DNA from: Marsupella aquatica | Lineage: Eukaryota > Plantae > Marchantiophyta | DNA length: 64,000 bases | NCBI GenBank assembly: GCA_973895155.1 | Contig: OZ316891.1 | Coordinates: 8,619,875 to 8,683,874, forward strand | Direction: 5' to 3' | Shown here: positions 1-64,000 of the stretch, one piece after another | Layout of the letters: each line of letters starts with the position of its first letter | Position numbering within the stretch: the first letter of the stretch is position 1 | Notes under the pieces: generated by a model | The model's database searches: none | Seen by the model: the letters and a program-made list of their open reading frames with translations, nothing else | What the model was told of the DNA's origin: nothing | Made by a program: the position numbers and the translations under genes

Positions 1-1245
1 AACATTTCGGCCAATGAAAACAACTGGTTTGAGACACCCTAATGAAACCCTCTTCTATTTGGGCTTTGCTGCTTGCTTCCCAAGAAAGGACTTAACTAGG
101 CCCTTCGGACAGTCGGTTGTCACAAGAGCCAGCGTAGAAGTGGTGAAGAGCCAGCGTAGAAGAGCCCAATTCTACACTGGCTCTTCGCAATTTCGGACTT
201 GACAAGGCCATTCGGACAGTCGGTCGTCACAAATCCAGAAAACACAGTAACCTTGTATGAGTCATCATCGGGTCCTCCGTTACACAGGGTGCCATTTCTT
301 CACTGAAGGCTCCACAAAATCTATAACATGTCTATTTTTGATAAACTCCAATATTTTATTGGATGATGAAATGAATTCTGCTTGAGGTGAATATTCTTGG
401 TGTGGTCTAGTAAGTTCAACCTACCTACTGAAAAAAGTTGGGGATTTTCTGGACATCTCCTAACACTCAACCTCATATCCTCAAAAATCTGCATGTGGGA
501 GTTTTTCTTAAGCCATTTGTTTTGCAAAAGCATAATACTTTTATGGTTCACTTAAAGTCCGATGACTTATTCAAAGAACATCCTAGCTCAGTTTTGGTTT
601 GAACTTTGCTCTAGGTAGCTAGAGAAAATGCACAATTGTAGATTGCAATTTGTAAAATAGAGATTTTTGCGAAGGTGTCCAAAACATCAGAACATTTTTC
701 AGTGGGTCGCTTGTAGACGGCTTTTTAAACTCTGGAAGTTTAAAAATGACATGGATTGTAAGGGGGCTGCGAATAGTATCACTCCCGGTCAAAATGTTCA
801 ATATAAGTAGTGCCGAGAGAGCTGAATCGCAAGAACAATTTGATCTACGAGTCTACGAACAAGGTAAACGCAATGACTGTGCTAGATGTATACTGCGTGC
901 TCAAATTGTTGTGGAATCAGTCCAAAGATAGGAGCGAATGGATTCATGAACATTTGTTGCATAATCATGCATGCATGATACACACAACGAAAGGCCATTA
1001 TACATGGCCATCTTCGAACTTGTATCAGTTAAGACATGTTTGAAGTTCGAGAGGATCCGATTTGGGATGCGCTGCTTACCTGAAGGTCGAGAAATTGCAA
1101 CTGTTTAGTGCATGGCCAAATAGCGAACGCAGAGCTTTCTCTGGGGAGGAAGTATTAGTGTGGTTGGCATAGGTAACATAGGTATGGAAAGATTACCTAT
1201 GTATAGAGAGTTTAGTTTTGATTGCTTAAGGCATAATGTGAGCAT

Positions 1246-4200
1246 TCATGAACTCATTATCTTGATCAAAAATGCATAATCATATGCTGTCTCTCTCAGG
1301 TGCCGAAAGTGGCCTCCATCTCCAAAATGACCTGTATCCATGCTGGTCTTCAACAGAAAAACTTTTGCAGAAGTCTCTTTTGTGCTTTCTCTGAGTTTTG
1401 CAACCCACTTAGCAGCTTCCCAATATCCAACCCTGCCACCCACCCCATCATGGCCTTATAATGTCAATACTATATTCTTGATAATCCAAAGAAGAAATCC
1501 TTCGCCGAAACGTTTTCCCTTATCATTCAAGCTACTTGGGTTGCACATTCGAGTCGAGTCCTCACAACATGCTAGTAAGGAGTGCTCGACCTGTAGTCGA
1601 TGGTAGACCCACCACAGATTAATACCAAAAATGAGGATTTCAGCGAACGTACTGGGGCTAAGTATGTCAATCTATACCAGAACAGAGGGATCAGGTTGTA
1701 AAACTCTTGCTTATACACATACCGTGTGTCCAAAAAGCCACTCTTGACAAGCATTGCAGGATACGGAGTCCCTGTTTGCACGTTGTCATAGGGAGAGTAG
1801 CTGCAGATGTTGGCAAAAGCTTCGGGGTCATCTGGATCACCCCACTCGTCGTACTCATGCACTGACAATGGTAGATGCTTGTCCAAAAGCGTGTTCTTGA
1901 CATCTAAGAAAGGAACCTGAACAAAACCCCCAAACCAATTAGAACCTGTCATCTGCATTATGTACTGTTTACTTTGTTTCGGATTTTGCTAGGGACAGCT
2001 ATGAAATCAAATTTTGATAAATTGAGCTACATGGCATCTCCAATGGGTTCTTTCAATCGGGTTCCTTGAATGAATCAAGGTAATCTTACAGTACCAGATA
2101 GCTTCACAACGGGGTGCTGAAACGAACCTGGAGAATAATGGCTTGGAAAAGTCTTGGCCATAGGTTTACTGCACTTGCAACTAGAAGACCACCCGCACTA
2201 TTGCCCAGAGCACTAAGCTTACGCTTGTGTGCATATTTCTCATCTACCAAAAAGTTGGCACAGGCAAAAAAATCACTGAACGAATTCTTCTTTTGTAGCA
2301 GCTGACCCGATCGATGCCACGACTTGCCTAATTCTCCGCCTCCCCTGTATGCACAGAGTGTTATGGTTAAAAGTTGAAAGAGTCTCCTGTAGATGACCCA
2401 AACGTTGTCAATCAAATCTACAGTCTGATACTTTTATTAGAGTGTGAGATGGAGGAGAGGCACTACTCACCTGACATGCGAAAAGGCAAGAACCCATCCC
2501 CGGTCGAGCAGACTCAGACGCTCACTGCACCAGTCTGCTTCTAGTGCCTTGCCATAAGCCCCATAGCCTATCAGTAGCGCTGGATTTTGTCCATCCCTTT
2601 TCAGTTTACATAAATGAACCACTGTAAGAGGCACGGAGATACCATCAACACCAACTACATTATGTTGCTGGCAGGTGTAATCAGCCGAGAGGTCAAACAA
2701 TTCATTTCTGCTCTCCATGTTGACAATGCTTTCAACCTCATCAAATGAGGACTGCTTCCCAGGCTTGGAGCTCAGATGTGTCAACCACCGCTGTGACTGA
2801 TCTGAAAACGTTTTGATTTTTCTTCTCCGTGAAAGCTGGCTTAGACCTACCACTTCATCTTGCTGAAGAACTTTGGCATTTCCTGAGGCTAAGTTATAAT
2901 CCAGGACTGTCTCTGGCAACTGGATGCACAAGGACCACGCATGTCCATTAGTCCAAAACTTTGGAAGGAGACAAACTACATTCTTTAATCTTTTTCAACA
3001 TGTTCGTCTGATTGAAACACATAACTATCTGCAGCCTCAGCTCCACTGATCCCCGAAGTCTACGGGGGAGACCATAAATGCCCTACAAAACACACTCGCA
3101 CTTTGTTTTATTCAAGGAGCAGCTCTCCATCCATATTAAAGCCTGGGAACGAGGCGCATACAAATATTCAATCAACCTATACTTTCAACTGCAGATTTAA
3201 GAGAACGATAAGAGAAACAGATCATAGAGGAGTAGTCAACAAACATTTGGTGATGACACAGAAATGCGAAGAACTGATGAATGAAAGTCTTCATTAGCAC
3301 CAGGTATGACTGTACAGACCTCCTGAGGAAGTAGTAAGGTCCGAATTCTCAGCTGCAACATGATCAAATCATTAGATAAATGACAAACAGCCGTTTCCAA
3401 TTCCATGACAGCAGCCAACATGCAGAACAAAACGAAGCGCAAGGAAACTATGAGATTCAAATGATAAGTTCCATTCACGTACATCTAGGCAGGAAGTCAT
3501 GGGCAATTGCATGACTTGGATGAGGGGAAGGCTGCCTTGACGTTGGTAGAGCACCAGGTGCTTCTCAAATATTTCCATATCTTCGAGGAAGACTCCATAG
3601 TGTAGACCAACAACTTCCTGTGAAGGAAAACAGAAGATGACATGTTCCACCCCATCAGGTGCCCTTCGAACATATCGTTTTCTTCAATTAACGTTCAATG
3701 TTATGATCAAAAACTCCTTGCTAATGAAACAAGTACGCGGTACACTAGACTGGTGACAATGAGTGCGTAGATTGAAAAGGGTAAGAAAGTACGGTTCCTA
3801 TGGAAAGTAAATGTGAACATAATAAGCACCTGCCAATGATGGGAGCATGACCGCTCATACCGGCACCGAACTAGCTGATAGTTGCCACTGGCTTCTGGAG
3901 GACATGTAGCACTCAACACATCATTGGTCAACACGTAAAGGAACCCTTGATGGTGTTCAACAAAATATTGTACACCCGCTTTTCGCCCCTTCACAAGCTT
4001 CAAACCTTCAGCCGGATCTTCTGCATTGATCAGATAGACCTGGAGATTCAAAATATTTTACAAGGATAGTTACATACAAGTATAACTATTTGAAGAAAAG
4101 CTCTGCCACAGCTCAGTGGATCTCGTCCAAAACCACGTATACGTGAACAAAATTCTCTAACCCCGGTCTGAATTATTCCTTGATCTTATATATGAATGAA

Positions 4201-6055
4201 CAAGACGATGACTGCCGAGCTCTAACGTCTGCCCTCTCAACCTTTCTTCTGTCCCAATCCCCTTCCCTCACCCCCCCCCCCCCCCCGCACCAAACCCAAC
4301 CCTCAAACCTAGAAAGAAGATGGCTGCTTATCCTAGAACGAGAAAGCACGTTGGTACAATACTGCATGCACTGTCCGATAGTTTGCATTGAGCATTGGAC
4401 AGCCCACTTGAAATCAAAACCTCTGAGTGAAATTGGCTTTAAAATTGCATAGAAGACAATTCATAGACTCTCTGAAATGGAAGCAGTGAGCGTCAGAGCT
4501 GACAAAAGAAGATAGTTTTTCGAAGAACAAACCTACCTCAGATGACGTCTTTGAATTAACATTAACAGTAATAAAAGACCAGTCCTTGGTCCTTGAAACA
4601 TCCAAAAAACAACTTGGATCGTTTTCTTCAAAGATAAGTACATCTCCTTCATTGGAATCCAAGCTACGGCAGAAAATTCTGGGATGCCACAATATGCATC
4701 AAACAACTATCACTTTGCGGTCCCATCCTGACTCTCAAATGCTAAGAGATCTTTGTAGAAACTGGTAGAGTGCCCATATGCTCCATCGACAATCCACAAA
4801 AGGTAGAAGACTAGATTCATAGTTTATACCTCGACGGCCGGAGTAATTTGTCTGCTACGGTGTAGAATATTGTACGGCTCTTCCTAGCCCACTCCACACT
4901 TACTACACCTTCCGTTGTCTGCTCAGTCAATATTTGACCAGTTTGTAGATCTTTGATGAAGAGGGAGAATATCTCATTCCCAGCTATGTCCAACGTATAG
5001 GCCAATAGGTTATGATCCTCAGAAAGCCTGCAGGTGCCCAATTGTGCATAACCTGAACCCAGTACAAAGCCACAGAATAAGGGCGGGACCACGGACACAG
5101 TCCTTGCAATGTGTATCACCCTTCAGGCCTTCTACAGTCTCTTGTATCACTCAGTATCCATGTCGCGATGGGGGAATGTGTAGCAATGACAAAAAATCCA
5201 TTTCCAGTACTTCGATGACACAAAAGTAATGAGGAAATTAACAATCTTCATGGAGGAAGCAGTGTAAGAATCATAGATGAGAGTTTCGTGCCAAACTGTT
5301 CAACTAGCAGATTTTGATCAAGCAACACCTCCTCCTTGTCATCTTCCCAGCCGAGAACCGATGCAGTCCATTTTCCCCAGCTCAATTTCTCTGCATCACC
5401 TCTCGCGAGATCCTTCTTTCTACAATAGACAGGATACTCCTTGCCTTCTGGAACTTGCGTGTAGTATAACCTGCCAGAGAAGGATGGAATGAAGCTGATC
5501 TCTTAATCATATTTTGATCAACAAACAACAAAGACATATTCGAACATTTACAAACGAAACTTTCACCTTCCCTGGCGCAGCCACAAATATCATTGATGAG
5601 ACTAACTTGAGAAAACGAGTTAATCAGAGACGTGCATGGGAACGGAATGGCACATTATGGGAGCCGCACCAAGAGCCAATCCGCTCGGGAGGAGACGACA
5701 GTTGCTGCTTCAATCGACCCGCCATCTCCTTCTCTAAAGTTCGCTGCAAGGCCAGCGTATCTGCCATGAACTCATTTGCATACGCATTCTCCCGGTTCAG
5801 GTACTCCACTGCCGCTTCCTGGTCGACGCGCATCCAGTGGTATGGGTCCTGCCACTTCCGCCCATGCTTGCTTCTCTCCACAACGCGCTTAGCAGCCTCC
5901 GGAGGCCGAGAAGGACTACAGTCTGGGTCTACAGATGAAACACTGCTGCAGCTGCGCGTGGACTTCTGCCACGAGATTTGTAACCCAAGTAAGTCATGCA
6001 GCGGATTCACTAATCTGCTGCGTATCATGCCCCTGATGGCGCTCGGCATTGCCAT
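1246..6055 (-). CDS. Oligopeptidase B / protease II-like S9A serine peptidase, about 11 exons, probable organellar targeting peptide
   Basis: Exon ORFs read WQDPYHWMR...YLNRENAY, LAYTLDIAGNE, PALLIGYGAYG, HVRGGGELG, nucleophile GNSAGG, VPFLDV...EYDEWGDP, GFLDTRV (Asp) and TGHFG (His). GT-AG introns separate them. Start ATG at 6055 is inferred; stop is at 1246. Confidence 0.92.
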
Positions 6056-7149
6056 CCCCAAAACTCTCAGGCCAGCATTGGAGTTTTAGCAACGAGAATT
6101 ATAACCTGAAACTCCTGCTGCGGCGGAACCTCATCGCCAGCACAGGAGCTCCCAGGCAACTATGAATTTCTGCCTCAAGAATTGAAATCCTATCAAGTTG
6201 TCGGGCGAATTCTCTATCTTGCTGCGTATTCTACTCCTCAGCGGGCTCGTCATCGCAATCGCGGGAGCCCTTAAGCAAAACAGAGAGGAGGAGCTCTTCT
6301 GCAGGAGATCTTCTGCCACCTCTGCTCAGAGCATGATCAGGGAAGTTAATGTATTGTTGCTACACAACAGATAGGAACCGAGAGGATCACATCGACCAGA
6401 AAAATTCGAGCTGAATCTCAAACGTCCTGTAGTTAGAATTTTATCTGGTACGAGAACAATTTGCTTCCATTACAACACACTTCACCCAGCGATGCTTGAT
6501 TGATGTTGGCCAGAGAGGACCGATGATTGCATCCAGACACGACTATTCCAATTTCGCAGTCCACGGAAGACGAGTTGATGTATTCCAATTCAGTTCTCTT
6601 CAGAATGCTGACAGGGTTTACTCCTTTGTGACCATTTCTCACCTTTAGAGCTCATGGGCGGCTTTAGAAGAGTTCGGCACAACTCTGATTTTTTCCCACC
6701 AAAAGAAAGCATTTCTTGTGCTAAAGATTAACTCCAGGCCAAAAGCCTTTTGTGATTTTGTTTTCACAGAAGAAAACACTTCTTGTGCTAAAGATATATT
6801 CTAGACCACATAGCTTTTGAAATGAAGATTATGACATACAAATTCCTTGAATGAAGGACGATGATTGGATGCTTGGACCTTCTCTGAGCAAGGTGTAAAT
6901 TGCATAACAAGCACTCCACCTTAGCATTTTCTTGGGCCCACAAGTTCTTATGATGCCAGTTTTAACGGTATCCTCATTATAGTATTGAGTTTCATTTTTG
7001 AGATTTAATTTTTAAGTGATAGAAATAAGCAATGGGCCAACTACGCCCGGTTTGAAGTGACGGGCAACTTGCCGAGTTGCCCAACACGTAAACTCGGCAT
7101 TTGCCGAACCAAAATGCCTCTATTTGACGCATATTCCATCTTATTCCCC

Positions 7150-7730
7150 GAACTTTTCGCGGCCCGGCCCAAACTCTTCCCGGCCTTGTCCTGGACGCTA
7201 CCACCCTTCCTGGCAACCAGCCCGGCCCAGCCCAGCCCCTCCCCGGACCCGGACCCGGCCTGCCCCTTCCCGGCCCCGGCCAAACAGCAGCCGGGGGTGG
7301 GAAGGGCCAGGCCGGGTCCGGGGCCGGGCCTGGTCCGGGTGGGAGGAGGGGAGGGGAGAGCCGGGTCCGGGTGGGGGGAGGGGAGGAGGGGAGGGTGAGG
7401 AGGCCCGGGTCCGGGGAGGGGAGGGCCGGGCCGGGCCGGGCCGGGTCCAGGTGGGGGGAGGGGAGGGGAGGGGAGGGGAGGGGAGGGCCGGGCTGGGTCC
7501 GGGTCCGGGTGAGGGGAGGGTGAGGAGGGGAGGCCGGGACCGGGAGCCGGGGGATGTCCGAGCCGGGACCGCAGGCCGGGGGATGTGCTCGGGCCAGGAC
7601 CGGGGACCGGGGCCGGGACGGAGGAAAAAAAAGGGAAACGAGACCGGGTGATGGGGCCGGGAGGTCATGGCCGGGCCGGGCCGGGACCGGGGGAGCGAGA
7701 TCGGGAGAGGCCGGGTGTCGACTTGCCGGT
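7150..7730. repeat. Extremely GC-rich low-complexity tract (CCGG/GGGCC/GGGGA repeats)
   Basis: C-rich block at ~7215-7280 followed by a G-rich block at ~7290-7720 with many GGG(G) runs. ORFs across it are low-complexity P/G/R. Confidence 0.85.
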
Positions 7731-8799
7731 TGACGGTGTCGGGGGAATCTTTAGTTCTTGGGAAGCACCGAGCTCTTGTTTTTCCTATCTTGGAAGAAAC
7801 CTTTCCAAAATACGTCTTTTCTCACCTCACATTACCTTTGCGATCCCCTTTGTCGATCAATTTCTCTCACCGTTATCCTCTAAAATATCTCTCACAGCCT
7901 TTGTCCCACTCTACGATGAGCGGCTTCCTCACACTAAGCCTCGAATCGGCCTATCCTCTTTCCACATAACTTACTTCCCAAGTCAAGTCATAGATTGCAA
8001 TTACCAACGAATCCTACAATTAGATAAGTCAATTATAGAAAACAAAGACTATGATCTTAAGATTTACCATAGATGATATAATCACAGGCTCTGACATCCT
8101 AAGCATAACATTGTATCTTTCATCTCCATACTTTCTAACTAAAACATCTCTACAATCAACCTTCTTACGGCATACCACTCTAATGTCAATAGATGAAGGA
8201 AAATCAGACACATTATTAGGAAGCCTATTCAAATCTAACTCCGATACATTTACGGATTGTCTATTAAAATCCATCTAATATAAAATAAAAATAGTTACAT
8301 TCCATTCATTTCCATAAACAACAATCGGGTATACAAATGGTGCATCGCTATTCATAACTATTTCCATTAACTCAAACCCAAAATGATAAAGAAGATGCAT
8401 TCTCATGGTATGCTTGTTAAGACAATGAATTCTAATTAAGAAAGGATTGACAAATGGCACAGCAGGTGGGGGATAAACTCTAGGTACTCCATTTATCATA
8501 TTATTCATTACAAGCACACTAAATTAATCTCAAGACTAATAAACATAAAACATAAAATAGTTCTAAGGCTAACAATCAAGTTAGTACCCAAGCATGGAGG
8601 TAAATAATAAACAAGACATGTGCACAAGAGGGGAAGAGTTCCTTACAGTGTTGCGAGTCCAACACGATAGATCAAACAAATGCGAATGAGGAGAGTGTGT
8701 GCACAAAGAGTTTTCCAAGAGGCATGGATCGATGCCTTGACCCTTGGATGGAAGCCAAGTGGCAAGCATCAAGCACCTATAAGTGTGCTAGTACTATTC

Positions 8800-9062
8800 A
8801 TAGTTGGTGGAACTACCGTGCGTAGTTGGTGGAATTATTACGCGTAATTGGTGGAATTATTACGCGTAATTGGTGGAACTACTATACGTAATTGGTGCAA
8901 CTACTATGTGTAATTGGTGAAACTACTATACGTAATTGGTGCAACTACTATGCGTAGTTGGTGAAAATACTATGCGTAATTGGTGCAACTACTATGCGTA
9001 GTTGGTGAAATTACTATGCATCTAATTTGTAAAACTACTATGTGTAAATGGTGGAACTACTG
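8800..9062. repeat. 22-bp minisatellite, about 12 units (consensus GTAATTGGTGGAACTACTATGC)
   Basis: Directly visible periodic repeat. Confidence 0.9.
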
Positions 9063-9299
9063 TGTATCATTGTAAAATGTACATACTACATATAGAATGT
9101 AACATATATGCTCTAATAGTACTACTATGAAGCTTTTAAGTAAAACCTTTTTCACATAAACTCAAATAACATAATATGGATTCTTGCCTTCTAAAAGGAA
9201 TCCCCACGACAACGACCTCGGAAGGGTCTATTTGCCGGGCAAGTCCAAACCAGGCAACCATGGTTTGCAAAACCACTCTGTAATAAGTGAGCTACAGTC

Positions 9300-9785
9300 T
9301 GTCGTTCACTAAAATCCTACTGTCATAAAACCCTAGTGTGTTTGGAACTACAACCCAACTCTACTGGGTTGCTAAACCCTGACATCGTTGGAAGGCTTCA
9401 AGGGTTTATTTGTGACCTGGACAATGTGATGCTACCCTACTGTGGTTGGAACTAAACCCTAACTCTGCCTGGGTGCTAACCCTACTGTGGTTTGAAGGGT
9501 TTAGGGTCTTATTTGTGACCTAGACCATATGATTCGACCCTGCTGTCCTGGTCATTAAACCCTACTGTGGTTGGACCTCAAACCCTACTTGCTGGGTGGT
9601 GAAACCCGACTATGGTTGGAAGGCTTCAAGGGTTTAGTCGTGACCTGGGCAATGTGATGGTACCTTACGCGACTGGGTTGTTAAGCTACTGTGGTTCGAA
9701 CTGCAACCCTTTTCTACTGGGTTGTTAAACCCTACTATGGTTGGAAGGCTTCAAGGGTTTAATAGGGACATGGACAATGAGATGC
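9300..9785. repeat. Degenerate tandem repeat rich in AAACCCT / GGTTGGAAGGCTTCAAGGGTTTA motifs
   Basis: TTGGAAGGCTTCAAGGGTTTA occurs at ~9388, ~9615 and ~9741. CCCTACTGTGGTT recurs throughout. Confidence 0.75.
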
Positions 9786-10683
9786 AATTCAACGGCACGG
9801 CAGGTTTATAGTGTTAGAGTGCATTCTTTGTTCATGTTGATGACTGGGGATGCGAAGGCATGATCCCTGCCCAAGGCTGAGAAATTTCATGACCGAGCTG
9901 AGGAGGGCAACGAGCTGGGGACTTGATGGCGGGTGGGCGCTGGTCATCGACCCTGGGTGGCGTCCATCGCTGGTGGAAGTACGATCAGGTAAGCGAATCG
10001 ACCTCCACTCTGTGCAGTAGAAGAGTGAGAATTTTCGACTCTGTCTTTGGAGCTGCGATTTGCTTACGACGGAGAGAAAGAGATTAATTGCGTGCGATGC
10101 TCATTGACCGAATAGAGGCTTAGGCAAACAGAATGAACCACTGAATGAAGCAATTGCTTTGACAATGTGCCTATTGTAGACCCGGTATCTGTTGAGACAC
10201 TACTCCGGTTGAAATTGAGTAACAAACTTACGTTGCGTGTGAACTCTTGGGGGTAAACTGTGTAAGCTTACTAAAGAGAACTGAATTTGATTATATAAAT
10301 TCTTTCTTCCGTGAACTGCGATTGAATTGATTCAAATCTACGAGTCTGGATGCGACACAACCAGCGGTCCTGTCTGGCCAACAGCAATGAAGTGTCGCAG
10401 GGTGAAGTGTGTTGTAATGGAAGCAAGAACCTGTACCGCCATCTTCTTGTAACAGAGAAAAGTCTAACTACGTTTTGGATTCAACTTGAATTTTTCTCTT
10501 CGATTTGACTCTCATTCGTGTTACGATCGGTGCCTATTGGTTTCAATAGAATTAAATGCCCTTCCCGTGGGGATTTATAATTGTAGTGGATGCAAGCTAC
10601 CCAAATTTCCAGTGTTTGATTGCATGTCCCAACTGTTTTTAGAGAGAATGCTGCTGACTTGTGGACTTTGGCTTGATTTTCAG

Positions 10684-13600
10684 TCCAGAAAATGTAGTGT
10701 TGCTACAGGCCTGCTTCTTGGAGCCACGATAGGACTCATGAAGGTGGACAATTTACATGGTATGTGCTCAGTGAGTCTCTCTAAAAGTGGTGCATCGAAT
10801 TCAGAAATGCTTTTTGTTCAGTGTATGTAAACACACCTGTGAGGTGAAATAAGTGGATAGATGGAGATTATTGATCAAGTAAGTAAAAGTTGTAATAGAT
10901 TGAATGAAATTGATTCTAGAGTGTTCTGATCTTCACAGGAGAAGGGAGGAAGGAATCTAATAACTCGACCCTATCCGGTGACCGAGCAAATTGGCGTCAC
11001 GAAACTCACGGGCTGTCCGTTCTCTCTGATAGAGCCTCAGGTAGACTTGATAGTGTCTGATGTATGTACTTGTGCAGGGCTCTCTACTGACACAAAGATC
11101 CGAAGGGGTTCCCCTCTCTCCTTCTTGTGAAATTATAAAAATTCTGGTTAATAGCAAATTCACGGAGTCAGTGTGTTTCACTCTATGAAGAAGTCTGTTC
11201 AGTAAATGTTCATCGTGCACATGTCTAGATGGCTCCTGGGAAAGATAAAGTATCTGAGCTAAAAAATGTCGACCGATGCAGTTTGGCCTACAAATTGTGA
11301 GGATGATGAGGCGAAACGGGACGCCACAATTCCGTCTAGACTGAGAGGATTGCTGGCATCAAAGATATCTGTTGCATACTCAGAAGCATTACCCGTGGAA
11401 CAGCATCAACTTTCCAGTTCTCGATCAAACGAAGAGTACTTTAGTCGACATGCAATTGCCGATGCTTTTGCAAAGGCTTCTCCAGCTGTAGTGAACATCA
11501 CTGTATCGATAGGTAAGACTTTTCAGCTGAAGAATTCTTGTGAACTAGAAGATTCCAATAAAAGAAACGATTGTCTCAACATGGGGTATGTGTGTCTCGC
11601 GCAATCCACTTTGACCAAATTAGCATAACGTGGTGTCATGGAAGTTGTCTTCGTTGGCAGAGTACATGTTACCAATCCTAAAGCTTGACAAGGGAATAAG
11701 TTTTTTGTGTGGCAGAAAAAATGTGGGCTTCTATGTCAAATGATGATGGCCTTTGGAGCTTGATGCTGGTCTTACCTTGAGATTTATCTTAAATTTGAAG
11801 TGCCCAGCTACTTATACAGATGCTCTACCTTAACTGGGGTTGATGTTATCTCTGAGGGGCTGTGTTGTATCTAAGAAAGTTCGAGGTTGAGGTCAATTAG
11901 ATCGGTTACGTTCTTCTCTTGAGTTGATGCCCTTGATTAACCATTACTGGAAAACATTCTTCTGCGATTACAGGATCTTATTTGCTAAACGGTTTTTCTA
12001 AGCTCTAGCCTGTAGTTTCATTGTCTCTGAAGACACGGGTGTATAACCGCAAATGGGTTACAAAATTCACTGATTTGTGACACATTCAGCTCGTGCTCTG
12101 TGATGCCTAGGTGGACGAATGTCTTTTGCACAGACAGCAGGGTCAGGATTTATCATCGATCCAGATGGTACCATATTGACAAATGCCCATGTAGTGGCAG
12201 ACGAAAGTATTGGACCATATAAAGGCAAAGTGAGTTGCTATATCCGTTTATTAGAACGCAGTTGTGTTGCATGGATGTTTTGTCAAGGGGTGTCAGAGTC
12301 TTTGTTCTTCTTAAATCTCTAAGGTTGCAAAATTCAAGAAGATGCATCATGGTCCAGCGATGGTAATTGTCATCCCGTGCTTTTTCCTTGTAGGTCTGAT
12401 GTTGTTTGTTCCTGGCTTTGACACTAGATAGTGGTCACTATGCAAGATGGGCGCAATTTTCCTGGTGAGATCGTTAGCTACGATGTTTTATCAGACATAG
12501 CAGTGATCAAGGTTCACTCGAGTATGCCTTTGCCCACAGTAGAGTTTGGATCTTCCCGGAAACTCAGACCAGGAGAGTGGGTTGTTGCCGTGGGAAGTCC
12601 TCTGCATCTTCAAAACTCAGTCACAGTTGGCATTGTAAGGTATTAAATTTTAGGAGGATTGAGTGAAGATTCTATTCTGTTTACATTTTCCTAGTTCTGC
12701 TGTAACAAGGCTGGTCCAAGTTTTCCTGGCTTGTGTATTGGTCGCCTAAAGGACGCCTCTTTTACACTGGTTCACATCTCCTTTGGCTGGTATTCACCAG
12801 AATTTCGTTGCTTGTGTAGCTGTGTTAATCGGAAGAGCACGGAAATGGGCTTACGAGGAGTTCATGCAGACTACATTCAGACTGATGCTGCAATTAATCA
12901 GGTTGTTTTTCTGGGGTTGTCGCTTAGGATGGGTACGGAGTATGCTCACTGGTCTAAGGAACGTTAACGTCACATTAACGTAGTTTTCGATCAGAACTCT
13001 GGGTTTCAACAAAAGAGTAACCAGAAAGGGCTCATGCATCGGAATTTTTGCATTTCATATTTGGATGATTCAAGTTCTTTAGACATTTGAAGTGCAGACT
13101 AGAGGAGATTGGCAGAGCTGTTAATTTTGCAGGCTGCAAAGAAAATGTTGGTACGCTCGTGCCAATTTGTTGTACCACTGACACGCCAGAGCATTCAGCT
13201 GAATAGCTCTGGTAAATCTGAGCAAGTCAAATGGGTTGTGTGGACGTGCATATCGACTGGACCGTACGGTCGACAGCAGATTGATGGTATACATTACTGG
13301 TATTATTTTAATTGATTTAGATGACGGAATTCGTCCATCCTTACGAAGTGAGGACGTCTAATTTGATGCAGGGAAACTCAGGGGGGCCTTTATTAAATTT
13401 GGATGGTCAAGTGATAGGTATCAATACCATGAAAGCCCTTGCAGCAGATGGTGTTAGTTTTGCTATCCCTATTGACAGCGCTTTAAAAATTATGCAACAA
13501 CTGAAGAAACATGGGTAAGCTTTTACCGTTCTAGTTGACTCTAGGTGAACAACTGTCTTTTGCTCTTTTTACAAATTATGTAGAATGTACTGCAATTGTG

Positions 13601-14269
13601 TGACAGGTTCACTGATTTGTTTGGGGCCGCCTGGGCTGGTGCAGGCGTGTTGTACGACCCTGGCTGGGAATGAAAATGCTTGGGCTGACTGGGGACATAG
13701 TTACCCAACTGAAAGAAAGGGACTCCTCATTTCCTGATGTTAAGACAGGGGTTCTTGTCCCTCAGGTAGACTAAAAAGGAACTGCTTTGTGACAGTTGAG
13801 AATGGATTCAACACCGTTTTCAGTAGAATAGTTCCAATGCATTGGACTGTGCTTTTACCAACTTGGGGACAATCTGGTTTTTATTAAACAAGTCGCATTT
13901 CTGCCTTGACCTTGCCTATGTTTCTCGATGTTCAGGTGATTCCTGGTTCTCCAGCAGAGAGGGCTGGTGTTCTTTCCGGGGATGTCATCGTCGAGTTTGA
14001 TGGACGACCGGTTTCAACTCCTTACCAGGTTTTTATAATTTAACCTTACGTCAATCATCCTCCTTTGTCATTTAAAATAGTAAATGTAGCTTTTCTCTGA
14101 GAAATCTCTCGTTTTCGAAGATCTAATGCAATTGAGGTACGCTCTGATCCAGATTGTCGAAGTGCTAGAGGACAAAGTTGGCGTTCCATTCAAGTTATTG
14201 ATAAAACGTGGAAAAGTAGGTTCGGTTACTCTGTCTGTGGTCACAGAGGAAGCTAGTCCGAACTTGTAG
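10684..14269 (+). CDS. Deg/HtrA serine protease with C-terminal PDZ domain (DEG14-like), multi-exon; 5' start not defined
   Basis: Exons read [27 protein letters not shown] (His), SDIAVIK (Asp), [23 protein letters not shown]|GNSGGPL (Ser), [11 protein letters not shown] and [11 protein letters not shown]...GDVIVEFDG (PDZ). GT-AG junctions are at about 11512/12111, 12229/12429, 12901/13372, 13514/13645, 13765/13936 and 14028/14152. TAG at 14267-14269. Upstream exons are tentative. Confidence 0.9.
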
Positions 14270-14919
14270 ATTGTTAGCGAACAAGTTACATATGCTGCTG
14301 GACATATGGTCAAGCAATTGTTAGGCATCTCTCACGGCTTATCCAAAGCCTTCAAAGAAGATTAATTGATTAGAGATCAATGCAATTGGGCTTATTAAAA
14401 TTCTTTGGATGCCATAAGCATCTTTTGTTGTGACTCGGACCATTAGCACAGCCTTGGCAACTTGGTTACGAATTAGAAGACAGTCATGTGTAGCAACCGA
14501 ATTGGTTGTAGCAACAAGATGAAGGATTTCCTTGCAACTGCGCTGAGGCCAGTCTTTGAGACACATTGAGGATGTTGACGACTTAGGACAAGAGGTCAAA
14601 TCTCCATTACAAACGAATGATCATTCTTTCAAAATCTTGGTATTGTATATGGGGTTCCATTAATACAAAAATCTGGAATCTGCAAAGGATCTCTTGGAAC
14701 GGCATCAAATTCTGCAAGGGTTGCCTCTGTTGAATGCTGGATATCATGTGCTTTTGGAAACATTTTCATTGAAGAAAGCTTTTTTCCACATTTATTTCCT
14801 CAGACAACTACTGTGCCATGTTAGTCATTTTTCCAGAGAGATGCCAAAGTCTTTGAGAGTAATGACATATGGGGCCCGAGGCTGGCAGCCTCTCGGAACT
14901 GACATAGGAAAACAATTCT

Positions 14920-15395
14920 CTTCAACCACACCTGCCCATATAAAAGCCTCACTCTCTCCCTCACTACTCCTCATTCCTGGCATGTGGTGTACAGTGTCTC
15001 ACCATTAAAGATGGAGCATTTACCACTTAAATCACACCTGCCCCTATAAAGGAGCTCTCATTAGCATTTACCACTTAAACCGCACCTGCCCCTATAAAGG
15101 GCTACGGGTAACCCGTAGCTCTCATTTTGAAGAGTACAAGTTCAGAAATGGATTTTGAGCTCCACAATAGGTGTTGACTGCAAAAGCTTTTTTTGGCAAG
15201 TACTCCACAAAAGGTGCTAGTGTTCTACCTTTTATGGTGATTAGTGAGACATGGAATGAGTCTTTTATAGTGGCAGGTGTGGTTTAAAGGCTCGACACTC
15301 AACACCTTTTGTGGAGCTCAAGCCCATTCCTGAATTGACCTCTAATTGACCTTTGAACTTTATAGTGAAAGCTACAGGTAACCTGTAGCTATGAG
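14920..15395. repeat. Dispersed non-coding repeat with internal inverted repeats and palindromes; related copy at ~43840-44135 in opposite orientation
   Basis: ACACCTGCCCATATAAAAGCC...CACTACTCCTCATTCC (~14927-14977) matches the reverse complement of ~44070-44131. TTTGAGCTCCACAA is also shared. Confidence 0.7.
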
Positions 15396-15949
15396 AGCTA
15401 GAGGTCATCTGTATCTCTTTATACGTGCCCTGGTAGTTGAACTGTTTTCTGAACAACTATTTGTATGAATGTTGTAATTTAGTGGGATGCCTAGTTTGTC
15501 CAGAATTTGTTGGGTCTTGTTTATATTTTGATTGTGTTTTACTGCATGTTAAAACTTGTTCAGAGGCAATCGCCTGTAGTGAACTAAGCTACAGGCCTAT
15601 ATGGGTTAAAGACACATGGGATTTGTTTTAAACCACGCATGGGAATACAATGAGGTCAGAGGACGGAGAGTAATCCCTGGATACTCATTAAATGTGCCTT
15701 GGTATTCCCCCACTTCCCACCGGAAACCTTCCCCTGCGTTTCAACATTTTTGGGTGAGTCCTTGTCACTTTTTCAGGCCAGTTTACTTTCACACACTTGA
15801 ATGCTGCCCGTGCCCAGATTATCCATTATTAAAATTTGTTTAATATTAAATGTACTTTTAGGACATCCTAACCTAATCTCTCGATTCTAGGGATTTCTAG
15901 GGTGCCCTGTGCAATGCCCGCGTGAAACTGAAGGTCTCATGTTCTCAAA

Positions 15950-16510
15950 GTATTCTGCACACAAAAATACTCTACGCCCCATTGCCCACTGCTGCAACAA
16001 TGGTCAAGTCAGTAGGTTTTGTTTCTGGCATTGCCAGTGTCTCGAAGCTAGGATCCAAGAGCAATGTGAATAGTTGACACATAAAGGGCATCCTGTTTTG
16101 GGGCATCATTTCTTGGGAGGGCAAGGTATCGACCCTCCTCCATTTCCCCCGCGCATCAGTAGTCGCGTCAATAGTCGAGTCAGTAGATTTGCCTCAGTGG
16201 ATTTGGTTTCTGGCACTTGCCAGTGCCTCGAATCTACAATCCAGGAGAAATGTGAATAGTTGATAGATAAAGGACATCATTTTTGGGGGCATCATTTCTT
16301 GGGAGGGCATGGCATCGACTCTCTGCACAAGACAGTACTCTCTGTGCTCCATTGCCCCCCCTGCGTCAATAAGAATGGTCGCGTCAGTAGAGTTGCGTCA
16401 GTGGATTTTGTTTCTGGCACTTGCCAGTGCCTCGAATCTAGGATCCAGGAGAAATGTGAATAGTTGACATATAAAAGGCATCCTTTTGGGGGGCATAGTT
16501 TCTTGGGAGG
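15950..16510. repeat. Three diverged ~185-205-bp tandem copies inside the MULE
   Basis: TTTCTGGCA(C)TTGCCAGTG...ATGTGAATAGTTGA...GGGGCATCATTTCTTGGGAGG recurs at ~16022, ~16208 and ~16411. Confidence 0.85.
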
Positions 16511-19391
16511 ATGATGCTGTTGGATGCAAATTGTGGGTTGAGGCTAATGATTGTCAAGTGTTGTTGTATCAAGAGAGGGATGAGAAGACACAAGCTCCAT
16601 TTCTGTTGGTGTTTGCAACAGAGTGGCAACTCAAAAAAATGGCCACTCTTGGGCATGGTAGTGCTGTGTCCATGGATGCCACTTTTGGTGTCAATGAGTA
16701 GGAGGTTAGTCTAATTCCAATTAAAATTGAGTATCTGTTACATGCTGTGACATATATTATTGTTGAATAGTGTCAATAATCTGACCTTGGTTGTGCAATG
16801 TTCACTCTATTAGTTAAATACTCTGCCATGTTTTTGACGTTGGCTCCAAAATGCTTTAGTTAAATACTATAATGTAGTGGTTTGTATTAGTTTCAGAAAC
16901 CTGACTTTGGCTCCAGAATGCTTTACAGTACTTTTTCTACAAATGTTTTGTTGTACCATATGTTATCATCATAAAGTTTTAGTATTTTGACCTTTTATAA
17001 TGTTTTCAGTGTATTCGGTACATGATATTTTACTACATTTTATTGTTTGAGAGTTGCAATAATCTCATGCTCGTTGTATAATGTATTTTTCAATGTAGTT
17101 GGTACATTAGTGTCTATATCTTCATAAATCTGACTTAAGCTTGGCTCTATAATGTTTTGCAGTACTCTTTGTACACTCTCCTTTGTTTTGATGACTTCCA
17201 GAATGGAATTCCCACATGTTGGGCTCTAATGGAGACCCACAAAGAGCAAGATTTACGGCAAGTTCTCACTGCAGTCAAGGTAGCCATGGAAAGAACCAGA
17301 CAGTGTGACTTACGCCTAGACGAGGCATGGGCTCCAACTTGCTTTATAGTGGATTGTGCAGCCGAAGAACAGAATGTGTTGAGGTAATTTGACACTAACA
17401 CTGTTGCTCAACAATTTGTGTATTGAAACAATCTTGTCTGAATATTATATCATCTAACTGTATTTGCTTTGGCAGTGAGGTTTGGCCAGGGGTTCCGATC
17501 ACTTTATGTGTGGGGCATGTGAGGAGAGCCTGGACTAAAAACACATTGAAAAAAGTTAGAGATCCACATTCCCGTGCAAAAATGAATAGAGAACTTGGAG
17601 ATCTCATGTATGAGAAGAACAAAGGTAAATTCTGTCCCTAGTTTGTCCCCAGAATGTATTTATCTTAGTTTGTGTCTAGTTTTTGGGCTAACCCTCTACA
17701 ACTGTTGATGTTTGCTTATTTAATGTAATCATTGTTTTCTTTCACAGACCCAGTCAAAGAGTCCCTTCGGTTCATGGCAATGTGGAAAGATGAGCAGTCA
17801 TTGTTTGTGGAGTATTACAAAACGTACTGGCATTGTAAGATCAGTAAGTGGGTGATTAACTTCAGGACCTTCAAGCATGCCAATCAGAACACTAATGGGG
17901 CGATTGAGAGATGGCATGGAACTCTGAGCGGTACCTGCGAGAAGAGAAGTCTACTAAGGTAGGCCGAAAGGTGGTTTGGCTGGTAGAACAGTTGATTAAC
18001 CACCTTGAACGCCACTACTGGTGTATATCTTGTATGAAGTGGCAAGGGTGAGTCAGAAATCGGAAAATTGAAGACATCATCTAGAAAGCCATCTTGAAGG
18101 CAAGGACTATTCCTAAAGATGATGTTAAGTACAAGGAGGGCAACAATATTGCATTTGTACGCAGCCAAAAAAAATCCAAGAGTGGCACGTTCTTGAAGGA
18201 TACCTTGGCGATAGTTGCGTCTGCACTTGTGGATCTAGTATGCAAGGGAATACCTGCAAGCATCAGGTAATTTTACATAGCCACAACTGTGATTTCATAT
18301 GAATTATGAGTCTAATTATCATGACAATGTCTCATAATTGCATTTCTCTATTGATGTGCAGATAAAGTTGTTGCTTTTGAGTGGCTTGTCTGAGTCCAAA
18401 GTTCTTCACACCTATGGAACTCACTATGGCACTATGGTAGGCGGCTTGGCATTTGAGACAGCACTGTGGCCAGAGCCTGATGTAGAGGTAGCAAATGTGA
18501 CTTTGCCAATCATAGATCCAGCCAACGCGGGATCAATTGAGGGAAATGAGGATGATGAACCTATAATGCAGGATGGTGAGCCACTACTGGAGGATTGTGA
18601 GCCACTACAAGAGGCTCCAACTTTCAGCTATGCCCACTATGAGAAGGTATTAAAGGAGATTTATGGCAAAGTTGAGACCACTCCGCATTTGAACAAACAT
18701 TGGAATGACTGGCTTGTTGAAATTACAAGATGAAATGTTTTCACTTGGGGCTAGATATGACTCTGTACAAATTGGGAAAACTCCACTGTCGAAGATGGCA
18801 AATCCACCAGCATTCCAAATTGTACCTGGGGCTGATGGTAGCTTGAAGAGGAAAGAGTCATTTGTTGATAAGATGTGCAAGAGACGAAGGCGGTCAAAGA
18901 ATTCACCAAGAAGCTCAACTTTGACTGAGGGCCCTGTCACTGCAGCTCCCTTTGTGAAGATTGTTACTGTGCGAGAGTCAGACCAAAAGAAACTTGACAA
19001 GGCAGCTTTGGCATGCGTGGATCTGAATCAGGAGCATGATTGGCATCTGACAGCCTCAATGGGCCGGTACAAGAAACCTACAAAAGTGGTTAGCAGTCGG
19101 AAGGGAAGCAAAATTGATATTGAAAATACAGATCCATGTCCAACACAGGCCATTGCTGAAAAATCCAGGCCACTTCCACATTTGAATCCAGTTTGGGAGA
19201 AAAAGGCCCTTGTCAAACGAGCTCCTAAACCTGTTCAAAAGAAGGCCCTAGTTCAGGTAGGACAGAAAGTTATAGGAGAGAAGAAAATTGTGGCTGAAAT
19301 GGATCCTATTTGCCCCACTCAGGTTTCATATGTTGGCAGTGGACCTTTGGTATACCCTAACATTTTTCAGGAAAGTGAGCTTATGCAATAA
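16486..19391 (+). pseudogene. MULE DDE transposase with SWIM zinc finger, spliced and disrupted
   Basis: Motifs SMDATFGVN (D1), YTLLCFDDFQNGIP, FIVDCA (D2), CVGHVRRAW (CxxH), NTNGAIERWHGTL (E) and SWIM-like CVCTCGSSMQGNTCKHQ at ~18218-18265. A stop at 16699 and frameshifts interrupt the frame. Confidence 0.82.
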
Positions 19392-19769
19392 TTCCCCACC
19401 TCTTACGGAGAAGACATAAAGGAGTAGGATGGATGGTATGTCTCATTGAAGTTTTGAAAAAATAGAGTTCAGTTTTTATGAGGTAGTGTCATTCAATGAA
19501 GGGCAGTCCAGGAGTGTACGTCGTTACACGACAATTTGAAAACTCAGTTGAGATATTTTTCCAGTGTAATGTGTTTGAAGAGAAATGTTCAATCTTATCC
19601 CCTCTTGTGCAATCTTTTGCCCTTGCATGTCTTCGTCCCAGAGTTTGTTGAAATCTGTAGCATGCTCATCCCGATAAACATTTCAGGCAGGAAAGGTTGT
19701 GTTAGAATGACAGTGACAATTTTCCAACAAAGGAAGCAAAGAATACGCTACAGTTCACAAGGACTATGT

Positions 19770-20162
19770 TGACATTTCTAGAATCTTCTACAAAAAACTC
19801 TGCAATCTACAAGCAAAAACTAGAGAAAATTTAGAGTCACTCCAGTTTCCGGGGGACACAATGAATGTGTAATTCAAAATGCCCTTATGAAAGTGAAATT
19901 CAAAATGCCCTTGTGAAAATGTACAAGTGAAATGTGAAAAAAAATGTTCAAAGTTAATTCAATTAATTGAAAGGTGACATTTCCAGAATCTTTTGCAAAA
20001 AATTCTGCAATATACAAGCAAAAAGGAGAGAAAATTTAGAGTCAATCTGTTCCCGGGGACACGATGAATGTGTAATTCAAAATGCCCCTATGAAATTAAA
20101 AATGCCCTTATGAAAATGTACAAGTGAAATGTGAAAAAAGTTAATTCAATTAATTGAAAGGT
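19770..20162. repeat. Subterminal ~205-bp direct duplication inside the MULE
   Basis: GACATTTC.AGAATCTT...GGGGACAC.ATGAATGTGTAATTCAAAATGCCC...GTTAATTCAATTAATTGAAAGGTG is present twice. Confidence 0.85.
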
Positions 20163-21072
20163 GGGCACGGGCAGCAGCAACAACATTCAGAGAAAAAAGA
20201 TTCTCTGGCCTGAAAAAGTGAGAAGGACTGAACCAAAAATGTTAAAACACAGGGAGGGTTTCCGGTAGGCAATGGGAGAATACCGAGGCACATTTAATGA
20301 CTATACATGGATTACTCTCCGTGAATGGACTTCGGATTACTTACCCAGAGCCCTCACTTATTGTTTGTGTGGTTCAAGAGCACATTGGGATCGCTGCTCA
20401 CTTGCCCTTCGACTGTCAGATTTCCACTCGTACCGTCGAGCATTCTTGATTGTTGGATGCAATCTTGAGTCTTGCCGAGATCTACTTTTGAGAAAAACGC
20501 AGCTGCATTTGATTCAGTATTTCAAGAGAAATATGTAGAATACATTCCCTGCTATCTTATTGGCTGATACAAACTTTTGAAAATTCAAAAACATTTTTGG
20601 GCAATGGGGCAGGCCCTATGCAGCAGGTTAGGGTCACGGTGTGTACATGTCTAGAGTTATGTATTTTTTTTCCTATGTATTTCGATTTTGAGTGTTAGCT
20701 CAGCGGGGCTACCTCATGGATCAGCCCGGCAGGTCTCATATTCGATCCCCCTTACAATTATTATTTTTATTATTTCAGGAACTTGCCAATTCCACCCCAT
20801 AAGACGGTTGTGAAATTATAATCAGTACGTTTGTGGTGGTCTGGCCAAGTGATCTTGAGGCATTCGATTGAGAATCCTACATACACAATTGGATGAAAGC
20901 TCACGAATGGTGCAAGAGAAAAGTACATTGGAAGAGGGGGGAGGGGGTATAAAGGGGCAGAGTCCCCTCTTTGGAGCCCCATTCTACTTTGTGCAAGGTT
21001 TCCAATTGCACTAAGGGAGGCTTGGGGGACCCGTTTTCAAAATTTTCTCAGTTTTCCCCACATTGTCTTTTC

Positions 21073-21181
21073 TGTTAGACTCTACCTTTGACCGGACGAC
21101 CGGACCAGCCGGTCACCCTGGTCCTACTATATGTACTCCTATTCCCGACTGTACACATGTTCATTCCATTCTATTCTCACA
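21073..21181 (+). repeat. 5' LTR of the Bianca-like element
   Basis: TGTTAGAC...CTCACA, identical by eye to 27309-27417. Confidence 0.95.
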
Positions 21182-21195
21182 CGTTATCAGCACGA
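21182..21195 (+). promoter_or_regulatory. Primer-binding site CGTTATCAGCACGA, complementary to the anticodon arm of tRNA-Ile (half-tRNA priming)
   Basis: The reverse complement TCGTGCTGATAACG matches the plant tRNA-Ile(AAU) segment TCGTGCTAATAACG (recalled from memory) except at wobble position 34. Confidence 0.75.
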
Positions 21196-22290
21196 AAGCT
21201 TAACGAGCGGAGAGCAGATAGAAAATAAGAGAAAAAGATCAATCATCGATGGAAGAAAGAAGAAAAGGAGAGAGCACGATCCGATTGCAGCTCCATAAGG
21301 ACCCAAAGATTTCATAAGGATCGAGAAGGATAGATGAAAAGCTCGCCTAGATCAGCATGGCCCCGATCATCAATCACCAAGGATCGATGATGCCAAATGA
21401 ATGACAGGGAGATGCCGAGAGCAAGAGACGGAGAGATTCGCGAGGGGAAAAGCATGACAGGTGCAACAAATTTCCAGAGAAAATCAACGCGAGTGCAGTA
21501 ACCTCGCGAACCAAACAGCATAGAAACAAAAAGGAACTATCGAAAAGCTATCGCACGACCTTGACACCCCAACGAAACAGGAGGCGAAGGAACTTGAGAG
21601 GGACTAAGGAGATACCGAAAGGCAGCATCGGAAGGGCAGCATTGAAAAGAAAAACACCGATCATGATCGAGAAGCGTAGTATCGAACGAGAGACCCTCCC
21701 GCAAAGAATGTGAACTTGAGTAGAGCCTCGAACACAAGAAGGCGAAAAAGCACCAATAGAAACGACGGACAAAGATATCAAAGAAGCAAATTGAGGCGCA
21801 AGAGAAAAGCTTACGAACCAGCAAGGGGGCTACCAAGCGGGGAGATTGCACTACATTTCATCGACAAAACGTTGAAGAAAACTCAAACCGCTAAGTGCAC
21901 GATCAATAACCGCAAACCCTCTACAATTGCACACCGTAACAAAGAACAATTTACTTTACAAAGCTGCATGTGCACTTAACCAAGGCACGAGTATATAACC
22001 ACCCATAACTGCAACCCTAAGTGCACAACTGGATAACTACACAGTTTCACAAAGGAAATAGCAATTACACAGGAAACCTTGCAGTTATACATTTACAAAG
22101 AAAACCTACTTAATAAGTACAAACCCTAAATTCTGCAAATACCCAAACATTCCTGCTTTACTCGCCAGTGACCTAGATTGATCTCCTCAACCCTTTCTCC
22201 ATCATTGCATGCGGCAAATGTGCATTGTCTTTTGACTATATATATTATATATAAACACGCACACCACCGCTGCACGCCAGGACCTTAGAG

Positions 22291-25200
22291 ATGACCAACC
22301 TTGAGAAACTCAACTTCCCCGCCCTAGAAATAGATGGCGGCAACTACCTAGAATGGTCCATGAACCTAAAAGAAAACCTAACCTCGCTAACCCTACTCCC
22401 TGCAATAGGGCTCGCTCAACCTATCCTTGTCTGCGAACCACAACCAGACCCATTGACTAAAGCCAACGAATCTAAAGCCCTAGTATTCCTAAGATGCCAT
22501 ATCCATAGATTCCTCCAGAGACAATACATGCACCTATCGACTCCTCGGGAACTATGGACAGCCCTACAGACCCGATTCGATCACCATAAACTGATCGAAT
22601 TACCTAAAGCCAGGCAAGACTGGCTAAACCTGCGGGTCCAGGACTTTACCTCGATCTCAGCCTACAATAGTGAACTCTTTAGAATAACCTCAACCCTCGC
22701 ACTATGTGGCGAGCCAGTTACGGACAAGGATCTGCAAGAGAAGACCTTGTCGACATTTCATTCATCGAATGTGTGGCTATCAACACAGTATCGAAACATG
22801 AAGTTCGGGCAATACTCCGAGCTCATAGCCCACCTCCTAGTCACCGAAAGAAATCAAGAACTTCTTTTCGTAAACTTTAGAAAATGACCTGCAGGCACAA
22901 TGCCCTCAGGACAACAGAATGAAACCTATAACATAGAAAATGAAGAACCCTCCACATCGAGGCAAGGCATTAAACGCACTAAGTATAGCAAACGGAGAAA
23001 CACCCACAATAGGGGGAGTTTCTATAACCAACGTCCACAATATAACTCCCAACGGACCTTTAGAGGACGTGGAGGACGTGGTGGACGAGAAGGACATGGA
23101 AGATGAGGAGGACGTGGTGGACGTGGTGGACGCGGAGGACGTGGCGGACGCGGAGGACGCGGCGGTGGTAGAACATATAACAACAACCGTAGAAACAATT
23201 GGTCACAATCCCGACAACAACGGGAACGACCGAAATGCCATGAATGTGGCATGACAAACCACCTAGCGAGAAACTGTAGAATCCCGCAACACCTTAGAGA
23301 TCTATACCAACGGTCCATCCAGGATGGACAAACCTCTAGGCCACCACCCCGTGAAACCCACGGGGCGTTCATGGAGTCTAGTGACCCATTCCAAGACTTT
23401 TCAGACCTACCTGTCCAACCCGAGGCACACTTAGTGGCAAGTAGCTCCACTACACCAGATTTAAATAGTCCAAGCACATGTATTATCGATAGTGCGACCA
23501 CGCATACTATCCTTAGGGATAGGCACCTTTTCCACAAGATTACACCCTCACGTAGATCCCTGACCACTATAAATGGCCCTAACCAAATAGAAGAAGGCTT
23601 CGGCCCAGCTTCCATTAGACTACCGCAGGGTACAGCGATTCACATAGAATCCGCCATTTTTACCCCGAACGCAACCCGTAATCTCCTCAGTTTTAGAGAT
23701 ATACGAGCAAATGGACTACATGTCCAGACGGGCGACACAAGAGACCAGGAAGTGATACACTTGGTTGAAAATACCCCTACGGGGAAAATCATTAAAGAAA
23801 CACTTTTCTCGTATCCTTGCGGGTTTTATGTAACTCATATTGAATGCCTGCATAACAATGCCAACACAAGCAAATTGCATGCGCTTTGGCATGCACGCCT
23901 CGGCCACCTCGGCCAATCAATGCTAACCAAAATCATTAAGAATTCAAGAGGCATTCCAATCAATACGCGCCACATTCCAGCGAGCACCCCATGCACTACA
24001 TGCTCACGCGGCAAACTAATAACAAGGCCCACGGCATCAAAATTGCCAACTAAAATACCCCAATTTTTGGAAATCATCCATGCAGATGTTTGCGGGCCAA
24101 TTAACCCTCCGAGCGGACCTTTCCGCTACTTTATGGTATTAATCGATGCATCAACTAAATGGTCAAATGTGACACTACTTTCAATGAGGAACATGGTTAT
24201 GCCTTGGATTTTGGCGCAAATCCTGCATGTGAAAGCACAATTCCCAGATCATCCCATTAAGACACTAAGGGTGGACAACGCAGGGGAATTCACATCCAAC
24301 ACATTTGATGACTTTTGCACATCACTTGGCATAGACGTACAATATCCTGTACCTCACGTGCATTTTCAGAACGGATTAGCTGAAGCGGTCATTAAACGCC
24401 TTCAGTTAATTGCACGCCCATTACTAATGCAGTCAAAACTCCCCGTCTCAGCATGGGGACACACCATATTACAGGCTAATGCATTAATCCAATATCGCCC
24501 ATCGGCCTTTAATACCTATAGCCCATACCAAATTGCTAATGGTATTAAACCTGACCTATCACATCTTCGTTCATTTGGATGTCAAGTAATGATCCCCATT
24601 ACTCCACCCAAACGAACAAGATGGGACCCCAACGATAGTTGGGGATATACATCGGATTTGACTCACCATCCATAATCCGATATATGGAGCCTACAATTGG
24701 CGACATTTTTAAAGCCAGATTCCTAGATTGCCATTTTGATGAACACATTTACCCACCATTAATAACCCCTGAACACCCACAACCACCTTTGGAGTGGGAA
24801 AGACATTCGCCATTTTGGCAAGACCTTAGAACCAATCAAGGGGAGAAAGAAGTTCAAAGAACTCTACAACTCCACAAGATTGTGGAAGAACTTCCCGACG
24901 CTTTCGTTGATACATCACAAGTTAGCCGCTCACATATTCTAGCTGCGAGAGCATCTGCTCGCATCGAATTATCAAGTGAGCCAGCAAATACATCCCAGCC
25001 TCGTGCCAAACGTGGCAGACCTTTGGGATCAAAGGATAAACAACCAAGAAGGCGTGGTTCATCTATACCACCTTCACCTGATGTCGATCATACCGAATCT
25101 ACATCCCATGAAGAGATCTCTATCCACTACGCACACACAGGTGCGATGTGGGATAGAAATACTACTTCAATAGATAATGCTTTTGCATTAATGGTGGCAA

Positions 25201-26983
25201 CACATATCACTGACGATACACCCGAACCAATATCTATCTTAGAATGCCAAAATAGACCAGATTGACCTGAATGGCAAAAAGCTATAAATGGAGAATTAGA
25301 TTCCCTACTCAGCAGACACACTTTTGGCCCAGTCGAGCCAACACTGCAAGACGTACACCTAATTGGCTACAAGTGGACATTTGTCCGAAAAAGAAATGAT
25401 AAAGGCCAAATTGTACGCTATAAAGCACGTCTGGTAGGGAAAGGATTTACCCAACAACCGGGAATTCATTACGATGAAACTTACTCACCGGTTATGGATA
25501 GCACAATATTTCGATATCTTATCGGATTTGCCATTTTCCATCAACTACAGATGCGACAACTGGATGTTGCAACTGCATATCTATATGGCACTTTAGACAC
25601 TTGTCTATACATGCGATCACCTCCTGAGTTGGAGCAACGACGCCGAGCTTTAGCTCAAGGCGCTAAATCGCATATCCCATATTTACATAAGATCATAACA
25701 CAATTATCTCAAGTTACACCTCATATGTCATCTACACATGTAACTCATAATAACGACACCGCTGTGTCAACCGTACGGAATACTCGCCGCGGACTAGCTA
25801 TCCGCGTGTTGAAGGCATTATATGGCCTGAAACAAAGTGGCAGAGTATGGTATCAAAGATTTACTGATGAAATGATTGCCATGGGTTTTTCCCATGATGC
25901 CATTACACCATGTTTATTTATTAAACATGTGGATGATGAATATGTCATCGTTTCTATTTATGTTGATGACTTAATATATTTGGGACACCCCAACTTACAG
26001 AAGATACTACTACCAGTCTTAAATCAACATTTGAGATGAAAGACCTTGGACATACAAACTTTTGCTTAGGCTTACAACTAGAGATCCTACCCACTGGCAT
26101 GATGCTCCATCAGACCACACAAACCGAAAAGATCCTAAAACAGTTCAATATGAACCTTGCACACCCATTGACGTCACCAATGGTTGTACGTTCATTAGAA
26201 AACAATACTGATGTTTTCCGCAAGCACGAAGAACATGAACCAATATTAGGACCAGAAACTCCGTACCTTTCTGCGATAGGAGCACTAATGTACTTAGCAA
26301 ATCAGACAAGACCAGACATCGCATTTGCAGTTAACTTACTAGCTAGACATAGTGCAACTCCCACAGCTAGACACTGGAACGGAGTTAAGCACGTATTTAG
26401 GTATCTGCGTGGCACCACCGATACAGGGTTATTTTACCCATTCGGTGCAAATCATGAACTCATAGGATACGCGGATGCCGGATATCTTTCCGACACCGAC
26501 ACCGCAAAATCCCAAACCGGATATGTTTTTACTATTGGGGGTACCGCTTTTTCTTGGAAAAGCGTGAAACAGACCCTAACAGCAACCTCATCAAATCACT
26601 CAAAAATCTTAGCTCTACATGAGGCTAGTCGTGAAGCCATTTGGTTACGATCCTTTATAAACCACATCAACACCAAATGCGGCCTACCACCACTAACGAA
26701 GCCTACTAACATTTTTGAGGATAACGCAACATGTATACAGCAGATCACGAAAGGATTCATCAAAGGCGATCGCGTGAAGCATATAGCTCCAAAATTTTTC
26801 TACACCCACGAGTTACATGGAAAAGAGATCAACATTTTGCAGATCTCAAATGCAGACAACTGTGCGGATCTCTTCACCAAATCACTACCACCATCAGTTC
26901 ATCACCGACACTGCCAGGCGATTGGACTACGGAGCGTGCGACGCATGATGACCGTGGAGGCTGCTGCTCCACATGATACTTGA
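22291..26983 (+). pseudogene. Copia gag-pol polyprotein with stops and frameshifts
   Basis: gag (NYLEWS, ELWTALQTRF, CCHC knuckle at ~23235), protease IIDSATTH, integrase WHARLGH/HADVCGP/RVDNAGEF/QNGLAE, RT YKARL/LYGLKQSGR/IYVDD, RNase H YADAGY/FEDN/ADLFTK. Stops at 22885, 23104 and 25263; frameshifts near 24620 and 25975. Confidence 0.93.
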
Positions 26984-27308
26984 TGATGCTGACGACATGA
27001 TGCTGACGATATGCTGCTGACGACCCACTGATGAAACAAATGTTAAAGCTAGATTTACTATAGCATCTAACTTTATACACTATTGACATTTATTACGACG
27101 AGGACTGTTAGGCTGCACTCTTTTTCCTTTAGCACTCATATTTTTCTTTGCTACACTGGTAGAGTTTTTACTAAGCTAGAGTTGATAAAAGTTTTTTAAC
27201 GAGGCAGTCTACCTCGATTGTACTTATATCATGTATTTCCTATGAACATGATATAATAGGTATAGTCTATGTTGTCTATATAGTTGTCACTATATATCCA
27301 AAGGGGAG

Positions 27309-27417
27309 TGTTAGACTCTACCTTTGACCGGACGACCGGACCAGCCGGTCACCCTGGTCCTACTATATGTACTCCTATTCCCGACTGTACACATGTTCAT
27401 TCCATTCTATTCTCACA
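27309..27417 (+). repeat. 3' LTR of the Bianca-like element
   Basis: Preceded by the PPT and followed by TSD TTTTC. Confidence 0.95.
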
Positions 27418-28609
27418 TTTTCTCAATTTCTCCAGAGTTTTCTCCTACTAGTGCAATTCCCTTTTGGGTGAGGCTTGGCATCTGTGTTAGACAGGGGAGA
27501 GAATGAAGGGATTGAGGGAGGGCTGGAGTGGAATCAAACCTAACAATAAAGACAGGAAACGAGTCACCAAGACAAACAAAACTTTGGGACATCAAGCCTT
27601 TGATCTCAATGTTAGCAGCCCACCACCTTTGCAGACTGCACCAAATCCCTTGGTGTCTTCCATTGACATTGGAGCTGCCCTAAGAGAGAGGTAGTAAGAG
27701 TACTTCCATATGGGGGATTCCTCTCAAAGCCAGGGCATCCTTAGCTTAATAATGAGGACAAGAAGCAAGGTCGACCCAGCTAGGAGCTTTTTTAGTCTGC
27801 CCAAACATTTTTTTTCCTACAGGATTCCTAGGCTCACATGAGATCTATGGAGACAGGCATTTTAACTAGAATGACAGACTTAAATCTTGGGTAGAAGGGC
27901 TTGCATGCGATACAAAGAGCACTCTGGGATTCCATTTGAATTCAAAGGTTTGGATGACTTAGCTCAACCATTTTGGGGGATAGGTGTTAAGCAAACTAAG
28001 ACTTGACTGGCAATGACATGCACATGGACATCCAACAAACAAGTAATCAACACAGAAAGGTACATGGTTCACCTCCAATGAGATCACATCCATGGGAACA
28101 CATAAAAACTTTACTCCACTCTAGACTCGTCGGTCATACCAAGTCGCCGCAACACAAGCTTTTTTTTTTTTTAAGTGACTCCATAACAATGAACATGAGT
28201 TCATTTTCCACAAGGAACCTATTTTTCAAATGGCTCCATAACAATGAGCATGAGTTCATTTTCTACAAGGAAACACTCAATGGATATATGGTGTCTATAG
28301 CAATTAACCAAACCAAGTCTAGTATCATGGTTAGCCTAACTACAGTGATAATTCTATCTCAAGAATTAAGAATAAAATGAGTAAGATAATACAAACCCAT
28401 ATGGGTGATTCCCATTGAAAGTGAGCGCATCCTTGCTTTGAACTCTGAACAAACGACCCAACAACTCTACAACGACCCAAACAACTTTACTTCAGGCGTT
28501 TCTCGTGTCTGCCTTCATTTCAGGAGTTTCTCGACTCTGCCTTCAGAGAAAGCTCCTCCTCTGTCTTCAGCCTCACTCCATGAGTGATTGCTTCCCGAAG
28601 CTTTGAAGC

Positions 28610-30903
28610 ATGGTGTGCCTCACTGGAGCTGAGAAGAGCACGATGCAATCCGCCCACCTGCTCACTTCAGCTACATCAGCAGCAGCAGCGGTGTGTCCTG
28701 CCTCTGCCAGTCTAAATCTCCAGAAGCAGTTCTACCGGAGGACCACGATTGCAAAGCTCCTCATCTCCGAACAATTTTCTCATTCCGCCCAACTGCACAA
28801 TTCCGTCGTCAAGGGTGCTGCACGTCGCTCGCTGCCTCGGTTCGGGCTCGCAATTCCCAGTCCCGGAGTTGTCTCAGCTTTGAGCTCAGGAAACATTCAT
28901 CTCACGAGTTCTTCTTCTTCTTCTTCTTCTTCTTCTGCTTTGCATTCCTTTTCCCACTTGCCAAGGAGAGCAGCAACATCGGCAGCGGCTGGGATGGCAG
29001 CCACGGAGGTGGAGCAGACTGCACCTTCATGGGAGAGCCTCGAGGAGAAGCTTGGAGGGACGAAATTCGGGCCGACAGAACGAGTCGCCCATGCCAAGGA
29101 TCGCGTGTTCTCTGCTGACCAGAAAACGAAGGTCGTGTTTTACCGAGATAACTCCTCGTGGTGCCCTTACTGTGAGCGGGTGTGGCTTCAGCTGGAGGAG
29201 AAGCAAATCAATTACCAAGTGGAGAAGATCAACATGCGGTGCTACGGTGAGAAGCCGGATTGGTACAAGCGCATGGTGCCCTCAGGGTTGCTCCCAGCGG
29301 TCATGCTGGACGGCGAGCTGCTCACGGAATCTATGGACATCATGTTGATTCTGGAGGAGAAGTTTCCGAATAATAATCCGCTGCTGCCGAAGCGAGGGAC
29401 TCCGGAGTTCGCCGCTCTAGAGGGTTTGTTCAGTCTGGAGAGAAAGCTTTTTGGAGCTTGGTTGAGTCGCTTGACCCGTTCGTGGGGTGACATGGGGGCG
29501 TTTGATAGGACCATGGACAGTGTCAACGCTGCTCTGCAAAAGTTTGACGGCCCTTATTTTCTGGGAAGCCAGGTACTGATGTTTTCGATCTTTCAGGCAT
29601 AATGTATTCTGTTCTAAGAATTGTTGTCTTTGTCAAGATATGGAGAATTGAAGAGTGAATCTCAGCTAAGGACACTCTGTCGATTTAGGAAAATGTCGTT
29701 AAATTTCCTTCGAGATGTGCCCTGATGTATGTTGGCAGGAAAGTATCAAGTACATTCTGCTTTCTAGGAAATTGATATTCATACTTTTCTAGTTTCTCCA
29801 TTGCTTTCCAAGTTTTGAAGGCTTGAGATAGATCTTTGTGCTCCTATAATGCCATAGGGGATTTAGGAAGACCTTCCAGCATTGGAAATCGTTCTGTCCA
29901 TATCCATTGATGTAAATGGACAATGTAGATTGTTCAATGGTTGAATTGAGTTACGGAGGCATCCTACATCAACAGCTTAGCAGCTTAGTAGGGAAGGATT
30001 CTATTACGCTTTGTTCTTGCTAATGAATTATTAGAGAATCATTCTGCTAGCCCTTCAAGGTCATGTGTGCATCATGTCAAATAAGCTCGAATTAAAAATC
30101 TTGATGAAGAAGTTACAATTCAGCAGATGTGGACCAGTGAACGACGGTCATTTGTAAGGGTCATCATGATGACTTCAAGATGTTCTTGCGCAATTAATTC
30201 CTGGCAACTAGTTTGCCACCTGTGAACTCAGTGATACTAATATGCGTTTTGGTTATCTTTTACTGTACAGTTTTCAATGGTCGATGCGGTTTACACGCCA
30301 TTTCTGGAGAGAATTGCAGCAAGTATGCCCTATTGGCCTGGAATTCAAGTTCGTGGAGCGGCTCGGTGGCCTGCTATAAATTCATGGTATGATGCCATGG
30401 ATTCCAGAGCTTCCTATCTGGGGATAAAGTCTGATGATTTTGGGATCACACACAATCTTGAACCTCAAATAGGCCCCTGCAAGTCTGAAAAGGCTGGTGC
30501 TTCCTACAGAGCGTTAATCGATGGCAAAGATGGAAGTTGGGACCTCCCTTTAAAACCAGAGACAACTGCTTGGGGTTTTGATGATGGGACTGGCAACGGT
30601 GGCGCTAAGGAAGAAGCTGCTCAATCTCTAATACAAAATCATGCCAAAATTGTTGGGTTTGCACTAAGAGGAGTCAAAGATGGAGAGAAATATAGGGCTG
30701 CAGTGGACGTAGGGTTCCGTCATGTCGCAGGGGCTTTGTTGTTTGGCGCCCATACCCAACAAGTTCCTAAAGACCTACCTAAGGAAGTTGCAATTGCAGC
30801 TGCATACCTGAGAGATATGGTGGGGGTCCCAAGGGATTTGACATATCCAGCTGCGCGGCAACTTCGGGCCCATTTACAGTGGCTGGTGAAGCAGTCCGGG
30901 TAA
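28610..30903 (+). CDS. Cys-type glutathione transferase, Iota-class-like, with N-terminal plastid transit peptide; two exons (28610-29572, 30271-30903)
   Basis: YRDNSSWCPYCERVWLQLEEK...KINMRCYG...VPSGLLP...TESMDI. The intron AG|GT...AG joins GPYFLGSQ to FSMVDAVYTPFLER. C-terminal extension VGVPRDLTYPAARQLRAHL. Ser/Ala-rich N-terminus with a (TCT)n microsatellite. Confidence 0.88.
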
Positions 30904-33900
30904 TCTTTAATCGGCAGAAACGTTTTATATGGAAACTCCCCTAGTCTTGTAACATGTCAATCATTTATCCTAATACATTCTTTTATTCTGTATAGTGAGG
31001 GAACAGTAAATTATAACGCATTTAACTCGGTGTCTCGGGAAAAGTTATGCGCCTCTTCTTGGTGACAGGTCTTTGTCCCAGAAGTCTGAGATTGACCCTA
31101 TCAGAGTTCCCATTATCTGATGTCCAGTTTTTAGGAGCAGATGAAAAGCAGGAACAAGCTTTAAGCCACGTCGGTTTGTAAAAGACTGAAATTATCTGAG
31201 CCAAGGAGCTGCTTGAAGGACTGGGATTCTTTTCCCCACTTCCCTTCTAGCATGTCTTGCTCTTATTTTCGTGACTTTGAAACGGAGGAAGCAAGTATCA
31301 GGAACTGGATGGGTGGCAGATTCGCAAATTTGAAAATTTTTAATGACAAACTTTGAAGTCCTTCACCTAACTTTACCGCATTAATTTACAACTATGCGAC
31401 TTCAGATGCCCGATGATTCCCCTTAGTAACGTTTTGAACAGGTGTGAATGTTGGTCATGCTATTCAGTGGTCAACTATTGTCTGGTATGCACAAATCAGT
31501 TGTTTTCCTCCATTGAAGCAATGAACTTGTTCATGAGGAAGGAACGAGCATGAAATTAATTTGATCATTCTATGAGGTGTATGGAAGGTTCGTTGGTAGT
31601 ACATTTATATTGTCATTTCTTTCTGGAGATTTGATGATTTGAATCAATAACTCTGAATCATTCGTGCCGTTCGAGGAACAGTGGCAGGAACATGGCGACG
31701 TCTTTGTGTCTGACATTTTCTACCGTGGGAACCTTCAGTTTCCACTGCTTAGTAGCTGCTTTTGGGATTCAACTGACAGACAACACTTCCAACATCCCAG
31801 AACTTTCTAAATACGTATGTAGTGGTCGTTTCTATTTAGTGATCGAGATGTGGGCTAACTCCAGTTTAAAGATGACGACGATGGGCTGGAGAATCCCGCT
31901 ATTATGTAAATCCCCAAATTCAAGGGTGGGGTACTGATGCCAGAAGTTTACATATCCAAGTTTTCTTGCTGGAACCTTGAAATTTCCTGAGTTCCCTTCC
32001 GAATAGCTCAATGTGGCGTTACACTTGTTGCCAAAAAAACACACTCGTTCAGTTTCGCAAGAGAGGATGGTCAGCTACGCGTGGGCGTACTGTAATATTC
32101 CTTAGATTTCTTGAATGTGTGGAACTGACAACAAGAAGGAAATACGATTTTCTCTCGAGAGTGGACATGTATCTCATGACTCCCAAGCTCATCGAGATTA
32201 TGATGTAGCAATAAGTCAATTATCTCAGGCATGAAATGTAGATTACATGTATTGAATGATTGAAATCACTCGTCCGTAAGAATTATGTATCCCCTAGGAA
32301 AAAATACTGAATAATGAGGTCCAAGTTTCATTTTTAGAATTTGCAAATTACTGGGCATAGTTTTATTTTAACAACAGAGGTGATCACTACCCGATGTAGA
32401 CATAGACTGCTGATCGATGACCAGATCTTATTCTATACATCTAAGGCAAAAAAGCGAGCTACGATGAGCTAGTGGTGGTGATTGAATCAGGTGCGGTGGG
32501 CCTGATCTCAATTGCTAGCAAACGACTGAGGATCTCAAACCTTCGAGCTATTGAAATGTCTACATCCCAAGTAACAGCCCAAAGGGAATTCGACCAGCCT
32601 CCACAGAAAAAATCCTGTACGTAGTCTCGTCTGCTCAGTACGTTTCCACACAATATATGCTTTCAGTGACGAATCACTTGCACGTCTTGCAACAGACGAA
32701 GTCGAGTACAAACTCTAGCGACTCATAACACAGACAGCAGCAACAAAACGCGAAAGCGCTGCACACACGATCAGAAAGAAGCATCAGGATGTAAGCAAAT
32801 CGCATAACTCCTACAATTGTATGATTGGGTCTTTCTGGCCCGGTGGTCAAATTCGAAACTTTGAGGGGCCCGGGTGAATTGTAGGGCGGCCACTAAAGCA
32901 GTCGGCAATACTTTGTGAATCAATTTATCAGAACTGCAAGATCAAGACTTGAAAATGAACGTAAAATAAATTAAAGTCGACTTCAACAGGTCCTTGGAGA
33001 ATTGTATGAGCAGAGCATAGTGACGTTTACAAGAGTGTAACTCAAGAATGAACACGAACCATGCGTAGACCGGTCCTTTGTCTTCTCTTTTCTTCGAGAT
33101 CAGTTCTTGAGTACTAAACTCCGGGGGTAGAGGTACTTGGAGTGGATCAACCCCGGGATTAACCAGTGGTGTTGTAGGTTCCGCTACTGGTTCCGGTTCC
33201 GGTTCCGGTTCCGCAGACGGCGTGGCCACTGGCTCTTCTGCAATGGGTGGCCGGATGGGTGGATCATTTCTGCACGGATTGCGTCAAATAAAGATATCTT
33301 GTCATTGATTTGGCCAACGCCAATACAAAAGAAACTTGTGCAAAAGATTGGACTCCTGGCTAGTGAACAGTTGATCGACCACAGTGTCGTCTTCACTCAA
33401 ATTATGTGGCAAGTAGTGATGTATGTCACACCCTTCTTGAATTCGGATTATCCTCACTCAGCGAGACTGAGGACTGTCATAGTGATTTAATTATATCCTC
33501 AGGTAAATACTCTATATCATACAAACGATTCTGGCGATGACCAAAGCCCAAGCTACTGACACATACCGATCACTTCAGTTGAAGCAATTTATGCTGAGCT
33601 CCAAGACATCGACATGACAAGGATCTAGCTGCAGATGACTCACGTAGGGGCAGTGTCAGACGGTGTCATCATATTCGAATCGCTTCACGGCTTAAGCCGT
33701 TCGTCACTCTGCAACAGCACAGCCAGATCAATCCTGGACGCAGAGCAAGCTAGTTGTCAAGCCTTCAATTGTCGACATTGCCTGAATTTCCTTAGTTTTT
33801 GTTCAAGCCCGTGTTCAAGCCAGCACTGTCTATCTGGCACACGGCCAAAATGAACGTCCTTAATCGTGACTGATCTCTGCATATTCACTTCTACCAGGCT

Positions 33901-34659
33901 TCTTCGCTAAAACTCATCAAAATTCGACAGTTTTTTATTAACGTATCTGTTGCAACGAAATCTGAAATGAAGTTGACTGAAATCGACTAAGCAACGGCCA
34001 AATACTTACCACCTGGGAATGATTCTGTAGAACTTTCTGGACGAGCGCTTTCAGCTCCTGGCTTTTATCTGTGCGACGCTTCTGTAGTTCTCAGTGACGT
34101 GGATTTTATCGACAATTGGTCTAACCTTCCTCCAATGATTCAATTGTCAGTGGGCTTCAAGCTTTCGAGCAACTGTCTACTGAGTTACTCCGCTGTCGAT
34201 CAAGCTAGATCTGTACGGTGAAAGCTAGGAAGCTAGGCTGCATGGAGCAGTCGAATCGCTCGCAGCAACAACAATTGCATCGATCAGCGGCCACAGCATC
34301 GTCACGTCGAACTCTCCGATTCCCCTCGATCACCAGGACTGAATCAGTTCTACCATGTACCGAAATCAGTTTCTCTCACATCACCTAGTGTGGTACACAG
34401 TCTTCCAATTCAACTAAGTCAACGGTTCAATCAGCCTCTCAAGATCGAGGCACGACGCATTAAACTCAGACCAAGGTCCAGATTCCTCTCCGTCTTGATC
34501 AACTTACAAACTCACACTAATTCGAACTAGATCGAAGAAACTGAAGAAACAGTTCGGCAATCGGATGGAACTTGAGGTCATGCACGCACTGAGAGATCAG
34601 CCTGGTGTTAGGTGAACTAATAAAACTATGCAGCAGCACTATGATCGGTCTCTCTTTGT

Positions 34660-34975
34660 GTGCGAGCTCAGCTGCCTCTCTAGCGTCGCCTACGATTCAA
34701 AGAACGATCCTGGTAGCTGGATGAATGGGAGTCACGTTACAGAATGTCTTGACAGTCTTAGAGTGTCTTGTAATCACAATATCTTCGAGCTCAGCTGCGC
34801 TTGAGTTCCCACAATTCAAAGGACGATCTGGACGGGTAGCTGGATGAATGGCATTCACGTTACAGAATGTCTTGACGGTCTTGAATCTGTGTTGTAATCA
34901 CGAGCTCAGCTGCCCTTCGGCCACGATTCAAAGCACGATCTGGGCGGGTAGCTGGATTGATGAAGGGGAATCAGG
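34660..34975. repeat. Three ~120-bp tandem repeats
   Basis: CGAGCTCAGCTGC...ATTCAAAG.ACGATC...GGTAGCTGGAT starts at ~34663, ~34786 and ~34901. Confidence 0.85.
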
Positions 34976-37900
34976 TCACTTGGAATGCAGCTGAATGAAT
35001 GAGGTGGATCCAAGCTGATTGCCAAGGTCTTCATTTTATACTAACTGGAAGCGACATTGTTGTGCTTCAGCAAGACAATGATTGAGGAATACTTTAATAG
35101 TGGGTTTGTATGATTATTAGGAGCCAAACTGGGGACTGATGCTGACCTTTCTCGTGAGTTCCATTTAGCTGGGACTGTCGTGAGTTCGATTTTCTGTGTT
35201 TATTTGTTAGAAAAATATTTTAAAATCTATGTCAGAAAGCTCAAACTAAAAAGCTAGAATAGTAACTAAGGCATGGTTGTGAACTAAAAAGCTAGAATAG
35301 TAAGGCATGGTTGTGTGGTAGTTCACTTGACTAGTGACTCATATATAGGTCTTGGGTTAAAACTTTCTGACTGACTATTCCTTTTTGTGGGGTTTCACAA
35401 ATTTCCCCTTAAAATTTACATATGAAAAAAGAGCTAGTAAGAGAGGTATAAGGGCTCGCTGTCTAGAGGCTCTAGCAACACTTGACTTGGGAGGGGGGGG
35501 GGGCCATTGGAGTTTGAAACTGGGCACCATCTATTTGCTAGCATGGCTCAGGCCTTCAACGGCTGGCTGGTACAAACCCTGGTAAACCTATGTACAATGG
35601 TTCACTACTGGTCACTAGCTCATGTGTTGTGCAATCCATGTTGTGTCTATGTGGTTGTTGCGGTCATGTTGTTGTTACATCCATGTGACTGTTGAGGCCA
35701 TGTTGTGCCAATGAATGAAATTCAATCATACTTCACCTTTGGCTACAATCCACATTTCCAGACTGTTTCAAGGGGCTGAAGCGAAAGAATGGCTAAGAAT
35801 GTGGTGAGGGCTCAAGAGTTCATATAATTGTCTACATTAGCTCAATACCCATGCTTAGCACAGAAGATGTCTTTGGGTGATTAAAATGGGCAATAAAAGT
35901 GTTTGATGTCTTTGGGTGACTAAAATAGGCCGTAAAAGTTTGTTGAGTACGGCAAAGATGTTGTTGTGAAAAATATGTTATGTAAGGAAAATATATCATT
36001 ATGTAAAAGAAGTCCTAGAGGCTCCAAAACTTTCAGCTCAGATAGACTTAAAGACCATTCATGTTCTTACCTGTTTACAAATTTTTTTATTATGGTTTTT
36101 GATTTGTAAACAGGTAAAGGATGAGTGACGGTAATTGATCAGCCAAACAAAAGTCAATCATTACCCATTGCAAACAATTTAAGATTCTGAGAAACCTCTC
36201 GAGTATTGTGGAATCTGTCAGAAACATCAGTGAACTAAGACATCGTCTATTTGATTCGCCAAACTCTTCAGCAGGTTTTGAAAGTCTCCAGGGAAAAGAA
36301 ATAATTCAATGTCTACTTGAAAAGTCTTCAAAGAAATGTAACCTTAAATCGTCTCTCGTGGCTTTTCGCCACGATGTGAGGTCGACAGCCCTCCAAAGAC
36401 CCTGAGCTATGGAAATTTGAGCTGAGAAATGATGATTTTTCTCAGAAACAACTTTTTAGTGCTGGATGAAAGAAAGTCTCGAGACTGGTTGGTACGTGCT
36501 GTACTTGACTTGTAGGGCCTTCATTACATTACACAATTTAAGCTCTGGATGTAAATTGGGCCTCGCTGCAATTTATCGATCTAGTGGTACAGAAGTTGGC
36601 AATACAGTTATGGCAATGATACTTCTCGTGACATCTATTTTTGATTGATCTCGTTTTGTTGTGAAGATGCTGATAAATCTAGGATTTATAAGTACTAATC
36701 TGAGGAATTCTCTCAATTACTCTCTCAATGACACAAATAGACTCATGCAACTCTGGTTAAGATGTGAGGCAAGTGCTGAACTCAAATATGTCTCTTTTGG
36801 TGTCTCGTTTTGTTTCCAGCAGAACTCTGGTTATCACTTAGAGCGAGGCACATCCAGAAGCCCTTCAGGCAGTTTAGACCCTGTTTGAAATCCTATGTAG
36901 TTCAAATATGTCTCACCCTATATCAGTGCCCAAATAACTCACTGCTATTTGGCCACATTAAGCACACCTATTTGACTCACAAGTAAGAATAATCATAATG
37001 AAGACTGCCAAGCCCAACAGAGACTGACCTCCCAAGCCATGATAAATCCTGATTGGGAAATTTTTCTTTTTTCTATTTTCTCTTTCCTTTTTGTTTTTTT
37101 GTTACCCTTTGAGCTCATCCTTACTAACCCATTTTCCATGACCTTCCTATGCCTTTATACTCTGGAGCTTTATGAGGTCTTTCAGTTTACTGTTTAGTAG
37201 GGTTTTAGTTCCTTAGAGTTGTGTGAAACTTCAGGCTTTTTGGCTCTGACTTTGCCCTTCTTAGATTTTCCTGTTTATTGGGTTTCCCACCTTTGGGATC
37301 CAGTCTCTGAGTCCCACAATTTTGTTCTTTGGCAGTGTGCTATAATTGAGGGCGTCTCAAATCAAGATTTTTTGCAGCCATTTTTGTATGACCAGAATGC
37401 TATGGCTGGGGTTGCAGAGGAAGAATCTACAGCTCCTGCAAAACGTGACCCTCAGAAACCTGGGTGGTCGGCACATTGGAGCCGCACGAAAACTAGTTGA
37501 AGCCCATTCAAATTAATGACGTTGAGTTGTTTCATGGGCATGTGTTTTGACCTATCTCAAACGAAATACCCCCTTGATTAAGTTTCAATTGCCCAGTGAG
37601 TACATTATGGACAAAAATTTACTCACTGGGCTGACTGAAATCAAATGAGAAATGGCCACAGCAGTTTGACAGTCACAAGTAAAATGTGTATAGTACATTT
37701 CATAATTCTAGTCAAGAAGAAAGGTTTCAATGTGTAATTATTTTTACTAGGTGCTACTATTTTCATAACCCTGTGCCCAAAAAATCTTACCTGGTAATCT
37801 TTTTCCCGGGAAGATATTTAGGATAATAAGGACTGTGTGGGTTGGCGTTCTAATTTGAAACCTATTCCTACAAAAAATCAGAAAAACTTCTCAGTCAGCA

Positions 37901-38453
37901 TTTCCTCATTTTCTTGTCACAAGGTTACAAACTAGTTACCCAACACCGACCGTCCTTACCCTATATATAAGGTGATTGTGACTTTAAACCAATCCAAAAG
38001 GCTGAATAATTATAACCCTTAAACCACATTTAAGGACCAGAGTCCCTGGTGCAAACTGTGCACGTCGGGGAACGTAGGCTCTACACAATCTTGCGATCTG
38101 GCAACTCGAGCTATTCGGACATTCGCCGCAAATTCGAGCCATTCGGACATTCGCCGCATATAACAGAATATTCCTAATTCAGACGCCTTTCGTGACGTCG
38201 ATTGACAGTCCCCCTGAGATCTGACGGTCTAGACATCGACTCGTAAGTGGACCGCACATTCATTCGAACGGCGGTCACGAAAGAGGAATTGAGGACTGTG
38301 GAAATCTCTGTTGGAATTCGACGTCGAGGAATTTTGATCGTGTTCGTTCCGAACACAATTCTGCGCTGGAGCAATTCGTCGTGCTCCTTCGACCGCCGTA
38401 GCTCGGCCCTCCGAGCGATTCCTCAACCTCTCGAGAAGAGAGTCGAGAGAGCT

Positions 38454-39305
38454 ATGGCGGTCGAAGAAAACTCGACTGGAAATGGAACAGGAACTGGAAC
38501 TCTGACTCTGAACAAGTATCTCGGCGTGGCGGTCGAGGCGGCGAAGGAAGCAGGGACGATCATCAAGCACGCGTTCAGCCGTCACAAGACGGTGTCGAAC
38601 AAAGGGAAGGTCGATCTAGTGACGGAGACCGATAAATTGTGCGAGAAGGTGATCTTCGAGAGGCTTGCTGAAGCTTTTCCTTCGCACAAGCTAATTGGGG
38701 AGGAGACCGCGGCTTTGATCGGAGCCACTGCGCCGCTGACTGAGGACCCAACGTGGATTGTTGATCCTTTGGACGGGACCACCAATTTCGTGCACAGCTT
38801 TCCGTTCGTGTGCGTGTCGATTGGGCTCACTGTGGAGAAGGTGCCCGTCGTCGGGGTGGTTTATAACCCGATTTTGGATGAGTTGTTCACGGCGGTGAAG
38901 GGCGGAGGCGCGTTTCTCAATGGCGAGCGGATTAAGGCCTCCGATGAGGGAGACATTGGGAAGGCGCTGTTCGCCACGGAGATTGGCGTGAATCGGGAAA
39001 AGAATGCGGTGGACGCCACGATGAAGAGAATAGGGGATCTCCTGTTCGAGATCCGGTCCCTGCGCATGTCTGGGTCTTGCGCGATGAACCTCTGCGGAGT
39101 GGCGCTCGGGAGGCTTGATGGATTCTACGAGCTGGGATTCGGTGGCCCGTGGGATGTGGCTGCGGGGGTTCTGATTGTCGAGGAAGCAGGTGGACAAGTT
39201 TTCGACCCGTCTGGAGCAGTGTTCGACATTATGTCACAACGCGTTGCTTGTTCGAATGGGCATTTGAAGAAATCTTTCGTGGAAGCATTGGCAGGCAATG
39301 TGTAA
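38454..39305 (+). CDS. Inositol monophosphatase / L-galactose-1-phosphate phosphatase (VTC4-like), intronless
   Basis: [57 protein letters not shown] and GGPWDVAAG lie in one uninterrupted ORF. The likely start is the ATG at 38454. Confidence 0.93.
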
Positions 39306-41825
39306 CAATTCGACACCCCCAAACTAACTGCTGCTTAGAGAACGCATCATTGATTCTGCTACTTTGCTTATTTGCAAACGGGAACATTGTTTGGGAGTTT
39401 TATTTCTCTACCCAATTTGGGCTTCGGCTACCAATGGATTCCGGAGAAGGGTGAAACGCGACCTAATTTCTTCCTACGAATGAATTACTTCAATTCATTC
39501 TTGATTATCTGCTATTTTTCGTGGAGTAGTTCACGGAGGCACTAGGCAACCTTGTTAGGAATCTCATTGAGGTACAATAGATCCAGGTCATTTAGGAATT
39601 GTTGAATTCGTTATTTCCATTAATGAAAGAATGGAATATTTGAAGAGTCGAGCCAGCTGCAACCTTTTGCATTCAACCCGCTGCTGTGCAGCTTTCCGCT
39701 CGATAGATAGATTTAATGATTTGCTCTGTCTCTTGAAAGCCGCAGAAAAAAATGAGAGCAGAAACAGCTTGCAACCGATTATCACAGAAGTCCACACAGA
39801 TTCATTCATTTAGTGTCAAGAAGTAGTAGTGATGTAAAATTTCGAGCAACGTTTTGTGAAATGGTTCCAGCCGATCGTCCACCGTGAAAGAGCCCACCAG
39901 AATGACTTGGGTGCCATCCTCAAACTGAAATGCTGGTCGTATGTCTAGATGCCGCGATTCATCCGCATCTCTTGTTTGGCTGCATCACTGAATTTCAAAC
40001 TAGTACTCTTTAAAACTTTCACTCGTTCTTCTGTGATTCAGTACAAACCCTCGCTTATTAATGAGACGAGAGTCACGAGGCGTCACACAACGTGCTCTGC
40101 TTTGAGCTGTACAATGACTTCTGCTCGCAGAACCCGTAACAAGGGCGATAAGGTTTTTCCCAGCTTCTCTTACACTGAATATCTTCCCAAAAGATGAATT
40201 TCCCATAAGCAACTCGAAGGAACAGAGCCTGTGGGAATTCGAGGGCTTTCGAATTGTTACAAGTACTATCGATAGTTGTATTAAAAAGCTATCATGTCGA
40301 CTGTATGAGTTCCCTGGAAGAATTTCAGTCTCCACTAGCGGTGTTAAGCCAAGCAGCCTGGTGAGAAGGTGACCGTACTGATTCAACCAGGGAGACTACC
40401 TTAAGTGATGACTGATAAATAGATTGGATCAAACAGTACAAAAGGCAAGGGTTTCGAGTGGCATCATAATTCACATTTTGTGGGTTGTGTTGTTGAGGAC
40501 AAGATCAGTTTATTGTGAATTGCATTCATTTTTAGTGAGGAGTCGGTGAGCTTCATGCCTATATTTTCTGAACCTTGATGTTCTGTTGTCATATCCACTT
40601 CATCTACTCTTTGACTTTGTACTAACTTAAAGAAGCCGATGTCTCATGACGAGAGAAGAGAGATACTTCGTGGATCAAACACATAGCGGATCACCTGGTG
40701 GGGTTCGATCCAACGTTACACGGATTCCTCTTTCATAAATTTCCTACTCTTCATACAGGTAGGGCTGTTGGAACCGTCTCTGGGTGGATTGGTGAGCGAT
40801 CCCAATCTTCTCCTTATTTCTGCTGTAACATTCAAAACATTTAAAATCCAGTATACTGTCCACTCACCTTGGTGAGGGGAGAGGCTTGGGAGCAAGTGCG
40901 CATAGAATAATTACATACTGCTCTTAGTCATCGGGAGAGAGTTGACCAGGAAAAGGTAAACATTTGTCGACAATCGTGGCCGAATGAATAGGATGACATC
41001 TTTCAAATTCTTGGATTTGTGGCTGTCGTTGTCCGATGAGAATACAAGAAGTCACGAAACTACATGAAATTGAGCAGCCATCACCCTGAAACGAAGAGTG
41101 ATCGCACACTCTCCGCGTGTGCTTGGACAAAGTAAGCAAACAAAATATACAACAACGATTTAAAGAATGAAGGAAGACATCTGGCAGTTTTACGCTGGAC
41201 GAGCTTAGAACAATATAATGGAAACTGTGAATAGAGTGAGCCACATATATATCACTGCCAAAGAACAAAACGCTACATACCGGGAGATAGGATCACAAAA
41301 AAGCTCCATACGGGGAGATAGGATCCCAAATGCAGGAAAACCCAAAAGTATTGGGGGAAAAGAAGGGAAAACCCTGGGAAACTTCGAATGTTGACCCAGT
41401 TGCAAGTACAACAGCTGCCGATCTAGATGCAGACGTCTCGGTATCCGTCCATCAATCAATAGGAATCCGTCATTTTGGGTGGGGAGAGCATAGTCCAATT
41501 GAAGTCATAACTGTCGGTACTGGCCTCTCCATCAGATTGTCCGCACGTAGTGTGCTTCATTTACTGTAAAGATGACAGTGAGCACCACTAGTGATAGCCG
41601 GCGTCAGTGCACTTGGATGATGTTGCTCCAAGCCAGAGATGGCAGTATTTTGACACAAAACAACTGAGTTGCCTTGCTTGCAGACAACTTAGTGACCTGC
41701 AATCTATCCTCATTTACTCAGGCTATCTAATGGAGGGCTTCTATACATATGTCTAATCGCACAATTGTGCCAGACAGTGCTCGATCTATATATGATTATC
41801 CTTATTAACTGGGACCTTTAATGGA

Positions 41826-43010
41826 TTATAAGGGCAGCGACGTCCTCGATGACCGAGACCGTGTCAACGTTGGCATAATTTGAGAACCACTTATTCGCCT
41901 TTCGGGTGTCTGTGATTGTGGAATCCATTCATCATCTTCTTTCAGAGCTGTTATGAGCGAACGGTGACGGCGACCATCAGATTCCGAGGGGACGGGCGTC
42001 TGTTCCCCAAATTCATCTGAATAGCCATGATCATCCGGGAAGATCGTCAACGATGTGTCAAAGGCTTCAAAACGCAATGAGAAGACTGGTGCAGGTTTGC
42101 TGCGTGGCAGTGATGGCACGGGACTGGAGCCTTTCCAGATGTTTAACACCTCCCTCATTGTTGGCCTTTGATCGGGATCAGGATGACAGCACAGAAGCCC
42201 AATTTTCAGAAACATGGTCATCTCGCCAGGATCGAATGCATTCTTTAGTCTCCAATCGACAGCCTCCAAAAGGGTATTGTCTCGGTGAAGCCTCCACACC
42301 CAATCCACAAGTAAAGGCTCGTTACATCGTTCCTTATCTACTTCGGATAGTACTGGTCTCTTGCCCGTGCCCACCTCAAGCATCATGACTCCAAAACTGT
42401 ACACATCGGTTTTCTCTGTGACTTTGAGCGTGGGGGCTATCTCCGGAGCCAAATATCCGTAAGTTCCAGCTAGAGATACTGTGCTTTGTGACCCAGCTTT
42501 GCTAATTTTAGCTAACGGTGCGAAACCGAAATCACCTAAGCGAACTTTGAAATCTCTATCGATCATGATTGCGGACGATTTCACATCTCTGTGAATGACT
42601 TGTTTCCCACATTCCCAATGCAAGTGCGCGAGGGCTGTCGCAACGCCACCCACAATCTTCAGCCGTCTTGCCCATGTCAGGACAGGCTCTCCCGAAGCAT
42701 CCGCATTCTTGAAGAGATGCTGATCCAAGCTCCCGTTGGGCATGTAGTCATAGACAAGCAGCAGTTCACCCTTTTCGTAACACCAACCCAACAATCTCAC
42801 GAGGTTGCGGTGCCGCACTTGACCAATGATCTTCACCGCTGTCAAAAGCTCTCGAGCTCCGTCCTGTGAGTCAGTAGGTATTCGTTTCACTGCTACGTCT
42901 ATTGGCCTGTCAGCTCCCTTCGGCAATAATCTACCTCTGAAAATCGATCCAAATTCAGTATCCCCCAGTACATCATCGGAGCTGAATCCATTTGTAGCTG
43001 TACTCAGAGT
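41826..43010 (-). CDS. Receptor-like kinase domain of L-type lectin RLK type; probable pseudokinase or pseudogene
   Basis: LSTATNGFS..LG, VAVKR, RHRNLVRLLGWC..KGELLLVYDYMPNGSLD, IHRDVKSS, LGDFG, GTYGYLAPE, TDVYSFG and IGLLCCHPDP..RP. Several catalytic residues are altered. No ATG or ectodomain is evident immediately upstream. Confidence 0.8.
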   Translation of the reverse strand, partial: TLSTATNGFSSDDVLGDTEFGSIFRGRLLPKGADRPIDVAVKRIPTDSQDGARELLTAVKIIGQVRHRNLVRLLGWCYEKGELLLVYDYMPNGSLDQHLFKNADASGEPVLTWARRLKIVGGVATALAHLHWECGKQVIHRDVKSSAIMIDRDFKVRLGDFGFAPLAKISKAGSQSTVSLAGTYGYLAPEIAPTLKVTEKTDVYSFGVMMLEVGTGKRPVLSEVDKERCNEPLLVDWVWRLHRDNTLLEAVDWRLKNAFDPGEMTMFLKIGLLCCHPDPDQRPTMREVLNIWKGSSPVPSLPRSKPAPVFSLRFEAFDTSLTIFPDDHGYSDEFGEQTPVPSESDGRRHRSLITALKEDDEWIPQSQTPERRISGSQIMPTLTRSRSSRTSLPL

Positions 43011-43839
43011 TAGCTGAGAGCTCGGCTGAGAGCACTCAAGGATCTACGACTAAGTCTAGGAGCTGGAGACCAGGGAGACTTCACTTAAATGACAACCACT
43101 CCCTTCCTACTGCCCATGAATGTCAAGGAATATGAAGAGTTGCACCTCACTGACCGACGTCTTCCATCTCATGATCAATCATAAAAACAAGAAACTCGTA
43201 CGAGCTTACTGACAGTCCGATCCGACTCATTATAATAATGAAATCAACAACTTTTGTCCTGCACACAAGCATCACCATATCCCTACAAAAAGGATCCAGT
43301 GACAAAAACAGACAATGGATGGGAAATCACACCTCACAGCAGCTGGGTTTATAAAATTTTCTATAAGAAATCCATACAAATCAAACCGGGTGCCAACCCC
43401 ACCACGGAATCTGGGTCTTCGAAGGAAGTGAGACATGCACATGTGCCGAGGTCTGCCCGTTGATTGAGCGCTGGAGTACCCAAGAGATTGGTTGGAGCCT
43501 GTGCATTAGCATTACCATGAGCAGGCAGCGATGAGTCCAATTCGCGTTTGCTCAGAATCAAACGAAGCTAGTCACCCAGAATCCCCAGTCAGCCCTCCAG
43601 CTGAGATTCATCAGCTATGGAATCGCAGGCCACAGAACTCAGTTACTGTGTGGACTACTGCTGCGAGCTCGACGGCTGTCATTGAGTGCAATTCATTCAA
43701 GTATGTGGCTCCAGCCGACTTATATCCATTCTTGTTGTAATCTTTGAAGCTTTATGGCAGGAGAAAAATGCACACTTTCTAAGTAAATAAGAATAAAAAT
43801 CTCTTTGGGTTTTTAAAACCATAAGTGCATCTATCATAT

Positions 43840-44135
43840 TAAAGTCCACAGATTCAAGAATGGTTTGAGCTCCACAAAAGATGCTCCACTTTTCACCTAA
43901 GTGCATAGATTCAAGAATGGTTTGAGCTCCACAAAAGATGCTCCAATTTTTATATTGGCAAGTGCTCCACCTTCTACGGTGAAACAGGAGAGGAATGAGG
44001 AGTAGTTAGAAAAGAGACACTCTTCACCACAGGAGAGGAACGAGGAGTAATGAGAGAAGGAATGGGCTTTGGAATGAGGAGTAGTGGGAGAAGGAATGGG
44101 CTTTCATATGGGCAGGTTTGATTTAAGTGGATGCA
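43840..44135. repeat. Second copy of the 14.9-15.4 kb repeat family, with an internal ~40-bp duplication
   Basis: AGATTCAAGAATGGTTTGAGCTCCACAAAAGATGCTCCA occurs twice. GGAATGAGGAGTAG repeats are present. Confidence 0.65.
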
Positions 44136-44953
44136 TTAACTCCCCACTAGGACACTAATCTCCCCTCAAAATTCAATCAATGGACAGAATTTACGCTTCT
44201 CTTGTAATTCTTGAATGCATATTACAATTTAGGGTTTAATAAATGCCATGAAAATACAAAATGAAAAATCACTCACAGCATTCAGTACTCTGTACCCGCC
44301 TCTTCAAGTGGGCATTAAGTCTAATATACTTTCACTGCCACATGTAACCCCCTCGTACGCTTTTAATGTTTCGTCTGGAGACCTTACCCATTCCCACTTG
44401 AGATCGGGCTTGAGACTGAAAGTGTCCCTCTAGTTTACTATAAATGTTTTCACTCACAAGCATATATCATCTGACCACAGAAAGAGAAATAATCATATGA
44501 GACAGAGAAACCCACACAAATTATAGAAAACAAGACGTCACTTTCATCATTGATGAGAGATATAGGGTGGTTCAGAAATCAATACATATGTGTGGAGAGG
44601 GGTCTAGTGTGGGTGGGATGGATTTAGTGGGTAATGGATGACTTTCTGGCTATCTCCTTGGCCCCTGGTTGCCCACTTTGGAGCCTTGATTAATCATATT
44701 TCCCTCTTGGTGCGGTTAGTGTTGGATCCGTGGGGGCTCACCCTGAAATGGGTTCCCAACAATGTATATGTCACTACTGGGGTGGCGAGATGAAGAATGA
44801 GTTGTGACACAACAGACATTTCCCCGTTCCTTTGCCAATCTTCAATGCCCGCACTCCAGAGAAAAGGCCCCAAGCAGTCATCCGCCAGATGAAGGTCTTA
44901 GCCCTCATTGGGAGGTCATGTTGGGTATTTACTCTTATGTCTAGGTTAGGTAT

Positions 44954-45114
44954 GACGTGGTTGGTACAACAACGTGGGTTGGTACAACAACGTGGGTTGG
45001 TACAACAACATGGTTTGGTACAACTACGTGGTTAGGTACAACTACGTGATTAGGTACAACAATGTGGTTAGGTACAACTACGTGATTAGGTACAACAATG
45101 TGATTAGGTTAACT
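44954..45114 (+). repeat. 18-bp tandem array in LTR U3 (9 units in the 5' LTR; 6 units in the 3' LTR at ~50610-50715)
   Basis: Unit ACGTG(G/A)TT(A/G)GGTACAAC(A/T). The 54-bp LTR length difference equals three units. Confidence 0.9.
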
Positions 45115-46069
45115 AAGTTGCACACTATATCATAAGAGGCACGTGTGCTTGGAGGAGTAGAACCAAGGCTCATTGTTATGGAGCCACTTGAGAGATAGGG
45201 AGAGCTTACACTGTGGAGACTCGATATAGCCGACGGGCTTAGAGTTCAGTAAAGCTCTCTTGTGTGTTCCCGTGGACGTAGCCTCAAGGAGGTGAACCAC
45301 GTATCTCTTATGTCGACTATTGTGCGTTGGATGATTCATAGGCTTGCCGTTGCGATCGTCGTCTATGCTCAACAATTGGTATCAGAGCATGCTTGGGAGG
45401 TGACGTGTGTTCGTGACGGGATTTCATGACGGTTTTTCCAGCGTTGAATGTCGGTGGATTTCCCGGAGTTCCGTCGCATGGAACTTGGAGTTTATGGGCT
45501 CAACGGATAGATCGGGGCAAGAGCTTTCTAACGGTGTGAAGAAATCGCTGAACGGAGCTCGTGGTGCGGAGAGATCTAAGTTTTTGTCATTCTGGATTTT
45601 GTGAAGAAAGTTGGCAATCGACTCGGAGGAAGAAGCGTCAAGTGTTTTGACTCAACGGAGAGATTGAGGCAAGACGATTGTTTTGAGTCCCGGATTGGCT
45701 CTTTGATGCAAAGAGGAAGGCTAAGCAAAATCAATTACCTTGTTGGACTTTGTGACGGCACCAAGTGCAATTGATCAACATTCGTTGTTGACAAGCCATT
45801 GAAGTTGGCAACACGGCGCACCAATCACATCGCAATTCCGACAACGGGTTGTACTTGGTATTTCGGTTATTCCCTGAGGTGGTCAAAACGAGGGAGTTTC
45901 CCAAGGTTTTACCCACCTAAACCGAAATTTGAATAACTTTTTCGTCAAATTTTGATTTTGATTTCGGTTTTTCAGTATTGGACTCCTAGCTTTGTGGGCT
46001 ACGCGGCGGTGTTGTTTTTCGAGTTTTTTGAGAAGTTGTGAAAAACGATATTTTTTGTGATTTTCTCAT

Positions 46070-49000
46070 ATGAGTGATTCGGAGGAGTTTTTTGAAGACG
46101 TGGAACTTGAAGCACGAGGATCACCACGGCGGTTTCAGGGGCAGAGAGAGGAGCAGAAGGAAGAGCACGTGACACCGATACCATCACCGGTGCGGCGTGT
46201 GGTGGAGGAAGCAGTACTACTACCGGAGCTCACGGTAGTGCCAAAGAAGAAGATGGGGACTTTCAAGCTTGGGGGACCCAAGTATGAAGTGACAAAGTAT
46301 GATGGGCGCTCTGACTACTTGCTATGGGAGAAGCAGGTGAAGGGAGTGCTCTATGCGTCAGGGATGGGCCAACTGCTGAGCCCTCGTGAAGACGATGTTG
46401 ATGAGAAACAATGGGACCGCATGCAGGAGCAGGAAGTGTGGTGTGTTACACTCTATCTCATGCCTCCCATCATCAAGCAGTTGGGTGCACATAAGGATTG
46501 CATGTCCTTGTTTGCGGAATTGCAGAGCAAGTATCACCGCAAGGAGTTGTCGAACCAGCTCTACACTTCCTACAAACTGATGAGTTTCAGGATGAAGGAA
46601 TCCGGTACGAAGTTGCAAGACCATGTGGATGCTTTCAACGACATGGTCGTTGACTTGGAAAACCTTGGGGAGACTTTGAATGATGAGACGAAGGCTCTGC
46701 AGCTTCTTAGTTCATTGCCTCCATCTTACCAGTCCCTATCACGAGTGTTGTTGCATCGTGATAGGGATACCATTTCATACAATGACGTGGTAAGTTCTCT
46801 GCTTAGTGATGATCTTCAGCAGAAGATGCACATCACGTCACAGCCTTCATCATCTGGTGCTGCCCTCAATGTTAACCGTGGGAGGAGTATGCAGCGACCA
46901 ACTGGGGACCGTAGAACCCAGTTTAGATCTAAATCCAGATCTAAGTCCAAGGGTAAATCCCCTTAGAGGAGGCAGGTGACATGTTGGAAGTGCAACCAAG
47001 TTGGACACTTCAAGCGAGACTGTAAGGGAAAGGCAGCAGAAACTTCATCGGCAAATATGGCTAGGGCTGATGGAGAAGCTGATTTACTCAATGATGAGTA
47101 TGTTTTATGAAGCCGGGGGTATGCCCTATGCACGTCATCTAGGAGAGCAGATGATGTGTGGATTCTTGATTGTGCTTGCTTTTTTCATATTTGTTACATT
47201 CGTGAGTTTTTCAGTTCTTACTCTGTTTCAAACGGTTCAGTTCTGATGGGAAATGATCACTCCTGTCAAATTGAGGGAATTGGGTCTGTGAAGATTCAAA
47301 TGTTTGATGGCGCTGTGCGCACAGTGTCTGGAGTCAGGTATGTACCTGGCATGCGTAAGAATCTGATTTCACTCGGTGTGTTGGATTCAAATGGTCATCA
47401 ATGGAGCATTATTGATGGTGAACTTCAAGTCAGGTCGAGAGAGACAGTGATTTTGAAGGGGAGCAGACAAAAGAATTTGTATGTGTTACAGGGCAATACT
47501 GTATGTGGAGAGGCCAATGTAACCAAGTCTCATGAGGAGATGACTCAACTGTGGCATTCACGGCTAGGCCACATGAGTGAGAAGGGTTTGGCTATCTTAC
47601 GGAAGAATGGACTCATTTCTGATTTGCAATCTTCTAAATTAGAGTTCTGTAAGCATTGCATTCTTGGAAAGCAGCATCGTCGTGCTTTTGGTGTTGGAAC
47701 TCATCATTCCAAAGCGGTTCTTGAGTACATACATAGTGACGTGTGGGGTCCATCCCCGACTCTCTCACACTCTGGAAAGTTGTACTATGTATCATTTATT
47801 GATGATTACTCAAGATTTGTGTGGATTTATTTCATGACGCATAAGTCTGATGTCTTGTCCATTTTTAAGAAGTGGAAGGCCCAGGTGGAGAATCAGACTG
47901 GAAACACGATCAAGTGTTTGGATACAAGGGTGAAGAGTCTGAGGTCAGACAACGGCGGGGAGTACACTTCAATGGAATTTGAAGAGTACTGTTCAGAACA
48001 GGGGATAACTCGCCATCTTACCATAGTTTATACTCCGCAGCAGAATGGTGTCGCTGAGAGGCTCAATCGGACGCTGTTGGAGCGGTCACGGAGTATGTTG
48101 AGCCAATCAGGTTTACCACAAGAATTTTGGGCAGAAGCTGTCAATACCGCAGCTTATTTGGTAAATCTTTCTCCTTCTAGTGCTATCAATTTCAAAACGC
48201 CGTTTGAGATGCGCTATAAGCGGTAAGCAGACTATCATGGCTTGGTAGTTTTTGGAAGTGATGCATATGCTCTCACACCGAAGCAGAATAGGACCAAGTT
48301 GGATCCTACCTCCAAGAAATGTGTTTTTCTTGGGTACCAGAGTGGTGTGAAAGCCTATAGGCTATGGGATCCTATTGCCTGTAAGCTCGTTGTCAGTAGG
48401 GATGTTTCCTTCAATGAATCCAGATTATTGACGGAGGGGGAGAATACTCAGGTCTCCCATACTGACAAAGGAAAATCTCATATCCCGGATCTCGTTGAGG
48501 GGGAGATTGGTTATGAGGTGCATGACCAGAGAGAAGAAGTTGCTCCAATTATGGAGCTGGTTCCTGTGCCAGAGGAACCGGAGGAGTTTGTTGATGCTGG
48601 TGAGCAGCAAGTGGATGCTGTTGAGCTTCAAATTATACCAGCACACGCAAATCAATCGGAGTCATCGGCTAGAAGAACATCTGGTCGCACTGTACGTGCT
48701 CCACCAAGGTATGGACAGTGGGTTGATTCATCTCAACTGCAAGAGAATGATTTTGCAGCTGATGATGAGGGTGATGCGTTAATTTTGGAAGAAGGGGAAC
48801 CTTCTTCATTTCATAAGGCAAGTGCTTCAAAGGAGAAGCAGAAGTGGACTGCAGCAATGCAAACGGAGATGCAGTCACTAAAGGACAACAAAACTTGGGA
48901 GCTTGTTAAGCTGCCTAAGGGTCAGCAAGTGGTGGACAGCAAGTGGATTTACAAGCTGAAAGATAATTCCATGGGAGGTGGATCGAAGGTCTACAAGGCT

Positions 49001-50382
49001 AGGTTGGTAGCAAAGGGATTCACACAAGAGAAAGGTGTGGATTACAATGAGGTCTTCTCACCAGTTGCTAAGTACTCTACAATATGACTATTGTGTGTAC
49101 TTGTTGTAATGTTTGGTCTGCTGCTAGATCAGATGGATGTTGTCACAGCTTTCCTCTATGGCACATTGGAAGAGGTGATCTTCATGAGACAACCGCTAGG
49201 TTTTGTGAAGAGAGGACAGGAGGAATTGGTTTGCAGATTGCTGGAATCCTTGTATGGGTTGAAACAGTCACCAAGACAGTGGAACAAGCGGTTTGACGAT
49301 TGGATTCGGTCACAAGGTTTTCACAGAAGTGTATTTGACCCTTGTGTGTATTTGAAACCTGTGAAGAATGTTGTCTTTGGGTTCATTATTTAGTACTTTA
49401 TGTGGATGACATGCTAATTGCAACCAAGGATAGGTCTGAGATTGTTAAGCTCAAGGCACTGCTTAGTGCAGAGTTTAAGATGAAGGACTTTGGGCCAGCT
49501 AAGAGGATTTTGGGTATGGAGATCACTAGGGACTTGGAGGCTGGTAAGCTATGGTTGACACAAAGTAGTTATGCGAGGAAGGTAATTGCTAGGTTCAACA
49601 TGAGAGATAGCAAGCCAGTAAGTATCCCTTTGGCTGCACACTTCAAATTGTCATCAGCTTTCTGTCCCACAGATGTGATGGAGAAGGGGCTGATGTCAAA
49701 GGTTCCTTATGATAAGGCAGTGGGAAGTCTCATGTATTTGATGACTTGCACTAGACCTGATCTTGCTATGGCTATGGGCAAGGTAAGCAGGTACATGTCG
49801 AATCCAGGGAAGGTACACTGGGAAGCAGTGAAGTGGATTATCAGGTACTTGAAGGGTACCATGGATCATGGTCTTTTATTTGATGCGAATGCAAAGAATG
49901 CTAGATCATTGATTGGCTATGTAGATTCTGACTATGGACAAGATTTGGACCGAAGGAGATCAACAACAGGATACGTGTTCACACTTGGCGGTGGACGCAT
50001 AAGTTGGAGGTCTACTTTGCAGAAGTGTATTGCTCAGTCTACTACAGAAGCGGAGTATGTTGCAGCTGCGGAAGCAGCAAAGGAAGTGATTTGGTTGGAT
50101 AGACTTATCACTAAAATGGGATTGCCACAGGGGAATGTGAAGCTTCATTGTGATAGTCAAAGTGCGCTCCACCTTGCTGTGAACCAGGTGATGGACAGTA
50201 GAGTGAAGCACATTGACGTCAGGTACCATTTTATCAGGCAGGCTGTGTCTGATAATTTGTTTGAGCTAGTCAAGATTGATGGTAAACTCAACCCGGCTGA
50301 CGCATTTACCAAAGTGATTCCTTTGGAGAGTTTCTCTAGACACCGTGACGTATTGCAGGTTTTGCAATTGCATCACAAGTAG
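46070..50382 (+). pseudogene. Copia gag-pol with premature stops and a frameshift
   Basis: gag LLSSLPPSY, CWKCNQVGHFKRDC knuckle, protease WILDCAC, integrase WHSRLGH/HSDVWGP/RSDNGGEY/QNGVAER, RT YKARLVAKG/LYGLKQSPRQW/LYVDD, RNase H YVDSD/CDSQSA/KHIDVRYHF. Stops at 46964, 47107, 48224 and 49085. Confidence 0.93.
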
Positions 50383-52233
50383 AGTTTTTCTTAACATTCA
50401 TTGTAATTACTGATATATGCTCTTCCTCATTCCTATATATTAGGCTACGGCTTAGTTCTGGTTTGCTCTAGTTAGAGAGGGAAACCGGTTTCGTTTTTGT
50501 CCAGAACTTCCCGCTGAGGGATCATATACATTGGCAGTATTACTCTCCCCTAGACCAGAGTCAAGGGGAAGATTGTTGGGTATTTACTCTTACGTCTAGG
50601 TTAGGTATGACGTGGTTGGTACAACAACGTGGGTTGGTACAACAACATGGTTTGGTACAACTACGTGGTTAGGTACAACTACGTGATTAGGTACAATAAT
50701 GTGATTAGGTTAACTAAGTTGCACACTATATCATAAGAGGCACGTGTGCTTGGAGGAGTAGAACCAAGGCTCATTGTTATGGAGCCACTTGAGAGATAGG
50801 GAGAGCTTACACTGTGGAGACTCGGTATAGCCGACGGGCTTAGAGTTCAGTAAAGCTCTCTTGTGTGTTCCCGTGGACGTAGCCTCAAGGAGGTGAACCA
50901 CATATCTCTTGTGTCGACTATTGTGCGTTGGATGATTCATGGGCTTGCCGTTGCGATCGTCGTCTATGCTCAACAGGTCAAGTGTCCGCATGTTAAGCCA
51001 AAGCTTACTCCACTCTCTTTCAGTTCGTGAGCCTCCCCAAATCCTATTGAGTCTACTGGTCTCCGATCCTTGCAGTCTAAGGAGCTGATAAACTCTCTGA
51101 TTGTCTAGTCTGAATTCTCTCATCCTTTCCTTAGACACCCTAACCCAACGCCAGAACTCTGGTTTAGTTTCAATACCAGTATGAGAGTGTCTAGCAGAAC
51201 AGATAGTGCCGACCAGTTGTCTGCAAAGATCCTGAAGCGAGTTGTCAATACCCCTGTCAATACCCCAAACTCTATCAAGTCTTTCCATCACAGAAAATCC
51301 AACATCCTTCCTACCCTGACCAGAGTGCATCCACCCTTTTGATTCCAATTCTACAACAGATCTCCGCCAAAGAGTTAAGATGGCCTTCAAATAAGGATTG
51401 GAATCCCTTCAAACATTTGATCAGGTCACACATTCCCAGTGACCAAGGATAATTCCGTTCTTCAGGAAAAATGTCAAGTACAACCGTAAATCTGCCCAGG
51501 ACTTCCACAAGCTCCCTGTGTAGCGCAGCAAGCCAAACTTCAAAGGCGAGCACAGCAAAATGCGGTCTCTCATTGAGCGGGTCATTGAGTACCCATTCCT
51601 GAAAATATACCCTTGTAATAATGCCACTTTGCCAATCAGAGATTCTCACCAAACAATCGTGCGCATTCTAAGTCGGGGCAGTCCAGAGCCTTGGTCAACC
51701 ATTTGCTCAACAGCGCGTTAGAGTGCCCCTGAAACTCCTTGAATCCCAATCCCCACATAACCTTAGGTTTGGTTAAAGTAGCTCAGGCGACTAGCCAAAC
51801 CTTCCTGCCCCTAAATGGATTATACCCCCATAGAAAGCTCCAGCATAGAGCAATCATCTTCCTAGCCAATTTGGCAGACAATTTGAAAAGCATCATATGG
51901 TAAATCAGAATGGCCTGTAGTACATGTTATGTCTCCTGAAAGCGGGTTAATTAACGCCTCTCCGAGTGCGATACCTCCCCTTGAGGCCTGGACAGGCGCA
52001 AGCTGTGTCCAGGATTTCTCCAAGTCCGGAGCCCTGTGGTAGTCTATGCTCTTGACGAGTCTATCGAAGCAACATGTACAAAAGGGCCAGAAGTGTGCTA
52101 AAGAGCCAAGGCATTCAAGTGGCTTTGCACACCTTTCACAATCTCTAGGTTCATAAGACTTCAGCCTTTCCTTTGAATAGACTCACCATATTCTTGGTTT
52201 CTTGTCTTGACCATTGTGTCAAATAACAGTAAC

Positions 52234-52526
52234 TGTTGGGGATAATCCCTATCCCGAGACACCATGCACATGAGAACACCATACAAAGTAGTCGACACAG
52301 CGAGTACGTGGTTCACCTCATGACCGAGGCTACATTCACGGGAAAGCAAGAGACCTTTACTTCTCTCTTGCTCAACTCCAACAATGAACTGAAGATCCAC
52401 CAGGGACTGGCACCAGCCCTGGCTATATACACAACAACACTACCGCTAACCTTAGCTAAGTCCTAACCTGAGTTAGCCTAACTATGGTTAGCTCAAGAGT
52501 CACAAGACTAAGAGCAATACCTAATA
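52234..52526 (-). mobile_element. Solo LTR related to the LTRs of the 44.9-51.0 kb Copia element
   Basis: Flanked by TSD GTAAC (52229-52233 and 52527-52531). TAGTCGACA...TACGTGGTTCACCTC...GAGGCTAC.T.CACGGGAA is shared with the reverse complement of the Copia LTR. Confidence 0.88.
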
Positions 52527-53059
52527 GTAACAATTAGCTCTCTATAAGACAATGCACGTTCCCAGGAGATAAATCCAGTGCACACTTAGCTAGGGTTTTG
52601 ACTACGTCATAAGTGCAAAAAACTTTGAACATGTATTGATAAGAGCACACACAATGATGACTCATGAGCTATAGTGCCTTGTATGCGATGAGCTCTCTTT
52701 CAGTTGACAATCTCATGACTTCCTTCCTAAATTGTACATGCCTACCTCACAAGTGCCACTTTCACTCTATGTACAGATGACTTGCACTTATCAATAAGTG
52801 TTAGTCAAATTAATTGTGTGCATAGTTGTCGTGACATATAGTATCGTAGCCATAGTGTATCGAAAACATACAAGTCACCGGCAATGCATATGTGCAAGCT
52901 GCTAGCAACCAACATCCTTAGAAAAAGTCCAATCACATTCACAAGTGCCAAGAAAAAGCAACTGAGGTGGTATGTACGTAGTGGAGGTGTAAACCTCTGT
53001 ATCCCCCCCAGACCACAGCTAAAAGGAGGGTTGAAGAAAAGTCAGGTAGCACGTGGAGC

Positions 53060-53203
53060 ACAGGAAGGGCAAAACCATAACCCTTCTGGCACCTGGGTAA
53101 GTTCAGGCTGAAGGCAGAAAATATGGTACCCTCCATTGCAATTATCACATAGCAGCATCTGGTCAGCATCATCAATTCGCAAACACACTTTGCAAGGGTA
53201 GTC
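53060..53203 (-). other. PHD finger at the integrase C-terminus
   Basis: DYPCKVCLRIDDADQMLLCDNCNGGYHIFCLQPELTQVPEGLWFCPSC has C4HC3 spacing. Confidence 0.93.
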
Positions 53204-56200
53204 CACAGGTGGAATCCAAGTAGAAGTCACAATGGTGGGATCCAGGTTAGGCAGATGACAAGGGGCGCAATTCTTGGCATTGTCAGCAATTGTGCGCCCA
53301 TCTGCCCCTTGTAACTCTAGCACTCCAGACGGTCGAATAGCTTTAACCCTGAGAATAGTACGACTGGTAGAGGTGTCCAGGGTGTCGTTAGCTTGCCGTT
53401 GCAAGTACACAAAATCTCCTACATCAAACTTCCTGACCTTGGGCTGAAAAGTGCCCCCTCGTGTGTGTGCATAACGCAGTGTGTCCCTATGCTGTGCAAT
53501 GGCCAAATTCTCCATGGCCATGGGCATAACCCTCCTGAATAGGGCAGCCCTCTCAGAGATCACATCAGACCAAGTCACAGCTGAATCCAAGTCCACCACC
53601 TGAAGCATGTGAGCAGCAATAGTAGAAGGTGGAACTGGGTGACGACCAAACAACAAGAAGTAGGGAGAAAAGTTAGACAGTGATGCATGTCTGGACATCC
53701 TATACCCCATGGCAATGTAGGGTAAGGCCAGGTCCCAATCCTCCTTATTTTTGGTGAGGCAGATCTTCCGGAGACCCTTCTTGCATGTCTGAACCATGCG
53801 CTCTGCCAAGCCATCTGCTTGTGGTTGATCTCGTGACGTTCGGCGATGATCAATGAGGGCCTGATCAAGCAGCTCCTGGAACTCTCCTCTGAACTCTGAT
53901 CCCTGGTCAGTGAGACATTCTGCACAAGCTCCAAAGCGGCTGAGAACTTGTTGTAGGAATGCCTGGCTGGTGCTACGGGAGGTCTTATCCGGCAATGCCA
54001 CAAGTTCTATCCACTTGGAGAAATGCTCTATCATGATCATGATGTAGAGATTACCCCGAGACGTGAGGGGTAATTCTCCAGCCAAATCACATGACCAGCG
54101 ATATAACATGCCCTGAATAGGGAGTGGATGAAGTGTGGGTTGCCGAGATGTGAAAGAAGTCCTCACCCTATCACATTGTTCACACCGGGCAATAACATCT
54201 TGAACCTGGTCATGCATGCCTCTCCAATGATAATGAGGGACCAAGAGGCTGTAAGTCCTCTTAACGCCAAAATGACCAAGCTCAGAATGTACCTTACGGA
54301 TAAGGCCAACCCTCTCATGAATGGGTGGAACCACCACTTCCCTGTCTGGCAAGCAGCGCACGAGATGATCTCCCTTCCACAAGTAACGCTTGGACCTTTG
54401 CTGAATTCGGTCTCTCTGGGTTGCAGTAACATGTATGGGGTACTCCCCATGCTGCAAAAATCTCAGAGTGTCGCTGTCCTCCCATATGTCCACCACAGGT
54501 TGGTCAACGATGTAGCATGGCAGCAAAGCAAGAGAGGTAGATGCATGAAATGTAGGCAGGATGGAAACCTGGTCAAAATCCTGCCGTGCATCTGAGGGAT
54601 CATCAGAGGCAATCAAAGGGCTGCGGGACATAGTGTCAGCATTTTGATGTGTCACACCAGGCCTATGAATTACCTCAAAATCATACTCCTGGAGTATGAG
54701 TGCCCAACGAGCAAGCTTGCCAGTAAGCTTGTCGTTGGTCATCAACCACTTCAAGGGCTGGTGGTCGGTGTAGAGAACAAACCCGGTCCCATAGAGGTAG
54801 GGCCTGTAATGTATTACAGCCCACACAACAACAAGGCATTCACCCTCATAAGAAGAATAATGACTCTCTGCCTGATTGTTGTTCCTGGATGCATAGGCAA
54901 TGACGTACTCTTTACCTTCCTCATCATGCTGGCCCAGAATGGCACCAATCCCAAGGGCACTCCAATCTGTGTGTAGCACAAAGACCTTGCTGAAATCAGG
55001 TCTTCTCAGCACCGGGTATTCTGAGAGCTTCTCCTTCAAAGTGGCAAATGCTGCCTCAGCATCTGTACTCCATGTCCAAGTCACATTCTTTTTCAACAAA
55101 GCATACAATGGGTGTGCAATGGTGCTAAAATCTTTGATGTAGATCCGGTAGTAATTGCACAACCCAATAAAACTCCTCAAAGTGTGAACATCGGTAGGAG
55201 TGGGCATTTCCAAGATGGATACCACCTTGGCCCAGTGAGCCATGGTTCCATTTGGAAGAATGCGGTGCCCAAGGTATACTACTGATCTGACAGCAAATTC
55301 ACACTTCTTGGGGTGTATCTTTAGGTTCACCTTCTTAAGCCTCATGAATAGCTCCTCAAGGTCAAGTAGATGCTGGTCAAATCCTTTGCTGTGGACCAAC
55401 ACATCATCAATGTAGCATTTCAGAAACTGAGCACCTTGAAGAACCTGGTCCATGACTCTTTGAAAGAATATGGGCGCATTCTTCAAGCCAAATGGCATCA
55501 CCAACCACTTCCATAGTTGGTTACTGCCATGGAAAGCTGTTTTCTTGCGATCCTTTGCAAGCAGCAAAATCTGGTTAAAGCCTTGCCTTAGATCCACAAG
55601 AGTGAAGATGTCTGAGTCTCCAATGCTGTCAAATAGCTCCTCTGGCCGTGGCATGGGGTACCTGTCCTGGGGTGTGACCAGGTTCAGTGGCCTGTAGTCC
55701 CCACACATGCACTTCTCTGTCCACAATCCATTGGAATCCTTCTTTGCTGGCATCACTGTAGCTGCTGCAAAATCTGATGTAGATGGCTGAATAAGACCAG
55801 CTTCATAGAGCTCTTGGCACCTCTCATCCACCAGCTGCCACTCATGCTTACTCAAACGGTGTCTCCGCCTGAAGATAGGTGTTTCATCAGCCAACTCAAT
55901 GGAGAACTGCATAGTCTTGCACGGGGTCTTGCACTTACCCAAGTCCTTCATAGAGAAAGCAAACACATTCTCATGCTTGAGGAGAAAATTCAGCAGCTGG
56001 TCCTTCTGTCTTTTACTCAAGTGGTTGCCCATGATGAATGTGTAATTGGCAACACTAGGAATAGGACCTGATGTACTCGTGCTTGAAGAACCAGCAGTGC
56101 TAGCCTCTCCACTATCCAAGCTGCTAGCATGCTGCTGATAAGGTGATGAGGCCTCTCCAAGGCCTGTTGTACCTGCTGATCTGGGTTGGTCCACACCATG

Positions 56201-56379
56201 AAACTCAGAAATATTGTCAGCCACGTTACAAGGGACCTCCTCCCCCCCAACACTTGGATTGAAGCGGTGAGTGTTGAATAGAGGTAAGTGCACCTGGTCT
56301 GGATGCCATGTAGCAGCACCATGGAGTGGTAGAACTGGAACTCCTGATGCTGGAGGAATGGACATCTGAAAAAGGATGC

Positions 56380-57330
56380 AAGTGACCAGAAGCCAAGTGA
56401 GAGCATTAAGATCCATTACCCTGTCAAGTAAAGCATTCCTAGCCAGCCTGGTGGTTTTGGTGTGGCCCGTAGTACCGGGTTGGAAGCCCATAGCCCGTTC
56501 TCTCTCCTCAGGACTAGGTTCATCCCCTGTACTGGTAGAATGTCGATAAACCAGGCCAGGACCATCACCCTGAAAAGCATGTGCACCTGGAAATGATACA
56601 AATGTAGGCCAAGCAGCACGGGGCTCTCCAATGGTATTGGCTGGATACCAAGGTGCTGGCTCTTGTTGGGTAACTGGTTGGCAAGAACTGTCAGGATCCA
56701 AAATCTGGTCCACTGTGAGGTTAGTGTCCCTGGATGTGTGGTGAAGAGCTAACTCCAACAAGGAATGTGGTGCAAGGTTAGTCCAAAAGTTATGAAGACA
56801 ATGTGCATAAGAGCCACAGTGCACTGCATCAATGAGAAGGGGTGGCCCCAAGTAGTGCTGGACCACACTAAAATCCTCTTTGACCTGTGGACGCTGGTCA
56901 AACTGAGATGGAGTATTCTCAATGATATAACCAATAGCAGGATAAAGGGATTGAGCCTAGGTGAGAATCTGAACCAATGCTGTGAAAAGGCCAGAACGAG
57001 AATCATGCAGTCCAGCATCGTGACCAGCAGCTGAAAACCCTTGGCATTCCCAACCAGCTATGATCAAATCAAGGGAGCCAAGAAGGGTTAAGTGTCGGTG
57101 CTGGACAAGCTGGATATCTGGAGGAAAGAAAGAAAATGCAGACTTCCAGGCACTGTGTGGAAACTGCTGAGGGAATCGCTCTGAAAATTCCAGCAGACGG
57201 GATTCAGCCACTTGCCTTGCACTTGGATCAATGTCCACATAGATGTACTGCTTCACCACCATGCCGGACTTTAGGAGAGCTTCCAGGCCTGTAGAAATGC
57301 CACCAAAAAGCTCAAGCAATGTAAGGCCAT
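56380..57330 (-). other. C5 cytosine DNA methyltransferase domain (DNMT3-like) within pol
   Basis: Motif I LLELFGGISTG, II YVDID, III DIQ, IV LDLIIAGWECQGFS, V SRSGLF, VI YIIENT (read across the stop), VIII GSYAHCLHNFWTNL, IX ERERAMGF and X ARNALLDRVMD, all in canonical order. Confidence 0.88.
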
Positions 57331-58269
57331 CTGGAGCTGGAGTCCATGTAACTGGTGCGCTCAAGATTGGGGCTATTGGCTGTCGATTGTGCTGCCCAAG
57401 GTCTTCAAACTTGCGCAATGCAGCCACCAAAGGTCCATGGGCTGCTTGGAGCCGTTGTACCACCTCTGGTTGATGATCCATGTTACTGGAAAGTGCTGCT
57501 ATATGTGCAGTAGCCACCTCATTGTCATCCTCTTCAATCCAATCCTGCAATGGATGGTTGACATAGGTAGCTGTGTGCACTTCTTGCAGCACACAGTGGT
57601 GAGCCATAGGGGTATGGGCACCATGCAAATCAAGTGGAATGTAGCCCAAGTGTGAGCCATCCGTATGCCAATCAACTCTATAGTATGCATGCTCATGCCA
57701 GTTGTCAATGGTAAAACCTGGTGGGAACAAAGCCTCCTGGCCAATGAGCACATCATATGTAGTGGCATTGGTAACCAAACATCTGATTGGAAAATGCAGT
57801 TCCTGATCTGTACCTCCATTAAAAGTGAGAGTGAGTAAAGTAGAACTCAAACATCTGACTGGGAAATGCAGTTCCTGATCTGTACCTCCATTAAAAGTGA
57901 GAGTGAGTAAAGTAGAACTCTCACCCAGCACATCCTCCACAGTGCCACTAGCAGTCCGAATGTGCCACCTAGATTGCTGTAAATGATCAGTCAACAGTCC
58001 CATCTTCTTGGCAAACTGAATGCCCAAGATTACTGGTTGAGCGCCTGTATCTAGCATGACCACCTGAGGAGTGTGACCCTCCAACTTGACTGCTGAATTC
58101 CTGTTGTCAACAATGGCAATGGTGGTGGAAACTAAAGTCCTGTCACTAGGCACCACTTTTGGCAAATGATGAGGTACCTTGTGAAGGGAGTTAGTGTCCA
58201 CGGTCTTCCCACTCAACAGCATAGCCAGGAAAGATGGAGCAGCATGACCAGAATCAAGTGTAGCTCTGG

Positions 58270-60552
58270 TCACACAATCTGCAGCAATACTGTCATCTCT
58301 ACCGCCAAACCAGTGGAAGCATGTAATGGAGAAGAAGAAGGTCCAGTATGTACATGAGATTGGACCTCCAAAACCGGTGGCACAGGGGCTGATGAAGAAT
58401 GCAGTGACCCCTCTAGCGCTCTCATGACAGCTCTAGCATCCAGCTGTAAATCATGGCAATTGAAAAGTGGAGTGGTAAGAATCCTTTGTGCCATATCGGA
58501 GGTGAAATGCCCAAGCAGCTCAGGAGAAACAACTCCCTGTGAAATGTCAGCAGCACTTGGTGGTGGAATGGATGTAGCTGCAGCTCCCTCCCCCCTCGCC
58601 AACAAGGTGTGTTCTTCAACAAGTGTGAGTGGCTGAAAAGATTGGGGCATGACAGCCCAATCGCCCCTGGCTCTAGTCATAGGACCGGCAGCAAGACCAT
58701 CAACCTGGACAATGCGACGTGTGGGAGCAATACGGGAGGCAGCACTGGCCTGCTGGTAAGCAAAATAGGATGGGTAGAATGAATCTGAAAATTCTGTTGT
58801 AAGGCCAGGCTGGGTAGCAGAGGACAGCACACACTCACCCATATGAGCATCAAATGGCAAACCATAGAAAGAGCGAGGTAGAGGTGCTGAATTGTCAATG
58901 GTGCCTGGGCCAGAGATGGGTTGCATGTGACCAGCTGGTTGAGAAGGACCAGTAGAGGCAGTTGACTTGCCTTTGATGTTGGCAAGTTGGGCACGTAAGG
59001 ACTCAACTTCATGAGTCAAAGATTGGAGTTGAGTTGCCTGTGCGTTGTGAGCCTCCTTCTGAGCTGGTTGCTTCTATTGCTGCTTGGGTAATTTGTTGGC
59101 CCCAGGTGCTTTGCCACTGGAAGGAGGAGCAACTGAGGCAATAGGAGCCCTCCTAGCTGGTGGGGGAGTGGAAGCAGGAGCAGGATGAGGGGTCTGCTGT
59201 CGTAGCTGCTTCCTCTCTGGGAATTTGGCAAAACAAACTGCCTCCAAGTGGCCCACTTTCCCGCAAAAATCACAAGACAGGTCCTCAACAACAATATCAC
59301 ATTCATTAGCCTTGTGATTGGGGTTACCACAGTAGTTGCAAGATGGCAGCATGAAAGCAACATGTGCTGGCTTGGTCTTGGAAGCATACGGTGGCACACG
59401 GGAAGGAGTGGCCAGTGTAGGGGCAGCAGCCTGGTACCTGGATCGCGGTGGACGCGCAATACTGGCCTCATAATGTGCATGGACCAACTCAAGTTTCTCA
59501 GCAGTGTCATAGACATTGAGCAGGGTGTAGCTGTCTCCAAACTCTGAGAATACTTGCTGCAACACTTGCGAATGGAGAGCTGGTGTGCCCTCCAATGCGC
59601 GAAGATACCGATGAGCAGCTTCCAGGTCAGTGATGCTCTGGGTGTCCTCCTTCATCTTGAGAAGCCGGCGATACATCATCTTCAATGTTTCATTGCGCTG
59701 CCTCACAAAGGTGGCCAACTGCATGATTTTATCAGCACTCTTGATTGGGAATTCCAATTCAAGAACCTGGAAAAACTCAGCCACTGGATCAGCAAAGGCA
59801 GGAGAATCAATGGTGGGAGAAATGCCTGATGTAGCCTATTCCAAGACAGTGGGAGTAACTGGTGCAGTGGTGGGAACTGGAGTAGGAGGGGAAGTGGCAA
59901 GCGCAGTAGCATGGGCTGCAATGGCATTTTGTAATGCCAGTTGTGAGGCAGCCGCAATTGCAGTGGCATAGGCAGGGTTAGGCAATTGTGTGACAGCAAG
60001 CAGCCGTTGAGAGTGCTGCTCATACACATCCAAAGCCTTGTGGTGCACATACCTGGCTAGCTGCTTAAATGCAAAAACATTTGTGAAATTGCTGCCATAC
60101 TTCAATTCCAATTCGTAAACAACAGCGTAGAAAGTGGATTTGAACTCACGCAAAGAAACAGTGCCTGGCCGCCCGCTGAAGCGGTCAATGCGGCCAGATG
60201 AGTGGCTGGCGTCCATGCTGTATGTCGGTGAAGCAGGAACAACCACGGATGCAGAAGGGGTAAATGGCAATGAAGTGATAGCAGGCTTGGGAGTAGTGGT
60301 GAAGCGACCGCCAAATGGAGCAGAAGGATTGCGTGGTGTGGGTGCTGCTGCTATATGTGGACGTCGTCGAAATTGCCGAGACTCCAATGAAATTGGCACC
60401 AATGGTCGTGGATCACTCCATAAATAGTACCTGGGTGTCGGTGGCGATGTGTTGCTACCTCCTGGCTCGTCTGCTGACATACTGTGTTGCAATACCCGAT
60501 ATACTGAAAACGTGTAAAATGTGTAAACACCAGGAAAAACCGTCACCGTCAA
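58270..60552 (-). pseudogene. gag-like ORF with two CCHC-type zinc knuckles, interrupted by two in-frame TAG codons
   Basis: ORFs 59836-60552, 59074-59784 and 58270-59019 share one frame. Motifs RIDRFSG, FVRQRNETLKMMYRRL, CNYCGNPNHKANEC and CDFCGKVGHLEAVC. Confidence 0.82.
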
Positions 60553-60919
60553 AAAACCGTCGGGGAAAAAGGACCGTTAAAACCTCAAATTTAGCCCCCT
60601 TCGCGTTTGCCTATGTATATGCCGAATTGACCGTCCGGTGTGTATATACCGGGCCGTATGCAGACGACCTGACGTCGGCGACAGCAAAGGAATATGAGGA
60701 AAATGGGCCCCCTGAAGTGTATACCTCGGGCCCCCTATGTGGACCCAAAAACGGAAGGACTGGCCGGCCCCAATGCCCTATGCTGTCATCCCGCGCGTGG
60801 TGAATGAGCGAGAACGGCCGAAAATGAAAAGAAAAGGGCCCGAATTAAGTGTATACACTTCGGACACTCGGCGAAGGGAAAGAAATGGCGGATGCAGGGG
60901 CCCCTCTTAATGGCACGAG

Positions 60920-61250
60920 CCCTGCATAGGGCTTCGCGCCCCCTCCTTATGAGCTCCCGAAAAGGGGTTACGAACTCCCCCCTCCTCTCCTTTAATGCTG
61001 CCTCGCTTCCCCTCCCCTCCTTCAGGCTGAAAATGGGCTCCGTGCCCTGCAGGAGACTCCTGAGGGAAGGAGTCGTATGTACTCCCCCCCTCCATTTAAT
61101 GTAGCACATAGGGCCTCGTGCCCACTGCCTCGGCTCTGTCTCCCCCTGCTTTAATGCTGTTTCGTGTGCTGCAGGAGGACTCCCGAGAAGGGAGTCGAAT
61201 GCACTCCCCTCCCCCTCTGCTTTAAAGTTGCCTAGGGCCTCGTGCCCTCT
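60920..61250. repeat. About three ~110-125-bp diverged repeats with small hairpins in the 5' region of the DNMT element
   Basis: GACTCC-N-GGAGTC(G) at ~61055 and ~61179, with a variant at ~60951. CCCC..TTTAA.G and TAGGGCCTCGTGCCC recur. Confidence 0.7.
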
Positions 61251-63213
61251 CCTGGTGCTCCTTCCCCTTCCTCTGGCTGCTTAGAAATGGGCGAGGCAAG
61301 GGCACGATGCCCTATAAACAGCCTGCACACCAAAGCGGAGGAGGTCGAGAAAAAGAGAAGAAAACGGGGCCTTCAAAGGCGAAAACGTAAAGAGGAGGCC
61401 GGGGTGGAAGCGTGTCGAAACCAGGGCACACGGCCCTATGCAGGCGTCTTGCTGCGGCCGAGGCAAACTCGCCGGCAGCTGTGGCCGGGAATGCAAAAAC
61501 GGCCCCCAAAAGCAGTCGAGGCAGCAAGCGGCAGCAAGCAGCAGTGACAGTAAGAAGAAGCAAAGGGGTCGCGGATGCAACCAGAAAATGAACTCCAGAC
61601 CTCCTCGGGAGCATTGTATACACTTAAGTATACACATAACAACATAAACCCATAACTTTCATTCCGTCGCTCCAATGTTCGTCAAAGAAATTGCAATGGC
61701 TTCACCCAAAAATTGTCGAAATCGTCACGAGCAATCTTCTTCTCCTCACCGCTAACTCGGGAGTTCTTCTTGAATAAAAGGCGTGATAGAAACAAACGTA
61801 CTGAAATCGAATCGAAAACTGGCGAGATGCCAAGATCGGCCGGGAGCATCTAACGAATCACTGTGTGAATTCCGTGTACGGAACCGACGAGCAGCCTCTG
61901 AAAAACTCTGTCTCACAGCGATTCAAGAAGAACTAAAAAATGGCAAAGAAAAACATGCCCTAAGTAGGACCGGGTCCAGGCGTCACACTAACAAACACCT
62001 TTGCTTCAAGAACGGCCCAGACTCGCTACAAGAACATGACATTAACTCAAGTAGTACACTAGCCCTAACTATATACTAGCAGACATGCGAGGGACATGCC
62101 GATGTGCACAAGAGGCACTGTCCCTCGGCATGACATAGTACCCATAAGTACTCAGAAAACCTTTATGGACGGATTGCACTTATTATCTGAACCAGGTTCG
62201 ATCAGTTGATTTGACGGGGGCCTGAAATTCGCCCCACAAAGTATTGTCCAAAACTTTATTGTAAAAAATGGCCCTGTAACTTATTTGAAATTGTATTGTT
62301 AGTACCGCATATTTTGACCCCATATGTTTTGGTTTTGGGCCTTAATACATAATTGTTTTTAGTGCAGCCCTCTTTGCATTGACAAAAACTGCAAAAAGGA
62401 GCCACATGGTTGGGAGCTTGGGGGGGTGGGGTGGGGGAAGAACAGGATGCTTTGCAATTAGCCAGGTTTTGCACTTATGGACTGTGCACTTATTAAGAGC
62501 TGACTGTACAAAGGGAGGGGGACAGTCTTTCCTTTCAGTGCACCTCAGAACTCAGCCGCACCTAAGTTACAGATTCAGGGTTAATCCCATACAGTCAGTG
62601 CAAGTCTGGGACTGACTTGAAAAAATTAAGCAACAACAGGAGGCAGCATTGCCTTGGCCCATGAGGCAGGGGTTAAGGCCTAGTAACCTCCATCTCAATA
62701 ACATGTCCCTTTTCCTTCCCTGCTCTCACCCCAATGCAGCAGGTACGTAGCATCAGCAGCAGCATTAATTCAGCAGAATCAGCAGTCTTGGTTTCTTTTT
62801 GTTGTTTCAAATATTAGCAAGACTGAGACAACTAACCATATTTGGTCAGTTGGCCAGGGGTTGATCCTAGAACAGAGAGGTCCCAGGTTCAAATCCCCCT
62901 CCACATGCAAGGGTTTGTGGAGGGTACTAGTGTGTGTGTGTGTGTGGAGAGTAGTGGTGGGAGTCCTGGTTTCTCTTAAACCACCACTATCCACCAGGTT
63001 CTGGGAAGACAAAAAAGTGCACTTTATTATTTTCTTGAGAATATTATTCACTCATATTAGTAACCTGGATACACGGGTTTTTGCTTAGTGGATAGTGGCC
63101 TTTAAGCCCCTGGCTAGTCTGCTTTGGGGCCCTGGTTCAACCTCTCTCCCTCCTGGTATCCCCGTTGGATCCTTGGGTATGACCCCTTGTGGCTACCCTA
63201 CAGAGGTGCATGC

Positions 63214-63355
63214 TCCCAAGTTGATAGTCTATCCTTGGATGGGTCCCTTTAGGTTTCAAGGGACCAAAAAATGAGTACCAAAAAGTTCCCAAGTTGATAG
63301 TCTATCCTATGTTGGATGGGCCCCCTTTAGGTTCCGAGGGACCAAAAAATGAGTA
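63214..63355. repeat. ~70-bp tandem duplication
   Basis: TCCCAAGTTGATAGTCTATCCT...TTGGATGGG...TTTAGGTT...AGGGACCAAAAAATGAGTA occurs twice. Confidence 0.85.
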
Positions 63356-63359
63356 GAAA

Positions 63360-64000
63360 AAAACTGGAGAGTCATTCGTTCCACTAGAATCGCCATTTTC
63401 TGGGTTTCTTTTCCTTGTCTTGAACATTGACCTCAGAACAGTACAAAGAGAGGGGAAGGGCGTTTCTCTTCACTAGAATCACGACTTTCACGGTTTCGTT
63501 TTCTTGTGCTGAACATTCGATCACAGAGAAGAACAGTACGTAGCGACTGGGAGAGTCTTTCATTTTTCAGTAGTAGAATTCCCACTTTCTGGGTTCCTTT
63601 TCCTGTCTTCAACATTTGACCGCAAAGTACCAAGCGACTGGGAAAGTCTTTCTGTTTTCAGTAGTAGAATTCCCACTTTCTGGGTTCGTTTTCCTTGTCT
63701 TGAACATTTGACCGCAAAGCAGAAACAGTGCAAAGAGAGGGGGCGAGCGTGTTCCTTTGAGTAGAATCACCACTCTTAGTTTCCTTTTCTTGTCGTGAAC
63801 ATTCGATCACAAAGAAGAACAGTACCAAGAGACGGGGAGAGCCTTTCCTTGCAGTAGAATTGTCACTTTCTGGGTTTCTTTTCTTCGTCTTGAACAATTG
63901 ACCGCAAAGCAATTGACGACATCCAAATTAGTACAAAGAGAGGGGGGATTGCGTTTCTCTTCAGTAAAAGCACTGCTTTCTTGGTTTCTTGTCTTGAGCA
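63360..64000. repeat. Satellite-like tandem array (~85-105-bp diverged units) running off the window end
   Basis: AGTAGAAT...ACTTTCTGGGTT...TTTCCTTGTCTTGAACATT.GACCGCAAAG...AGTAC recurs about seven times. Confidence 0.85.

Follow-up and report, generated by a model that had tools for sequence, protein, structure and literature searches.

A decayed Gypsy-type retroelement with a DNMT3-like methyltransferase domain and permuted terminal repeats in the liverwort Marsupella aquatica

Can a land-plant retrotransposon keep a cytosine methyltransferase as a selected part of its own polyprotein, and what would such an element do with it? The question is raised by a locus of the liverwort Marsupella aquatica within a window of 64,000 nucleotides (contig OZ316891.1 of assembly GCA_973895155.1, positions 8,619,875 to 8,683,874), where a first-pass annotation had placed a Gypsy-type retroelement carrying a DNMT3-like domain at 53042..58273. 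The element proved to be far larger, extending over 52827-62135, and its reading frame lies on the minus strand, which the annotation had left unstated. Also overlooked at that stage were the permuted terminal repeats, the target duplication and the self-priming site, the less ordinary part of the locus. The kind of element is already known from a streptophyte alga: KnitGypsy-Dnmt3 of Klebsormidium nitens was described in 2018 by de Mendoza et al. (PMC5890265).

All features of the element are read on the minus strand. It is flanked by a 4-bp target-site duplication (TSD), ACTA on the element strand, with the 5′ copy at 62136..62139 and the 3′ copy at 52823..52826. It begins with repeat A (61774..62135, 362 bp, starting TGTCA), the end of which is adjoined by a predicted primer-binding site (PBS; 61762..61773) complementary to the predicted transcript 5′ end, followed by a GC- and CpG-rich leader (60481..61761, CpG o/e 0.81). 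The leader differs among sister copies, with lower run depth and a joint 60457->61468. Gag (58312..60480) has a zinc knuckle at about 59343-59296 and carries two stops as well as a frameshift near 58300. Pol then runs in a single frame from 58432 to 53045 in the order protease-DNMT-RT-RNaseH-integrase-PHD, comprising an aspartyl protease (57650..58090; DTG motif 58057-58040) with a 72-bp tandem duplication (57776-57919), the DNMT3-like C5 cytosine methyltransferase domain (56372..57346), reverse transcriptase (RT; 55238..55795, YIDD at 55414), RNase H (54668..55075), a DDE integrase with an H2C2 zinc finger and intact D, D and E (53633..54325), and a C-terminal PHD finger with the TGA stop (53042..53194; PF00628, E 2.5e-11). 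Pfam matches (an aspartyl protease upstream of the DNMT and RVT_1, RT_RNaseH, Integrase_H2C2, rve and PHD downstream) agree with the earlier proposal that the domain is in frame with a protease before it and RT-RH-INT after it. No Pfam match to a Chromo domain was found in the element. A polypurine-tract-like (PPT) G run (53003..53014) adjoins the start of repeat B (52827..53002, 176 bp, ending CACGACA). Self-comparison of the window showed no LTR pair flanking the element, as expected from the single occurrence of A and of B.

The eight C5-MTase motifs named in the first-pass annotation are all present and in order: ELFGG (57313), YVDID (57241), AGWECQGFS (57058), SRSGLF (57001), IIENT (56926), AHCLHNFWTNL (56806), ERERAMGF (56506) and RNALLDR (56440). 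The domain matched PF00145, the profile suggested for checking it, with E 1.6e-7 and 31.5 bits (cut-off 22); ESM Atlas confirmed PF00145 and returned nothing further. The best solved-structure match by sequence was DNMT3A (E 5.6e-5). A family profile compared with solved structures, the set against which a prokaryotic donor was assessed, gave E 1.6e-27 for DNMT3A, 1e-14 to 3e-11 for DRM and 1e-10 for HhaI, and the predicted fold (pLDDT 96) had only DNMT3A/B/C among the Foldseek matches listed (top E 1e-16, TM 0.72). As judged by profiles and predicted fold, the domain resembles DNMT3 more closely than it does DRM, DNMT2 or the C5-MTases of bacteria. The DNMT3A/3B catalytic domain, top match by both routes, has motifs I-X in the same order, and the description of the domain as DNMT3-like, unpermuted and intronless stands. 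Unlike DNMT3A/3B, to which it is about 20% identical, the element domain is without PWWP or ADD and lies inside a polyprotein, and motif IV of its family reads ECQ or PCQ (ECQ, not PCQ, in 26 of 47 relatives). Viral contigs (4 of 64 parts scanned) yielded only distant C5-MTases, 25-41% over short stretches.

The window copy itself, to judge from its lesions, is dead and unable to methylate anything. Its lone in-frame TAG in pol (56959-56957) falls inside the DNMT, both motif-VIII arginines are replaced (R to C at 56800-56798, R to H at 56794-56792), and the motif-X glycine has changed to D (56425-56423). The claim that only one TAG interrupts the element was therefore correct for the pol frame, but the TAG is not the sole lesion, given these replacements, the protease duplication and the broken gag. 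Neither the TAG nor the two arginine changes are common to sister contigs (runs X1, X2 and X4). The suggested check for stop-free copies found some for the TAG, absent in sister contigs, but none for whole elements, since all 80 relative loci described below are riddled with stops and no intact full-length copy was found among them.

These relatives came from a partial metagenome scan, in which 80 loci were kept out of 621 confirmed, 66 of them distinct. The DNMT region was covered in 68-78 of the 80 loci; other copies do not lack the domain, and the proposed land-plant Gypsy-type family with its own DNMT is supported. The gag-pol junction lies in one frame in 34 of 46 relative copies and is open in P0002 and P0012. 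Named relatives derive from Calypogeia, Marchantia, Sphagnum, Closterium, Klebsormidium and Scenedesmus. The chlorophyte form has the DNMT between RNase H and integrase, a PHD finger accompanies the DNMT in both architectures, and the DNMT and RT trees (without outgroup) divide the two architectures alike. In the DNMT tree, again without outgroup, a branch with support 95 leaves the K. nitens sequence and the window domain on one side; the RT tree has no K. nitens member. Run depth was 1e4-1e5 over the element against 1e1-1e2 over the flanks, which shows abundance, not copy number. No RNA dataset was listed as containing the element, and run X20, in which a diverged relative was seen, is RNA only by guess; neither gives evidence on expression.

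Selection was assessed on 66 peat-moss-type relatives. Shared non-deamination changes in the DNMT (32 synonymous, 12 non-synonymous) gave a pN/pS of 0.12, not near 1, against 1.12 for private changes (Fisher p 1e-11); shared changes elsewhere gave 0.09 in RT, 0.12 in INT and 0.65 in the linker. The low shared-change value therefore marks the domain as a selected feature of the family, and the pattern of substitutions indicates that it is kept by purifying selection. Among the other 49 rows of alignment A1, counted where the residue is present, the catalytic C is kept in 47 of 47 and the E in 48 of 49, and the two motif-VIII arginines in 45 of 47 and 45 of 46. Between the window and relative DNMTs, pS was 0.745 and pN 0.23, with synonymous sites saturated, which precludes a dN/dS; when pairs of dead copies are pooled the values come to 0.38-0.46, raised by their decay.

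Although the domain is broken in the window copy, it is extremely improbable that one copy alone picked up a fragment of a host DNMT3, or that the domain is a neutrally drifting passenger: this is refuted by the DNMT holding the same position in elements of liverworts, mosses and algae, by the selection on shared changes and by the matching DNMT and RT trees. Also very unlikely is a conserved leaky stop after the DNMT, which would yield abundant Gag-PR-DNMT protein. Several distant proteins do end 54-228 residues past motif IX (Klebsormidium P0157, Closterium P0118, Marchantia P0349, P0041 and P0045), and such an arrangement may hold in other clades; however, the window frame is open from the DNMT through the PHD finger, and P0001, P0012, P0054, P0315, P0342, P0148 and P0354 continue from the DNMT into RT. 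No conserved stop between DNMT and RT was found in the window clade (66 relative copies), where the lone linker codon with at least 30% stops (12/26) is a CAG-type deamination hot spot, with similar hot spots inside the DNMT and RT.

The window element has the Gypsy PR-RT-RH-INT order with DDE integrase of KnitGypsy-Dnmt3, with which it also shares an intronless, unpermuted Dnmt3-like domain in Pol; purifying selection on the domain is likewise common to both, in the present case as a property of the family and not of this copy; the DIRS-like A-coding-B-A-B repeats of KnitGypsy-Dnmt3 recur in relatives of the window element (PMC5890265). K. nitens GAQ93235.1 has the order gag-PR-DNMT and 34% identity to the window DNMT domain. 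In contrast to KnitGypsy-Dnmt3, the window family is abundant and has a land-plant host, and whereas the algal element was held to have been acquired within the lineage of K. nitens, the group seen here spans Sphagnum, Marchantia, Closterium and, in a different domain order, chlorophytes; the available text of that paper gives no TSD, priming or integration mechanism (PMC5890265). Added here are the occurrence in liverworts, Sphagnum and Closterium and the chlorophyte form with shifted DNMT. A search of the openly accessible literature found no account of these elements in liverworts, mosses or chlorophytes; the family name matched only PMC5890265 and bioRxiv 10.64898/2026.05.21.726589, the accessible part of which mentions 'streptophytes (Gypsy-DNMT3)'.

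The window copy is laid out as A-coding-B, while relatives also show A-coding-B-A-B; among 36 distinct relatives with a complete 3′ end, this end read BAB in 21, B in 14 and BA in one. Joints 53002->61774 and 62135->52827 are present in sister-copy contigs. Of 18 relatives in which both ends are present, 10 have a perfectly matching 4-bp TSD and 16 agree at three or more of the four bases (shuffled means 0.7 and 2.0). The B|A junction forms a palindrome, GACA-GC-TGTC, with a spacer of 2 nt in 20 of 22 matches. The A2|B2 junction was exact in 8 of 21 copies against 18 of 20 for A1|PBS (p 0.0009), as counted by eye from anchors set by family motifs, with L012 and L077 perhaps one insertion; A2|B2 is also variable in sister-copy runs, and unlike it PPT|B1 is not ragged. 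The second B was the best match to the first B of the same copy in only 5 of 21 cases, and the copy's own A was in 6 of 10, which gives weak support to the idea that the repeats are regenerated together. One solo A-B is flanked by a TSD of its own, and recombination therefore acts on these repeats. The A-coding-B form can also arise via B x B recombination.

A candidate primer was found within A. The first 12 nt of the predicted transcript (61923..61934), about 30 nt past a TATA-like box, are complementary at 12 of 12 positions to 61773-61762, while none of 1248 other UTR 12-mers matched A. Pairing at 10 or more of the 12 positions was seen in 29 of 31 relatives, where the self-primer stands after a TATAAAA box, and survives two double changes that separate the window element from its peat-moss-type relatives. 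The primer site does not begin with TGG, as a tRNA site would. Conserved pairing of this kind makes it likely that the family self-primes reverse transcription, for which Tf1 offers a precedent (PMC4600332). Tf1/Sushi elements and plant Tcn1 chromoviruses likewise have the Gypsy order and a primer site that would pair with the start of the predicted transcript, not with a tRNA, but the present element has a PHD finger and a DNMT without a Pfam chromodomain, and its termini lie inside the LTR instead of bounding two full TG...CA LTRs (PMC4600332, PMC6317226). With its PHD finger and permuted repeats it departs from the Tcn1/Tf1-Sushi group, where a chromodomain follows the integrase and two full LTRs are present.

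On balance it is fairly probable that the window holds a decayed copy of an abundant Gypsy-type family that has a selected DNMT3-like domain in a single Gag-Pol frame, likely primes itself, likely has its integrase cut at an LTR-internal palindrome, and would methylate its own new DNA by means of the packaged enzyme. From the established anatomy, family spread, selection and cis-signals we infer the transcription start, intermediates, cleavage and methylation as follows. The true LTR would be B + 2 bp + A, B being its upstream half and A its downstream half (the rest of U3, R and U5). Transcription would start inside A, about 30 nt past the TATA box; its first 12 nt would anneal to the site that follows A and, in the manner of Tf1, start the minus strand, and the G run before B would prime the plus strand, giving a linear BA-coding-BA cDNA. 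The ends of this cDNA would be without TG...CA, the sole such signal being the internal B|A palindrome, at which staggered cuts after CA on each strand would produce two ordinary integrase ends and the 4-bp duplication. An end-joined 2-LTR circle, once cut, would yield A-coding-B-A-B, which alone carries R at both ends; a cut 1-LTR circle, or linear DNA opened at its two palindromes, would yield A-coding-B, the window form and presumably a dead end. The protease may free the DNMT in the particle, where it could methylate the cDNA or the fresh insertion, most likely at CG as with related dinoflagellate enzymes, so that new copies would be pre-marked; the PHD finger may steer the complex to chromatin. 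Taken together, the permuted LTR, the PPT at B, the primer site at A, the B|A palindrome and the ragged A|B junction suggest integration of circles cut within the LTR. Foamy-virus integrase cleaves a palindrome in 2-LTR circles, opening the circle to give processed ends much as proposed here; that palindrome is the end-to-end junction, whereas here it would lie inside the LTR, so that the integrated form is permuted (PMC1180852). A broader proposal is more tentative, and we hold it as possible but somewhat doubtful: an ancient, green-lineage-wide DNMT3/PHD Gypsy group with a mode of replication so far undescribed among LTR retrotransposons, which self-primes, whose integrase ignores the cDNA ends and cuts the LTR palindrome, in which only host-joined 2-LTR circles are fertile and the element's own DNMT marks a long-lived nuclear circle prior to insertion, and which has had two Pol positions for the domain since the chlorophyte-streptophyte split.

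The same family and enzyme could instead follow a DIRS/PAT-like split-repeat route, with a transcript from the first A to the last B, ends rebuilt via the internal B-A, a linear A...B cDNA integrated, and A-coding-B produced by later B x B recombination. We regard this as distinctly unlikely. The layout equals that of split-direct-repeat YR elements (PMC5890265) and the solo A-B fits recombination between repeats, but the positions of the PPT, next to the internal B, and of the primer site, next to where A ends, mark B-A as the LTR; raggedness is confined to A2|B2, sparing A1|PBS and PPT|B1; and decay is no heavier in the 14 A-coding-B copies than in the 21 BAB copies (p 0.47 and 0.30, a weak test). 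SymbioDIRS-Dnmt3 and other split-direct-repeat YR retrotransposons share this layout, and SymbioDIRS has Dnmt3 in Pol, but where they have a tyrosine recombinase the present element has a DDE integrase, together with TG...CA ends and a TSD of 4 bp (PMC5890265). Membership among DIRS/PAT YR retrotransposons was rejected on the rve integrase and the TSD. Domains embedded in Pol are packaged with cDNA in retrotransposons, and a DNMT within Pol would be too. It is nevertheless conceivable, if rather unlikely, that the selected DNMT has a target other than the element's cDNA and acts on host chromatin at or near the insertion together with the PHD finger, or that it serves to bind DNA or RNA or is an enzyme of weak activity. 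The PHD finger alongside the DNMT in both architectures and mutation contexts resembling host CG/CHG/CHH methylation are compatible with this, as is the KnitGypsy-Dnmt3 enzyme, which showed no activity in yeast in a test its authors called inconclusive (PMC5890265). Against it, the catalytic residues are all conserved across 50%-identity clusters, which argues for catalysis, and related dinoflagellate domains methylate CG de novo (PMC5890265). Deamination has marked CHG sites in the copies (0.25-0.30) as strongly as CG sites (0.23), which we attribute to host enzymes. CpG o/e was 0.24, compared with 0.46 and 0.81 for two Copia elements nearby, and 0.33 against 0.20-0.52 in a comparison with only three control pieces and age not controlled; CpG depletion was set aside as a sign of self-methylation, since it cannot tell methylation by the element from methylation by the host.

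What cytosine methyltransferases encoded by transposons do has been a question since 2018, and a high-copy liverwort and peat-moss family makes tests in land plants possible. A remnant is annotated as a gene in the model species Marchantia polymorpha (MARPO_0020s0163), and the DNMT3 tally of a host is inflated by ORFs of this kind. Search methods that require two TG...CA LTRs, the REXdb survey among them, would overlook the permuted-LTR layout. If circles cut inside the LTR are indeed the substrate, the DDE integrase would here follow a distinct path of integration, which would also explain the DIRS-like repeats that the available text of the Klebsormidium paper notes but leaves unexplained (PMC5890265).

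A single minus-strand frame of the element (58432-53045) encodes, in order, a protease, a C5-methyltransferase, reverse transcriptase (RT), RNase H (RH), integrase (INT) and a PHD domain, and is interrupted by one TAG at 56959-56957 (minus strand). The methyltransferase (DNMT) domain scored above the PF00145 cut-off, and by single sequence its best solved-structure match was DNMT3A/B. When a profile of 50 DNMT sequences was compared with solved structures, DNMT3A/B was matched at E 1.6e-27, DRM at 1e-14 or weaker and HhaI at 1e-10; DNMT3A/B was also the best Foldseek match of the predicted fold (pLDDT 96; E 1e-16, TM 0.72). Frame, PF00145, profile and fold thus bear out the first-pass annotation of a Gypsy-type pol with a DNMT3-like domain between protease and RT. 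The element belongs to the KnitGypsy-Dnmt3 kind, as characterized in the available text of PMC5890265; the accessible part of a 2026 preprint (bioRxiv 10.64898/2026.05.21.726589) mentions only 'streptophytes (Gypsy-DNMT3)'. Neither a description of such elements in liverworts, mosses or chlorophytes nor one of their priming or integration route was found among the openly accessible papers searched.

Relatives were located by searching P0001, a relative protein, against 23 of the 64 parts of a metagenome collection. Matches were confirmed in 621 of 635 cases, and the best 80 of the 621 loci, all of peat-moss type, collapsed to 66 distinct copies, to which the closest proteins were from Sphagnum (identity up to 88-89%). 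Decay was present in all peat-moss-type copies examined (best 80 of 621). With C>T and G>A changes left out, the 66 copies gave pN/pS values for shared changes (those in at least five copies) of 0.09 for RT, 0.12 for both the DNMT and integrase, and 0.65 for the DNMT-to-RT linker. For private changes the value was ∼1, or 0.70 in the PHD region; the contrast between shared and private changes in the DNMT was significant (p 1e-11). Since shared-change pN/pS is low, the DNMT domain has been conserved during replication of the family.

A 50%-cluster library yielded 676 relatives at E≤1e-10. Domain order was examined in 162 proteins, most of which were the top 150: the DNMT adjoined the protease and/or preceded RT in 11, followed RT/RH or directly preceded integrase in 99, and stood alone in 52. 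Named members of the first kind came from Klebsormidium nitens, Closterium, Marchantia polymorpha, Calypogeia and Sphagnum; Scenedesmus was the only named member of the kind with DNMT after RT/RH, among 10 clusters looked up. This second architecture, RT-RH-DNMT-INT-PHD, was seen in P0084 and P0329 (Scenedesmus) and in P0005-P0008, and was the commoner among top relatives. Trees of DNMT (62 rows) and RT-RH (39 rows), midpoint-rooted with no outgroup on a subset of the proteins, both split the two architectures, with support of 95 and 100. One relative, P0349, is the annotated Marchantia polymorpha gene MARPO_0020s0163, a gag-protease-DNMT remnant of such an element; no paper naming it was found in the literature searched.

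The window copy of the element is dead. In addition to the TAG, the two arginines of motif VIII and the glycine of motif X are substituted, the protease contains a 72-bp duplication, and gag has two stops and one frameshift; among relatives, gag and protease share one frame in 34 of 46 junction-spanning copies, as well as in P0002 and P0012. Sister contigs were drawn from three runs that also contain the unique flanks of the window and may represent the same species or sample. Because nearly all of their depth differs from the window at the TAG site, and all of it at both arginine codons, the stop and the two arginine changes are private to the window copy. Its differences from the sister contigs lean toward C>T/G>A. 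No stop follows the DNMT in the window copy, nor is one conserved among the 66 relatives, but some distant relative proteins do terminate there.

The element ends in two repeats, probably the split halves of a permuted LTR: A (362 bp, 61774-62135) and B (176 bp, 52827-53002), both on the minus strand and delimited by joints in sister contigs, where B-to-A and A-to-B junctions are both present. The window copy has the layout A-coding-B, with a target-site duplication (TSD) of ACTA. Of 36 distinct relatives with a full 3′ end, 21 had the layout A-coding-B-A-B, 14 had A-coding-B and one had A-coding-B-A; a 4-bp TSD was exact in 10 of 18 and matched at three or more positions in 16 of 18 (shuffled means 0.7 and 2.0). 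At locus L024:14043-14500 (reverse), the 3′ end of another copy is interrupted by a solo A-B flanked by its own duplication of 4 bp, ACCA. A G run directly adjoins the start of B. The 12 nt after A, the predicted primer site, are fully complementary to a 12-mer within A, ∼30 nt past a TATA-like box; none of 1248 other leader 12-mers matched A. This pairing holds at 10 or more of 12 positions in 29 of 31 relatives. Between the liverwort and moss families, two double changes have left it intact; outside it, the A repeats of these families gave no blastn match. At the B-to-A junction the sequence is GACA-NN-TGTC; its spacer is 2 nt long in 20 of the 22 matches. By a count made by eye, the second A joined the second B exactly in 8 of 21 cases, and the first A met the primer site exactly in 18 of 20 (p 0.0009).

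Because the G run, primer site, palindrome and ragged second A-to-B junction fix the geometry, B-A would be the LTR, and reverse transcription would be self-primed as in Tf1 (available text of PMC4600332). The integrated forms match the permutations that would result if integrase cut at the internal palindrome, with A-coding-B-A-B arising from a 2-LTR circle and A-coding-B from linear DNA or a circle with one LTR. Foamy-virus integrase is reported to cut 2-LTR circles at a palindrome (available text of PMC1180852). Against circle cutting, the repeats also recombine, as the solo A-B with its TSD indicates, and a copy's own second B was the best match to its first B in just 5 of 21 cases, its own A in 6 of 10.

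RT-RH of the window element (55795-54668) is 85% identical to the Sphagnum-type family (P0001 and the 80 loci). The intronless host inositol monophosphatase gene (38247-39305) is 83% identical to that of Calypogeia fissa, 70% to Marchantia paleacea and 71% to Sphagnum, the last below the RT-RH value; from these gene identities the host is probably a leafy liverwort. The DNMT of the Marchantia element shows only 36% identity. The high RT-RH identity, with synonymous sites saturated, could stem from lineage sorting long ago or from passage of the element between peat mosses and leafy liverworts.

Other host genes in the window are glutathione S-transferase-like (28607-30903) and an intronless protein kinase (41826-43043). 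A plus-strand Copia element (44919-50975) has LTR cores 96% identical, 18-nt tandem units in the LTR and a tRNA-type primer site, TGGTATCAGAGC; a second, broken one (21073-27425, plus strand) has 117-nt repeats 97% identical. A high-copy LTR-like repeat with weak similarity to the Copia LTR (52234-52820) adjoins the 3′ end of the element, and degenerate minus-strand fragments at 51000-52200 resemble, by eye, a non-LTR (L1-type) ORF2. Tandem arrays of 22-nt, 125-nt and ∼95/190-nt units and two pairs of ∼70-nt inverted repeats occupy 8763-9814, 63214-63999, 6461-10426 and 15663-20322; the inverted-repeat pairs, 3.8 and 4.5 kb apart, are possibly DNA transposons.

Mutation rates by context in the copies were 0.23 for CG, 0.25-0.30 for CHG and 0.04-0.16 for CHH, which is compatible with host methylation and does not bear on self-methylation. 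In the pol alignment of the 80 loci, non-CG decay was strongly context-biased (CTH 0.164, CAH 0.058, CCH 0.039), and the CTH excess may indicate that CHH methylation in the moss host favours CT. In the available text of PMC5890265, SymbioDIRS-Dnmt3 domains produced CG methylation in yeast, and KnitGypsy-Dnmt3 showed no activity there, in a test called inconclusive. By analogy with the proposal made for SymbioDIRS-Dnmt3 in that text, the DNMT would most likely serve to methylate the element's own cDNA.

What the first reader, a model, noticed from the sequence alone, without database searches (positions are those of the whole stretch)
53060..53203. Integrase ends in a PHD finger rather than a chromodomain, giving a histone reader and a DNA writer in one polyprotein
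Seen: an intact C4HC3 PHD directly after the integrase. Known: chromoviruses place a chromodomain here to steer integration. H3K4me3-binding PHDs usually have a Trp just before the His ligand. This finger has GYH plus acidic residues and MLLCD, like PHDs that bind unmodified H3K4 (BAZ2/KDM5-PHD1 type). Inference: it targets H3K4-unmethylated chromatin and, together with the DNMT, parallels the ADD-plus-MTase logic of animal DNMT3.
Basis: partly seen in the sequence, partly recalled or inferred. Interest (0 to 1): 0.82.

Follow-up and report, generated by a model that had tools for sequence, protein, structure and literature searches.

The report
PHD-tipped integrase of permuted-end Gypsy retrotransposon
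A broken jumping gene in a likely liverwort genome ends its integrase with a real PHD zinc finger, predicted to bind unmethylated histone H3 and likely steering where new copies land; the trait is family-wide and partly known, but the family's inserted copies also begin and end inside their terminal repeat, which suggests insertion from an end-joined DNA copy.

Summary
In detail: an intact C4HC3 PHD (minus strand, 53194-53060) closes an RT-RH-integrase frame. It is a family trait: 112 of 120 listed integrase-only homologs carry it, always 138-162 residues behind the integrase core, from liverworts to chlorophytes, under purifying selection. It lacks the methyl-K4 tryptophan, has the acidic wall and is nearest to WSTF, KDM5-PHD1 and BAZ2, so H3K4me0 binding is a fair but untested prediction. 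The ADD-DNMT3 analogy is weak: the DNMT3-like domain is about 1,050 residues away, broken in this copy, sits in two different slots across the family, and each domain is lost without the other. PHD-bearing and DNMT3-bearing Gypsy elements are both in print. The stranger feature is the ends: the element (62135-52827, 4-bp target duplication) carries no LTR pair; relatives are A-internal-B or A-internal-B-A-B, with TG/CA attachment sites joined head to tail inside the repeat. Both joins predicted from the primer sites appear at the predicted bases in public contigs. Integration from end-joined cDNA is the likely route; the layout was noted in Klebsormidium without a mechanism, and earlier in this scan. 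New variant of a known kind.

The parts
52827..62135 (-). Whole Ty3/Gypsy element, 9,309 bp, A-internal-B form, TG...CA ends, no repeat pair
   Evidence: depth edge and loose ends at 52827
62136..62139 (-). 4-bp target-site duplication, 5' copy
   Evidence: identical to 52823-52826
52823..52826 (-). 4-bp target-site duplication, 3' copy
61774..62135 (-). Terminal block A (362 bp): left attachment site, inferred promoter and R/U5 part
   Evidence: joint 53002/61774
61923..61934 (-). Inferred 5' end of the RNA (self-primer), 12 of 12 complementary to the primer-binding site
   Evidence: same pairing in 19 of 22 sister-family rows
61762..61773 (-). Primer-binding site of self-priming type, directly behind block A
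58270..60480 (-). gag region with zinc knuckle, split by in-frame stops
   Evidence: zf-CCHC E 9e-4, below cut-off; colinear with sister loci
57776..58090 (-). Aspartic protease, with a 72-bp tandem duplication (57776-57919)
56350..57340 (-). DNMT3-like cytosine methyltransferase; in this copy broken by a stop between motifs IV and VI and damaged in motif VIII
   Evidence: an intact homolog (P0074) is nearest to DNMT3A/B/C in the PDB
55259..55711 (-). Reverse transcriptase core (Ty3 nearest solved relative)
54683..55072 (-). RNase H
53252..54325 (-). Integrase: HHCC finger, DDE core, beta-barrel C-terminal domain
   Evidence: model of homolog P0116 aligns to two-domain retroviral integrases
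53060..53194 (-). C4HC3 PHD finger, last domain of the polyprotein
53003..53009 (-). Polypurine tract (G run) directly ahead of block B
52827..53002 (-). Terminal block B (176 bp), ending in the right attachment site
   Evidence: joints, loose ends

Best explanation
This is a genuine PHD finger at the end of the integrase of a decayed copy of a green-plant Gypsy clade that also carries a DNMT3-like domain; the finger is predicted to bind the unmodified N-terminus of histone H3 and likely tethers the integration complex to nucleosomes without H3K4 methylation, away from active promoters, as a chromodomain does in chromoviruses. Shown: the fold motif, its fixed place behind the integrase, its conservation, the missing cage tryptophan. 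Inferred: the PHD stays on the mature integrase, binds H3 A1-R2-T3-K4 through the first strand and acidic wall, and biases target choice. The DNMT is most likely a separate module acting on the element's own cDNA (inferred; activity untested). The DNA that the integrase inserts is unusual: reverse transcription (self-primed, PPT-primed) would give B-A-internal-B-A, whose tips are not attachment sites; the TG and CA sites lie head to tail (CA-NN-TG) inside that repeat. The integrase therefore likely cuts this internal junction, in a one-repeat circle or trimmed linear DNA (giving A-internal-B, this copy) or after the cDNA tips have been joined (giving A-internal-B-A-B, the only form whose RNA would be terminally redundant).
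For: PHD: Pfam E 3e-13. Integrase-only query: 112 of 120 listed homologs carry PF00628 (150 passed, 30 not shown), 17 of 19 longer ones; named hosts Calypogeia, Klebsormidium, Closterium, Volvox, Pleodorina, Haematococcus, Chromochloris, Monoraphidium. Distance integrase core to PHD 138-162 residues in 130 of 130 proteins with both. Window versus sister family: dN 0.18 in PHD, 0.11 integrase core, 0.15 RT, 0.37 linker, silent sites saturated. Two residues before His: Gly 104, Trp 1 of 113. Nearest solved fingers include WSTF, KDM5 PHD1, BAZ2A/B, ATXR5, UHRF1, AIRE, BHC80; acidic wall and cage Trp are nearly exclusive (PMC5415848 passages); the window has Asp at the column acidic in KDM5D, Lid and WSTF. 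PHD kept after DNMT loss (P0052, P0067). A PHD-bearing Chlamydomonas Gypsy inserted intergenically 2.6 times more than chance (10.1101/2022.06.16.496473). Ends: 33 B-only and 28 B-A-B among 61 distinct insertions; 4-bp duplication with at least 3 of 4 matches in 17 of 19 two-ended copies, shuffle mean 2.0, maximum 8 in 10,000; both predicted joins found at the predicted bases in contigs of the window's own family.
Against: No binding or insertion-site data. The acidic wall is not universal: Asp/Glu at that column in 40 of 113, at the neighbouring column in 58 of 113, and 26 of 113 have a net basic loop; 21 of 113 end in His instead of the last Cys. The nearest solved set includes UHRF1 (reads unmodified R2 by a cited title) and rice EHD3, whose ligand I did not check. 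A Closterium-linked branch (P0057, P0255) has no PHD, so it is dispensable. Membership of the Chlamydomonas element in this clade was not tested, and its bias may be selection (the authors say so). Protease cleavage sites are unknown. For the ends: the A-B-A-internal-B form expected from a symmetric two-repeat circle was seen in 0 of 19 two-ended copies against 8 A-internal-B-A-B, which a plain circle model does not explain; contigs cannot tell integrated junctions from free circles; retroviral integrases use linear DNA (PMC11054761 passages).
Confidence: 0.6

Rival explanations
1. Reader-writer coupling as in DNMT3 ADD-MTase: the PHD brings or activates the element's DNMT on H3K4-unmethylated chromatin at the insertion site.
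For: Both domains occur together in 51 of the 59 proteins judged; the DNMT is DNMT3-like and under purifying selection (dN 0.26-0.35, silent sites saturated). In chlorophyte-type members the DNMT lies directly before the integrase, so DNMT-IN-PHD could remain one chain.
Against: In this copy 1,055 residues with RT, RH and IN separate them; DNMT before RT in 12, between RH and IN in 42; PHD without DNMT in P0052 and P0067, DNMT without PHD in P0255; the finger is C4HC3, not an ADD. The Klebsormidium DNMT was inactive in yeast, which the authors call inconclusive (PMC5890265 section 10).
Confidence: 0.12
2. The finger binds H3 but is indifferent to K4 methylation or prefers a low methyl state (reads A1/R2, or K4me1), acting as a general nucleosome tether without steering.
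For: For BAZ2A/B and KDM5B-PHD1, R2-T3 are crucial and K4-T6 are not; acidic residues vary across the family.
Against: Methylation of K4 weakens binding in BAZ2A/B, DPF3b and MOZ, the class this finger resembles.
Confidence: 0.18
3. The finger works on the element's own chromatinized circular cDNA or as a structural part of the integrase (positioning it on the internal junction), not on the target.
For: The family needs integrase to find a junction inside the repeat; a conserved Cys-Pro-Cys-His motif just before the PHD is nearly invariant, hinting at a larger zinc-bound unit.
Against: Surface residues match histone readers; no direct evidence for circles.
Confidence: 0.1
4. For the ends only: no circle is needed. 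A-internal-B arises by recombination between B1 and B2 after insertion, and the A|B join is made by reverse transcriptase jumping from one cDNA tip to the other on one strand.
For: A one-strand jump would explain why A-B-A-internal-B was seen in 0 of 19; single added bases at 5 of 28 joins fit untemplated addition (read by eye); block B is covered far deeper than the internal part, as many short A|B units would give.
Against: It still needs the integrase to cut inside the repeat; end-joining gives the same join variation.
Confidence: 0.35

Closest known systems
KnitGypsy-Dnmt3 / streptophyte Gypsy-DNMT3 (de Mendoza et al. 2018, PMC5890265; passages, sections 10 and 11, three supplement files searched; figures not visible)
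   Same: Gypsy Pol with a DNMT3-like domain under purifying selection; repeat layout 'the same as that of a DIRS retrotransposon'.
   Different: The text names no PHD (0 hits in main text and supplements; Fig. 4c may draw it), gives no mechanism for the ends, and covers one alga; here a liverwort-like host and a clade reaching chlorophytes.
Gypsy-7a_cRei of Chlamydomonas (10.1101/2022.06.16.496473; passages)
   Same: Gypsy Gag-Pol with a PHD finger, proposed to limit harmful insertions; intergenic bias 2.6-fold; unequal LTR ends.
   Different: No DNMT mentioned; PHD position and clade membership not testable here (sequence not available).
Chromoviruses, Tcn1/Tf1-sushi group (PMC6317226 passages; PMC6673714 passages)
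   Same: Histone reader at the integrase C-terminus; self-primed reverse transcription.
   Different: PHD instead of chromodomain; predicted ligand unmodified H3K4 instead of methyl-H3K9; attachment sites inside the repeat.
BAZ2A/B, KDM5-PHD1, WSTF, ATXR5 PHD fingers (PMC5415848 passages)
   Same: No cage tryptophan, acidic residue before the first strand, E 1e-12 to 1e-15.
   Different: Fused to an integrase; acidic patch varies among family members.
EpiLTRs (10.64898/2026.05.21.726589; passages and section 7)
   Same: LTR elements with a histone reader plus cytosine and amino methyltransferases.
   Different: Those use a chromodomain, DAM and a DNMT4-related enzyme; chlorophyte relatives found here have PHD, DNMT3-like, Tudor-like and a TaqI-fold methyltransferase. 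The window's element lacks that tail.
PAT/Ngaro/TOC1 split-direct-repeat elements (layout recalled; DIRS layout also in the review file of PMC5890265)
   Same: A-internal-B-A-B layout.
   Different: They integrate by tyrosine recombinase; this family has a DDE integrase, TG/CA ends and 4-bp duplications.

Membership tests
PHD finger (PF00628) | C4HC3 ligands with core Trp before the last pair | tested here: met
H3K4me0-reading PHD (BAZ2/KDM5-PHD1 type) | No cage tryptophan | tested here: met
   Gly in the window and in 104 of 113; offset of the Trp recalled
H3K4me0-reading PHD (BAZ2/KDM5-PHD1 type) | Acidic wall before the first strand | tested here: met
   Asp aligned to acidic residues of KDM5D, Lid, WSTF; only 40 of 113 family fingers at that column
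H3K4me0-reading PHD (BAZ2/KDM5-PHD1 type) | Measured binding to unmodified H3, weakened by K4 methylation | not testable with these tools
   needs ITC or arrays
Ty3/Gypsy | gag-PR-RT-RH-IN order, Ty3-like RT, DDE integrase, 4-6 bp duplication | tested here: met
Ty3/Gypsy | Two full LTRs whose outer tips are the attachment sites | tested here: not met
   no B before A1 in 19 of 19 two-ended sister copies; no repeat pair in the window
Chromovirus | Chromodomain at integrase C-terminus | tested here: not met
   no Chromo hit; none in the Pfam lists
Chromovirus | Position inside the chromovirus clade in an RT-RH-IN tree | not tested
KnitGypsy-Dnmt3 kind | DNMT3-like domain inside Pol | tested here: met
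   broken in this copy
KnitGypsy-Dnmt3 kind | DIRS-like repeat layout | tested here: met
   A-internal-B-A-B in 8 two-ended sister copies; both joins in the window's own family; this copy is the shorter form
KnitGypsy-Dnmt3 kind | Sequence kinship with the published element itself | tested here: inconclusive
   Klebsormidium homologs P0020, P0029 are 53-55% identical in the integrase, but P0020 lacks a DNMT and neither is labelled as the published element
DNMT3 ADD-MTase module | Reader adjacent to, and inherited with, the catalytic domain | tested here: not met
DIRS/PAT/Ngaro | Tyrosine recombinase, no target duplication | tested here: not met
   no recombinase family in the frames scanned; 4-bp duplications
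Troyka | CG...CG termini, 3-bp duplication, animals only | tested here: not met
   PMC12440569 parts 1-3 of 5

The most novel reading that the evidence does not exclude
A green-plant-wide Gypsy lineage replicates through end-joined cDNA that its DDE integrase opens at a head-to-tail junction inside the repeat (the circle route abandoned for retroviruses), aims it with a PHD at H3K4-unmethylated nucleosomes, and marks its own DNA with a DNMT3-like enzyme; chlorophyte members add a Tudor-like reader and a second, amino-type methyltransferase.
Probability: 0.35. Interest if true: 0.8.

Novelty: new variant of a known kind. Interest (0 to 1): 0.5.

Why it matters
Chromodomain tethering is the textbook case of a retrotransposon reading histone marks; a clade-wide PHD on the integrase would be a second route, reading the absence of an active mark, and is directly testable if the active Chlamydomonas element belongs here (86 mapped new insertions). 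The ends matter more: retroviral-type integrases are held to use linear DNA tips, and here hundreds of genomic copies are best explained by cleavage at an internal junction. LTR finders that need two LTRs would miss or mis-bound the whole clade.

Tried and rejected
No genome is held for this window, so copy counts and insertion context in the host could not be had. Viral contigs gave no relative. Troyka was considered for the odd ends and rejected. My recollection that Selgy elements carry a PHD was wrong: 0 hits. PHD with DNMT of P0100 as a complex: no answer, score 0.00, alignment not used; no evidence either way. Single-sequence fold of the algal tail failed (pLDDT 36); Foldseek on the full model listed only integrases. 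No RNA holder listed. CpG loss as a sign of self-methylation is inconclusive: strong in this copy (13 observed, 89.7 expected at silent codon boundaries), but part is decay after insertion, the sister family estimate is 0.41-0.46 and other Gypsy elements beside it are at 0.5. The whole 191-nt leader folds no better than shuffles (z -1.2); only the primer duplex is supported. End-finding scripts slipped on short repeats; counts are from the corrected, join classes were read by eye. The PHD hit in 80 of 80 loci is not a fair frequency, as the query held the PHD. Supplements of the bioRxiv papers were closed and the journal version of the chromatin survey was not held; its table of PHD-transposon fusions may already list this clade.

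Full report
Observation. The minus-strand frame 56956-53042 (1,304 aa) holds the back half of a cytosine methyltransferase, RT, RNase H, integrase and, at residues 1255-1299 (53194-53060), a complete C4HC3 PHD finger (Pfam E 3e-13). Upstream in the same frame, behind a stop at 56957-56959, lie the protease and the front half of the methyltransferase; gag is further up and also broken. A neighbouring host gene is nearest to the leafy liverwort Calypogeia fissa (83%, against 70-71% for Marchantia and Sphagnum), so the host is likely a leafy liverwort.

The PHD is the family rule. A search with the integrase only (residues 880-1180, no PHD in the query) passed 150 proteins; of the 120 listed, 112 carry PF00628, and 17 of 19 longer proteins do. 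Named members span Calypogeia, Klebsormidium, Closterium, Volvox, Pleodorina, Haematococcus, Chromochloris and Monoraphidium. Of the ten without it, most stop early or shift frame, P0025 has a degenerate finger, and P0057 (Closterium) and P0255 form a branch (support 1.00) with an unrelated tail, a likely real loss. The finger starts 138-162 residues behind the integrase core in 130 of 130 proteins with both. Against a sister family (80 loci) silent sites are saturated while dN is 0.18 in the PHD, 0.11 in the integrase core, 0.15 in RT, 0.26-0.35 in the DNMT and 0.37 in a linker. In contigs of the window's own family the PHD is covered like the integrase, and the five listed differences miss all ligands, the Gly and the acidic-wall Asp.

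What it would bind. The nearest solved fingers are CHD4, WSTF, KDM5/Lid PHD1, EHD3, BAZ2B, KMT2C, ATXR5, KAT6A, BAZ2A, UHRF1, BHC80 and AIRE (best 60 of 86 shown); I saw no ING, BPTF or TAF3 entry among them. Two residues before the His, where K4me3 readers have their cage Trp (offset recalled), the family has Gly in 104 and Trp in 1 of 113. An acidic wall before the first strand marks readers of unmodified, helical H3 and rarely co-occurs with that Trp (PMC5415848, passages); the window has Asp there. Against a uniform reading: the wall column is acidic in only 40 of 113, and 26 of 113 have a net basic loop; in BAZ2 and KDM5B R2-T3 matter more than K4. H3K4me0 binding is thus a reasonable prediction for this finger, not a result.

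The DNMT3 analogy. An intact homolog's methyltransferase is nearest to DNMT3C/B/A (E 2e-6 to 5e-5), and the family keeps motifs I, IV, VI and VIII; this copy has the stop and a damaged motif VIII. But PHD and DNMT do not behave as one module: 1,055 residues separate them here; among 59 proteins long enough to list, the DNMT lies before RT in 12 and between RNase H and integrase in 42, and is undetected in 5, of which P0020, P0052 and P0067 span both slots. The two slots follow two branches of the integrase tree; P0052/P0067 nest inside the chlorophyte branch and kept the PHD (FastTree, 144 rows, three unnamed outgroups, deep nodes weak). P0255 has the DNMT and no PHD. The PHD belongs to the integrase. 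De Mendoza et al. propose cDNA methylation for such DNMTs; their Klebsormidium enzyme was inactive in yeast, inconclusively (sections 10, 11).

The ends. No LTR pair flanks the element. Sister loci explain why: they carry a 293-bp block A at the left and, behind the polypurine tract, either a 179-bp block B alone or B-A-B. Of 80 loci I dropped 10 (six without B behind the PHD, two B-A only, two at contig ends) and merged nine repeat sightings: 33 B-only and 28 B-A-B among 61 insertions. In 19 loci with both ends (11 and 8 of the two forms; one row each per insertion) none has B before the first A. Outer ends are TG...CA with a 4-bp duplication: at least 3 of 4 matches in 17 of 19, exact in 8, shuffle means 2.0 and 0.4; lengths 3, 5, 6 give 26-32% identity against 79%. 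The window copy runs 62135-52827 with an exact 4-bp duplication and is of the A-internal-B form. Inside B-A-B the right and left attachment sites face each other across two bases (28 of 35 by script, the other seven being register slips visible in the print). About 30 bases behind a TATA box, A holds a stretch complementary to the bases right behind A (12 or more of 15 in 19 of 22 rows); the window has 12 of 12 with two compensatory changes relative to the sister family (read by eye). This is Tf1/Tcn1-type self-priming (PMC6317226). Primer site and purine tract define a cDNA B-A-internal-B-A whose tips are not attachment sites. The A|B join is the place where those tips would meet, and it varies: exact in 14 of 28, short losses in 7, one added base in 5, longer losses in 2 (read by eye), while the tract-to-B register is constant in 45 of 53.

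A prediction tested. From the window's family should have an A|B join at 61774/53002 and a B|A join at 52827/62135 with two bases between. Contigs of four coded public runs (three studies; one may be the window's source) show 53002/61774 in X1, X2 and X5, and 62135/52827 with two letters between in X1 and X3, with a near form in X2; loose ends at 53002 read into the end of A. Depth in X3 suggests some 60 near-identical copies, about half with the B|A join, but the tool warns that depth is no copy number, and contigs do not separate integrated from free DNA.

Mechanism. Shown: anatomy, conservation, two integrated forms, both joins. Inferred: integrase cuts the internal CA-NN-TG junction; one-repeat circles or trimmed linear DNA give A-internal-B; end-joined cDNA gives A-internal-B-A-B, the only form with a terminally redundant RNA; the PHD tethers the complex to H3K4-unmethylated nucleosomes. 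Unexplained: the mirror form A-B-A-internal-B is missing (0 against 8), so the join may be made by a one-strand RT jump rather than a symmetric circle. For retroviruses the circle-junction model was dropped in favour of linear DNA (PMC11054761, passages).

What is known. KnitGypsy-Dnmt3 has the DNMT3 and the DIRS-like repeats, with no PHD in its text or three supplement files and no mechanism (figure unseen). A PHD in a Gypsy Gag-Pol with intergenic bias is described in Chlamydomonas; PHDs in retrotransposons are called widespread (PMC6673714; 10.1101/2021.11.30.470311). Ten searches found no paper defining this clade, testing its PHD or explaining its ends; the library lacks most subscription journals and Repbase reports. 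Earlier notes of this scan describe the same PHD-DNMT family and the permuted ends (seen after I had derived them); they are not independent support.

Verdict. The finger is real, conserved and probably an integrase tether for unmodified H3; the ADD-like coupling is unlikely. Both ingredients are in print and the family has come up before in this scan, so the PHD alone is moderate. The junction-based insertion, here backed by duplication statistics, compensated self-priming and predicted joins, is what a specialist would find surprising. New variant of a known kind; interest 0.5.

Noticed in passing
Proteins P0031-P0121 and P0244-P0260 with a tail (e.g. P0116 residues 420-766): Chlorophyte-type relatives carry about 350 residues behind the PHD: a Tudor-like domain (PF21743 in P0256) and an amino-methyltransferase fold (model of A1, Z 14.2, rmsd 2.7, 157 aligned to M.TaqI; partly degenerate motifs). 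54 of 121 proteins have a tail of 200 residues or more. A PHD-based counterpart of EpiLTRs.
   Followed up: partly
window 52827-53002 and 61774-62135: Blocks A and B are covered much deeper than the internal part in public contigs, suggesting many solo A|B units or short non-autonomous elements; L044:6131-6610 looks like one.
   Followed up: no
window 53042-60480: Coding part strongly CpG-poor (o/e 0.28) while leader and block A keep CpG (0.85); CWG not depleted, unlike other Gypsy elements in L030, L033, L070 (0.19-0.25).
   Followed up: partly
window 53270-53255 (Cys-Ala-Pro-Cys-His before the PHD): Nearly invariant Pro-Cys-His motif at the end of the integrase C-terminal domain; possible extra zinc site.
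   Followed up: no
P0069-P0109 group and P0074, P0076, P0090, P0247-P0252: A basal branch whose PHD ends in His rather than Cys (21 of 113).
   Followed up: no
window 21073-27425 and 44900-50975: Two ordinary decayed Copia elements with LTR pairs.
   Followed up: no
window 28607-30903, 38247-39305, 41826-43043: Host genes: GST-like, an intronless inositol monophosphatase (83% to Calypogeia fissa, 70% Marchantia, 71% Sphagnum) and a protein kinase.
   Followed up: partly
window 52300-52636: A different high-copy repeat beside the element, with a 73-bp inverted match to the Copia LTR at 50849-50920.
   Followed up: no
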